This document shows positions 1 to 64,000 of a stretch of 64,000 nt of DNA, piece by piece; the stretch's first letter is position 1; the number at the start of each line of letters is the position of its first letter. Made by a program: the position numbers and the translations under genes. The stretch is from Anaeramoeba ignava BMAN (Eukaryota; Protista; Anaeramoebae): positions 1-64,000 of the forward strand of contig JAPDFW010000076.1 in NCBI GenBank assembly GCA_028826165.1, given 5' to 3'. The notes beneath the pieces were generated by a model. The model did no database searches and was not told the origin of the DNA. It saw nothing but the letters and a program-made list of their open reading frames with translations.

Positions 1-3000
1 CTTTTTAGAAAAACCAAATTAAAAGAACTTTTTAATGAAAAATTAATAATTTATAATAATCCACAAACAGTTAAAGAAAATTTATGTTTAAATCAAAGTC
101 CAGCAAAAATCATAAATCAATCATCACAAATAACAAATATTTATTCGTTTACTAAAAACTAATTTCGAAGATATTATTCATTGCTTAGAGGAATTCAATC
201 ATTTTTATTTAATTCTTGAAATTGATGAGTTATTTGAAGAAGAAAACAAAATTGAAAAAAGAAAACAAAATTAATATAAAAGAATTTTGGAAGAATTTTT
301 AATAATAATTCAAGATATTTTATTAATTAGTTCTGATTTTCAAAAAGAAATGGTTCAAAAACAAGGATTTCAATTATTCAATAATTTAATCAAGCAAATA
401 AATCCAAAATATCTTTCAATTCAAATTTTTAGATTTCATTAATAATTTAAAAAAGCAAATCAAAAAATGATCAATTTAATGGATATTTGAAAACTTACTT
501 AATTTTTGGATTTTGAATATGGAATCGTTTTAAGTTCGAAATTCAATATAAATTATTTTGAAATTGTCCAAATTTTATTAAAAATCAAATTAATACTGAA
601 AATCAAATTCAAAATTCAAAATGAAAATCTAAAAATCTTAATATTAAAATTAAGGGAAAAGGATGAAATATTAAAAATTATTTCTATATTATAAATGAAA
701 TAAAAATATGAAATGAACAATTATCAAAAAATAATTCATCAAATATTACATTTATTGATTTACTTATTTCATTGAATTATTATGATAAAATTTTTTATAT
801 AAAATAAAAACAAAAAGGGAGCAAAAGAAATCTTCAAATTATCAAGAACAAATTATGATAATACCCAAAAATATTTTCACTAATTGAAATTAATTTGGAT
901 ATTATACAAATTTAATTTACAAACCAAATATATTTATTATTTAATTAATACATCTTTCATTTTCGAAAATCAATTTTTTATTGAAAGTATACTTGAAATT
1001 ATTACAAAAATGATAAACAAAAATTATAAAGAATTTTGGAAACAATTATTTTCAGTTAATTTATTCAATTCATTTATTCAAATAATGAAAGAAGCTGAAA
1101 CAACAAAATAATTCAATTATGTCTTGAAATTATTTATTATATTGATATCTCTTTGAATGAAAAATAAAACAATAATTGAAAAATTGGAAAAATTGGAAAA
1201 AGAAATTGAAAAAGAAAAAATTTTCGAAATTGATAAATTTAAAGATATTTATCCTTTAATTCATAATATAATAATTGATGAAAAAGAAAATATTTCAAAA
1301 GATATTATTGATATTCTTTTCAAAATGATGATGATTATGAAAATAGAACTGATACATCTAAATCAAAAATTATTAAAAATCCATTTATTTTCGAAACAAT
1401 TTCTCAACTTTTCATTCAAATACCAAAATTAATTGATATTCAAATTTTGGACAATTTATTTAATTTATTAAAAGAAAATAATTCCAATAAAGAACAAATT
1501 ATTTCACAATTTGGATGGCAACAATGGTTAATTTCTTTACTACATATCGATATTCAAGAATCAAAAAAATATTCAATTAATCAAGAAAATAATTTTGGAA
1601 ATAATAATCAAAATCAAAATCAAAATTCTGAACAAGATGATTTAAATTCAATTATTTCAGAAAATGAAAATCAAAAAGAAATTCAAAATAAAAATGATTT
1701 GAATGAAATTATTTTCAAAATTTTGAATATATTACTTACTTATTCTTTCCTCAATTCATTTTATAATTTTCCAGAAATATTTGAACAATTTATTTCATCA
1801 GTTTATTTAATTAATTTTTCATCAAAAGAAAAAATTCCCAAAATAATTCAAAAAGTATTGAATGATATAATTTTGAATATTATTAAAAATACAAATCAAA
1901 ATGATAAAATGATTCAACAAAAACAACAACAACAAATATTTGATCAATCATTTACCATACTATCAAATATTCAAAATATTTCAAAAGAAAAAACTCTAAA
2001 TAATTTATTTTATTTAATTCAAGTATTAAATGTAGTTATTTTTAATCCATCAAATGATCAATTTCAATTTTACAACCCAGAAAAAAAAGAAAATAAATTT
2101 ATTCAAACAACAGTTTCAAAACAATTTTCAACAATTACAAAAAACAATCAAAAACAACAAAATAGCAATATTATGGAGAATTTTTTTGAATTTGGAAAAA
2201 AAATAGAAATATTTGAAAAAGAAATTGTGAAAAATTTAATTATTTTATTAAAAGAATATGAATTTTTTGAAAAAAAAGGAATTCAATTTGAAAAAAAAGA
2301 TGAAAAAAAAATAACTTACAAAATTATCGTTTTCTTAATTTTATTTACAATTCCAAAATCAGATGTTGAATTAACAAAATTTCTTGTTTCAAAATTAAAT
2401 TATTTAATCAAACAACTCAATTCCAGAAACAAATTATTTAAATATTCAAAAGAATTAATTAAAATATGTTCTTCTTTTTTATTTTCTTATATTCAAAATC
2501 AAAATCAAAATCAAATTCAAAATCAAAATCAAAATCAAAATCAAAATCAAATTCAAAATCAAATTCAAAATCAAATTGAAAATGAAAGAAAAGTAAAAAG
2601 GAATACTTTATTATCATTTTTACAAGTATTAATGCAAGAAAATTATAATTTTCTCTTTCAATTATTTTCAAGTCAAAACAAAAAGAATTCATTACTTCCT
2701 AAAGAATATGCAAATTCATTTATATTTTCACTTCAAAATTCATGAAATTTTGAAAATTTTGAAGAAGAAATAATGAAAGAAAAATGGAAAAAAGCAATAA
2801 AAGATGTTTTCTTTCAAACAAATCAAAAAATTATAGAAGATATACAAGAAAATGAAAAAGAATTTATTAAAATACAATCAAATAATAGTTACTTTTTGAA
2901 ACATTTAATTGATAAAGAAATTCAAAACAAAAAAAAACAAATTGAACCAATTTCAGAAGAATTTGAAAAACAAAAACAAATTCTTATTTTAAAACAAAAA

Positions 3001-5847
3001 GAAAAAATTTTCAAATCAGAAACTAAACAAAGAAGAAAATTAATTAATTTACAAAAATTCAAAAAAATAATTGAAAATTCAATTTCAAGAAAATATCCAT
3101 GGAGTTCAAATTTAATAAGTATTTTCGATTTTAAATTTGAAAAACAAAATTTTATATTAAACTTTTCAGAAATTGAAGATGAAATGAGAAGACAAAAATT
3201 AAAATTTTATTCAAAAATCAAAATCAAAAATCAAAATCAAAATCAAAGAAAGAATTTAAAAAGATTAAATCAAAAATTAAAAGAAAAATAATTAAAAATT
3301 TCAAAAGGAATTATCACAAAAATGTATCTGAAAATGCAAACCAAAATGAAAATCAAAAATACCAAAATCAAAAATAATTATTCATTTTCAACAAAAATGT
3401 GAATTAATTTCAAAAACCAAATTAACAAATGGAATATTTGAATTTACTAAAAATTCAATCAATTTTTACTAATTTTGATTTAGAAAAAGAAAAAGAAAAA
3501 GAAAAAGAAAAGAATTATTCATGGAAAATCGAAATAATTCAATCAATTCATAAAAGAAGATATAATTTAAAAACATTCAGCTTTAGAAATATTTTTGAAA
3601 ATGATAGAAAATGTTTATTTTTCAATTTTTGAAACAACAGAAAAAGAAATGAAATTTATGAAAAATTCAAAAATCATAAATTAGTAAATATTGATTTAAC
3701 AAAAATATAATTATTCAGGAAATCAAACAACAAAATGGGTTAATAAAACAGAAACTACAAAATGGCAAGAAAGAAAAATATCTAATTTTTGAATATATTA
3801 TGTATTTAAATACAATATCAGGAAGAACATATCAAGATCTTTCTCAATATCCAATTTTTCCATGGATTATTTCAGATTATGAATCTAAAAATTAAATCTT
3901 AAAAATCCAAAAACATTTAGAGATTTATCAAGACCTATTGATATGTTAAACAAAAGAATAATTCCTAAAGGAACACATACAAAAGAAAAAGAAAAAGAAA
4001 AAGAAAAAGAAAAAGAAAAAGAAAAAGAAAAAGAAAAATATTATTCAAATAAAGAAATTGTTTCATCTTATTTGATTAGATTAGAACCATTTACTTCAAT
4101 TTGTTTAAAAGAAAAATATTCAATTTTCAAATCAATTCCAAAAACATGGAAAGCAATTAAAGAAATAAATAATAACAATAATAATAATGAAAATGAAAAT
4201 GATAATGATTTTATTGGGGAACTTATTCCAGAATTTTTCCATTTACCAGATTTCTTAAGAAAACCAAAAATATTTAAACATAAAAATAATTTAAATTTAA
4301 ATTCAAATTCAAATTTAAATTCTAATTCAAATCTAAACTTAAATAAAATTGAAGATATTGAACTTCCAAAATGGGCTAAAACACCGGAACATTTTATTCA
4401 AATACAAAAAGAAGCACTTGAATCAGAATATGTTTCACAACATCTTAATGAATGGATTGATTTAATATTTGGATATAAACAAAAAGGAAAGAAGCTAAAA
4501 ACAGATAATTTATTTTGTTCAAATTTATATCAAGAAAATACCAATTTTTCAAAATTGAAAGAAGAAGAAAATTGAAAAATTAAAAAGAAATGAAAAGAAA
4601 AGGACAAATTCCAATTCAATTATTTACAAAAAATCATCCAAAAAGATTAACAAAAGAAGAAATTCAAAAACAAAAATATTATGAATGGAAAGATATTTTA
4701 TTACTAAATGAAACTTTGAATCTCAAGCATTTAAGCTTCAAAATAAGTTCAAATCCAATAATATTTACAAAATTTGTTCCACAACTTTTTGTAAGTTCAT
4801 TTACATCAGTTCCCGATAAAATTATTACACTTGATAAAGAAGGAATTATTGGAAGTCATCAATTTCATATACTTGGTTTTGATCCTTTAAATCCACAATT
4901 CCATTTTACTATTGATAAAAAATTCTTAATCCAAAAAGGAAATAAAAATCAAAATCAAAATCAAATTCAATTTCAAAATCAAATTCAAATTCAAATTCAA
5001 AATCAAAATCAAAATCAAAATCAAATTAAAAATGAAAATCAAAATGAAAATCAAAATAAAATTCAAATTCAAATTCCAGTTCCATTTTCACAAGATTTTG
5101 ATAATTTTGAAGAATGTTTAGAAATTGATAAAAAATCCAGATATTTAATTTCTTGTGGATTTGATGATAATACTTTTAAAATAATTAAAATTGAAAATTG
5201 CGAAATAATTCAAAATATTTCAAAACATAAAGATATTGTAACTTGTTTAAAAATGAATAAAAAATATCTTGTTACAGGATCAAAAGATACAACAGTAATT
5301 GTTTGGGATATTGAAGAACAAAGAAAAAAAAATAAGATTCAAGTCAAAGAAAAACCAAAACATATTTTTTTTGAACATGAAAAAGAGGTTAAAAGTGTCG
5401 CAATTTCAGCTGAATATGATATTGTTTTAAGTGGATCTATTGATGGGAAATTAATATTTCATTCATTAAACAAAGGAAAACTTATTCAATCAATAATTTT
5501 ATCAGATCAAAAACCAATTTCAATTATCAAAAATAACAAAAGAAGGAAATATTATTACATTTTCAGAAAATTCCAAAATATTAAGATTATTTACAATTAA
5601 TGGTTATTTACTAAAAGAAATTGATTATTCTCAAAATATTTATTCAATTTCAATTACTCAAGATTCAAAATTTATATTTTTAGGAGGAGAAAAAGGAATT
5701 TTTGAAATTAGGAATATGTTTGATTTACAATCAATTTTTAATTTTAATTTCGAAAAAACAATTTATTCAATTTCATTGATTGAAAAATTATTTTTAGTTA
5801 TTATTGGATTTGAAAATGGAGAAATCAAAATTTTATCTTTTTTTTAA
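1..5847 (+). pseudogene. BEACH/PH-WD40 (beige/neurobeachin/LRBA-like) protein, 5'-truncated by the window; many frameshifts (pseudogene or uncorrected indels)
   Basis: ORF fragments give PH-BEACH (IHKRRY), BEACH (WQERKIS; [26 protein letters not shown]; YLIRLEPFT; ELIPEFFHLPDFL; IELPKWA; ALESEYVSQHLNEWIDLIFGYKQKG; GQIPIQLF..HPKR) and WD40 repeats (HKDIVTCL..LVTGSKDTTVIVWD). Frames shift repeatedly with no GT-AG introns. Probable terminal TAA at 5845-5847. Confidence 0.85.
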
Positions 5848-5849
5848 AA

Positions 5850-6627
5850 ATGAAAACAATTTAAATTCAAATTAAATTAAACTCAAATTCAAATTCAAAT
5901 TCAAATTCAAAATCAAATTCAAATTCAAATTCAAATTCAAATTCAAAATCAAATTCAAAATCAAAATCAAAATCAAAATCAAAATCAAAATCAAAATCAA
6001 ATTCAAAATCAAATTCAAAATCAAAATCAAAATCAAAATCAAATTCAAATTCAAATTCAAATTCAAATTCAAATTCAAATTCAAAATCAAATTCAAATTC
6101 AAATTCAAATTAAAATTAAAATCAAATTTAAATTCAATTTCAATTTCAATTTCAATTTCAAATTCAAATTCAAATTCAATTTAAAATTCAAATTCAAATT
6201 CAAAATACAAATTCAAATTCAAATTTAAAATCAAATTCAAAATCAAATTCAAATTCAAATCAAAATTCAAATTAAAATTCAAATTTAAATTAAAATTTAA
6301 AATCAAATTCAAAATCAAAATCAAAATCAAAATCAAATTCAAATTGAAAATCAAATTGAAAATCAAAATCAAAATCAAAATCAAAATCAAAATCAAAATC
6401 AAAATCAAAATCAAAATAAAAATTAAAATCAAATTCAAAATCAAATTAAAATTTAAAATCAAATTCAAAATCAAAATTAAGTCCAAAATCAAAATCAAAT
6501 TCAAATTCAAAATCAAAATTAAAATCAAAATCAAAATCAAATTCAAAATCAAATTCAAAATCAAAATTAAAATTTAAATTTAAATTCAAATTCAAATTCA
6601 AAATCAAATTCAAAATTCAAAATCAAA
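5850..6627. repeat. (AAAATC/AAATTC)n hexamer microsatellite between convergent genes
   Basis: Direct reading of the sequence; produces the spurious NL/IK ORFs. Confidence 0.95.
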
Positions 6628-8240
6628 TTAATCATTCTTTTTTTTTATTAAATCTTTCTTTTCTTTTCCATTTTTTTCTTCTCTTTTTATCATTAAAAAC
6701 CAAAAATCTTCTTTTTTAAATTGATGAAAAACAAAAAAAATCCAAAATAAAACAAAATGAATAAAAGAAACAAATTGAATCAAAGAGATCAAAAAAGTTT
6801 TAAGTTGATGAGAAAAAACTAAAAAATAAATGACTTGATTAAAAAACAAAAACAAAATTGAACTAGCAAATAAAAATTTAGAAAGTGGAAAATGGAAATT
6901 AAAAACAACAATTTTTGCTGAAAGAAGAGCAAAAACAATTAAAGAAAAATAATAAGGGATAACAAGATTCTCAATTAAAACCAAAGGGAAAATTGAATAA
7001 GCAGAAACAATAATAAACCAAAACATAAAAAAACCGATTGCTTGGTCTTGAATTAAGAATGTGGAAATTAATAACGGAATAACAATATCAATTTGGCAAT
7101 GATTTGGAAAAGCAAAAAGAAAGAAAGCAAATGAAGTGTTAAAAAGGGAGAGAATAAAAGATCTTCTAGAAGGTTTTTTTATCACATTATAATTAATCGG
7201 AATTGTAATTAGAAGTGTAATTGCAAAAGAGATTTTCTTCAATGGAATGAGGCTTGATTTGAAATGATCGTTTAAAATAAACCATAGATTTGGTGTTCCT
7301 TTTATGCAAACTTGGGGTTCTTTTTGAAATGAGAATAAATTAAGAATTATTTGCAAAAAGTCTTTGAAAGATCGAATAAAAGGAATCCATAAAATAATAA
7401 GTGTTAAAATAAATATAGAAATTACAAAAAAAACATATTTAATTGCTTCTTTTTTGGCGATTTCTTTCCCTAAAATTAAATAAATAAATAAAAATAAAAA
7501 TAAATAAAAATATTAATTAAATTGGTTTGATCAAAAAAAAAGTTCTCATTTTTTTGAACTGGTCAACCTTTTTGATTTAAATTTGTTGTTTTCACAAAAA
7601 AGGCGTTTCCAATAACAATAGAAAAATAAGGAAGAGCAAAAACCCAAATTCTTGAATCAAAACCTAAAGCCAAAGCGAAAATAAAAGAACTCAATTTATG
7701 ATGATTTTCCATCAGCATAATAAAAGATAAAAGAGATAAAGATAAAGAAACGGAATCGTCTTTAAAATGAGCGTGTTCAATTAACAAAAAAACAGGTTGA
7801 ATACACATTGATAGCCATTGGATAACTTTTTTTTGATCATTTAATTCTTCTTCAACTGCTAAAGCAAAAGTTGGAAAGTAAAAAACAAAATCTGCAATTA
7901 AAATTGTCCATCTCATAAAAATTTTAACATTTGAGTTTCTTTTTCCTTCAAATATTTTTGGATTTATATTTTGAGCCATTTTCCCATTAATCCATGAAAA
8001 ATATGCTTTTAAAGGAGGACAATATTTGACAATATTTTCTTTTGAATTTTGAGGTAATTGAAATTTTGAATACCATTCATTTATTGAAATGTTTTTTGAT
8101 GTTGTAATTTTCATCCATTGTTTGTTTGCATCAAAAAATTCAAAAGAAGATTTATTTGATTCATCGAAATACGGATAAGTTGCAATAAAAATTCTAATTA
8201 AAATTGCTACAATTATTGCATTTAAAGATTTCCAAATCAT
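6628..8240 (-). CDS. ALG6/ALG8-family (GT-C) dolichyl-P-Glc glucosyltransferase-like membrane protein, divergent; exons 8240-7568 and 7469-6628
   Basis: Motif remnants ANKQWMKIT..EWY..PPLKAYFSW..G, KIFMRWTILIAD, LLIEHAHF..SVSL, TPNLW. The GT-AG intron 7567-7470 joins the two ORFs in frame. C-terminal KKKND is a KKxx ER-retrieval motif. Confidence 0.8.
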
Positions 8241-8303
8241 TTTGAAAGAAGAAAAAAATGAATTTTTGATTTTTTTTTTTCATTTTTCATTTCTTTCTTT
8301 TTA

Positions 8304-10694
8304 ATGAATAATATTGTTTTGACTGTTGTAAATAACACAAATTCAAATTTTAAATTAATTTTATATCAATTTTATATCAATTTTATATTAATTTTATATC
8401 AATTTTATATCAATTTTAAATAAATTTTATATTAATTTTAAATCAATTTTATATCAATTTTATATTAATTTTATATTAATTTTATATCAATTTTATATTA
8501 ATTTTATATTAATTTTATATCAATTTTAAATCAATTTTAAATCAATTTTATATCAATTTTAAATTAATTTTAAATCAATTTTTTATATTAATTTTTTATC
8601 AATTTTTAAATCAATTTTATATCAATTTTAAAAATCTTAATTTTATATCAATTTTATATCAATTTTATATCAATTTTATATTAATTTTAAATCAATTTTA
8701 AATCAATTTTTAAATCAATTTTAAATCAATTTTAAATCAATTTTATATCAATTTTTATATCAATTTTAAATTAATTTTATATTAATTTAAAATCAATTTT
8801 AAATCAATTTTAAATCAATTTTAAATCAATTTTATCAATTTTATATTAATTTTTAAATCAATTTTAAATCAATTTTTAAATCAATTTTAAATCAATTTTA
8901 AATCAATTTTAAATCAATTTTATATCAATTTTAAATCAATTTTAAATCAATTTTAAATCAATTTTATATCAATTTTATATCAATTTTAAATCAATTTTAT
9001 ATCAATTTTAAATCAATTTTATATCAATTTTAATTTTAAATCAATTTTAAATCAATTTTAAATCAATTTTATATCAATTTTAAATCAATTTTAAATATTA
9101 ATTTTTTATATCAATTTTAAATCAATTTTATATCAATTTTATATCAATTTTAAATTAATTTTAAATCAATTTTAAATCAATTTTTTAAATCAATTTTTAA
9201 ATCAATTTTAAATCAATTTTAAATCAATTTTATATCAATTTTAAATCAATTTTAAATCAATTTTAAATCAATTTTAAATCAATTTTAAATCAATTTTAAA
9301 TCAATTTTAAATCAATTTTAAATCAATTTTATATCAATTTTAAATCAATTTTAAATCAATTTTAAATCAATTTTAAATCAATTTTATATCAATTTTAAAT
9401 CAATTTTATATCAATTTTATATTAATTTTTAAATCAATTTTAAATCAATTTTATATCAATTTTATATTAATTTTATATCAATTTTAAATCAATTTTAAAT
9501 CAATTTTATATCAATTTTATATCAATTTTAAATCAATTTTAAATCAATTTTTATATCAATTTTATATTAATTTTATATCAATTTTAAATCAATTTTAAAT
9601 CAATTTTAAATCAATTTTAAATCAATTTTATATTAATTTTATATCAATTTTATATCAATTTTATATTAATTTTAAATCAATTTTTAAATCAATTTTATAT
9701 TAATTTTATATTAATTTTATATCAATTTTAAATCAATTTTAAATCAATTTTATATTAATTTTATATCAATTTTATATTAATTTTATATTAATTTTATATA
9801 AATTTTATATTAATTTTAAATCAATTTTAAATCAATTTTATATCAATTTTATATCAATTTTAAATCAATTTTAAATCAATTTTAAATCAATTTTAAATCA
9901 ATTTTAAATCAATTTTAAATCAATTTTAAATCAATTTTAAATCAATTTTAAATCAATTTTAAATCAATTTTAAATCAATTTTATATCAATTTTAAATCAA
10001 TTTTAAATCAATTTTAAATCAATTTTAAATTAATTTTATATCAATTTTAAATCAATTTTAAATCAATTTTAAATCAATTTTAAATCAATTTTAAATCAAT
10101 TTTAATTCAATTTTAAATCAATTTTAAATCAATTTTATATCAATTTTAAATCAATTTTATATTAATTTTATATTAATTTTATATTAATTTTATATTAATT
10201 TTATATTAATTTTATATTTATTAAAGGATGCTGGAGTATTTCGATTCAATAAACAAAATGAACTCGAAGTTCTTGTTATTCAAAGAAAAAAAAACCCTTT
10301 CATTGGTTCATTTGCTTTTTGTGGAGGTCATGTAGAAAAAAATGAAGATCCAAAAGATGCTGTAATTAGAGAATTGAAAGAAGAAACAAATTTAGATGGA
10401 ATAAATCCTATTGTTTTTGATGCTAGAGGTGATTTAAATAGAGATCCTAGAGGTCATTATGTATCAATTTTTTATCATGTTGAATTAAAAGATCCTTCAC
10501 AAGAACCTCAAGGAGGAGATGATGCTGCAAAAGCTCTTTTTGTTCCTCTTACAAAAATTCTTGGAAATGATTTGGAAAATCCTCCTCAAAATCCTCCAAA
10601 CAAAGAATCTTTTCTTCCAATTGCTTTTGATCATTATGAAGCTTTTAAAACTTTTTATCAATGGTTAAAGATTAACAAAAAAATCAAAATTTGA
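8304..10694 (+). CDS. Nudix hydrolase (ADP-ribose pyrophosphatase/NadM-NrtR-like); exons 8304-8327 and 10227-10694
   Basis: Spliced product MNNIVLTV|DAGVF..VLVIQRKKNPFIGSFAFCGGHVEKNEDPKDAVIRELKEETNL (Nudix box), then RDPRGHYVS, GGDDAAKA, AFDH. GT at 8328 and AG at 10225-10226 keep the frame. Confidence 0.9.
8350..10215. repeat. 11-bp satellite (ATCAATTTTAA)n with ATCAATTTTAT/ATTAATTTTAT variants filling the Nudix intron
   Basis: Direct reading of the sequence. Confidence 0.95.
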
Positions 10695-10737
10695 AATTAT
10701 CCAAAAATTCTTAATACAAAAATAAATCTAAATTTCT

Positions 10738-11364
10738 TCATTTTGTGATCTTTTCTTTTTTTAAATTTAAAATAATCCAATCACTAATTTTTAGATTTTG
10801 ATTTTGATTTTGATTTTGATTTTGATTTGTTTTTTTTCTTCCTAAAATTTTCCTTAATTTTCCAAAATCAAATTTTTTTTCAAATTCTTTTTCAAATTCT
10901 TTTTCACTTAATTCATGTTTTCTTGATAAAACCATTTCAAATCTTGATTTTAAAAGAGAAAATATAATTTTAAAACAATCTTGAAAATCATTTTCATCAA
11001 AAAGAAAAATTGGATGTTTTTTTTGTAAAATTAATTCAAATTTAAGAAACATTTTAATTGAATTTTGAGAAATTCCTGCTAAAATTATTCCATTTGTAAA
11101 AATATTAAGAAATTTATCAAGATTATTTTTATTCCAAAATTCTTTAAAATTTTCTTTTTCTTTTTCTTTTTCTAAATCAAATTTTGATTGATTAAATTTT
11201 ATAATTTTTATTGAAAGAGATTCTGCTTGAGGAAAAATATAATCAGCTGAAATTTGATTTGAAAATTTAATTTGAAAATGTTTTTCTTTCATTAAATTTG
11301 TAATTGGAGAATTTTCTAAAGAAGAATTAATTATTACAATAAGATTTTGTTCTTTTTTTAACAT
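10738..11364 (-). CDS. Intronless 208-aa protein; candidate ERCC1-like/XPF-fold SPO16 (SCRE/C1orf146)/PTD or FAAP24 relative
   Basis: VIINSSLE..ITNLMKEKHFQIKFSNQISADYIF..LDKFLNIFTNGIIL..DFQDCFKIIFSL resembles, from memory, SPO16/PTD N-terminal domains. A tandem TCA motif lies just before the ATG. Confidence 0.5.
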   Translation of the reverse strand: MLKKEQNLIVIINSSLENSPITNLMKEKHFQIKFSNQISADYIFPQAESLSIKIIKFNQSKFDLEKEKEKENFKEFWNKNNLDKFLNIFTNGIILAGISQNSIKMFLKFELILQKKHPIFLFDENDFQDCFKIIFSLLKSRFEMVLSRKHELSEKEFEKEFEKKFDFGKLRKILGRKKTNQNQNQNQNQNLKISDWIILNLKKEKITK

Positions 11365-11529
11365 TAATGAAAAATGAAAAATAAATTTTGAAATTTTTTT
11401 TTTTAATTAAGATTTTTTATTGTTTTCTGGCGGATCAAGATCAAGATCAAAAAAAAGGAAAAAAAGGAAAAAAAGAAAAAATGAAAAAATGAAAAAATGA
11501 AAAAGAAAATGTTTTTTTGTTTCTTTTTT

Positions 11530-17262
<5,733 letters not shown>

Positions 17263-17679
17263 TTTTTTATTAAAATTATTATTAGAATTAGGATTAGATT
17301 TTTAATTAAAAAATTTATTATTTAAATTGATAATGATAATTAAGAAAAAAAAAAATAAAAGAAAAAAAGAAGAAAAATAAAAAAAAAATAAAAAAAAAAT
17401 TTTTATCATTTTTTATAATTTTTAATAATTTTTCATAATTTTTAATCATTTTTTTTTTCAACAATAATTTTACTTTATTTTTAATATAAAATTAACAAAA
17501 ATTAAAATTATTTCTTTTAATTTAGATTATTTTAAGAAATTTTTCCAAAATAAAAAAGAAGAATTCGAAATAAAAAAAAGAAAAAAAAAATAAAAAATGA
17601 ATTTTAAATGAAAAATTTCAAATCATTTTTTTTAATTCTTTTTAAATTTAAATAATTTGGAATTTTGCAATAAAAAGAA

Positions 17680-20600
17680 ATGTATTATCTTTTAAGTTGT
17701 GATCCAACAACAAAAGATGGATATGAATATGTTCATTGGATAAATAAAGTTTTTGGGGACTGTATTTACACTCCAAGAGATATAGTTGCTTTTGCAATAG
17801 GTCTTTCTTCTATTGCTTGTTGGCTGGTCGCACAAGCTCCGTATATTCTTTTTATTATACAAAATTTTTTTCTCATTTTCATTTATTCAATTCTTTAATT
17901 TTTAATTAAAATTTATTTATAAAATTCATTTATAAAATTAAAATTAAAATTAAAATTAAAATTAAAATTAAAATTAAAATTCATTTATAAAATTAAAATT
18001 AAAATTAAAATTAAAATTAAAATTAAAATTAAAATTAAAATTAAAATTAAAATCAAAATTAAAATCAAAATTTAAATCAAAAAATTTAAAATTAAAATTA
18101 AAATTAAAATTAAAATTAAAATTAAAATTAAAATTAAAATTAAAATTAAAATTAAAATTAAAATTAAAATTAAAATTAAAATTAAAATTAAAATTGAAAA
18201 TAAAATCAAAATTAAAATTAAAATTAAAAATTAAAATTCATTTATAAAATTAAAATTTAAAATTAAAATTAAAATTAAAATTAAAATTAAAATTAAAATT
18301 AAAATTAAAATTTAAATCAAAATTAAAATTAAAAATTAAAATTAAAAATTAAAATTAATATTAAAATTCATTTATAAAATTAAAATTGAAAATAAAATTA
18401 AAATTAAAATCAAAATTAAAATTCATTTATAAAATTCATTTATAAAATTAAAATTAATATTAAAATTAAAATTCAAATTAAAATTAAAATTTATTTATAA
18501 AATTTGAATTAAAATTAAAATCAAAATTAAAATTCATTTATGAAATTAAAATTCAAAATAAAATTAAAATTAAAATTCATTTTGATATTTAAAATTAAAA
18601 TTAAAAACAAAATTAAAATTCATTTATAAAATTAAAATTAAAATTAAAATTAAAATTGATTATTAAAATTTGTTTTTTTTAAATTAGTCAATTATATATG
18701 AATTATAAGTTAAAAAGTTCAGATTCTTTAAGTCCAATATTTTTAATTGGTAAATAATTTAAATTTTTTTATCAACAAAAAACAACTTTGTGACTTTTTT
18801 CTCTATCAATTCTCGATTCAACAAACAATCCAAAAATCAAAAAAAAAGGATTTATTAAAATAATTGAATCCAATATTTGGAATACAAATTAACAAACAAA
18901 ACAAGAGAATTGTTCAAAAACAAGAGAAAATTGAAAACACAAAAAAAAAATAAGCAAAATCTAATTCATTAATAAATTTGATCGTTGCTTCATATATTAT
19001 TCAATACCATTTTCTTCCATATTAATTTTTTAGAATGGCTTTTGGGTGATACATTTAATTTAGTCGGTTGTATTTTAACAGGTCAACTTGCTTCTCAAGT
19101 ATTTTGAAATTATATTTAAAATTAAAATTCATTTTGATACTAAAATTAAAATTAAAATTCAAATTAAAATTAAAATTAAAATTAAAATTATATTTAAAAT
19201 TAAAATTCATTTTGATATTTAAAATTAAAATTTATTTTGATATTTAAAATTAAAATTAAAATTAAAATTAAAATTAAAATTCATTTTGATATTGATATTT
19301 AAAATTCAAATTATATTTGAAATTAAAATTAAAATTCAAATTAAAATTAAAATTAAAATTCAAATTAAAATTAAAATTCAAATTAAAATTAAAATTAAAA
19401 TTCAAATTAAAATTAAAATTCAAATTAAAATTAAAATTAAAATTCAAATTAAAATTAAAATTAAAATTAAAATTAAAATTCATTTTGATATTGATATTTA
19501 AAATTTAAATTAAAATTAAAATTAAAATTCATTTTGATACTAAAATTAAAATTAAAATTAAAATTCATTTTGATATTAAAATTATTATATTCTTTTTAAT
19601 AAAAAAGACAGCAACCGCAGTTTATTTTTGTTTAATAGATTTTTTTATGATTACACAATTTATTTATTATCAAGCTCGAAAAAAGAAATTTCATCCAGAA
19701 TTATATCAAAAAAAAGAGGAAGAAGAAAATTTAGAAGATTCAAAACAAGATACAAAATTATTAAGCGATGAAGATGAAAAATCAAAAGAAAAATCAAAAG
19801 AAAAACAAATTGAAAAATTAAACAAAATTTTAAATATAAATGAAAATGAAAATGAAAATGAAAATGAAAATGAAAATGAAAATGAGAATAAAATTGAATC
19901 TAATACTGATACTGAAAAGCAAAAATTATTAATTTTTATCGGTTTAATTGGGTTTTCTTATACTTTTTTTTTACATAATCCTCAACCTCCACAAAGTTTA
20001 AATTCTAGAAAAATTTTATCAATGGTTTGAATATTTAAAAATATTTTTCCAAAAAAATTTTCACTTAAAATTTTTCTAACTGAAAAAAAATTTTATTATT
20101 TGTTTTGAATTATTAAGTCTCATCATTCAAAAGAAGTTTTAGGTAAATTTTAAATTTAAAAAATTTTAAAAAAGCAAAAAAAAAAAATTTATATTTAAAT
20201 TATTTTTTTTTCTTTTAGGAACTGTAATTGGTTGGATTAGTGCAGCTTTTTATTTAGGTTCAAGATTACCACAAATTATCAAAAATTTCCAAAGAGGATC
20301 AACAGAAGGTCTTTCTCTTCAAATGTTTATTGCAGCAGTTTGCGTAAATATTTAATTAATTATTTATAAAAAAAATTTTTTTGAATTCGGAACTTTTTTG
20401 ATTTTTAATTTATTTTTTATTTTTAATTTTTTAATTTTTAATTTTTAATTTTTTAGGGAAATTTAACTTATGCTTTAGGAATTTTTATTCGTTCTGTTGC
20501 TTGGAGTTTTGTTTGGCCAAAGTTTCCTTGGATTGTTGGAAGTGTTGGAACTTTATGTTTTGATTTTACAGTAAAAATTATTTTTTCATTTTCCAAAAAA

Positions 20601-20756
20601 AAAAATCAATTTTTAATCAAAAAAAAAAATTTTTTCTTTTTTCATTTTAAAATTAAAAATAAAAATAAGATCTTTACTCAATTTCAATATTACAGAAGAA
20701 AAAACAAAAAATTGCGCGAAAATCTTTTAAGACCTGATTCAAGTTCAATTAATTAA
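17680..20756 (+). CDS. PQ-loop lysosomal/vacuolar amino-acid transporter (PQLC2/YPQ-like), 8 exons including a 25-nt microexon (20118-20142)
   Basis: PQ repeat 1: GLSSIACWLVAQAP|QLYMNYK..SLSPIFLIEWLLGDTFNLVGCILTGQL. PQ repeat 2: GWISAAFYLGSRLPQIIKNFQRGSTEGLSLQMF..GNLTY..PWIVGSVGTLCFD. EKQKLL is a dileucine-type motif. TAA at 20754-20756. Confidence 0.9.
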
Positions 20757-21234
20757 TTAATTATTTTAAAACAAAAAATTTTTCTTTCTCAAACAATTTT
20801 TTTTTACTTTTTTTTTTTCTTTAGAAACGTAATTTTTTTTTTAGTCAAAAAAAATTTGAATTTTAAATTAAAATCCATAATCCATTTTAAATAATCCATT
20901 TTAAATAATCCATTTTAAACAATTCATCTTAAACAATTCATTTTAAACAATTCATTTTAAACAATTCATCTTAAACAATTCATCTTAAACAATTGATTTG
21001 AATTCATTTGAATTGATTTGAATTGATTTGAATTGATTTGAATTGATTTGAAAATATATATATATATATGATAGGGATCTTCAATAAGGGTTGTCACATG
21101 ATTTAAAGCAAATTTGATAAATTTTTTTTATTTCTAGATTAATAAAAAAAATTAACAAAACAAAATAATTCTTAAATTCTTCAAGTTTTTCAAATTGTTT
21201 AAATTGTTTAAATTGTTTAAATTGTTCAAATTGT

Positions 21235-24200
21235 TTAAATTGTTTTTCTTTTCTTTAACAAAATTGTTAATTGTCTTTTTGATAAATTTTGAGGAGTTTT
21301 ACATTCTTTAATCACTTTTTTCTTTGATAAAGCTTCATCCTCTTCATTTCCCAATTCAGAATCAGATTCAGATTCAGATTGAGATTGAGTTAAAGTTAAA
21401 AATATTTTTTCAGAATCAAAATTGGTTTTTTTTCTTTTTGATTTTTTTTTGGAAGAATTTTTTCTCAAAATTGAATCATCATTTTCAATTTGATTTTTTA
21501 AGAAATTTTGAAAAGGAATCATTTCATTAACAAAATTGCGAATTTTTTCATCTGATTTTTTTTGAGATAAAAAATCAATTTTAATTTGTTGGAAATCATC
21601 ATCACTTTCAAGACTAATAAATTTATCATTTATTTTTAAATTTCCGTTAAGATTAACGTCAAAAGCTTGTAAAAAATTAAACCAAGGACCGTAATCAATT
21701 GATTCAGAAAGAATATTTGAAAAGAAAAATTCTTCGTTTGTATTTTTGCTTATCAAGTAATAAAAATAAACTGAATGATTTTGTTTTAATCCTAAGCATT
21801 TATTTTCCGCTCGAAGCATTAATTTTGGATTCCAGTTGATTTCTGTAAAAATTACAAGTGTTGCTGAACTTGGAAACATAATCGGTAATTGATTGAGCGA
21901 AATGCTCGCAATTTTTATTGTTTGATCTTCTTCAAATTTTGAAAGTTTTTTTCTTCTTTCTTCCTTTTTTTCTTCTTCAAAAATCACAATGTGTTTTTTT
22001 TGTGAATTTTCTAAATAATTTCTTACTGTTTCTTTTATAATCTCGTTGCTTGTGAAAATTATGCATTTTCTGTTTGGAAAGTTTGATGTTATTTTATCAA
22101 TTAAATTTGGAATATATTTTTTTTTCTGGTTCGAAATTTCATGTGAAAATTGTATTAAATTTTCGTTAAAATGTGGATCAGAAACATCAAGTTGTTTCTG
22201 TTGATTTTCTTCTTTTGTGTTTTCGTTTGTGTTTTCTGTCGTGAAAAAATAAGGAATTCGATAATGAGGTTGTAAATGGTTTTTTCTCTGAATCCAATTT
22301 TTCTCGCCATTTTCTGCAATTATGCAATTTTGTTTCAGAAAATCTTCATATTTTGTTGAATTGAAAAAAAGTGAACTAAAAAGCTCCAAATTTTCATATT
22401 CATTTGGAAACAATAACTCAAATTGTGGGAATAATTTTTCTGCTTCTGTGATTGTTTTTTGATCTGAAAGAACAATTTTGCGAGTTGAATTAGTCAATGT
22501 TTTTTCAATTATTTTCAGTGAATTTCCAACATCAAAAGCTGGCAAATTTGTTCCATCAAAAACAACAAAATGGAAAGAAATCCCATCAAATATTTCTGTT
22601 AATTTTGACGTCGTTTCTTTGTTCAAAATTAATGTTGTTGATAATATTGTGATTGCTTTTGTTTTTTCAAATTGCTCCAGATTGTTTGGGTGAATAAGAA
22701 TATTAATTGATAAATTGGTGTCAAATAAAAGCCAGTTTTCAAAAGCAAGTTCCCAACCAAAACATCTTTTTCTTGAGCAAATGATTAAAATATTTGTGTC
22801 TTTTTCAAAGTGATTTATGATTGACATAATTTGTAATGTATTGTGACCAAGAACACAATCAAAAAAGTAATTTTCTTGTTCTTGAATTGATAAGTCATAA
22901 ACAAAATCATCGTGGTTTTTTGTGATTGATTTTTCTACTTGAATCCAACAATATTTTTTTTCTTTAAATTCTTCTTTTTTCAATTTGGAAATTCCAATTT
23001 TATCGAAATAACTCAAAATACTTTTTTTGTTTGAAATGCAAACATTATATTCTTTTTGATTTGAAAATTTTGATATTTTCTTTTGCTTTTTTGATAAAAT
23101 TCCAAACCCAGCTAATACAAAAATAAATTGTTCAGCAATTTTCCCATTTGGAAATGAAAAATTAATTGATATGAATTCTTTGGCATTTGTATTCTTAGTA
23201 AAAGTGCAAATTGAACCACAAAGCTCAAATAAAATTTGAATAAAGTTGATCATCAGATCAAGCTCTGAAATGAGGAAATTTAATGGAATTTCTTTTTCAT
23301 TTGAGCAAACACCAAACTTATATCCATGATGAATAAGTAAATCAACGTATTCTTTTGATGAAATTTCCACAAAATTTTGATCAATTAATAAATGCGATTT
23401 TTTACAGTTTTGAGAATGGTTTTGTGGATTTTTTGAAGGAAGTAATAATTTGTGGAAATGAAGAACAAAATTTTCTTTTGATTTTTGATTTGGAAAGCTA
23501 AATTGAGATTTAAAATGTTGAATATTTTCCTCAACTGCAAATAAAAAATGATTAACCATTAAGTAAACTAATGATATTTTGGGAAAAGAAGGATTGATTC
23601 GAGAGGAATCCGATATGCTTGAATTTTGGATTTTGTTCCAAAAATTCAACGAGAAAAGTACTTTATCTTTGTTTGAAATTTGGGATGCTCTTTTCCATCC
23701 GTTTGGAGTTAATAGCTTATGTTTGAGGGATGTTTTAAGTGTAATTCCATTTGAAAGGGTTGTTTTTCGAATTTTAAATGTTTTTTCTCGGTAAATTGCT
23801 GTAATTTCTTGGAATTTGATCTGGTTATTTTGGTTGAATGCAAGAATCTTTAAATTCTCTTTTCCTGTTTTCTGGATAGGTTTATACCATTCTCCATTAT
23901 CAAGATCAATAACTTTTGATTTTGAATAAATGAATTGATTAAATAATGTTTGAATGGAAAAAATTCCATAGTTTGTCATCAAAAGAGATTTTCCATGGAT
24001 ACATTTTCCTGGGATAGAATCATCTGCAAGTATTATTTTGCTGTTTTCTTGTGAGATTGCTTTCTCAACTCTTTTTGTTTGTGATGAAGTGAGGAATGTA
24101 CTTAATTTTTCTTGTATTTCTTTTCTTTTTTGGGTTTTGGAGTGGAATTCTGTTATTCTTTTCAATTCTTCATATTCAATTTCTTGGATTTCAATATTTA

Positions 24201-27200
24201 TTTGATTGTTTTGCTGCTGGAAATTTTTAAGAGAATTAAGAATTTGATTATAAATTTGAAAAGAGAATTGGATTGAATTTGGAAATTGGTTTGATCTTTG
24301 TATTTCATATTCTTCCAAAAATGTTTTAATTTGTAATATATCTTCTGAACTTGTCAATTCAATAGTATCCTCATTTTTGATTGAGAAATGAAGAGTAATT
24401 TGGTTTAAATTATTATTACTATTATTTTCAAATGAAGAAATTTGAAGTTGTTTTAATTTTTGGTTTTGAGAATGTAGTTGATTGTTTGTGTGCTCCATTT
24501 CTTGCTGTTTTATATTTGGTTGGTTATTAAGATTTAAGAGGTTTTGGATTCGATTTTGAGAATTATTTAAAAGAGCATGAAAATTTGGGGATATTTGCGA
24601 GTTTTGAGATAAATTTGATGTAATTTTTGGATTAATTTTTTGGTTTAAGTAGATGAATCTAGCCTGCTTTTGAGATTGAGATTCAATTTGATTTATATTT
24701 TGATTTATATTTTGATTTATATCTTGATTTATATTTTGATTTATATTTTGATTTATATTTTCATTGTTTTGATTTATATTTTGATTTATATTTTCATTTA
24801 TATTTTCATTTATATTTTGATTTATATTTTGATTTATATTTTGATTTATATTTTGATTTATATTTTGATTTATATTTTGATTTATATTTTGATTTATATC
24901 TTGATTTATATTTTGATTTATATTTTGATTCATATCTTCATTTATATTTTGATTTATATTTTCATTGTTTTCATTTATATTTTGATTTATATTTTCATTT
25001 ATATTTTCATTTATATTTTCATTTATATTTTTGATTTATATTTTGATTTATATTATTTTATATTTTATATCTTCATTTATATTTTCATTTATATTTTGAT
25101 TTATATTTTGATTTATATTTTGATTTATATTTTGATTTATATTTTGATTTATATTTTCATTTATATTTTGATTTATATTTTGATTTATATTTTGATTTAT
25201 ATTTTGATTTATATTTTCATTTATATTTTGATTTATATCTTCATTTATATTTTCATTTATATTTTGATTTATATCTTCATTTATATTTTGATTTATATTT
25301 TGATTGTTTTCATTTATATTTTGATTTGTGTTTTCATTGTTTTCATTTATGATTTGTATTTGAGATTGATATGGAGATTTATATTGAGAATGATGTTGAG
25401 ATTGATGTTGAGATTGATTTATATTTTGTATTTGAGATTTATTTTGAGATTTATATTGAGTTTTATTTATATTTTGTATTTGAGATTGATGTTGAGATTG
25501 ATGTTGAGATTGATGTTGAGATTGATGTTGAGAATGATGTTGAGATTGATTTATATTTTGTATTTGAGATTGATGTTGAGATTGATGCTGAGATTTATAT
25601 TGAGATTGATGTTGAGATTTATATTGAGTTTTATTTATATTTTGTATTTGGGATTGATATGGAGATTGATGTTGAGATTGATGATAAGATTGATGTTGAG
25701 ATTGATTTATATTTTGTATTTGGGATTTATTTATATTTTGTATTTGGAATGATTCCTCTTTCTGATTCTTATTCAATATTGATGTGTTTTGATTTTCAGA
25801 ATTTAGATTAAATTGATCCATTACATTTTTTTGAGAAGAATTAGAAGTAATTGGGATTAATGGAGTTTTTTGAATATTTAAAGGATTTAGATTATTATTT
25901 ATATTATTATTTAAATTATTATTTATATTATTATTTAGATTATTATTTAGATTATTATTTAGATTATTATTTAGATTATTATTTATATTATTATTTAAAT
26001 TATTATTTAGATTATTATTTAAATTATTATTTAAATTATTATTTAAATTATTATTTAGATTATTAATTATTATTTATATTATTATTTAAATTATTATTTA
26101 TATTATTATTTAGATTATTATTTAAATTATTATTTAGATTATTATTTAAATTATTATTTAGATTATTATTTAGATTATTATTTATATTATTATTTAAATT
26201 ATTATTTATATTATTATTTAGATTATTATTTAGATTATTATTTAGATTATTATTTAGATTATTATTTAGATTATTATTTAAATTATTATTTAGATTATTA
26301 TTTAAATTATTATTTAAATTATTATTTAAATTATTATTTAAATTATTATTTATATTATTATTTAGATTATTATTTATATTATGATTTATATTATTATTGT
26401 TGAAGCTCTTGACAGTTTTCAAATTGCTTAAAGTTGTAATTTTTGGAAAACTTGAAAAACTTGGAAAACTATTAAATTTATTCAAATTATTTTCATTTAA
26501 TTTATTGAATTGATATAATTTTTGATTTTGATTTTGATTTTGATTTTGATTTTGATTTTGATTTTGATTTTGATTTTGATTTTGATTTTGATTTTGATTT
26601 TGATTTTGATTTTGATTTTGATTTTGATTTTGATTTTGATTATTGAATTGATATAATTTTTGATTTTGGTTTTGGTTTTGGTTTAAATGATTTAATTTTA
26701 AAGGTTGATTCAAATTTGGATTGAGTTGATTCAAATTTGGATTGAGTTGATTTAATTTTAAAGGTTGATTTAATTTTAAAGGTTGATTCAAATTTGGATT
26801 GAGCTGATTTAATTTTAAAGGTTGATTTAAATTGGGATTGAGTTGATTTAATTTTAAAGGTTGATTTAAATTTGGATTAAATTGATTTAAATTCAGATTT
26901 AAATTATTTGGATTGAATTGATTTAAATTTAAATTATGTTGAGTAAAATTATATAGTTTTATTTTGTTTTGAGGAAATTTATCAACATTTTGTTGATTAA
27001 CATAATTAGGAAGAGGTTTTATATTATTAGAAAAATTTTGAATAGAAGGAAATAAATTAATTGAAGAAGAATTTGAAGAAAAAGAATTTTCTCCAAATTT
27101 TTCAATAGAATTTTCTTTTGAATCATTATTTATTTTCGATGGAGAATTTTGGAAAGTTGTATTTTGAGTTGAATTTGAATTTTCAATTGGATTTGTATTT

Positions 27201-27379
27201 GAATTTTTATTTTTATTTGAATCTGTATTTGTATTTGAATTTGAATTTGAAAAATTATTTTGAGAAAGAAAATTATTATTTAAAGTATTGCATTGAATTT
27301 GAATATTATAATAACAAGGACTTGATGTAAGTTGATTATTTTGTTCTTTTTGTGTTTTTTTATTTAAAGGATTTTGCAT
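21235..27379 (-). CDS. SMARCAL1/HARP-like SNF2-family protein with a long N/Q-rich N-terminus, degenerate ATPase motifs and an intein; ORFs 27379-26063, 25821-25048 and 24933-21235 are probably one gene broken by indels in repeats
   Basis: HARP-like segment (~24402-24175, QFSFQIYNQILNSLK..INIEI). Motif I ILADD..GK|TLQ; motif Ia LIICS..FGWE..F..WL. C-lobe KCIIFT, ERRKKLSKFEED..IASISL, SATLVIFTEINWNPKLMLRAENKC..QNHSVYFYYLISKNTNEE, matching the SMARCAL1 pattern. Confidence 0.8.
22840..24003 (-). mobile_element. Intein (388 aa) with degenerate LAGLIDADG homing endonuclease, inserted in Walker A of the SNF2-like host
   Basis: Block A CIHGKSLLMTNYG (Cys1 at 24003-24001); block B ITLKTSLKHKLLTPNGWKRASQI; endonuclease remnants VYLMVNHFLFA, KEIP, FIQILFELCGSI, FVLAGFGI, YFDKIG; block F VYDLSI; block G GHN followed by Thr+1. 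Excision restores ILADDSIPGK-TLQ. Confidence 0.95.
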
Positions 27380-28044
27380 TTATTTAATTTAAATATGTTT
27401 AAAAAAAATGAATTAAATTTTTTTAATTTTTTTGTTTTTAAATTTTTAATTTAATTTTTTGTTTTTCAAAAACATTAAAAAAAAGTTTTAAAAAAAAATA
27501 ATTTTTTTTAATTGATCATTTTGAAATTAAAATTTTTAAAATTAAAAACAAAAACAAATTTGAAATTAAAAACAAAAACAAAAACAAATTTTGAAATTAA
27601 AATTAAAATTAAAATTGAAATTAAAAACAAAATTAAATTCAAAATTAAAATTAAAATTAAAATTAAAATTAAAATTAAAATTGAAATTGAAATTAAAATT
27701 GAAATTAAAATTGAAATTAAAATTAAAATTAAAATTAAATTGAAATTAAAATTGAAATTAAAACAAAAACAAAATTAAAATTCATTTATAAAATTAAAAT
27801 TAAAATTAAATTAAAATTTAAAATGAAATTAAAAAAAAATTAAAAAAATTAAAATTATAAAATTAAAATTAAAATTGAAATTGAAAACAAAAACAAATTT
27901 TGAAATTAAAATTTGAAATTGAAATTGAAATTAAAATTGAAATTAAAAACAAAAACAAATTTTGAAATTAAAATTGAAATTAAAATTGTTTAATCATTTA
28001 TTCTTTTTATCTCTAAATAAAATTATAAGAAAAAAATTTTTTTA

Positions 28045-29399
28045 TCAATAAAATGTTGTTGAAAAATTTTGTTTTTGAAACTTTTTCTCTCTTTCTGTTT
28101 TTCTTTTAATTTTTAAAATCTTCTTATTTTCTTGGAAATAACTTTTTAATATTTTTTTCTCTTTTGGTTTAATTCTTAAAATTTCATAATCAAAAAGTTG
28201 TTTAAAAAATAGGTTATTTTCTAATTGAAATTGTAAACCTGAATCAAAAATCATTTTCAAAAAATTAAACTGAATAATTTTATGCCATTTTTTGATCTTA
28301 ATTGGATTTGATTTAATTGTAATTTTTAAAGAAGGAAAAATAAGATTTTCAATTGAATCCAAAACTTGATTGAATCTTTCTCGAATTTCTTTTGCATATT
28401 GATTAGTGATTCTATCTTTTTTGTGGTCAATAAAACTTGATTGTTCAATTGCTTGCAATACATTTTTTCTTAATGTTTTTGTTGTTGGGAATTTTTTGTC
28501 TTCAAAAAAGGAATCTTGAATAAAAAATAAAAGTGCCACATTTTCTGTTATTGCTATCTTTGTGTCTGGAAGATCTTTTTGCAAAAATTGCAAATGAATA
28601 TTCATTAAATAATCATATAACATCATATTTGCGTCTTCATGTTCGTGCTTTATGTGTGTTTGAATGGGGAAATGTTTGCTTTCTTTTGATAATAAAATCC
28701 TGTCAAAAAATTCTTCTTTTGTTTCAATAATAAAATAACTTGGTATGCTTGATATAATTAGCCCAATTCCTTCAAATAATGATTGTATGGTTTTGATATG
28801 TTGGTTTTGTGTTTCTGTTTTTGTTATTTCTTCAATTTGTTCAAGAATAAAATTCATGCATTCTAATCCAACTTCGTAATTTTGATTAAAAGAGAAAAGA
28901 AATCCTAAAAGAGAAATAGCCTTGATTGCCTTTTTATTTTTTGATAGAACAAAGAAATGAAGAATGTTAGAATTTATATTAATAATTAATTTAAATAAAA
29001 ATAAATAAAAATTAAAAAATCGGAAAAAATTTTAAAATCGGAAAAAATTTTTACTTGTGAAGAAAGTTCTTCGTTTTTTCTTTCAAGAATAAATTTAGAT
29101 AATTCAACATGAAATTGTTCAAAAAGAAAAGAAGTTTGTTCTACAAAAATAACGGAAATTAATTGAATTAATTGGATTGTTTTTAATTTTTCAATTAAAT
29201 TTGATTTCTTTAAGATTTTTAATAAATTTGATGTTAAAGTTTCAAAATAATCAGTTAAAGTTGGATCTTGATCGATCTTAAAAAATTCAATTAAATTGTC
29301 AATATCATTCATTCTTTTGGTTTTATTTCTAATTGAAAGTGATTCTATTGTTTCTTTTAATTGTTCTGTTGTTTTTATTGATTTTTTTTGTTGTTTCAT
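28045..29399 (-). CDS. Interferon-related developmental regulator (IFRD1/2-like, ribosome-hibernation factor family); exons 29399-29055 and 28929-28045
   Basis: LKETIESLS..KTKR..TLTSNLLKILKKS..E; RERFNQVLDSIE..FP; W..QFNFLK..FDSGLQFQLENNLFFKQLF, which fit IFRD and IFRD_C patterns. The GT-AG intron is in phase. Confidence 0.7.
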
Positions 29400-29594
29400 T
29401 TTCTGTTCTAAAATCTAAAAAAAATTTATTTATTTTTTTATTTATAAAAGGAAAAAAATTTAAGTAAAAAAATTTATAAAGAAAAAATTGTAAATAAAAG
29501 AAAAAAAAAATGAAAAAAAAAATTTATTTTAATTTTCTTTTTAAATTCCCCTTTTTTATTTAGATGACGTCATTTATTAAAAAAAAGAGAACAA

Positions 29595-31545
29595 CAATAA
29601 AATTAAATCTAAATTAAATTTTAAATTAATTTCCTAATTAATTAATAAATCAAAATTAATTTAATTTTTATATATTTTTATATTTAAATTTATTATTAAA
29701 TTTATTATCATTATTTTTAATTACAAATATTTATTTAATAAAATAAAATTAAATCTAAATTAAATTTTAAATTAATTTCCTAATTAATTAATAAATCAAA
29801 ATTAATTTAAATTTTAATATTTTTATATTTAAATTTATTATTAAATTTATTATCATTATTTTTATTTATAATTATTTATTTAATAAAATGAATTAAATCT
29901 AAATTAAATTTTAAATTAATTTCCTAATTAATTAATGAAATCAAAAATTAATTTAGAGATTTTTATATTTTATATTTAAATTTATTATTAAATTTATTAT
30001 CATTATTTTTAATTATAAATATTTATTTAATAAAATAAAATTAAATCTAAATTAAATTTTAAATTAATTTCATAATTGATTAATAAATCAAAAATTAATT
30101 TAGATATTTATATTTTTATATTTAAATTTATTATTAAATTTATTATCATTATTTTTATTTATAATTATTTATTTAATAAAATAAAATTAAATCTAAATTA
30201 AATTTTAAATTAATTTCCTAATTAATTAATAATTCAAAATTAATTTAATTTTTATATTTTTATATTTAAATTTATTATCATTATTTTTATTTATAAATAT
30301 TTATTTAATAAAATAAAATTAAATCTAAATTAAATTTTAAATTAATTTTCTAACTGATTAATAAATCAAAATTAATTTTAATTTTTATATTTTTATATTT
30401 AAATTTATTATTAAATTTATTATCATTATTTTTATTTATAATTATTTATTTAATAAAATAAAATTAAATCTAAATTAAATTTTAAATTAATTTTTAACTA
30501 ATTAATAAATCAAAATTAATTTAATTTTTAATATTTTTATATTTAAATTTATTATTAAATTTATTATCATTATTTTATTTATAATTATTTATTTAATAAA
30601 AATAAAATTAAATCTAAATTAAATTTTAAAATTAATTTCCTAACTAATTAATAATTCAAAATTAATTTAGATATTTATATTTTATATTTAAATTTATTAT
30701 TAAATTTATTATCATTATTTTTATTTATAATTATTTATTTAATAAAATGGAATTAAATCTAAATTAAATTTTAAATTAATTTCCTAATTAATTAATAAAT
30801 CAAAATTAATTTAATTTTTATATTTTTATATTTAAATTTATTATTAAATTTATTATCATTATTTTTAATTATAAATATTTATTTAATAAAATAAAATTAA
30901 ATCTAAATTAAATTTTAAATTAACAACTAATTAATTAATAAATCAAAATTAATTTATATATTTATATTTTTATATTTAAATTTATTATTAAATTTATTAT
31001 CATTATTTTTAATTATAAATATTTATTTAATAAAAATAAAATTAAATCTAAATTAAATTTTAAATTAATTTCCTAACTAATTAATAAATTCAAAATTAAT
31101 TTAGATATTTATATTTTTATATTTAAATTTATTATTAAATTTATTATCATTATTTTTATTTATAAATATTTATTTAATAAAATAAAATTAAATCTAAATT
31201 AAATTTTAAATTAATTTTGTAATTAATTAATAAATCAAAATTAATTTAATTTTTAATATTTTTATTTAAATTTATTATTAAATTTATTATCATCATTTTT
31301 ATTTATAATTATTTATTTAATAAAATAAAATTAAATATAAATTAAATTTTAAATTAATTTTTTAACTAATTAATAAATCAAAATTAATTTAAATTTTAAT
31401 ATTTTTATATTTAAATTTATTATTAAATTTATTATCATTATTTTAATTATAAATATTTATTTAATAAAATAAAATTAAATCTAAATTAAATTTTAAATTA
31501 ATTTTTTAATTAATTAATAAATCAAAATTAATTTAATTTTTTATA
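29595..31545. repeat. Tandem satellite, ~145-bp monomer, ~14 copies, almost pure A/T
   Basis: Anchor AAATCTAAATTAAATTTTAAATTAA recurs at ~29605, 29751, 29896, 30043, 30189, 30321, 30466, 30610, 30755, 30899, 31044, 31190, 31333 (variant) and 31477. Confidence 0.95.
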
Positions 31546-31550
31546 TTTTT

Positions 31551-31572
31551 TTCATTTTTCATTTTTCATTTT
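31551..31572 (+). promoter_or_regulatory. Tandem TTTTTCATTT initiator-like motif (example; recurs before most genes in the window)
   Basis: Sense-strand TCATTT clusters within about 170 nt upstream of start codons of more than 10 genes; resembles the parabasalid Inr TCA(Y)(T/A). Confidence 0.55.
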
Positions 31573-31601
31573 TTTTAAAATTAATTTAGAAAGAAAAAAA
31601 A

Positions 31602-34265
31602 ATGTTTGAAGAAGAAGATTTAATTCCAAAACCAAAAAAAAATAGAACAAAAAAGAAAAGGAACATTAGAAATTATAAAAAAATAAAAAAACAACAAGAA
31701 GAATTGCCAATATTTGGAGCAAAAGAAACAATAATTGAAAAAATAAAAACAAACGATACAATAATAATAGTAGGAGAAACAGGATGTGGAAAATCAACAC
31801 AAGTTCCACAATATTTATATTCAGCAGGATATTATACAAAATTTTTTGGAAAAAATAAAATTAAACAATCAAAAGAAGAAAATCAAAATCAAAATGAAAT
31901 CCAAATTGAAAATGAAAATCAAAATAAAAATGAAATTCAAAATGAAATTCAAAATCAAATTCAAAATCAAATTCAAATTCAAAATCAAAATCAAATTCAA
32001 AATCAAAATCAAATTCAAAATAAAAATGAAATTCAAATTCAAAATGAAATTCAAAATCAAAATAAAAATCAAAATCAAAATCAAATTCAAATTCAAAAAA
32101 ATCAAAATCAAATTCAAAATGAAAATGAAAATGAAATTCAAAATAAAAATGAAAATGAAATTCAAAATAAAAATGAAAATGAAATTCAAAATCAAATTCA
32201 AAATCAAATTCAAAATAAAAATAAAAATAAAAATAAAAATATAATTGAAAATGAAAAATTCCAAATCTTCCAAAGAAATAAACGCCAAATGATTGGAATA
32301 ACTCAACCAAGAAGAGTTGCTGCAATAACACTCGCCAAAAGAGTTGCAAATGAAATGGGAGTTGAATTTGGAAAAGAAGTAGGATTTGCAATTCGATTTG
32401 AAGACAAAACATCAGCAAATACAGGAATTAAATTTATGACTGATGGATTGTTATTAAGAGAAATATTGCTTGATCCTCTTCTTTGGAATTATTCAGTTAT
32501 TATTATTGATGAAGCACATGAAAGAACAGTTCAAACAGATATATTATTTGGGATGCTTAAAAAAATACAGAAAAAAAGAAATGAAAAAGTAGAAAAAAAC
32601 CAACAAAAAACTAAATTAGAAAAGGATAAATTCAAATCAAACAAATTCGGGAAAAATATTTTAAATGAAAATGAATCAAAATCTCAATACAAACTAATAA
32701 AACTTAAAATTATTATCATGTCTGCCACTTTGGATTCTTGGAAATTTTCGGAGTTTTTTGGAGCACCAGTTTATTATATAGAAGGCAGACAATACCCAGT
32801 CAAAATCATGAACACAATTGAACCCGAAAACGATTACTTGGATGCAGTTTTATTAACAGTAATACAAATACACTTGTGGGAGGAAGAAGGAGATATTTTA
32901 GTATTTTTAACAGGACAAGAAGAAATAGAAATAATGGAGAAATTATTGAAAGAAAAAACAAGTTTATTCCCGTCAGAAACACCTTCTTTAATTATCTACA
33001 AAATTTTTGCCGCGCTCCCAATGGATCAGCAATTGCTGGTTTTCAATAGAGCGCCTAAGGGAAGTCGCAAGGTCACACTTGCAACAAATATTGCCGAGAC
33101 TTCAATCACACTGAATGGGATCCGGTATGTGGTTGATCCAGGGCTCGTCAAGCAGCGGTTATTCAACGCAAAAACAGGGATGGAAACACTTGCGGTTGTT
33201 CCTATTTCCAAAGCGTCTGCATGGCAACGTGCTGGGCGTGCAGGAAGAGAAAAACCAGGAATCTGTTTCCGTCTTTTTACAGAATCTGCCTTTGACGAAC
33301 TGGATGAACAAACAATACCTGAGATCATCCGCGCAAATATTTCAAGCGTGGTTCTTCAACTCAAAGCAATGCATGTTGAGAATGTCCTCGCATTTGATTT
33401 TCTTGATGCGCCGGATGTTGACTCATTGCGTTTTGCCTTGAAATTGTTGTACTCGCTGCATGCATTGAATCCCGACATGAGTCTCACTTCCCATGGGAAT
33501 CTCCTTGCGATGTTCCCGTTGGATCCACGCCTATCTTCCGCCTTGGTGAAGTCAATTGAGTTGGATTGTTTCCATGAAGTTGTCAGTCTTGTCTCGATTC
33601 TTTCGGTTGAGTCTCTTTTATACACACCTTCCCATAATAGAATCAAGGCCAAAAAATCTATTATGAATTTTCATCATGAGTTGGGTGACCATTTTACTTA
33701 TCTCAATATATATTATTCTTTTCTTATGGAGAAGAAAAAGTCAAGAAAAAATTCTATTATTTGGTGTAAAGAAAATTTTGTTAATTTTCGATCTTTGGAA
33801 CAAGTTTCCAAAATTTCTCAACAGCTCATTCAGTATTGCATTCAAGCTAAACTTATCCCACAAAACTTTCTTAGTCTTGAACATCTCACCCACAACGCAA
33901 ATGTTTCAGAGTCTGTTATTGATCTCGTTTTCAAACAATCCATGCGCTCAAAACAACAAGAAGAGCGCATCCAAAAATCAATGATTTCAGGCTTTTTTAT
34001 GAATGTTGCCCAAAGACAATCGGATGGGAAATACAGGTGCTTTTTAAATAATGAGACCGTTTCCATTCATCCCTCTTCTGTTCTTGCAAACTCTAAGCCT
34101 GATTGTGTTTTGTTTCATGAGTTGATCACAACTTCCCATCCTTATATCCGTGATTTGCTAATTGTTCAACAACCTTGGCTTTCTGAAATTGCTCCTCGTT
34201 TTTATTCATCTCAAAACACATTACCAATTCCTCGAAATTCTGTTCAAAATGTTGATTTTTTTTAG
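31602..34265 (+). CDS. DEAH-box RNA helicase, DHX33-like (Prp16/22/43 superfamily), intronless
   Basis: GETGCGKSTQ, TQPRRVAA, TDGLLLRE, DEAHER, SAT, EGRQYPV, FLTGQEEIE, ATNIAETSIT, QRAGRAGR, plus HA2/OB regions. Confidence 0.93.
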   Translation: MFEEEDLIPKPKKNRTKKKRNIRNYKKIKKQQEELPIFGAKETIIEKIKTNDTIIIVGETGCGKSTQVPQYLYSAGYYTKFFGKNKIKQSKEENQNQNEIQIENENQNKNEIQNEIQNQIQNQIQIQNQNQIQNQNQIQNKNEIQIQNEIQNQNKNQNQNQIQIQKNQNQIQNENENEIQNKNENEIQNKNENEIQNQIQNQIQNKNKNKNKNIIENEKFQIFQRNKRQMIGITQPRRVAAITLAKRVANEMGVEFGKEVGFAIRFEDKTSANTGIKFMTDGLLLREILLDPLLWNYSVIIIDEAHERTVQTDILFGMLKKIQKKRNEKVEKNQQKTKLEKDKFKSNKFGKNILNENESKSQYKLIKLKIIIMSATLDSWKFSEFFGAPVYYIEGRQYPVKIMNTIEPENDYLDAVLLTVIQIHLWEEEGDILVFLTGQEEIEIMEKLLKEKTSLFPSETPSLIIYKIFAALPMDQQLLVFNRAPKGSRKVTLATNIAETSITLNGIRYVVDPGLVKQRLFNAKTGMETLAVVPISKASAWQRAGRAGREKPGICFRLFTESAFDELDEQTIPEIIRANISSVVLQLKAMHVENVLAFDFLDAPDVDSLRFALKLLYSLHALNPDMSLTSHGNLLAMFPLDPRLSSALVKSIELDCFHEVVSLVSILSVESLLYTPSHNRIKAKKSIMNFHHELGDHFTYLNIYYSFLMEKKKSRKNSIIWCKENFVNFRSLEQVSKISQQLIQYCIQAKLIPQNFLSLEHLTHNANVSESVIDLVFKQSMRSKQQEERIQKSMISGFFMNVAQRQSDGKYRCFLNNETVSIHPSSVLANSKPDCVLFHELITTSHPYIRDLLIVQQPWLSEIAPRFYSSQNTLPIPRNSVQNVDFF

Positions 34266-34534
34266 ATGGTTACCATTTTCAAAACAAAAAACTAAAAAGA
34301 AATTAAAAAGAAATTAAAAAGAAATTAAAAAGAAATTAAAAAGAAATTAAAAAGAAATTAAAAAGAAATTAAAAAGAAATTAAAAAGAAATTAAAAAGAA
34401 ATTAAAAAAAAAGTGGAACAAAAATAATTTTCTTTTTAGAAATTAATAAAAAATTTAGAAATGAAAATTTTAGAATTCAAAAAAAAAAATGTTTTCATTT
34501 TTTTCATTTTCATTTTTTTCATTTTCTTTTTAAA

Positions 34535-35432
34535 ATGGAACCTGTTAATCCTATGCTTATTTTTAAACAAATGGATGAAATTAAAGATGAAATTAAATCA
34601 AAACAACCTCTTGTTGGTTCAATTGAAAATTTAATTAATATATCACAAGAATACAAAGAAACAAATCCCATTTTTGAAAAAAGAATAATTGAACTTTCTA
34701 AGGAATTCCCAAAAGTACAAAGAATGAGAGCAGATGGAAATTGTTTTTATCGCGGTTTTTTTTATGCTTTGTTTCTTTTTTTGATTCAATCAAATGATAA
34801 AGATTCTTTAACTTATTTTCAAAAGAAATTTGCTTTTTTCAGAACCAAATTGGAAAAAAGATATGGAGAATTTATAATGGAAATGTTTTGTGATTCTATT
34901 GATGATGTTTTACTTTCAATTGAAGTAATTTAAATTTATTTAAGAAAGAAAGAAAAAAAAAATTTTTTTTTGGGAATTTTTCAAAAAGTTGATTAAGCAA
35001 AAAAAAAATTTTTTTCGAATTAATAAAATTAATAAAATTAATAAAATTTAGCAAAAGACTCTTGATGAGGAAAAACTTTTGGATTTATTCAATGAACAAA
35101 TGACTAGTGAAAGTATAGTTGCTTATGCACGTTTCTTGACAAGTACTTATATTTCAGAAAATCAATCAACATTTAGTTTTTATGTTCCAATGGGAATGAC
35201 TGTTTCTGAATATTGCAAACAAAATATTGAACCAATGGAACAAGAAGCTGATCATCCCGAAATTTTCTCTCTTAGCTCAGCTCTTCTTGATGAATCAACT
35301 GGATTAGCAATCCAAAAAATTGATGGAAAAGTGAATGAAAATTATCAAACATTAATTTTTCCAAATCAAGATTCAAATCCCAAATTTAATTTACTTTATC
35401 GACCAGGACATTATGATATTCTTTTCAAATAA
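34535..35432 (+). CDS. OTUB1: Otubain (OTUB1-like) deubiquitinase; exons 34535-34924 and 35052-35432
   Basis: RMRADGNCFYR and LLYRPGHYDIL catalytic motifs; in-frame GT-AG intron. Confidence 0.92.
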
Positions 35433-35667
35433 ACTAATTAATCTTTTTCTTTTTTTCTTTTAAGAAAAAAAACAAATTAAAAATTTAAAAAAAAAAAATC
35501 ACATTATTGTTTAAATCAAGTCTTTAAAAAAATAAAAAAGACTTGAAATATAGTTTGTTTGAAACTTGAAGAAGAAATCACAAACAAAAAAAATGGAAAA
35601 AAAAAATGCAGGCAAAAAAAAAAAAAAAAGCAAAAAAAAAAGTGAGAAAAAAAAAATTTTGAACTAA

Positions 35668-38600
35668 TCAAACTTTCTCGACATAATTTCCAGGAAAAGC
35701 ACCTTCTTGACCATTTGAATTTTTACCGATATACCAACCAGCATCCTCAGAAATAACAGTTAAAAACTCACCAGCAACCAAAGAAAGTTCGCCTTCTGCT
35801 TGAGCTTCATAATCATAAAGAGCCTGAACTTGTTCTCCTGATAATTGGGTTGATTGCTGGGAATAATCCTGTTGATCCGCATTGTCTCCACCGCCTGAAT
35901 CGACGAAGTTTGAAGGGAATAATCCTGTTCGATTTCCAATTGAGCCTTCCCACCATCCTCCGTCGTGTTTATTTGTTACTGTGATCACTTCTCCTGCTGA
36001 GAAACTTAAATCGTTTTCTCCTTCTCCATCGTAATCGTATAGTGCTGTTACTTGATCTCCTGTTGTTGAATAACTTGTTTTTGGTGCTGAATAACTTGTT
36101 GTTTTTGTTTCGCTAAATCCTCCTCCATAACTTGTCTTTTTTTTTTTTTCAATCCAAATTTTTATTAAATTTATTTATAAATTATTATTAAAATTATTAT
36201 TAAATTGTTTATAAATTTATTTATAAAATTATTTATAAATTTGATTATAAATTTGTTTATTAAATTTTTATTAAAATTATTTATTAAATTTATATTAAAA
36301 TTATTTATAAATTATTATTAAATTTATTTATAAATTTTTTTATAAATTATTATTAAATTTGTTTATAAATTTGTTTATAAATTATTTATAAATTTATTTA
36401 TAAATTTGTTTATAATTTTGTTTATAAATTTGTTTATAAATTTGTTTATAAATTTGTTCATAAATTTATATTAAATTTGTTTTATAAATTTGTTTATAAA
36501 ATTGTTTATAAAATTGTTTATAATTTTGTTTATAAATTTGTTTATAAATTTGTTTTATAAATTATTAATAAATTTATTTATAAATTTATTATTAAATTTA
36601 TATTAAAAATTATTTATAAATTTGTTCATTAATTTGTTTTTAATTTGTTTATAAATTTGTTTATAAATTTGTTTATAAAATTTGTTTATAAATTTATTTA
36701 TAATTTATTATTAAATTTATATTAAAATTATTATTAAATTTATTTATAAATTATTATTAAATTTGTTTATTAATTTGTTTATAAATTTGTTTATAAATTT
36801 GTTTATAAATTATTATTAAATTTGTTTATAAATTTGTTCATTAATTTGTTTATTAATTTGTTTATAAATTTGTTTATAAATTTGTTTATAGATTTGTTTT
36901 TAAATTATTATTAAATTTGTTTATAAATTTTTTTATAAATTTGTTTATAAATTTGTTTATAAATTTGTTTATAAATTTGTTTATAAATTTGTTTATAAAT
37001 TTGTTTATAAATTTGTTTATAAATTATTATTAAATTTGTTTATAAATTTGTTTATAAATTTGTTTATAAATTATTATTAAATTTATTTATAAATTTGTTT
37101 ATAAATTTATTTATAAATTTATTATTAAATTTTTTTATAAATTTTTTTATAAATTTTTATTTATTTACGGTATTAGAACTTGTGTTTGGATTTGAATTTC
37201 CTGTTCTGTTTTCATTAATAATTGCTTTAATATCACTATCAGCATCAATTTGTTCAAATGAATCACTTAATTTTTGAAATGCTTGTTGAGTAGTTGAAAC
37301 AAATCCGGTTACATGATAAGAAGCAAGTGCTTTAAATTGTGTTTTAAGTTTGTTCACTCTTTGTTCTTCTAATCTTTGAAATTCCTGATTTGATTTTGGA
37401 ATTGATTTTGGAATTGATTTTGGAATTGATTTTGGAATTGATTTTGGAATTGATTTTGGAATTGATTTAAAATTGATTTAAAATTGATTTAAAATTGATT
37501 TAAAATTGATATAAAATTGATTTAAAATTGAATTGATTTTGGAATTAAATTGATTTTGGAATTGAATTAAAATTGATTTAAAATTGATTTAAAATTGATT
37601 TAAAATTGATTTAAAATTGATTTAAAATTGAATCTTATACATCAAGAATTGAAGGAACAACATTTCGAAGAAAATCTTGTTCAGATGATTCAAAAGCACT
37701 TTGAGCTTTAGAAACATCATCATCAAGTTTTGATTTAGTTTTTGTTAGTTTTTCAAGTTTTCCTTGTGCCTATAAAATCAATAATTTTCCATTTAATTTT
37801 TAAATTTTTAATTTTTAATTTTTAATTTTTAATTTTTAATTTTTAATTTTTAATTTTTAATTTTTAATTTTTAATTTTTAAATTTTAATTTTTACTCGAT
37901 TATCTCCTCCTTGAACAGAAGAATTAAGATTATCAACATCAGATTTTATTTTCATTGACTTTTTTGTTAACTATTTTAATATTAATAAAAATTTTAATTT
38001 AAAAAAAAAAACTAAATTTTTTTTGGAAAAATTAATAATAAATACATTTTCAAATTTTCCTTTTAAATTCTTCACTTCTTTTGCTTTTTTATCACAAGAA
38101 GAAAGGATCTTTAAAAATTGATTTTAATTTTAATTTTAATTTTAATTTTAATTTTAATTTTAATTTTAATTTTAATTTTAATTTTAATTTTAATTTTAAT
38201 TTTAATTTTAATTTAATTTTAATTTTAATTTTAATTTTAATATTAATTTTAATTTTAATTTTAATTTTAATTTTAATTTTAATTTTAATTTTAATTTTAA
38301 TTTTAATTTTAATTTTAATTTTAATTTTAATTTTAATTTTAATATTAATTTTAATTTTAATTTTAATTTTAATTTTAAATTGGATTTTTACTTCTTTTCT
38401 TATTGGAGAAGTTTCGTTTTTAAAATCAATAATAGGTTTTGCAAAATCTTCCATAATTTTTGTTGCAGTTTCTAAATGAAGTTGACCTATTGTATCAAAT
38501 TGCCTTAAAAGAGTATCCCATGCTTCTTTAACAGTTCTAAATAAAAATATAAATATAAATATAAATATAAATATAAATATATAAATATATATATAAATAT

Positions 38601-39860
38601 AAATATAATTGTAAATATAATTGTAAATATAATTGTAAATATAAATATAAATATAAATATAAATATAAATATAAATATAAATATAAATATAAATATAAAT
38701 ATAAATATAAATATAAATATAAATATAAATATAAATATAAATATAAATATAAATATAAATATAAATATAAATATAAATATAAATATAAATATAAATATAA
38801 AATAAAAATAAAATAAATATAAAATATAAATATAAATATAAAAAAAAATATAAATATAAATATAAATATAAAAATATAAATATAAAAATATAAATATAAA
38901 ATATAAAATAAAAATATAAACATAAAAATAATAAAATAATAAACGTAAAAATAAATAAAATAAATATAAATATAAAAATAAAAAATAAATATAAATAAAA
39001 ATATAAATATAAATATAATATAAACATAAAATAAAATATAATATAAATATAAATATAAATATAAATATAAATATAAATATAAATATAAATATAAATATAA
39101 ATATAAATATAAATATAAGTAAATATAAATATAAATATAAATAAAATATAAAAATATAACATAAATATAAAATAAAATATGAAATAAATATAAATATAAA
39201 TATAAATATAAATATAAAAATATAAATAAATAAAAAAAAAATATAAAATATAAATATAAATATAAAATATAAATATATAATATAAATTATAAATATAAAA
39301 TATAAATAAATATAAATATAAATATAAATATAAATATAAATATAAATATAAATATAAAATATAAAAATAAAATGTAAAATAAAGCTAAATGTAAATATAA
39401 ATATAAAATATAAATTATAAATATAAATATAAAAAAAAATATAAAATATAAAAATATAAAATAAATGTAAATATAAATATAAATATAAAATATAAATTAT
39501 AAAAAATATAAATATAAAAATAAAAAATAAAATAAAACATAAAATATAAAAATAAATGTAAATATAAAATATAAATATAAAATATAAATATAAATGTAAA
39601 TGTAAATATAAATATAAATATAATTATAAATATAAATATAAATATAAATGTAAAATATAAATGTAAAATGTAAATTACCCAACACAACGTTCACCAACTT
39701 TTGTTCCATGAACTAATTTTGTAAGTGATCGACCAAAAAATTCTTGTGTTTTTGCAATTTTTTGTAGAAATTCTGACATTTCTCGAAGATCGTGAAAGTC
39801 ATTTGTTACTCTTTCTCTTACTGCATCATAACAATCCCATAAATCAGTTCTAAAACTCAT
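35668..39860 (-). CDS. F-BAR protein with two C-terminal SH3 domains (PSTPIP/Bzz1-like), about 7 exons
   Basis: N-terminal [31 protein letters not shown] (FCH); [11 protein letters not shown]3-1 [28 protein letters not shown]; SH3-2 [23 protein letters not shown]. Confidence 0.88.
36160..37160. repeat. 12-bp satellite (TTTATAAATTTG)n in an F-BAR intron
   Basis: Direct reading of the sequence. Confidence 0.9.
38540..39675. repeat. (ATATAA)n satellite in F-BAR intron 1
   Basis: Direct reading; source of the YI/YL spurious ORFs. Confidence 0.92.
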
Positions 39861-40160
39861 TTTTGTTGAATTTAAAAAAGAATTAAATGAAAAAAAAAGA
39901 AAAAAATGAAAAAATTTTTTTGATTTGGAAAAAAAAATTTAATTTAAAAAAAAAAGCAAATTTCTTCCTTTTTTTTTTCTATTTTCCGTTTTTTTTAAAA
40001 TTTAAAAATTATTAATGAAGTGATAATTTATCACAAAAATCATATTTATTTGATAATTCCTTCAATTGGAACAAAAAAAAAAAAAGAATTAAAATCAAAT
40101 TATTTTTTTTTTGATCAATAAAATTTGAAAAATAAAAAATGTTTCTGTTTTTTTTTTCTT

Positions 40161-42026
40161 TTACAAAAGCGAACATTTTTTCCTTTTTTTTGTAGGTCTT
40201 TGTGGTGTTTTTGAATTTCCTTGATTTGTAACAGATTTACTTTCTGATTTAAATTTTCTTACTCTTCGAACTAAAGCTTCAAAAGCAGCATGAACATTTA
40301 ATCCAGTTTTTGCAGATCTATAAATAATTTTTTTTTTGATTTACAATTTTTCAATTAAAATTTTTTTTTGGAATTAAAATTTTTTAGAAAGATACGTTTC
40401 AATATATTCTGAATTATATTTTGCTGCTAATTCGTCAGCTTCTTCTTGAGAAACTAATCTTTCATCTTCCAAATCTAATTAATCAAATATTTATTTAATA
40501 TTTATTATTTAATATTTATTTAATATTTAATATTTAATATTTATTTTATTTAATATTTATTTAATATTTATTTAATATTTAATTAATATTTATTTAATAT
40601 TTTATTTATTTATTTTTAATTTTATTTAATATTTTATTTAATATTTATTTAATATTTAATATTTATTTAATATTTATTTAATATTTATTTAATATTTATT
40701 TAATATTTAATATTTATTTAATATTTAATATTTATTTAATATTTAATATTTAATATTTATTTAATATTTAATATTTATTTAATATTTAATATTTATTTAA
40801 TATTTATTATTTAATATTTATTTAATATTTAATTTTTAATATTTAATATTTATTAATTATTTATTTATTTAATAAAACTTACCACATTTATTTCCAACAG
40901 TAACAACAGGTGTTGTATCAATTCTTTTAATTAATCTAATACTTTCATGAAGATTTTTTGCTTCAGAAAAACTTGCACGAGCAGTAATACTAAAACAAAG
41001 TAAAAATCCTTCTCCTTGTTTTAAATACTAATTTTAATTTTAATTTTAATTTTAATTTAATTTTAATTTAATTTTAATTTTATAAATGAATTTTAATTTT
41101 AATTTTAGTTATAATATTAATTTTAATTTTAATTTTGATTTTAAAATTTTAATTTTATAAATGAATTTTAATTTTATAATTTAATTTTAATTTTATAAAT
41201 GAATTTTAATTTTATAAATGAATTTTAATTTTATAAATGAATTTTAATTTTATAAATGAATTTTAATTTTTAATTTAAATTTTTTTAATTGATTTTAGAG
41301 AAAAGATCAGAAGATCAAAACAAAAATAATAAGAAAAATAAAATACTTTATCTCGAACTGTTCTATATTCTTCTTGACCAGCAGTATCTAAAATCTCTAA
41401 CATACTTGGACGATCATCAACAATTACCATTTTTCGATAATTTTCCTCTAAAAAAAAAAAGAAAAAAAGAAAAAAAGAAAAAGATTTAAAAAAATAAACG
41501 TCAAGCAAATAAACATTAAACAAATTGACATTAAACAAATTGAAATTAAAAAAATAAGAATTAAACAAATTGAAATTAAAAAAATAAGAATTAAACAAAT
41601 TGACATTAAACAAATAAACATTAAACAAATTGAAATTAAACAAATTGAAATTAAAAAAATTGAAATTAAGCAAATTGAAATTAAACAAATTGAAATTAAA
41701 AATAAGAATTAAACAAATTGACATTAAAAAAATAAATATTACCAATTGTTGGATCATAATCTTGTATAAATTTCCCTTGTAAATATCTAACAATAAGACA
41801 AGATTTGCCAACTAAGATCGTTAAAATTGATCATTGAAGAAAAAAAAATAAAAATAAAAAATAAAAATATAAAATGCAAAATTAACAAACGACATTCACA
41901 AATTTAAAGCGCCAATCATTTTTTTTTTAATTTAAATTTAAATTTTTAAATTTTTCTTTTAATTTAATTTGGTAAATTACCTGAACCTCCTCCAATTACA
42001 ACAAGTTTATAAAGTTCATCTCCCAT
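40161..42026 (-). CDS. Ras-family small GTPase, 6 exons, C-terminal CSLL CaaX
   Basis: Spliced: MGDELYKLVVIGGGSVGKSCL..DYDPTIEENYRK..ILDTAGQEEY..GNKCDL..ETSAK..KKGKKCSLL*. Confidence 0.93.
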
Positions 42027-42287
42027 TTTAAATGTAGAATAAAATTAAACAAACAAAAAGGAAAAAAAAAATAAAACAAATGAAAAAAATGAAAAAAAAA
42101 ATTTATAAAAAAAAAATTAATTAAAAAAAAAATTTAATTTAAATCTTTGTTCTCAATTTTAAATCAATAAAAACATTAAATAAAAAATTGTTCCATCATT
42201 TTTTTAAAAAGAAAAATTAATAAAGAATGAAAAAAATAATAAATGGAACAAATCTTAAATTAATTTTAAATCAAATAAAAAAGTGGA

Positions 42288-43145
42288 ATCAATTTTAAAT
42301 CAATTTTAAATCAATTTTAAATCAATTTTAAATCAATTTTAAATCAATTTTAAATCAATTTTAAATCAATTTTATATCAATTTTAAATCAATTTTAAATC
42401 AATTTTAAATCAATTTTAAATTAATTTTAAATCAATTTTAAATAATCAATTTTATCAATTTTAAATCAATTTTAAATCAATTTTAAATCAATTTTAAATC
42501 AATTTTAAATTAATTTTAAATCAATTTTAAATCAATTTTAAATCAATTTTAAATCAATTTTAAATCAATTTTAAATCAATTTTAAATCAATTTTAAATCA
42601 ATTTTAAATCAATTTTAAATCAATTTTAAATTAATTTTTAAATCAATTTTAAATCAATTTTAAATCAATTTTAAAATCTAATTTTAAATCAATTTTAAAT
42701 CAATTTTAAATTTTAAATCAATTTTAAATCAATTTTTAAATCAATTTTAAATCAATTTTAAATCAATTTTAAATCAATTTTAAATCAATTTTAAATCAAT
42801 TTTAAATTAATTTTAAATCAATTTTAAATCAATTTTAAATCAATTTTAAATCAATTTTAAATCAATTTTAAATCAATTTTAAATCAATTTTAAATCAATT
42901 TTAAATCAATTTTAAATCAATTTTAAATCAATTTTAAATCAATTTTAAATCAATTTTAAATCAATTTTAAATCAATTTTAAATCAATTTTAAATCAATTT
43001 TAAATCAATTTTAAATCAATTTTAAATCAATTTTAAATCAATTTTAAATCAATTTTATATCAATTTTAAATCAATTTTATATCAATTTTAAATCAATTTT
43101 AAATCAATTTCAAATCAATTTTAAATCAATTTTAAATTAATTTTA
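42288..43145. repeat. (ATCAATTTTAA)n 11-bp satellite, intergenic; same unit as in the Nudix intron
   Basis: Direct reading of the sequence. Confidence 0.95.
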
Positions 43146-43264
43146 ATCCAAATCAAAAAGTGGAATAAAGATAAAAATTTACTAAAATAATAACTTTTAG
43201 CTTGTAAATTTATTTATTAAAAAGAAATTCAAAAAATCAAAAGAAAAAATATTTCATGATTTTT

Positions 43265-43836
43265 TCAATCAGAATTTGATTTTTCTTTTTCAATTTCTAA
43301 ATTAACATCATTAGAAATATTAGATTGATTTATTTGTTTATTAAGAACTTCATCAGGACCATTTTTAAAAGGAACTAAAAAAGTAATTTGACCTCCATTT
43401 AATAAAATTTCATCTAAATGAGTTTTTTCAATTGAACCATCAATTTTATATTGATATTCAATAACGTCTGAAAGAACCATATTAAGATCTGCATCAAATC
43501 CACAAAGAGTTCCTACAACTTCTCTTTGTTTTTGTGCTTTAATCCATATTCTTGATCCCAAACATTTATCAACAATTTCTAATTTAATTTTTAATTATAA
43601 ATTTAATTTTAATTTTAATATTAATTTTAATTTTAATTTTAATTTTAATTTTAATTTTAATTTTAATTTTAATTTTAATTTTAATTTTAATTTTAATTTT
43701 AATTTTAATTTTATAAATGAATTTTAATATTAATTTTAATTTTAATTTTAATTTTAATTTTAATTTTAATTTTAATTTTAATTTTAATTTTTATTTTAAT
43801 TTTTTATTATTAACCAAAAGGAAGAACAAAATCCAT
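43265..43836 (-). CDS. LSM5: U6 snRNA-associated Sm-like protein LSm5; exons 43836-43815 and 43579-43265
   Basis: MDFVLPF|EIVDKCLGSRIWI..EVVGTLCGFD..NMVLSDVIEY..LDEILLNGGQITFLVP. Confidence 0.9.
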
Positions 43837-43903
43837 TTTATATTAAAAAAAAAAGGGAAAAATGATTTTTTTTTTCATTTTTTTTTTTCATTTTTTTTTA
43901 GTT

Positions 43904-46900
43904 ATGAAATTGTTTATTCAAGTTCTTCCTTTAATTTTCTCTTTTATTCTTTTACAATCTTCTTTTTGTGATGAACAAGACCATAAGTATACTCCATTTC
44001 AAGAATTAACTGTTTGGGAAAATACTATTGTTCATGGTTCAAACCCACAAGAAAAATATGAATATCATTCCTTTCCTTTTTGTTCAGCAACAAAATCACC
44101 AAAACATCCTCGAGAAAGTTTAGGGTAATTTTACCTTTTCTTTTAAAATTAAAATTAAAATTAAAATTAAAATTCATTTATAAAATTAAAATTAAAATTA
44201 ATATTAAAATTTAATATAAAATTAAAATTAAAATTAATATTATAATTAAAATTAAAATTAAAATTAAAATTAAAATTAAAAAATGTAAAAATTAAAATTC
44301 ATTTATAAAATTAAAATTTAAATTTAAATTTAAATTTAAATTAAAATTCATTTATAAAATTAAAATTAAAATTTAAATTTAAATTAAAATTCATTTATAA
44401 AATTAAAATTAAAATTCATTTATAAAATTAAAATTAAAATTAAAATTAAAATTAAAATTAAAATTAAAATTAAAATTAAAATTCAAATTAATATTAAAAT
44501 TAAAATTAAAATTAAAATTTAAAATTAAAATTAAAATTAAAATTAAAATTAAAATTAAAATTTATTAAAATTAAATTAAAATTAAAATTATAAATTAAAA
44601 TTAATATAAAAAGAGAAGCATTACTTGGAAATCAATTATATGACAGTGGAATCAAATTAAAATTTGAAGTAGATCAAGAAGAGATGGTATTATGTTCACA
44701 AAAATTGACACAAGAAGCAATTTCAATATTTAAAAATGCGATAAAATATGAGTTTTTTTATGAATTTTTTGTTGATGGTTTGCCAGTTTATGGGTTAATA
44801 GGAACTATGAAAAACGACGTTCCTCTTATTTTTACACACAAAAATTTCCAAATTACACATACTAGCTTTCAAATTCTAGAAGTAGATATTGTTCCTGATA
44901 ATCCTCAAGAGTTTTATGTTGGTGAAGATATTACTTTTACTTATTCTGTTTATTGGGAAGAAATTAATGGTGATTTTAATCAAAGATTCACAAAATATTT
45001 GGATAATGATTTTTTTAAGCATAAAACTCATTTGTATATAAAATTAAAATTAAAATTAAAATTAAAATTAAAAATAAAAATAAAATTAAAATTAAAAATA
45101 ATATTCATATTAAAATTAAAATTAAAATTAAAATTAATATTAAAATTAATATTAAAATTAAAAAACGTAAAAATGTTTTTTTAGGCTTTCAATTATTAAT
45201 AGTACATTATTAATGTTAGTTGCTGTTATAGTTGCTTTTTCAATATTAAAAAGAGTAATAAATAAAGATTATATTGAATTTAAAAAAAGTGACCAATCAG
45301 AATATTTACAAGAATTAGTAAATAAAGAAATTCAAATAAATTCAAAAAACAATTTAAATTCAAATAAATAAATAAATAAATAAATATTGTTATTATTATT
45401 ATTACAAGGGATTGGGTGAATCAATTAGTCGTGAAAAAGCCTCATGGAAAGAATTGCAAGAGGATGTATTTAGATCACCAAAACATTTAGAAATTTTTTC
45501 GTCGTTTATTGGAATTGGAATTCAAATAAGTATTACTTCTATACTTTTTATTATACAAAATTTATTTTTCTCTTATTATGAGACACGAGGAACTTCAATG
45601 AATGCTTTTATTATCACTTATATTTTTACATCTTTTTTTTCGGGTTTTTTTAGTGGTGGTTATTATTCATTAAATCATGGTAATTAATATTTATTTTAAT
45701 ATTTATTTTAATATTTAATTTAATATTTATTTTAATATTTTAATATTTAATATATATTTAAATATTTAATTCAATATTTAATTTAATATTTAATTTAATA
45801 TTTATTTTAATATTTATTATAATATTTATTTTAATATTTTAATATTTAATTTAATATTTATTTTAATATTTATTTTAATATTTATTATAATATTAAATTT
45901 AATATTTATTTTAATATTTATTATAATATTTATTTTAATATTTAATTTAAATAAAAAAAGGAAGAAATTGGATCAAAAATATTGTTATCACAACATCATG
46001 TTTACCAGCAATAGGATTAATTATAGTTTTTTTTGTGAACTTTATTGCATTCATTTACAAATCAGTAAATTATGTACCATTTGGAACAATAATATTATTA
46101 TTAATAATATGGATATTTGTGGTTCTTCCAATAAATATTTTTGGAGCAATAATTGGAAGAAATTTTAATTTTTTCAAATCTTATCCAATAAGAAATGTAT
46201 CTGAAATTGAAAGACCAAAAAGAAAATCTAGAAATAGTCATGTTCGTCTTCTTATTTTTTCTACTGGAATTATTCCATTTGCCTGCATTTTAATAGAATT
46301 GCATTTTATTCTTAGCTCTTTTTGGTCTTATAGAATTTATTATGTTTATGGGTTTTTATTCCTTATATTTTTGATATTAATCATCTCTATTGGTTTGTGC
46401 TCTTTTTATTTTTTGATGATAAAGAAAAATCTTTTTAAAAATTGAATATTGAATATTGAATATTGAATATTAAATTGAATATTAACTTAAATTAAATTAA
46501 ATTGAATTGAATTGAATTGATTTAAATTAAATTGAATTGAATATTAACTTAAATTGAATTTGAATATTGAATTGAATATGTATATTGAATTAAATTAAAT
46601 TGATTTGAATTGATTTGAATTGATTTAAATTGAATTAAATTGAATTAATTTGAATTAAATATTAACTTAAAATTCTTTTTAAATAATAAAGCTTGTGTTA
46701 CAGTTATTCTGGTTTATGTTTTACTCAATAATGAAGAACATAGATGGCATTGGATTTCATTTTTTGCTTCTAGTTCAACTGCTTTATATGCATTTCTTTA
46801 TTCAATTTATTATTTTTATTTTAGAACTAAAATGGAAGGAGTTTTTCAAATAATATTTTATTTTAGTTATACAACTTTAATTTGTTTGATTTTTGGATTA

Positions 46901-47073
46901 ATGTGTGGTAAGTTTAAGTTTAAGTTTAAGTTTAAGTTTAATTATTTTAATTTTCATTTTTAATTTATAATTTTCATTTTTAATTTATAATTTAAAAAAC
47001 AAAAGGTTCAGTTGGATTTTTATCAGCTTATTTTTTTGTTAGGAAAATTTATCAAGGAATTAAAAATGATTAA
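43904..47073 (+). CDS. Transmembrane 9 superfamily (TM9SF/EMP70 nonaspanin), about 7 exons
   Basis: Signal peptide; NPQEKYEYHSFPFC; ESLG|EALLG; FFVDGLPVYG; WKELQEDVFRSP; GIIPFACILIELHFI; EEHRWHWISF; RKIYQGIKND* (KxD Golgi motif). Confidence 0.92.
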
Positions 47074-47305
47074 TCTTTTTTTCTCTCTTAATTTTTGATT
47101 TGATTTCAAGAATAAAAATTTTAAAAGAAAAGAAAATTAAAAAGAAAATTTTTGATTGTTTTTCATTTCAAAATCAAAAAGTTTTTAAAAAAGAAAAAAC
47201 AATCAAAAAAAGAAAAAAAGAAAAAAAGAAAAAGTGGAATGAAAAAAAATTTGTTCCGAAAAGAAAAAAAAACTTTTTTTTTGGATTAAAAAAATTTTTT
47301 GAAAA

Positions 47306-49200
47306 TTAAAGCATTTCTTGAGAACGAGCAACTGTTCGATAAACTTTTCTTTTAAAAATTTTAGGATTTTGTCTCCATTCAACAGCTGCATCAATATTTG
47401 CAGGAGATTGATCATTTGGTGATGATAACATTGAAATAACTGAAATTAAAATTGATTCAACTGAATGAACAGGAAGCCATCTTTCTGATTCATCTTCATA
47501 TCCCCATTCATCTTTTCCAGGTTGATGTAAAATACTAATACAAACAGTTCCATCTTTATAAACTTTTTTAAATTTAATTTTTTAAATGAATTTTAATTTT
47601 AATTTTAATTTTAAAATTAATTTTAATTTTAATTTTAATTTTAATTTTAATTTTGATTTTGATTTTGATTTTAATTTTAATTTTAATTTTAATTTTAATT
47701 TTAAATTTAATTTTAATTTTAATTTTAATTTTATTTTTAATTATAATTTTAATTTTAATTTTAATTTAAATTTTAATTTTTAATTTTAATTTTAATTTCA
47801 AATTCGAATTTAAATAATAAATTATTTTATTTACTATTTGGATGCCACATTTCTGAAATAAATTTCATTTTAGGTGGATAATTTGGATAATTATCTGGAA
47901 ATGCTAAAGTTGCTCTAAAAATTCCACCTTCACTATTTTTTTTGTAATAAATTATTTTTTATAAATTTTAAAATTCTTTTCAATTTTCTTTCAAAAATAA
48001 ATAAATAAAGGAAGGAAAGTATACTATAATGTATCTGTTGGTCCTATAACTGTAATTTCCCAATTAAAAGGATCATCATCAATTAATCCTGCTGAGAAAC
48101 CATCAACTGGATTTTTACTTAATTCTATTTTTATTTATTTTTAATTTTAATTTGAAATTGAAATTGAATTTGAATTTGAAATTGAATTTGAAATTGATAT
48201 TGAAATTGAAATTGAATTTGAAATTGAAATTGAAATTGAAATTGAATTTGAATTTGAAATTGAATTTGAATTTGAATTTGAATTTTAATTTAATTTGAAA
48301 TTGAATTTGTATTTGAATTTGAATTTAATTTGAATTTGTATTTTAAATTGAATTTGAATTTGAATTTGAATTTGAATTTGAATTTGTATTTGAAATTGAA
48401 TTTGAATTTGTATTTAATATTGAAATTGAAATTGAAATTGAAATTGAAATTGAAATTGAAATTGAATTTGAAATTGAAATTGAATTTGAATTTGATTTTG
48501 AAATTGATATTGAAATTGAATTTGAAATTGAATTTGAATTTGAATTTGATATTGATTTTGAATTTTAATTTGAAATTGAATTTGAATTTTAATTTGAAAT
48601 TGTATTTGAAATTGAATTTGTATTGAATTTGAATTTTTATTTGAATTTGAATTTGTATTTGAATTTGAATTTGAATTTGAATTTGAAATTGATTTTGAAA
48701 TTGAATTTTAATTTGAAATTGAATTTGAATTTGAATTTGATTTTAATTTGAAATTGAAATTGAAATTGAAATAAAATTGAAATAAAATTGAAATAAATTT
48801 GAAATAAATTGAAATAAATTGAAATAAAATTGAAATGAAATTGAAATAAAATTGAAATAAATTGAAATTGAATTTGAATTTGAATTTGTATTTGAAATTG
48901 ATTTTGAAATTGAAATTGAATTTTAATTTGAAATTGAATTTTAATTTGAAATTGATATTGAAATTGAAATTGAAATTGAATTTGAATTTGATTTGAATTT
49001 TAACTTGAATTTTAATTTGAAATTGTATTTGAAATTGAATTTGAAATTGAATTTGAAATTGAATTTAATTTAATTCTGTTTTTTGCTTTTGATTCAATTT
49101 TGAAAAGCTAAAAATAATAAGAATAAAAAGAATAAATTTTGTTTTTACCTCTAAATTGTTTTAATAAATGATTTGAAGCAAATTGTTTATCTGAAGTCAT
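47306..49200 (-). CDS. UBE2G1: Ubiquitin-conjugating enzyme E2 G (UBC7/UBE2G), 4 exons
   Basis: [89 protein letters not shown]. Confidence 0.92.
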
Positions 49201-49629
49201 TTTTGCTTTTGTTTTTGTTTAAAAAAGGAAAAGTAAAGAAAACCTTTTTAAAAGAAAAATAAATATAATATAAATATAAAAAATAAATATAAAAAATAAA
49301 ATTTGATACAAAAAATTGAAAAGAACAGAATTAAAAAAATGAAAAAATGAAAAAATGAAAAAATGAAAAAAAAAATAAATTTTGAATAAAAAGAATAAAT
49401 TAAATTAGATTAAGAAAAAGATTAATTTTCTTTTTTAATTTATATTTTTTAAAATAATTTATAATTAAAAAAAAATAATTTATTATCAATATTTTGAATT
49501 AATGATGTAATCAAAAAAAAAAGGAGAAAAAAAAAATAAAAAGAAGAAAAAAAAAAATTAAATAAAATTTTCCATTTTTTATTTTTTTCATTTTTTTTCA
49601 TTTATTTTTCTTTTTTCTAAATAAAAAAA

Positions 49630-52600
49630 ATGAGTGATAAACCAAAAGTATATCGAGTTACATTTAGTGAAGGAAGATATAAAGTAGTAGCAAGTTCAAC
49701 AGATTCAACAGCAAAATCAATAATAGATTATATAATTCAAAAAACACCAGATCTTAATCCACAACCAAATACTTATTTATGTTTTTCAACTCAATCTTTT
49801 GGTATTTATTTCAATTTATAAATTAAAATTGAAATAAATTGAAATAAATTGAAATTGAAATAAATTGAAATAAATTGAAATTGAAATTGAAATAAAATGA
49901 AAATGAAATTGAAATTAAATTGAAATGAAATTGAAATAAATTAAAATTGAAATAAAATTGAAATAAATTGAAATTGAAATTGAAATAAAATGAAAATGAA
50001 ATTGAAATTAAATTGAAATGAAATTGAAATAAATTAAAATTGAAATAAAATTGAAATAAATTGAAATAAAATTGAAATAAATTGAAATAAATTGAAATAA
50101 ATTAAATTAAATTAAAATAAATTGAAATAAATTGAAATAAATTGAAATAAAATTGAAATAAATTGAAAATGAAATAAATTGAAATTAAAATTGAAATTGA
50201 AATAAAATGAAATAAAATGAAATAAAATGAAATAAAATTGAAATAATTGGAATTGAAATAAATTGAAATTGAAATTGAAATAAATTGAAATTGAAATAAA
50301 TTGAAATTAAATTGAAATTGAAATAAATTGAAATTGAAATTGAAATTGAAATAAAATTGAAATTGAAATTGAAATAAAATTGAAATAAAATTGAAATTGA
50401 AATTGAAATAAATTGAAATAAAATTGAAATTGAATTGAAATAAATTTGAAATTGAAATAAATTGAAATTGAAATTGAAATAAATTGAAATAAATTGAAAT
50501 AAATTGAAATAAATTGAAATAAATTGAAATTGAAATAAAATTGAAATAAATTGAAATTGAAAATAAATTGAAAATAAATTGAAATAAATTGAAATAAATT
50601 TGAAATAAAATTGAAATGAAATTGAAATAAATTGAAATAAATTGAAATTAAATTGAAATAAAATTGAAATAAAATTGAATTGAAATAAATTGAAATAAAA
50701 TTGAAATAAAATTGAAATAAATTAAAATAAATTGAAATAAATTAAAAGAAATTGAAATAAATTGAAATTGAAATAAAATTGAAATGAATTGAAATTAATT
50801 GAAATAAATTGAAATAAATTGAAATAAATTAAAATAAATTGAAATAAATTGAAATAAATTGAAATAAATTGAAATAAATTGGAATTGAAATAAATTGAAA
50901 TAAATTGAAATAAATCGAAATTGAAATAAATTGAAATAAAATTGAAATAAATTAAAATTGAAATTGAAATAAATTGAAATAAATTGAAATAAATTGAAAT
51001 AAATTGAAATTGAAATTGAAATTGAAATTGAAATAAATTGAAATAATTGAAATTGAAATTGAAATAAAATGAAAATGAAATTGAAATTAAATTGAAATTG
51101 AAATAAATTGAAATAAATTGAAATTGAAATTGAAATTGAAATTGAAATAAAATTGAAATAAATTGAAATTAAAATAAAAATGAAATTGAAATTAAATTAA
51201 AATTGAAATTGAAATTGAAAAAAAAAAGAAAGAGTTTTAAATGATGATGAAAAACCTTTAGAACTTGGTCTAACTTTATCTTCTCAAGAACCAGATGAAT
51301 GGAAATCATTCTTACATTTTAAAATTGCACGAAAAGATTTGGTTTTATATTCTCAAAAAAAAATATATGAATTCATTTAAAATTTTAATTAAAAAATTTT
51401 TTTGTTAATTAAAAAGCTTACAGTAAAAATTTTTAGAAGAAATTCAAGTGAACCTTTAGCTTTTATTATCAATGAAAACTCTAATATTCAAAAACTTATT
51501 GAATTAATAGCATCAAAATTTCCAGTTGAAGATATTAAGAAAACTTTTATTCAAGAACAATTTGGAAATGAAAGTTTGAATTTCAATTTAAAATTTGAAT
51601 TTAAAATTTAATTAAAATTTTTTAAACACAAAAAAAAAAGAACCTCAAATTATTGATAATCAAAAGAAAATTATTGATATAATTAAAGGATGGGGAGATA
51701 AATGTGAAAATTATAAATTTCTTTATAAAGATTCAAATCTCCAAATTAAAGTAAAAATTAAAAATTAAAATTTAAATTAAAATTTAAAATTAAAATTATA
51801 AAAAAAAAAGGGAATGGAAGATTTCTTTTATAAATATGAAAGTCAAAAAATTGAAGATGTTTCTTTTGATGAAATTAATAGAAATATTATGGATATTGTT
51901 GTTGAAGGAAATTCTTTTTATCTTAAAAATGAAGGTAAAAAAAAATTTATAAATATTAAAAATAATAAATATTAAATAAAAAAAATAATAAAATAGGATT
52001 TGTTGATGATACAAAAGGAAATTCAGAATTTATTCATGATAATTTATCATTATTAGATCGAATTAAAAAAGTTGATTTCTTTTTTTTTAAAAAATTAAAA
52101 AATTTATAAATTAAAAAATTTAAATTATAAAAGGAAATGGATGATGAAGATAGTCAATTTTCAAAATATTTGCAAAGAAGTAAGCAAATGATTGATAATA
52201 AAATTGATGCCTATCTTGAAATAGCTGTTGTAAGTTTATTTTTTTTTAAATGGAAAATTAAAAAGAATTTCCTTTTTTTTTTATAAATGAAAATAATTAT
52301 TAAAATTAATAAAAGCCAAAAGTAGCAAAAAATATTGGAATTAAAGGATGTCATGAGATAACAACTTTAGTGAATTCATTTGAATCAATGAAAGAAAAAA
52401 TATCGAAAGAAAAAGTTCAAGAATATGCAAGAAATGTGAAAGATTTAGATTCTTTATATAGTATTAGAGTAGCTAAAATCCAAGGAGGAATTATTGATTT
52501 AATAAAACAAGATCTTGGAGTTTATTTTTTTAATACCAAAAACGAATTAGAAATGGCAACAGTTGATTTAACAAAACAAACAGGAACTCGTAAATAATAA

Positions 52601-55600
52601 TAATATTATTATTTTAATTATTTTAAAAAAGAAATATTGATTTGAAATTTTTTTGCTTTATAATAGTTTCATTTCTTTCAAATCCAATAAGAGAAGGTTT
52701 TCTGCTTAAGAAAAGCCGAACTTGGGGAAGAAAAAAATTATTATATTTAGTTTTAACACCAAGATTTCTTCATTATTTCCACGTTCCAAAAAATAAAGAA
52801 GATTCACTTGAAGAAATTTTACAATCAGGAAAACCTCATCAATCTTTACCTTTATCAATTATAAAAGTGCAAAGAACCGTTCTTGAACAGCAAACAACAT
52901 CAAAAGAAACAAGTAAAGAACAAAAGGAAGTTGAGGAAGAAAAGGATATTTCCATTGATTACACTTTTGATATCATTTATGATACAAATCGATACCATTT
53001 TGTTGCAGCTTCTGAATTTGAAATGAATGAATGGATTCGATTAATTAATTTGATTAAATCAAGAGTCTCAGAGAAAAAAACAATACAAGTCCATCGCGTC
53101 AACCAAAACTGCAAATATGAATATTCAATTAATTATATTGGTGAGCAAGACGCGCAATCTCTGGATTATAAAGCGGAAGAAGGAACTTATCAAATCCAAA
53201 TTGAAAGTTTTAATGATAAATGGATTTTCACAAAAAAATTTGTTGATTTTATTGATTTGGGAGAAACTTTGAGGAAATTGCTCCCCATTTTTATTTTCCC
53301 AACAGTTCCAAAGAATTTTAGATTGGGAGGAGTTATTAGAAACAGAATATCAACTTTAGTTGGGAAAAAAGCAGAAGAGCCGCCAAAAAAAGAACAAAAA
53401 TCAGGGAAAAAAGGTTTTTTCAAATCCATTTTTAAAGACAACAAAAAACCCAAGGTTGTATTGAATGAAACAGCAATTAGACTTGGAAATGATTTTATTT
53501 ATTCCTTTTTGAATGAATTACTTGTTAATTTTAGAGTCAATCAATTGCCTGAAGTTTTGGATTTTTTTGGAATTAATAATATTTTTTTGGCAATCAAACA
53601 AAACAATCTTGACTTTGTTAAATATTTAACAATCAATGATACACTTTATACATTATCAAGAAAACAAACGGGGAAAACACCAATTCATTTTGCTGCAAAA
53701 CTAAGATTGGATTTACTTAAAGTTATTATTGAAAATATTGATGATATGAAAAAAAACAAAAGTTTGGATATTGATTTTGATTTGGATATTTGTCATGTGA
53801 ATTCCAAAGATCAAGATGGAACAACAATATTATTGCAATCAGTATATGATTTAAGGAAGGATGTTTTTGATTGTTTAATTGATAGAGAAGATATAAAAGT
53901 TGATATTGCTGATAATAATGGTTAATTTTTTTTTAAAAAAAAAAAAAAAGCAAAAAGAAATTTTAAAATTGAAAAATTATTTTTTATATATATATATAAA
54001 AAAGGTTTTACTCCTTTTCTTGCTTCTTTCAAAAAAAACTTATTGGATTTTGCAAAAAAATTGGTTGAAAAAAATTGTGATATTAATTGTCAGGATGAAG
54101 AAACAAAAAACTCAGCTCTTCATTATGCATTTATAAATGGAAATATTGAAGGAGTAAATTTTTTGATTCACAGAGGAATTGATCTTGATTTGCAAGATAA
54201 ATATGGAAGAACAGTATTGATGTTAGCAGTAACATCAAAAAGAGACGATGTGATAAACAAACTGCTTGAATCAGAAGCAAATGTGAATATTCAAAATAAC
54301 AATTTTAAAACAGCGCTTCATTATTGTGTTGAGCAAAATAATATAAACTTAACTAACGAAATGCTTCAAAAAGAAGGCGATCCAAATATTGAGGATGAAA
54401 ACAAGGAAACTTGCCTTCATTTTGCAGTTATGAATAGAAATTTGAAGATGATTGAGCTGCTTCTTGATCATAAAGCATCACCCAACAAGCAAAACATCAA
54501 CGGAATGACACCACTTCATCTTGCAATCACACAAGAAATTAAAAAACAAGTTCAAATCATGGAATTGGATTCAAATCAAAACGATGTTCAAAAACAAGCC
54601 TCATCACTTGAAATTATAAAGCTGCTAATTGAAAAGGGGAGCGCAATTGTGGACACACAAAATGCAGAAGGAAATTATCCTATTCATTCATGTGTAATTC
54701 GGAAAGACATGGATTTACTAACATATTTACTTCAGAATAAAGCAAACATCAATGCGGGAGATAGGGACGGAAGAACCCCGCTTCATCTCGCAGCGTTGTC
54801 TTCAAACAACAGAATAATCGAACTTTTGGTGTCTTTTAATTCCGTTGTTGATATCTCTGACATTACTGATGTTGGCAGTTCACCTATTCATTTAGCTGCT
54901 GAAAATAATAATATTGAAGGAATTATGTTTTTACTCAGAAATGGATCATCAATTAATTGTCTCAGACAAGATAGAAAATCACCTTTGCATCTTGCTGCAA
55001 AGAATGGCTTTAATGATCTTGTTTCTTTATTAGCTGAAAATGGAGCTGATGTTAATCTTCAAGATTTTGATGGGAATACACCTCTTCATCTTAGTCTTAA
55101 AAGTAATCATGAAAGAACTTCTGCTTTAATTGCACAAAGTGGAGGTTATTTGAATATGATTAATAATAAAGGTCAATCACCTTTACAATTAGCTAAGAAT
55201 TCTAAAATTAAAAAAATGATTAAGGAAGCAAGTGAAAGATTTGCGAGTCAAGGTTTAACAAAACGAGGAACAATTCCTAATAGTAAAAACCAATTAAAAT
55301 TAAAATTCATTTATAAAATCAAAATCAAAATTAAATTCATTTATAAAATTAAAATCAAAATTAAATTCATTTATAAAATTAAAATTAAAATTAAAATTAA
55401 AATTAAAATTAAAATTTAAAATTAAAATTAAAATTAAAACTAAAATTAAAATTAAAATTAAAATTAAAATTAAAATTAAAATTAAAATTAAAATTCATTT
55501 ATAAAATTAAAATTAAAATCAAAATCAAAATTAAAATTAAAATTAAAATTCATTTATAAAATTAAAATTAAAATCAAAATTAAAATTTAAATTCATTTAT

Positions 55601-56128
55601 AAAATTAAAATTAAATTCAAAATTAAAATTAAAATTAAAATTAAAATTAAAATTTAAATTTAAATTCAAAAATATTTAGTTGTCACAGATATTAGAACTC
55701 CAGAATCTTCTATAGAATCTCATGATAAAAGAAAATCATTTAATCCAATGGGTGGTTTAGCTCTTGAAAAATTAAAATCTGCTAAATCAGCAGTTGATGC
55801 TCATGGTTTAATTCCAGAATATCTTAAAATTGTTTTCCATCTTAATGATAAAGCTGATGATTTTAAATCAAGAATTTCTACAAGAATTAATTTTGAATCT
55901 TCAGAAATTGAAAATGTTAAAGATATTCTAATTTTTGCAAAAAAGAAAATTAAATTTGATCCTGAAAATGATGATCTTGATTCTTTTACAATTCTTTATG
56001 AAGATGAATCAAAAGAATATATTATTATTGATTTTGAAGCAAAACTTGAAGAAATTTTTAAATTTGGAAAATTAATTCATATTTTTCATAAAGAAGACTT
56101 TTTAAAATTATTTGGTTTATTTAAATGA
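49630..56128 (+). CDS. Multi-exon scaffold: two RA/ubiquitin-like domains, PH, PX-like domain, about 13 ankyrin repeats, C-terminal PB1-like domain
   Basis: RA-like VYRVTFSEGRYKVV..TAKSII..ERVLNDDEKPL; PH REGFLLKK..YLVLT..LHYF..FVAASEFEMNEWIRLI; PX-like YQIQI..WIFTKKFVDFIDLGETL; ankyrin repeats such as GRTPLHLAA; PB1-like FTILYEDESKEYIII. Confidence 0.8.
49820..51220. repeat. (AAATTGAAAT)n-type satellite in intron 1 of the ankyrin gene
   Basis: Direct reading of the sequence. Confidence 0.92.
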
Positions 56129-56208
56129 AAAAATTTCAAGAAATCTTTTTTTCATTTTTTTCATTTTTATCTTTCCAAAAAAATTAAAAAATTAAAAAAT
56201 AAAAAATA

Positions 56209-56975
56209 ATGTTCTCCTCAAAAAATTACTTTTTTCAAACAAAACAAAACAAAATCCAAATCTCAATAAGACAAATTATTAAGGAAAATTATGGGTCTTT
56301 TATTTGGCCTTCTTCATTAATTCTTTCAGAATATTTATGTTTAATTGAAGATGAATTAAAAAATCAAAAAATTCTTGAACTTGGAGCTGGCACTGGATTA
56401 CCAGGAATTTTATCAGCAAAATTAGGTGCAAAACAAGTTGTTCTTTCTGATATTTCTTCTGAAAAATCAATTTTGGAAAATCTTGAGTTTGAATCAAAAT
56501 CAAATGGAATTGATGATATTTGCTCCGTTATTCCAATTGATTGGGGATTTTTCTCAGAAAAATATTCCGATATTGGGGATTTTGATATTATTTTAGGAGC
56601 TGATTGTTTATATGATTCAGTTGGTAATTTTTATATTTAATTTCAAGAAAACAAATTAACTAATCCAATTCAATCCACTTTTTTAATTATTTTTTTTTTT
56701 GGAAAGATTTTGATTCTCTTTTTTCAACTGTTAAATATTTTTTGAAATTTAATCAAAATTCTTTCTTTTTAACTGCAATTCATAATAGAAATTGTTCTGA
56801 TAATTTGCAATATTATTTAGATGAATGGGGATTTAAATCGAAAAAAATTGATTTAAAAGAATTTGAAACAAATTTATTTGAAAAATTTGAAGAAACACAA
56901 ACATTAATTGGAGATATTAATTTATATAAAATCACACATTCATTTCAAGACAAAAAAGTGGAAAATTTAAATTAA
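56209..56975 (+). CDS. Methyltransferase family 16 (METTL23-like); exons 56209-56623 and 56707-56975
   Basis: YGSFIWPSSLILSEYL, ILELGAGTGLPGI, IDWG, IILGADCLYD; in-frame intron with an ACTAAT branch-like site. Confidence 0.85.
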
Positions 56976-57465
56976 AATTTTTATTTAATTTTTTATTTAA
57001 TTTTTAATTTAATTTTAATTTAATTTGATTTGACTGTCCTAAGTTTATACCCCTTAATTTTGAAAAGACATAAAAAATTTTTGCATTTATTCTTTTTATA
57101 TTTAAAATTTTAAACAAATTTTATATTTAGTTTTAAATTAAATTTTTAATTAATGAAAATAAAAAAGCAAAAAAAATTCTCCTTTTTTTTTCCTTTTAAA
57201 AAAAAACAAATCTTAATTAGTTTTGATTTATTTTTTAAAACAAATTTATATTTTCAAATTCAAAATAAAGTAAAATAATGGGTATTTCAAAAGAAGATTT
57301 TTATATTTTTGAAATTGAAATGATTTTCTTAATTAAAAATTTTCTCAATTTATATTTTTTTTTTTCATTTTAAAATTTTTTTTCATTTTTTTTTCCTTTT
57401 CTTATTATTATTATTATTATTATTTTATTTGAGGTTTAATTACCATTAGTTATAGGTTTATTTTT

Positions 57466-60400
57466 ATGGATTCAAATACAGAAAAAATTAATAAGAAAAA
57501 AAATCCCCCTAAAAAAAAACAAAAAGAAAAAGAAAAAAAACAAAAAGAAAAAGAAAAAGAAAAAGAAAAAAATATAGAAAATAAAGAGATGAATATACCA
57601 AGTCAAAGTTTGAAAGATAATGCATTAAAAAGAAACAATTCAGAAAGCAATGAAATGCTAAATCAAAGTGGTAAAATTTTCCCACATTCTGCTGATACAA
57701 CTGCCGTTATGAGAATAGGAACAAAAAGTATTGTTTATGATGTCAATGATCCTCGTTTGAGAACAGTTCCTTGTAAATATTGGATTAAGGGTACTTGCAA
57801 ATTGGGTGATAAATGTAGATTTCTTCATGGAACTCAAGTTTGTTTTTTATTTTTTGAAATTTTTTAATTTATTTTGAATTTAAAATTAAAATTGATTTTG
57901 AATTTGAATTTGAAATTGAATTTGAAATTGAAATTGATTTATAAATTGATATTGAAATTGAAATTGATTTATAAATTGAAATTGATTTAGAAATAGAAAT
58001 TGATTTAGAAATTGAAATTGATTTAGAAATTGAAATTGATTTAGAAATTGAAATTGATTTAGAAATTGAAATTGATTTAGAAATTGATATTGAAATTGAT
58101 TTATAAATTGAAATTGAAATTGATTTATAAATTGAAATTGAAATTGATTTATAAATTGAAATTGATTTATAAATTGAAATTGATTTATAAATTGAAATTG
58201 ATTTATAAATTGAAATTGAAATTGATTTATAAATTGAAATTGAAATTGATTTAGAAATTGATATTGAAATTGATTTATAAATTGAAATTGAAATTGATTT
58301 ATAAATTGAAATTGAAATTGATTTATAAATTGAAATTGATTTATAAATTGAAATTGATTTATAAATTGAAATTTATTTAGAAATTGAAATTGAAATTGAT
58401 TTATAAATTGATTTATAAATTGAAATTGATTTATAAATTGAAATTGATTTATAAATTGAAATTGATTTATAAATTGAAATTGATTTATAAATTGAAATTG
58501 ATTTATAAATAGAAATTGATTTATAAATTGAAATTGATTTAGAAATTGATTTATAAATTGAAATTGATTTATAAATTGAAATTGATTTAGAAATTGAAAT
58601 TGATTTAGAAATTGAAATTGAATTTGAAATTGAATTTGAAATTGATTTAGAAATTGATTTAGAAATTGATTTAGAAATTGATTTATAAATTGAAATTGAT
58701 TTATAAATTGAAATTGATTTAGAAATTGAAATTGATTTAGAAATTGAAATTGAATTTGAAATTGAAATTGAAATTGAATTTGAAATTGATTTAGAAATTG
58801 ATTTAGAAATAGAAATTGAAATTGATTTAGAAATTAAAATGGAAATCAAAATTTATATTAAAATTTTTAATTAAAATCCTTAATAATTTCATAGCGTTCT
58901 GAAGATCCACGAAGACCTGAATATCACAAACTTCCAAAAATTAAATCATCACCTAATCTTCAAAAACAACAAGAAGATGCAGCAGAAGAAGAAAAAAGAC
59001 AACAAGAACAAATGGAATCACAAAACATAACAAAAGAATCGAATATTGAATCAATACAATCAATTCCACCTCAAGTATTTTAATTGAAAAAAAAAACATA
59101 AGATTTTATTTTGAAAAAAAAAATTTTCCCCAAATTTTTGAACTAACCAAAAAAAATTTTTTTTCTTTTTAAAAATTAATAGAATTTTCAAATTCATTTA
59201 AATGGTAATTGCTTTATCAAAAAAATGTTGGATAAATTTTTTTATGATTTTTGGAAAATAAATTATTTTAAAATAGAATATGAACCTTTTATGTTAACAT
59301 CTAGTCTTTCTTATCAAGAGAATGTTTTTCGTTATGGAAGACATCCTTATCTCCATATAGCTGTTTTATTTTCTAATGATTCAAAAGTTAGACATTATTC
59401 TTATGAAATTCGGAATAAATTTGTTGTAAATGGAATTGATACTTATTTACAAACAGAAATTGAACCAAGTGGATGTAAATAAATATTTTCAACTATTTTC
59501 AAATATTATTTTATTTAATTTTAATTATTTTAATATTTGATTTTATTATTTTCAAATATTTTTATATTATTTTTATTTGATTTAAATATTTAAATATTTA
59601 ATTTAAATTTGAATTTTATTTATTTTATTATTTGATTTAAATTTTAATATTTGAATTTTATTATTTGATTTAAATATTTGATTTAAATTTGAATTTTATT
59701 TATTTTATTATTTGATTTAAATTTGAATTTTAATATTTAAATATTTTCAACTATTTTCAAATATTATTTTATTTGATTTAAATATTTAAATGTTTTATTT
59801 TAATATTTTGATTTTATAATTTGAATTTTATTTATTTTAAAATTTGAATGGATTTATTTAATTTTAAATTTGAATTTTATTTATTTTAATATTTGATTTA
59901 AATATTTAAATATTTAATTTAAATTTGAATTTTATTATTTTAATATTTGGTTTTTATTATTTGAATTTTAATATTTTAACTATTATTTAATTATTTGATT
60001 TTATTATTTGATTTTAAAAATATTTTATTTAAATTTAAATAAAATATTAAAATATTTAAATATTTAATTTAAATTTGAATTTTATTTATTTTAATATTTG
60101 ATTTAAATATTTAAATATTTAAATCAAATATCAAATAATATTTAAATAAAATATTTATTTTATTATTTGATTTTAATTTGAATTTTATTTAGATATTCAA
60201 ATAAAAATGTTAGAAAAAAAACATGTCAAGTTAAAAAGATGGAAAATTAGTTGAAATGGATGTTTCAAATTTAATTGAATCAAATATTGAGTCAAAAGAA
60301 TAATTAATAAAGATTTGGTTTTTTATTACCATCACTTAATTTAAAGCAATATGATGTAAAAATATTTAAATCAAATAATAAAATATTTAAATCAAATAAT

Positions 60401-62114
60401 AAAATAATAAAATAATAAAATAATAAAATAATAAATAATATTTAAATAAAATAATAAAATATTTAAATCAAATATTAAAATATTTAAATCAAATATTAAA
60501 ATATTTAAATCAAATAATAAAATATTAAAATATTTTACTTAAATATAGAAACTTTCAGAAATCCAATTATTACAAATCCTCTCAAGAATCACAAACGTTA
60601 CAAATATCAATGAAAGAACACTAAGACTACAACAGGATATTGATCTAATGGAAAACACCAAAGAAAATAACAGAACAGTTTCACTTGAGCAAGTGGAACA
60701 ATCAACCAAAAACGTTCGACATTTTTTACATTCATTATTAATTTCACAAAAAACAGTCACTGAATTAGAAATTGAATCACAACCACAAAAAGAAATTCGC
60801 AAAGAAAAAGGCAAAATTGTTGCGAAAGGATATATTGCTCGAAACGAATCACCCAAAATCACTCCAATAATTAAATTTCAACTTGAGGAACTTTTGCGAC
60901 ATAAAATCCAACAAATCCAAGAAATAAGCGATCAAATCTTTAGTTTCTCACAAAACAGAACAGAAAACACCGGAGTGTTCAACATGATCCCAAACGAAAT
61001 GGGAATTCCAAAAAATCCACAAGAACCGTTAATGAAAAGTTCAGAAGATTTTTTTCCCGAAAGCGAAGAATCATTCTCACTTGATTCCCCTCAACAAAGC
61101 TTGAAAAAGAACATGGAAAACATGAGTTTGAATCGGGAAAACTTTAGCGCACGAACACCACAAGAATACACACAAACATATTTTGGACAACCAACAGATC
61201 AATTACAAAATAGGGACATTCTCAACAAATCAAACACACCAAACACAAATGGAGATATTCATCCTTATAGCCATCCAGGACCTGGTTTGTACCAACAATT
61301 CCCTAACGGAATGAGACGAACCGTTGACGAACGCACTAATCCCCAATTTATCCCCAACCAGCAATCCCCATACTGGCAAGAAAATGACAACCCAAGAACT
61401 CCATCTCCAATGATGTCAGAAATCCCGCAAATTAGTCCTTATAAAAACGGTTATTATGAACAAAACATCCCTTCTTGGACACAAATACCCACTCGTAAAT
61501 ACCCCCAAAATAGATTCTCTCAAACCCCTCAAGATTCTTCTCCTCTTGATCATCCAGGTCTCAATGAAAATTCCCATCCCGATTTTCAATTCAAAAATTT
61601 TTCTGCTGAAGATCACAGAAATCCTAACATAAAATCCAATAATTCAATGTTCTCCTTTCCTGATAATTATGAATCTCTCAAAACAAGTTATTCTCATAAG
61701 CTTCAAATTCCTTCTCGGAATCAAAATTATTCAATTCAAAATCAATACGCTCAAAATTCACAATTTAAAAATTCTCAAATAAACCAAGAAGATTTTAATT
61801 TCCAAAATTCTCAATTTAAAAATTCTCAAACAAATCATCGAGATTTTAATTTCCAAAATTCTCCAAATTCTCAATTTAAAAATTCTCAAACAAACCAAGA
61901 AGATTTTAATTTCCAAAATTCTCCAAATTCTCAATTTAAAAATTCTCAAATAAATCATCAAGATTTTAATTTCCAAAATCCTCCAAATTCTCAAAACCAA
62001 TTTCCACACAACAAAAATACTGATTACTTTGGAAATTCCTTATCTTCTTATTCAATATTCTCTCCAAATCAACATACTTTGTACCAAATTTCAAAACCAA
62101 GAAGTTTCAAATAA
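57466..62114 (+). CDS. CCCH zinc-finger protein, multi-exon, with Q/N/P/S-rich C-terminus; one exon (~60193-60355) appears to carry indels
   Basis: RTVPCKYWIKGTCKLGDKCRFLHG. Exons bounded by GT-AG at about 57837, 58894-59074, 59278-59474 and 60549-62114. Confidence 0.7.
57870..58850. repeat. 18-bp-type satellite (AAATTGAAATTGATTTA[T/G])n in the CCCH gene intron
   Basis: Direct reading of the sequence. Confidence 0.9.
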
Positions 62115-62502
62115 TTCACTTTTATTAAATATACCGCTTTCTTTACTTCTTCTTCTTCTTCTTTTTTTTTTGATCCACTTTTTTTCTGTTTTTGCTTTTT
62201 TTTTTTTTGATTGATTTCCAGATTCATTCATAGTTTCGATTAGTAAGGATAAGTTTTTTGTTTTGTTTCAAACTTTATGATTTTTCATTTGAATAAAGCT
62301 AATCAATTCAATTTTTAATTTTTTTTATTTTTTAGTAATTTTTAAAAAATAATTACTAATTATTTTTTTTTTATTTTTTTGATTTTTTATTGATCGATTT
62401 TTTATTTATTATTTTTTTATCCATTTTTTGATTTTCATTTCTTTTCTTTTCTGTTTTTATTTTTTTTATTTCTTTTATTTCTTTTTATTTCTTTTTTTAT
62501 TC

Positions 62503-63398
62503 ATGTCACAAGATAAAATTATTATTGTTTTAGTTGGAAGTGGATCAGGTTTGCTTTTTAAAAAAACTTTTTCTTTTTTAATTAAAATAGATAAAATAGA
62601 TAAAATAGATAATTGATAAAACAATTTTATTAAAAATAAACTTATAAATAAATCCAGAAAATAATAAAAAATATTAAAAAAAAAAAAGCAAAAACAATTG
62701 ATATAAACAAAAAATTTAAATTAAAAAAAATTAAAATAAAAATAAAATATAATTTAAAATTTCAAATTATGATCCTTATTACAAAAACCATTTATTAATT
62801 TGATCTCTTTTAAATTTTAAATTAATAAATTAATAAATAAATTTAAAGTTGGTAAGTCTTGTACTGCTTTAAGATATATTCAATCTAAATTTGTTGAAGA
62901 TTATGATCCAACTATCGGTAAATATAAAAAAATACACATATTTAAATAATAATATAAAATAACTAAAAATAGATATAAAATTAAATGTCTTTTTTTTTTT
63001 CCGTTTTTTATTATTAAGACAATTTTCATCCCTTTTATTTTTATTTAAAATTTTTAATTTTTAATTTTGTAAATTGAATTGTTCAATTTTTATTAATTTT
63101 TTCTTTTGAGATCGTTATTGATTTGCTTTGAGTTAAATTTGAATTGATATTTATTTTCTTTAAAACAAAACAAATTAAATTAAATTAAATAGATTTTTTT
63201 TTTATTTTAAATTCAATCCCCTATTTTTAAATAAAAAATTTAAATTTAAATTTTAATTTTAATTTTAATTTTAATTTAATTTTAATTTTAATTTTAGAGG
63301 AAAGTTATCGTAAAATGGTTATTGTAGATCAAATTGCCACAATGTTAGAGGTTATTGATACAGCTGGGCAAGAAGAATATCGATCAGTTCGTGATAAA
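62503..63398 (+). CDS. Second Ras-family GTPase; first three exons only (62503-62548, 62849-62917, 63298-63398), continues beyond the window
   Basis: MSQDKIIIVLVGSGSVGKSCTALRYIQSKFVEDYDPTIEESYRKMVIVD..VIDTAGQEEYRSVRDK. Confidence 0.9.
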
Positions 63399-64000
63399 GT
63401 AATTGAAAATTAAAATTCATTTAAAATCAAGATTAAAATCAAAATCAAATTCAAAATCAAAATTAAAATTCATTTAAAATCAAAATCAAAATCAAAATTC
63501 ATTTATAAAATCAAAATCAAAATTAAAATCAAAATCAAAATCAAAATCAAAATCAAAATCAAAATCAAAATCAAAATCAAAATTCATTTATAAAATCAAA
63601 ATTAAAATTCATTTACAAAATCAAAATTAAAATCAAAATCAAAATCAAAATTAAAACTAAAATCAAAATCAAAATTAAAATCAAAATCAAAATCAAAATC
63701 AAAATCAAAATCAAAATGAAAATTAAAATTAAAACTAAAATTCATTTATAAAATCAAAATTAAAATCAAAATCAAAATCAAAATTAAAATTCATTTACAA
63801 AATCAAAATTAAAATCAAAATCAAAATCAAAATTAAAACTAAAATCAAAATCAAAATCAAAAATCAAAATCAAAATCAAAATAAAAAATATAAAATCAAA
63901 ATCAAAAAAATTAAAATTAAAACTAAAATTCATTTATAAAATCAAAATTAAAATCAAAATTAAAATCAAAATCAAAATTAAAATCAAAATCAAAATCAAA

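Follow-up and report, generated by a model that had tools for sequence, protein, structure and literature searches.

A minus-strand reading frame in the window (the whole stretch of 64,000 nucleotides of Anaeramoeba ignava DNA that was analysed) carries a genuine class-1 intein, inserted in the P-loop of a protein that appears to descend from SMARCAL1. The host copy has shed most of its catalytic residues, and the intein has not decayed. We consider it likely that the gene encodes a 1232-residue precursor which arose by duplication of an intein-bearing SMARCAL1 gene, that the homing endonuclease of the intein is dead, that the host has become a pseudo-ATPase, and that splicing is nevertheless still selected.

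The intein and its precursor

The precursor reading frame translates without a single in-frame stop, whereas the other five frames over the same interval contain 65-112 stops each, and the plus-strand frame is crowded with them. An exact-sequence look-up of the precursor returned no match on record. The protein is colinear throughout with a paralog encoded on another contig of the genome, C39 (BLASTP, E 2e-87). The adjacent genes encode a neurobeachin-type WD40 protein, a DEAH/HA2/OB helicase, and PH and ankyrin proteins, all of eukaryotic type. An origin from a bacterium or symbiont was considered and rejected in view of these neighbours and of a G+C content of 17%. The coordinates of all features are collected in Table 1.

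Table 1. Features of the precursor gene (window positions; strand in the third column)
Feature	Position	Strand	Remarks
Whole precursor ORF	21235..24933	-	1232 aa + stop; N-extein, intein, C-extein
N-extein, aa 1-310	24004..24933	-	BLASTP against C39 HARP/N-extein, E 2e-8
Low-complexity repeats, NINQ-type, at the N-terminal start of the N-extein	within 24004..24933	-	
HARP-like region, aa 179-238	24220-24399	-	
Degenerate Q-motif region	24055-24087	-	
Motif I, first half, ILADDSIPGK	24004-24033	-	
Intein, 388 aa, Cys1 to Asn388	22840..24003	-	PF14890, Foldseek, PDB sequence matches
Cys1 codon, tgt	24001-24003	-	
Intein N-terminal splicing region, ~aa 1-120	23644..24003	-	holds Cys1 and block B His95
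Block B, TSLKH with His95	23719-23733	-	
Degenerate LAGLIDADG homing endonuclease remnant, ~aa 121-345	22969..23643	-	
LAGLIDADG motif 1, FLFAVEEN	23524-23547	-	Glu retained (E158/E159)
LAGLIDADG motif 2, ILFELCGS	23212-23235	-	Cys262 in place of the catalytic Asp/Glu of relatives
Intein C-terminal splicing region, ~aa 346-388	22840..22968	-	
Block F, VYDL with Asp370	22891-22902	-	
Block G, VLGHN	22840-22854	-	
C-extein, aa 699-1232	21238..22839	-	begins with Thr699 (TLQIMS, +1 nucleophile)
Motif II remnant, VVFDGTN (DESH in SMARCAL1)	22546..22566	-	catalytic Glu is Gly794, His is Asn796
Motif III remnant, VLSDQK (LLSGTP in SMARCAL1)	22456..22473	-	
Motif VI remnant, RAENKCLGLKQ (QAEDRAHRIGQ in SMARCAL1)	21781..21813	-	both arginines gone

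The initial annotation had proposed an insert of 388 in-frame codons at 22840-24003, running from Cys1 to a His-Asn pair followed by Thr+1, and translation confirms these borders exactly. The junctions read ILADDSIPGK/CIHGKSLLMT at the N-terminal and VLGHN/TLQIMS at the C-terminal end. The block B histidine (TSLKH, intein residues 91-95), the VYDL of block F (368-371) and the terminal His-Asn (387-388) are at the places claimed for them. Every residue of the canonical class-1 signature is present, and the placement at GK/T of motif I in a nuclear eukaryotic context is likewise supported. The strand, on which the annotation had been silent, is minus.

The Intein_splicing profile (PF14890), one of two Pfam checks suggested in the annotation, matched with 48.2 bits (gathering cut-off 35.8, E 1.3e-12), and the NCBIfam profile of the N-terminal intein region (TIGR01445) scored 21.3, slightly below its cut-off of 24.5. 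Sequence matches of the intein in the PDB are DnaB inteins. An AlphaFold2 model of the intein (pLDDT 70.4, pTM 0.72) was compared with known structures by Foldseek. The TliVMA intein was matched with an E-value of 7.8e-18 (TM 0.67/0.71), PI-PfuI and PI-SceI were also found, and the top 45 matches were almost all inteins or LAGLIDADG proteins.

In an alignment with 12 related inteins, all 13 columns that are invariant among the relatives are also present in the window intein. They include C1, W39, H95, T99 and W103 in the N-terminal splicing region and Y369, D370, N378, H387 and N388 in the C-terminal one. At the threonine position of block B, the window intein has Ser92 and the C39 intein has Gly, so that only the histidine of this block is conserved. 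In the ten relatives examined for their junctions, His-Asn is always followed by Thr or Ser, and the insertion always follows Gly-Lys. When intein-free SMARCAL1 proteins were aligned with the unspliced precursor, the intein appeared as one gap, in which ...GK is lined up with ...GLGK on one side and TLQ with T(I/L)Q on the other. Removal of the intein would restore the host motif, as the annotation states. The exteins were searched separately.

The window intein is predicted to be splicing-competent. Translated as part of the 1232-residue precursor, it would initiate its excision by an N-S acyl shift at Cys1. The N-extein would then be transferred to Thr+1 (Thr699) by transesterification, and the intein would be released by cyclisation of Asn388 with the assistance of His387. 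Ligation of the exteins should yield the sequence ...SIPGK-TLQIMS....

A word-indexed protein search with the intein region gave no match. A similar search with the C-extein was flooded by low-complexity words and returned one weak match only (P0001), a protein that clusters with a SMARCAL1-type protein in a quick tree. Anaeramoeba proteins are apparently absent from the collection searched, and blank results from it therefore mean little.

The host protein and its sibling on contig C39

The host had been described as a SMARCAL1-like protein. Descent from SMARCAL1/HARP stands, whereas a working SMARCAL1-type enzyme is not what the sequence suggests, since the glutamate of DExH is gone, as are motif III and the arginines of motif VI. 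Pfam finds neither an SNF2 domain (PF00176) nor a HARP domain in the window protein, and the only match in the C-extein is to Helicase_C, with 15-18 bits (cut-off 23.5). The relationship is visible at the level of pairwise comparison. The C-extein aligns with vertebrate SMARCAL1 over 407 residues (BLASTP, E 3e-16), beginning exactly at Thr+1, and in its own genome its sole match is the C39 paralog (E 1.6e-16). The HARP profile of SMARCAL1 matches the window protein only in its last 34 columns, which cover the Q-motif stretch (E 0.013); the HARP-like region aligns with the HARP region of C39, which itself matches the profile with an E-value of 1e-19. Compared with SMARCAL1/HARP and ZRANB3, the window protein is colinear in its HARP-like region, Q-motif region, motif I, lobe 1 and lobe 2, but appears to lack the residues for ATP hydrolysis and coupling.

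The C-extein is built of a degenerate SNF2-type core with two lobes and, behind it, a tail rich in Lys, Ser and Glu. Its predicted secondary structure keeps the two-lobe layout, and its AlphaFold2 model matches SNF2 ATPases (E 5e-16), although this fold leans on SMARCAL1 sequences, because they dominated the alignment used for the prediction. A quick tree places the window copy next to C39, among the SMARCAL1/ZRANB3 branches (SH-aLRT 66.7). Its branch is very long (7.73, compared with a median of 0.58) and the support is weak, so that the placement is unsure. Taken by descent, the closest relatives of the host appear to be SMARCAL1 proteins, and the window copy is best described as a fast-evolving, lineage-specific SMARCAL1/HARP paralog.

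At motifs I, II, III and VI the window copy reads IPGKT, DGTN, SDQK and RAENKCLGLKQ, and the catalytic consensus is not kept. The first glycine of the GxGKT of motif I has been lost, and the P-loop lysine (Lys310) and Thr699 have been kept. With no glutamate left in DExH, no motif III and no arginines in motif VI, the protein is probably a non-hydrolysing pseudo-ATPase. The sibling on contig C39 is of a different kind. Its best database matches are SMARCAL1 proteins, with about 40% identity to the animal protein (E 1e-84), it scores 111 bits against SNF2-rel_dom, and it matches the HARP profile (99.2%, E 1e-19). Among 68 columns invariant in SMARCAL1, C39 retains 59 and the window copy 24 (35%); for columns conserved at 80% or more, the counts are 113 and 44 of 137. 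Extein identity to outgroups is 40% for C39 and 19% for the window copy. By these comparisons the C39 gene is the canonical SMARCAL1 of A. ignava.

The C39 gene also carries an intein, at the same insertion site (G000:C39:26729-27907). The two inteins share 35-37% identity (E 5e-36), with 43% in the N-terminal and 49% in the C-terminal splicing region, and the exteins share 25-29%. The imbalance seen between the two hosts is absent from their inteins: of 66 conserved intein columns, the window intein has 32 and the C39 intein 33, and identity to outgroup inteins is 24.3% and 22.5%, respectively. The window intein thus appears as well kept as its sibling and seems to evolve no faster. When the genome was searched with a profile of this intein lineage, no further close relative turned up, the next match having an E-value of 3e-7. 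A link to the P-loop-hopping inteins described as 'cluster 1' (PMC10710043) within this genome is therefore unlikely.

The endonuclease remnant and the origin of the two copies

The second suggested Pfam check, for LAGLIDADG_3 (PF14528), stayed under its cut-off (19.6 bits, with 22.5 required), and the central part of the intein is a degenerate remnant. The model as a whole is still similar to endonuclease-bearing inteins, and several loops of the endonuclease part are predicted with low confidence. A complete core of two subdomains with two LAGLIDADG motifs ending in acids is not present. In alignment with relatives, the window and C39 inteins have in common a gap of about 90 residues, and in both the acid of motif 2 is replaced by Cys. 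The homing endonuclease looks inactive in both copies, and the window intein is presumably immobile by now.

The shared deletion and the shared Cys at the position of the catalytic acid point to a duplication with the intein already aboard, which we regard as the most likely origin of both copies. A gene that already contained the intein with its disabled endonuclease would have given rise to the window copy and to C39, and the window copy would have lost most of the catalytic residues of its SNF2 motor afterwards. Splicing has presumably remained under selection, because an unspliced insert of 45 kDa in lobe 1 would ruin any structural or binding role that is left to the protein. More tentatively, and with less confidence than we have in the overall scheme, the window gene may be a SMARCAL1 paralog of ancient origin and without ATPase activity, whose intein has been preserved better than the interrupted enzyme itself, and in which Thr+1, and perhaps also the Gly-Lys at positions -2 and -1, have been kept for the sake of splicing and not of ATP binding.

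The loss of most catalytic residues of the host, together with SNF2 and HARP domains that Pfam no longer recognises and with a search for RNA runs that returned none, could also be read as the decay of a duplicate. The window copy would then be a young pseudogene, in which splicing is unselected and the intact residues and the open frame are leftovers. This appears improbable. All 1232 codons are open in DNA of only 25% G+C, in which every other frame is closed many times over. The divergence from C39, with exteins reduced to 25-29% identity, is deep, and neutral decay would therefore have closed the frame long ago. Moreover, the window intein keeps the conserved columns just as the C39 intein does, and the predicted two-lobe layout of the host has been retained. 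We see even less reason to believe that the 1164-base segment is an intron removed from the RNA, or an artefact of assembly or insertion, so that the precursor protein would never be made. Nothing was found in favour of this idea, which we regard as practically dismissed. The borders of the segment read aaa/tgt and aat/aca, with no AG at the 3' end, and it contains an open frame of 388 codons with a Hint fold and all splicing residues. Its G+C content of 26% resembles that of the exteins (22-26%) and greatly exceeds the 8% reported for introns of A. ignava (PMC11550330). Contigs of the one public run in which this DNA occurs (X1, of unstated kind) span both junctions unbroken and show no joint at the intein ends. 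The same contigs contain a joint from 21450 to 24259, which we attribute to an artefact: it is backed by 21 letters, in a gene rich in repeats, and lies off the intein borders.

A more serious competitor to duplication with the intein in place, albeit still an unlikely one, is a later transfer of the intein between the two SMARCAL1 paralogs, in which homing or gene conversion would have carried it from one into the conserved P-loop of the other. It would account for inteins that are more alike (35-37%, and 43-49% in the splicing parts) than the exteins around them, and transfer between paralogs and from P-loop to P-loop has been described in Anaeramoeba (PMC10710043). However, the large gap and the motif 2 Cys are common to both inteins. 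Had the endonuclease been active at the time of transfer, two identical later losses would be needed. The greater difference between the exteins is sufficiently explained by their asymmetry, since the window copy has only 19% identity to outgroups and C39 has 40%. [quoted passage not shown]

Relation to known inteins

That nuclear genes of SMARCAL1 type in Anaeramoeba can carry an intein has already been published. Gallot-Lavallee et al. (2023, PNAS) described 103 inteins in A. ignava, one of them in HARP/SMARCAL1, which is among the eight intein host sites common to A. ignava and A. flamelloides (PMC10710043). The question whether the insertion site is catalogued, raised in the initial annotation, is thereby answered: it is the site of the Anaeramoeba HARP/SMARCAL1 intein. 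Splicing has been demonstrated for three other Anaeramoeba inteins (PMC10710043). Taken alone, the window intein matters little, because it repeats a published result. It is homologous to the HARP/SMARCAL1 intein represented by C39, sits at the same GK/T point of motif I and contains the same endonuclease remnant. The difference lies in the host, which in the window is a diverged paralog without the SNF2 catalytic motifs.

Inteins following the Gly-Lys of SNF2 helicases are present in public protein sets. When 1.84 billion representatives were searched, the best relatives of the window intein (E 1e-9 to 1e-4) were P-loop inteins of SNF2 and other SF2 proteins, mostly metagenomic (for example P0122, P0123, P0134, P0141 and P0177), with the same ...GLGK/C...HN/T or S arrangement, in hosts with SNF2-rel_dom and Helicase_C domains. 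They differ from the window intein in several respects. Identity is just 20-27%, most of them score well over the LAGLIDADG_3 cut-off, carry DAEG/DADG motifs and are longer by about 90 residues, and a quick tree suggests that their hosts are not SMARCAL1-type. The solved inteins TliVMA/PhoVMA (7qsu, 7qss, 7qst), PI-PfuI (1dq3) and PI-SceI (1vde) share the architecture of a Hint domain with an inserted LAGLIDADG-type part (Foldseek E 7.8e-18 to 2e-7, TM at most 0.71), but are only 10-16% identical and occur in other hosts and at other insertion sites. Unlike these endonuclease-bearing inteins, the window intein lacks one catalytic acid in its endonuclease part.

That an intein can outlast the catalytic function of its host may be a point which the 2023 catalogue does not make. 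Two sibling inteins occupy one P-loop site in one genome, the one in a conserved enzyme and the other in a catalytically stripped paralog, and both evolve at the same pace. The pair can be regarded as a natural experiment on intein persistence, which sets the host fold's dependence on exact excision against the catalytic importance of the insertion site. If our interpretation is correct, the window gene would offer an example from nature of an intein that survived the catalytic loss at its insertion site, and would bear on the view that inteins persist through sitting in indispensable active sites. It also calls for caution in annotation. The need of splicing for Thr+1 can mimic conservation of the Walker A motif, and a GKT that is restored by removal of an intein is not proof of an active host ATPase.

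The intein and its reading frame

The window copy is a single 1232-codon ORF on the minus strand. Its frame contains no stop, whereas the five alternative frames over these 3.7 kb have 65-112 each, and its DNA has 25% G+C. The insert comprises precursor residues 311-698, from CIHGKS to VLGHN, and is flanked by ILADDSIPGK on the N-terminal and TLQIMS on the C-terminal side. The initial annotation had placed an intein at 22840-24003, and translation reproduces these borders exactly.

The insert is a genuine intein, as annotated. The Pfam Intein_splicing model, one of two profiles that the annotation had singled out, matches the precursor with 48.2 bits (cut-off 35.8, E 1.3e-12), and NCBIfam models for intein-containing proteins match the insert via their intein parts. 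Among 1.84 billion representative proteins, a search without a profile gave 61 matches (best E 1e-9, about 30% identity). The intein starts directly after the P-loop G-K in 16 of the 18 matches inspected; several of these 16 read ADEMGLGK/C (slash, intein border) and have host proteins with SNF2-rel_dom and Helicase_C domains. In all ten relatives that were aligned, HN ends the intein and Thr or Ser comes next. The window intein has every invariant column of a 12-sequence intein alignment (C1, W39, H95, T99, W103, D113, F254, L297, Y369, D370, N378, H387, N388). An AlphaFold model built from this alignment (pLDDT 70.4, pTM 0.72) was most similar in Foldseek to the endonuclease-bearing TliVMA intein (E 7.8e-18, TM 0.67/0.71), followed by PhoVMA, PI-PfuI, PI-SceI and then many mini-inteins. 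In a PDB sequence search, the best matches were DnaB mini-inteins.

Removal of the insert as an RNA intron was rejected, since its 3' border lacks AG (gga aaa/tgt atc and cac aat/aca tta). Its G+C content of 26% is similar to that of the exteins; introns of A. ignava are 91.9% A+T (PMC11550330). A stretch of 4001 nt was compared with the sole public sequencing run containing window DNA, the kind of which is not on record and which offers contigs only; a search for RNA runs gave none. Its contigs span both intein junctions (21735-22902 and 23102-24711) and contain no joint at the intein ends. The one joint reported (21450 to 24259; 21 letters on one side) lies away from these ends and appears to be an artefact of repeats. 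At 24094, in N-extein coding sequence, a contig has A (depth 13) and the window G, a difference that is due either to strain or allele or to faulty polishing.

Whether the insertion site had been catalogued was left open in the initial annotation. A. ignava BMAN has been reported to contain 103 inteins in all, with five in Prp8 and three in dynein, and "chromatin remodeling protein HARP/SMARCAL1" was described as a new intein host with a site common to A. ignava and A. flamelloides (Gallot-Lavallee et al. 2023, PMC10710043). An intein of Anaeramoeba SMARCAL1 is thus already in print, and P-loop inteins of SNF2 helicases are widespread. The A. ignava genome is 80.65% A+T, and the A. flamelloides assembly is about six-fold larger (PMC11550330).

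A degenerate host and its canonical relative

Searched with the window intein, the genome (42.8 Mb, 147 contigs) yielded one relative, on contig C39 (37% identity, E 5e-36). The window exteins were used as separate queries, and the sole genomic match of the C-extein, C39:27908-29524 (25% identity, E 1.6e-16), lies directly downstream of the C39 intein. The C39 ORF is colinear with the window protein (HARP-like region, intein, lobe 2; BLASTP E 2e-87). It contains SNF2-rel_dom (111 bits) and Helicase_C (48 bits) domains, and a SMARCAL1 profile reaching from HARP to motif I picks up its N-extein (99.2% probability, E 1e-19). Its best database matches have about 40% identity (E 1e-84), and the named ones among those listed are mostly SMARCAL1, usually with a HARP domain, and a few ZRANB3. 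The C39 gene is a canonical SMARCAL1. Its protein is extended at both ends by long low-complexity sequence with NSN/QEFKNN and KLEN/QN repeats; the same repeats occur in an upstream ORF (L005:1903-3012, in coordinates local to this locus), which may be part of the gene.

For the window copy, the SMARCAL1-like host of the initial annotation holds as a statement about descent, but an active SMARCAL1 is not credible. The C-extein aligns with vertebrate SMARCAL1 over 407 residues (E 3e-16), starting at its first residue, Thr699, and the N-extein matches the C39 HARP region (E 2e-8), so that SMARCAL1 ancestry is clear. With the SMARCAL1 HARP profile, only the Q-motif stretch of the N-extein aligned (E 0.013). 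A quick ML tree pairs the window protein with C39 (SH-aLRT 66.7) on the SMARCAL1/ZRANB3 side, with an end branch of 7.73 substitutions per site for the former (C39 1.17, median 0.58). Pfam finds no SNF2 domain in the window protein, and Helicase_C only below threshold. SMARCAL1 motifs I (GLGKT), II (DESH), III (SGTP), IV (FAHH) and VI (QAEDRAHRIGQ) read IPGKT, DGTN, SDQK, FTSN and RAENKCLGLKQ, respectively. Ten SMARCAL1 proteins from animals, plants, amoebozoans and other protists share 68 invariant columns, 59 of which are kept in C39 and 24 in the window copy. The modelled C-extein core still resembles SNF2 motors (Foldseek 5e-16), although the model leans on a SMARCAL1-rich input alignment. 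The window protein probably keeps the fold, without ATP hydrolysis.

Origin of the pair and conservation of the inteins

For LAGLIDADG_3, the other profile singled out in the initial annotation, the window intein scores 19.6 bits, under the cut-off of 22.5. Relatives score 30-68 bits, with LAGLIDADG motifs of the IAEG and DAEG/DADG types. In both the window and the C39 intein, motif 1 retains Glu and the catalytic position of motif 2 is occupied by Cys (Cys262 in the window intein); the same 90 or so residues beyond it are missing from both. The simplest explanation for these shared endonuclease defects is that a gene already carrying an immobile intein was duplicated. It is possible that the intein moved later from one SMARCAL1 paralog to the other, but this requires more assumptions than duplication. 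A profile of this intein lineage found no further close intein in the genome (next match E 3e-7), and the two therefore form a small group of their own. The weak matches of this profile (E 3e-7 to 7e-3) are spread over about a dozen further contigs, where they lie inside long open frames; examples are G000:C35:264187-264795, C71:176938-177621, C106:81379-81858 and C76:197502-198698. They are presumably some of the genome's many other inteins.

The sole possibly new point is that conservation of intein and host is decoupled. Identity to ten outgroup inteins is 24.3% for the window intein and 22.5% for C39, with 32 and 33 of 66 conserved columns kept, whereas C-extein identity to outgroups is 19.4% and 40.5%, with 44 and 113 of 137 conserved columns kept. 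Between the two copies, identity is 43% and 49% in the N- and C-terminal splicing parts, 37% in the endonuclease part and 25-29% in the exteins. The window intein has thus not degenerated along with its host. Judged from sequence, its conservation and the open frame argue that excision is still under selection, in which case the spliced protein would still be useful. As Thr699 must be retained as the splicing nucleophile, whatever the fate of ATP binding, the "restored GKT" says little about whether the Walker A still works.

Surroundings

The window has 17% G+C. Its remaining ORFs are eukaryotic, which confirms the nuclear context.

Features of the window and of the C39 locus
Feature	Position	Strand
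SMARCAL1-derived precursor	21235-24933	-
Intein, 388 aa	22840-24003	-
Neurobeachin-type WD40 propeller	4590-5600	+
DEAH-type helicase, 887 aa (Helicase_C, HA2, OB_NTP_bind)	31602-34265	+
PH plus ankyrin protein	52642-53925	+
Ankyrin-repeat protein	54043-55419	+
Canonical SMARCAL1/HARP gene, 1643 aa	G000:C39:24980-29911 (L005:2981-7912)	+
C39 intein, 393 aa, same GK/T site as window copy	G000:C39:26729-27907 (L005:4730-5908)	

The DEAH-type helicase sits where G+C peaks in the window (33%), and Pfam detects no intein in it at E <= 0.001; nor does Pfam give a match for the long ORFs 1447-2745, 26063-27379, 38092-39162 and 60648-62114. Intergenic stretches at 8001-10000, 16001-18000, 30001-32000 and 38001-40000 have just 7-10% G+C, extreme even by the standard of this genome, some with strong GC skew. 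The precursor opens (24700-24933, minus strand) with NINQ-type hexapeptide repeats, which take up about 80 residues. Repeats of this kind, rather than a gene, probably account for a 360-aa TTG "ORF" on the other strand (24670-25752) and for the strong GC skew at 24001-28000.

What the first reader, a model, noticed from the sequence alone, without database searches (positions are those of the whole stretch)
22460..24045. The intein's host looks like a catalytically dead SNF2 pseudo-ATPase, so why keep splicing?
Seen in sequence: Walker A reads ADDSIPGKT (canonical ADDMGLGKT), Walker B reads VVFDGTN (canonical DE[S/A]H), motif III reads LSDQK (canonical LSGTP) and motif VI reads RAENKCLGLKQ (canonical QAEDRxHRIGQ). 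All splicing nucleophiles are nevertheless retained. Established: inteins normally persist because they sit in essential catalytic motifs. Inference: the host works as a non-enzymatic HARP/scaffold protein that still needs excision to fold. Alternatively, the intein has been domesticated as a conditional (for example Cys-redox/oxygen-sensitive) switch, or as a released DNA-binding protein. A pseudoenzyme plus a domesticated intein would be an undescribed regulatory system.
Basis: partly seen in the sequence, partly recalled or inferred. Interest (0 to 1): 0.8.

Follow-up and report, generated by a model that had tools for sequence, protein, structure and literature searches.

The report
Motif-dead SMARCAL1 paralogue keeping its intein
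This gene is an old, fast-evolving duplicate of the genome's normal intein-containing SMARCAL1 DNA-remodelling enzyme; the duplicate has lost almost every ATPase motif but still has an open reading frame and an intact-looking intein, which inheritance explains without any new regulatory system.

Summary
A 1232-codon minus-strand ORF (21235-24933) encodes an SNF2/SMARCAL1-derived protein. A 388-aa intein (22840-24003) splits its P-loop between GK and T.

The host motifs are eroded:
- Motif I: IPGK|T
- Motif II: DGTN
- Motif III: SDQK
- Motif VI: NK..LG
- Motifs Ia, IV and V and the HARP domain are also eroded.

The intein keeps Cys1, the block-B His, the terminal His-Asn and Thr+1.

The puzzle mostly goes away with one new fact. 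The same genome is almost certainly Anaeramoeba, whose SMARCAL1 intein was published in 2023. It carries a canonical paralogue on another contig with GLGK|T, DESH, SGTP and QAEDRAHRIGQ. That paralogue has a homologous intein (36-37% identity) at the same site. The window gene is therefore a diverged duplicate that inherited its intein.

Of 79 family-conserved columns it keeps 31, against 74 in the paralogue. Its branch is about ten times longer. It has no stop in 1232 codons, where neutral decay predicts 13-40 stops per 420 codons. So it is probably a selected, non-hydrolysing protein that still needs splicing to be contiguous.

Nothing supports a domesticated or redox-switch intein. I could obtain no expression data and no orthologues. 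The scan had already noted the paralogue's intein on other DNA of this genome.

The parts
21235..24933 (-). Whole ORF: 1232 codons plus stop, with no internal stop or frameshift. It encodes the SMARCAL1-derived precursor protein with its intein.
   Evidence: The neutral-decay simulation expects 13-40 stops per 420 codons at this divergence.
24679..24933 (-). N-terminal low-complexity NINQ-type repeat (aa 1-85).
   Evidence: read from the translation
24154..24411 (-). Eroded HARP-like region (aa 175-260). It is collinear with the paralogue's HARP domain but no longer detectable by profile.
   Evidence: 26% identity and 54% positives to the paralogue; hhalign probability 0.5%, against 93% for the paralogue. 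No Pfam hit.
24004..24027 (-). N-terminal part of motif I (Walker A), ADDSIPGK. The first Gly of GxGKT is replaced by Ile and Leu by Pro. The Lys is retained and is the -1 residue of the intein.
22840..24003 (-). Intein, 388 aa (aa 311-698), running from Cys1 to the terminal His-Asn.
   Evidence: Pfam Intein_splicing 48.2 bits. 36-37% identical to the paralogue's intein at the same site.
23644..24003 (-). Intein N-terminal splicing region (blocks A and B; Cys1; SLKH at nt 23719-23730).
   Evidence: alignment to the Ssp DnaB mini-intein; 43% identity to the paralogue's intein.
22969..23643 (-). LAGLIDADG-type endonuclease-like insert. Motif 1 is ..AVEEN (nt 23524-23547). Motif 2 is ..LCGSI (nt 23209-23232), where Cys occupies the place of the catalytic Asp, in both paralogues.
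   Evidence: Pfam LAGLIDADG_3 is below threshold at 19.6 bits. Alignment. 31% identity to the paralogue.
22840..22968 (-). Intein C-terminal splicing region (block F YDLSI; block G ..VLGHN).
   Evidence: (42% identity)
22837..22839 (-). Thr+1. It is the C-extein nucleophile and also the Thr of Walker A GKT.
21634..22839 (-). C-extein helicase core (aa 699-1100): two RecA-like lobes with every catalytic motif eroded.
   Evidence: E 1.6e-16 and 25% identity to the paralogue; 769 family hits, the best at 26% identity; 31 of 79 conserved columns kept; predicted fold matches SNF2 ATPase cores.
22546..22557 (-). Motif II (Walker B), DGTN in place of DESH. The Asp is kept and the catalytic Glu is replaced by Gly.
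22456..22470 (-). Motif III, LSDQK in place of LSGTP.
21862..21909 (-). Motif V region, ISLNQLPI.. in place of LSITAAG.G.
21781..21813 (-). Motif VI, RAENKCLGLKQ in place of QAEDRAHRIGQ. Both arginines are lost (Arg to Lys, Arg to Gly).
21238..21633 (-). C-terminal tail (aa 1101-1232) with a basic cluster (nt 21427-21450) and an acidic Ser/Glu-rich stretch (nt 21331-21384). Reading these as a nuclear localisation signal is inference only.
   Evidence: read from the translation

Best explanation
The window gene is an old duplicate of the organism's canonical, intein-containing SMARCAL1/HARP annealing helicase. The organism is almost certainly Anaeramoeba.

The duplicate inherited the intein that sits between Lys and Thr of the Walker A GKT. 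After duplication the host part evolved about ten times faster than its sister. It lost the HARP signature and the residues needed for ATP hydrolysis and for coupling hydrolysis to DNA. These are the motif II Glu, motifs III and V, and both motif VI arginines.

The reading frame stayed open over all 1232 codons, and the two-lobe RecA-like architecture is still recognisable. So the product is most likely a non-hydrolysing pseudo-ATPase. It may still bind nucleotide or DNA and has some non-catalytic role. That role is inferred, not shown.

The intein persists for ordinary reasons:
- It can only be lost by an exact in-frame deletion.
- As long as any function of the contiguous host protein is selected, every splicing residue stays under selection.
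- The GK|T junction residues are probably preserved as -1/+1 splicing context at least as much as for nucleotide binding.
No domestication of the intein is needed.

Shown: homology, motif loss, the paralogue, the open frame, and conservation of intein residues.
Inferred: loss of ATPase activity, actual splicing, selection for a non-catalytic function, and duplication rather than ancient homing.
For: 1. Canonical paralogue in the same genome, G000:C39 (L017:2981-7912, 1643 aa).
- It has ADDMGLGK|C...HN|T, DESH, LLSGTP and QAEDRAHRIGQ.
- Pfam SNF2-rel_dom 101.5 bits and Helicase_C 51.2 bits.
- Its C-extein is 40% identical to vertebrate SMARCAL1, E 1e-84.
- Its HARP region matches the profile at 93% probability.

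2. Homologous intein at the same site.
- E 5.4e-36 and 37% identity.
- It is the only other match to this intein in the genome.
- The exteins are collinear.

3. Erosion quantified.
- Of 79 columns at least 85% conserved in 85 SMARCAL1/ZRANB3 homologues, the window copy keeps 31 and the paralogue 74.
- Terminal branch is about 10, against 1.03 for the paralogue and a median of 0.53.
- SNF2-rel_dom is not detected and Helicase_C is below threshold.

4. The intein is not eroded.
- The Intein_splicing score is the same in both copies, 48.2 and 47.0 bits.
- The splicing parts are the best-conserved parts of the gene between the paralogues, at 42-43% identity. The helicase lobes are at 24-28%.
- All nucleophiles and the block-B His are present.

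5. The open frame is not chance.
- Substitution-only neutral decay of the paralogue's 420 helicase codons to 30% identity gave 13-40 stops, mean 26, in 200 runs.
- The window copy has 0 stops in 1232 codons.
- GC1 > GC2 > GC3 holds in all parts.

6. The fold is retained. The AlphaFold2 model of the C-extein has pLDDT 74.5, and the best PDB matches are SNF2 ATPase cores at E 1e-16.

7. Context.
- The genome has at least 38 Intein_splicing matches.
- PMC10710043 reports 45-103 nuclear inteins in Anaeramoeba, a HARP/SMARCAL1 host among them, and duplicated extein-plus-intein regions.
Against: - No RNA or protein evidence.
- No orthologue of the dead copy could be reached. The protein libraries appear to hold no Anaeramoeba proteins at all. 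So purifying selection rests only on the open frame and on retained fold-level similarity, not on dN/dS.
- Loss of ATPase activity is inferred from motifs. The Lys and Thr of the P-loop and the Walker B Asp remain.
- The structure model was built from an alignment of true SNF2 proteins and so leans towards that fold.
- The tree cannot place so long a branch reliably. An ancient lateral origin, or ancient homing between paralogues rather than duplication, is not excluded.
Confidence: 0.64

Rival explanations
1. Dying gene. The duplicate is functionally dead and on its way to becoming a pseudogene. The open frame and the intact intein residues are leftovers that have not yet been hit.
For: - The host is eroded everywhere, in the HARP region as well as in every ATPase motif.
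- The branch is very long.
- GARP residues fall to 10%, against 18% in the paralogue, consistent with drift towards AT-rich codons.
- There is no expression evidence.
Against: - At this divergence, neutral substitution alone predicts 13-40 stops per 420 codons. None occurs in 1232 codons of a genome with 20-27% GC here.
- The intein matches its family profile as well as the live copy's intein does.
- Similarity to the paralogue extends over the whole C-extein, residues 1-509 of 534, at E 1.6e-16.
Confidence: 0.12
2. The intein has been domesticated as a conditional switch (redox, oxygen or ssDNA) or as a released DNA-binding protein. The dead host and the intein together form a regulatory device.
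For: - Between the two paralogues the intein splicing parts are better conserved (42-43%) than the host lobes (24-28%).
- The endonuclease-like insert is kept at full length even though the catalytic Asp of its second motif is Cys.
- The organism is an anaerobe (PMC10710043, PMC11550330).
Against: - The same intein, with the same features and the same Asp-to-Cys change, sits in the catalytically intact paralogue. Nothing about it is therefore specific to the dead copy.
- The reversed conservation is fully explained by acceleration of the host, whose branch is about ten times longer.
- The +1 residue is Thr, so the known Cys1-Cys+1 disulfide trap is impossible.
- No cysteine other than Cys1 and the CGSI Cys is shared by the two inteins.
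- A released-intein function would not need 534 open C-extein codons.
Confidence: 0.06
3. Still an enzyme. The protein hydrolyses ATP with non-canonical residues, or acts as a nucleotide-dependent switch, and is simply a very fast-evolving SNF2 member.
For: - The P-loop Lys and Thr and the Walker B Asp are retained.
- The two-lobe fold is predicted.
- The frame is open.
Against: - The motif II Glu is Gly, and both motif VI arginines are lost (Lys and Gly).
- Motifs Ia, III, IV and V are all replaced.
- The first Gly of GxGKT is Ile, followed by Pro.
- All of the 30 best family hits that span motif II keep an intact DE[SC][HQ] box, and most show a canonical motif VI.
- From established knowledge of SF2 enzymes, these residues are required for hydrolysis.
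Confidence: 0.08
4. Not a duplication. The intein entered an already diverged paralogue by ancient homing, or the whole gene came in laterally (for example from a giant virus) with its intein.
For: - PMC10710043 reports intein spread between ancient paralogues and virus-mediated spread in Anaeramoeba.
- The intein (36-37%) is more similar between the copies than the extein (25%).
- The junction flank from -12 to -1 is 50% identical.
Against: - There is no conversion tract. Nucleotide identity at the junctions is only 46-65%.
- The second LAGLIDADG motif lacks its acidic residue in both copies, so the endonuclease was probably already inactive in their common ancestor.
- No viral or metagenomic relative of the intein was found.
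- The gene carries host-type low-complexity repeats.
- This rival changes only the history, not what the locus is.
Confidence: 0.1

Closest known systems
Anaeramoeba HARP/SMARCAL1 intein (Gallot-Lavallee et al., PNAS 2023, PMC10710043)
   Same: - Same host family, and a nuclear eukaryotic intein.
- The paper lists a HARP/SMARCAL1 insertion site shared by A. ignava and A. flamelloides, and mentions duplicated extein-plus-intein regions.
- The canonical copy on contig C39 of this genome fits that description.
   Different: - In its main text the paper does not describe a paralogue whose ATPase motifs are eroded. My searches for 'inactive' and 'pseudogen' found only statements about endonucleases and pseudogenised inteins.
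- Its supplementary tables were not available, so I cannot tell whether the window copy is in its list.
SMARCAL1 (HARP) and ZRANB3 annealing helicases
   Same: - These are the closest relatives of the window C-extein in an exhaustive search. They are HARP+SNF2 and SNF2+HNH proteins at 21-26% identity.
- Domain order is collinear with the paralogue, which is 40% identical to vertebrate SMARCAL1.
   Different: - The window copy fails Pfam SNF2-rel_dom and HARP.
- It lacks DExH, SGTP, and motifs V and VI.
- It carries an intein.
Bacterial and archaeal P-loop inteins, such as the DnaB helicase inteins (Ssp DnaB mini-intein, PDB 1mi8)
   Same: - A class-1 HINT splicing domain. Block B aligns to Ssp DnaB at E 1.7e-4.
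- Insertion in the nucleotide-binding site of a helicase.
   Different: - Those hosts are essential active enzymes.
- Here the host's active site has decayed around the intein.
Pseudoenzyme paralogues of active enzymes (general class: pseudokinases, inactive ATPase paralogues)
   Same: - A duplicate of an active enzyme that keeps the fold and an open frame but loses catalytic residues.
   Different: - No function, partner or expression is shown here.
- A literature search found no paper about an intein in a pseudoenzyme; the only paper listed for the two words concerns bacterial alarmone enzymes.

Membership tests
Intein (class 1, HINT splicing domain) | Splicing-domain profile match above the curated cut-off | tested here: met
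   Pfam PF14890: 43.5 bits on the whole protein and 48.2 bits on the intein alone, against a cut-off of 35.8.
Intein (class 1, HINT splicing domain) | Cys/Ser at position 1, block-B His, C-terminal His-Asn, and Cys/Ser/Thr at +1 | tested here: met
   Cys311, SLKH at aa 402-405 (aligned to TANH of Ssp DnaB), His697-Asn698 and Thr699.
Intein (class 1, HINT splicing domain) | In-frame insertion that interrupts an otherwise continuous conserved host motif | tested here: met
   Intein-less family homologues read G.GKT continuously. The window copy and its paralogue read GK | intein | T.
Intein (class 1, HINT splicing domain) | Demonstrated protein splicing | not testable with these tools
   Needs expression of the precursor or proteomics. 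PMC10710043 showed splicing for three other Anaeramoeba inteins only.
LAGLIDADG homing endonuclease (active) | Two LAGLIDADG motifs, each ending in a catalytic Asp/Glu | tested here: not met
   Motif 1 keeps Glu (..AVEEN). Motif 2 reads ..LCGSI, with Cys in the acidic position, in both paralogues. Pfam LAGLIDADG_3 scores 19.6 bits, below the 22.5 cut-off. The motif register was assigned by eye.
SNF2-family ATPase (active enzyme) | SNF2-rel_dom and Helicase_C profile matches | tested here: not met
   No PF00176 match. PF00271 scores 15.3-17.6 bits against a cut-off of 23.5. The genome-wide PF00176 scan finds the paralogue but not this locus.
SNF2-family ATPase (active enzyme) | Motif I GxGKT, motif II DExH, motif III S/T-G-T, motif VI QxxxRxxRxGQ | tested here: not met
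   IPGKT, DGTN, SDQK and RAENKCLGLKQ. 31 of 79 conserved columns are kept.
SNF2-family ATPase (descent / fold) | Significant sequence homology to SNF2 cores over both lobes, and a compatible fold | tested here: met
   E 1.6e-16 to the paralogue over residues 1-509. 769 library hits at E <= 1e-3. The model has pLDDT 74.5, with Foldseek E 1e-16 to the INO80, Mot1, CSB and ISWI cores. The model is biased by its alignment.
SMARCAL1 (HARP) subfamily | HARP domain upstream of the ATPase | tested here: not met
   No Pfam HARP hit. hhalign against a HARP profile gives probability 0.5% and E 0.11, against 93% and 2.9e-7 for the paralogue. Only positional collinearity remains.
Pseudoenzyme | Homologue of an active enzyme that lacks catalytic residues yet is kept by selection and expressed | tested here: inconclusive
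   Homology and residue loss are met. Selection is supported only by the open frame against a simulation. Expression could not be tested.

The most novel reading that the evidence does not exclude
The dead paralogue is a selected regulatory pseudo-ATPase, for example a nucleotide- or DNA-binding partner or antagonist of the live SMARCAL1. Its maturation is gated by its intein, so that splicing is conditional and the intein is co-opted. A weaker version: the intein has 'fossilised' the GK|T junction of a decayed active site. That would show directly that an intein imposes sequence constraint on its host independently of the host's catalysis.
Probability: 0.07. Interest if true: 0.75.

Novelty: new variant of a known kind. 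Interest (0 to 1): 0.38.

Why it matters
The textbook account says inteins survive because they sit in catalytic sites that cannot tolerate imprecise deletion. Here, within one genome, the same intein at the same P-loop site sits in one copy whose active site is intact and in one whose active site has decayed around it. That makes a natural control pair.

If the dead copy is expressed and spliced, it would show two things:
- Intein persistence needs only selection on host contiguity or fold, not on catalysis.
- The intein's own -1/+1 requirements can preserve remnants of a lost motif.

It would also be a rare example of a motif-dead SNF2-family protein.

The finding does not reveal a new regulatory system. 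The intein and its SMARCAL1 host family in this organism group are already published.

Tried and rejected
- **Orthologue hunt.** None of the searches below returned an orthologue. The word-indexed searches used the window C-extein and the intein:
  - Word-indexed protein search: one weak hit for the C-extein and none for the intein.
  - Exhaustive HMMER search of 1.84 billion representatives: best hit 26% identity, nothing below 1e-30, and no self hit.
  - Exact-sequence look-up of both ORFs: not in the collection.
  - Viral and metagenome contig scans with the two-intein alignment: nothing.
  - The canonical paralogue's search returned vertebrate and other SMARCAL1/ZRANB3 proteins but no Anaeramoeba protein. 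So these blanks say nothing about other Anaeramoeba species, and no dN/dS could be computed.
- **Expression.**
  - One run of unknown type holds the stretch, and it is not on record as RNA.
Nothing was laid, so no conclusion about transcription follows.
- **Intein structure.** AlphaFold2 with a two-sequence alignment gave pLDDT 34.8, which is unusable, so it was not searched.
- **Recent gene conversion or homing between the paralogues.** Rejected, because junction nucleotide identity is only 46-65%.
- **Loss of the Q-motif region.** MAFFT placed an 11-residue gap there, but an almost ungapped register that keeps a Gln is equally possible, so I make no claim.
- **Supplementary tables of PMC10710043.** Not held.
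- **Spliced extein.** I did not submit the conceptually spliced (joined) extein to any tool.
Full report
**1. What is there**

The window is extremely AT-rich, at 7-33% GC in 2-kb windows. It has the long Asn/Gln-rich coding repeats typical of an AT-rich protist. On the minus strand, 21235-24933 is a single 1232-codon ORF.

Reading the translation gives three pieces:
- An N-extein, aa 1-310, ending ..ADDSIPGK.
- A 388-aa insert, aa 311-698 (nt 22840-24003), beginning Cys-Ile-His and ending His-Asn.
- A C-extein, aa 699-1232, beginning Thr-Leu-Gln.

Pfam calls the insert an intein splicing domain:
- Intein_splicing scores 43.5 bits on the whole protein and 48.2 bits on the insert alone (cut-off 35.8).
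- There is a sub-threshold LAGLIDADG_3 match.
- On the host part it finds only sub-threshold Helicase_C and no SNF2 domain.

**2.

Motif VI lies at 21781-21813, outside the stated 22460-24045.

Their identification as degenerate SF2 motifs is confirmed by alignment:
- phmmer aligns the C-lobe to the Sulfolobus SNF2 core 1z63. This puts WNP...RAENKCLGLKQ under WNP...QATDRVYRIGQ.
- A 21-sequence family alignment places DGTN under DESH, SDQK under SGTP and FTSN under FAHH.
- The same alignment places ISLNQLPI under LSITAAG.G and IIAENGEK under MIRRLK.

Across 85 SMARCAL1/ZRANB3 homologues, 79 columns are at least 85% conserved. The window protein keeps 31 of them.

Three residues survive: the Lys and Thr of GKT and the Asp of Walker B. 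So what the sequence argues for is loss of hydrolysis and coupling, not necessarily loss of nucleotide binding.

The intein has everything a class-1 intein needs:
- Cys1.
- Block B, SLKH, aligned to TANH of the Ssp DnaB mini-intein.
- Block F, YDLSI.
- The terminal His-Asn.
- Thr+1.

**3. The key new fact: an intact paralogue with the same intein**

I searched the window's own assembly (42.8 Mb, 147 contigs) with the C-extein and with the intein. Each search finds exactly one other locus, on contig C39.

That ORF (L017:2981-7912, 1643 aa) reads:
- ..ADDMGLGK | Cys..intein..His-Asn | Thr-Leu-Gln..
- then DESH, LLSGTP and QAEDRAHRIGQ.

Further evidence that the C39 copy is canonical:
- SNF2-rel_dom at 101.5 bits and Helicase_C at 51.2 bits.
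- Its N-extein matches a HARP profile at 93% probability.
- Its C-extein is about 40% identical to vertebrate SMARCAL1, E 1e-84.
- It keeps 74 of the 79 conserved columns.

So the question 'does the genome have an intact paralogue?' is answered yes. That paralogue carries a homologous intein (36-37% identity, E 5e-36) at the identical site.

**4. Which organism, and what is published**

The genome holds at least 38 matches to the intein splicing profile at roughly thirty loci. That is unheard of for eukaryotes, with one exception.

A literature search for intein plus SMARCAL1 leads to Gallot-Lavallee et al. 2023 (PMC10710043). The paper reports:
- 45-103 nuclear inteins in three Anaeramoeba strains.
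- 'Chromatin remodeling protein HARP/SMARCAL1' named as a novel host class.
- That insertion site shared by A. ignava and A. flamelloides.
- Recent duplications of extein-plus-intein regions.

A. pumila is excluded, at 25.8 Mb and not AT-rich.

I regard the organism as almost certainly Anaeramoeba, probably A. ignava. The species is an inference.

The main text of the paper does not mention a paralogue with eroded ATPase motifs. Its supplementary tables were not available.

**5. How the two copies compare**

| Region (window vs C39) | Identity |
|---|---|
| Intein N-terminal splicing part | 43% |
| Intein C-terminal splicing part | 42% |
| Endonuclease-like insert | 31% |
| Helicase lobe 1 | 24% |
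| Helicase lobe 2 | 28% |
| HARP-like region | 26% |
| Twelve residues before the junction | 50% |

This ordering is the reverse of the usual one, in which the host is better conserved than the intein. The host explains it.
- In a maximum-likelihood tree the window C-extein has a terminal branch of about 10 substitutions per site. The paralogue's is 1.03 and the median is 0.53. The value is saturated and only says 'very long'.
- Meanwhile the two inteins match the Pfam splicing profile equally well, at 48.2 and 47.0 bits.

So the host has run away while the intein has not.

There is no sign of recent conversion or homing. Nucleotide identity at the junctions is 46-65%.

In both copies the second LAGLIDADG motif has Cys where the catalytic Asp should be (..CGSI). 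The endonuclease was therefore probably already inactive in their common ancestor. This favours duplication of a gene that already contained the intein, although ancient homing cannot be excluded.

**6. Is it a pseudogene?**

The HARP signature is gone as well (hhalign probability 0.5%).

Three results argue against it:
- I simulated substitution-only, AT-biased neutral decay of the paralogue's 420 helicase codons down to 30% identity. In 200 runs this produced 13-40 stop codons, mean 26. The window gene has none in 1232 codons.
- Codon-position GC keeps the coding order GC1 > GC2 > GC3 in the N-extein, the intein and the C-extein.
- Similarity to the paralogue runs across the whole core, E 1.6e-16 over residues 1-509.

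An AlphaFold2 model of the C-extein was built on the family alignment and is therefore biased towards the fold. It has pLDDT 74.5 and alternating strand-helix lobes. Its best PDB matches are the INO80, Mot1, CSB and ISWI ATPase cores at E about 1e-16.

The 534 open C-extein codons also argue against the idea that only the intein is the selected product. A released intein would need an open N-extein but not an open C-extein.

**7. Most likely mechanism**

The gene encodes a non-hydrolysing descendant of SMARCAL1 that is still selected as a contiguous two-lobe protein. The intein interrupts the first strand-loop-helix of lobe 1, so the protein cannot fold without splicing. That keeps all the splicing residues under selection.

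The intein itself cannot be removed except by an exact deletion. The surviving GK|T, in an otherwise dead P-loop, is at least as well explained by the intein's need for its +1 nucleophile and a tolerated -1 residue as by nucleotide binding.

What the protein does is not shown. Possibilities are DNA binding, nucleotide-dependent clamping, or partnering with the live paralogue. The basic and acidic clusters in the C-terminal tail suggest a nuclear protein, by inference only.

**8.

A redox switch of the known kind needs Cys at +1 or a conserved partner cysteine. Here +1 is Thr, and the two inteins share only Cys1 and the CGSI Cys. Nothing distinguishes the intein of the dead copy from that of the live copy. 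I find no evidence for domestication, but computation cannot exclude it.

**9. Limits**

- No expression evidence could be obtained. One run of unknown type holds the stretch.
- No orthologues could be reached. The protein collections seem to contain no Anaeramoeba proteins. Their silence is uninformative, and no dN/dS was possible.
- The intein structure prediction failed, at pLDDT 35.
- The conceptually spliced extein was never joined or submitted. The pieces were searched separately by reference.

**10. Verdict**

The intein and its host family are already published for this organism group. The new element is the pairing, within one genome, of a live copy and a motif-dead copy carrying the same P-loop intein. 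This is a modestly interesting natural experiment on why inteins persist. It is a new variant of a known kind, with interest about 0.4.

Noticed in passing
L017:2981-7912 (G000:C39, about 24980-29911): Canonical SMARCAL1 paralogue, 1643 aa, with a 393-aa intein at the same GK|T site. It has long NQ-rich and KLEN-type repeats at both ends. An earlier scan note (s1-686566) already covers its intein.
   Followed up: yes
window 23209-23232 and L017:4730-5908: In both paralogous inteins the second LAGLIDADG motif ends ..CGSI, with Cys in place of the catalytic Asp. The endonuclease-like domain is nevertheless kept at full length (31% identity between copies). It was probably inactive before the copies diverged.
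   Followed up: partly
G000, many contigs (e.g. C106:80258-82434, C71:176938-177976, C1:477918-479126): At least 38 Intein_splicing profile matches at about thirty loci in this nuclear genome. Several ORFs carry two matches. The pairs C12:70856-72313 / C93:325613-327052 and C17:750-1907 / C2:665739-666893 have near-identical or identical scores and look like recent duplicates of extein-plus-intein regions.
   Followed up: no
window 25048-25821 (-) and 26063-27379 (-): The ORFs just upstream of the gene consist almost entirely of NINQ, SQHQ and NLNN-type tandem amino-acid repeats. Overlapping ORFs on the opposite strand are artefacts of the repeats. It is unclear whether these are genes or coding-like satellites.
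   Followed up: no
G000 genome-wide, PF00176 scan: Only about seven loci match the SNF2 domain profile in a 42.8-Mb eukaryotic genome. This is a lower bound by the tool's own statement. One of them (C64:137750-138223) matches weakly at 36.5 bits inside an 1141-aa open frame and might be another divergent SNF2 member.
   Followed up: no
Nothing was laid, and the places were left alone afterwards.
   Followed up: no
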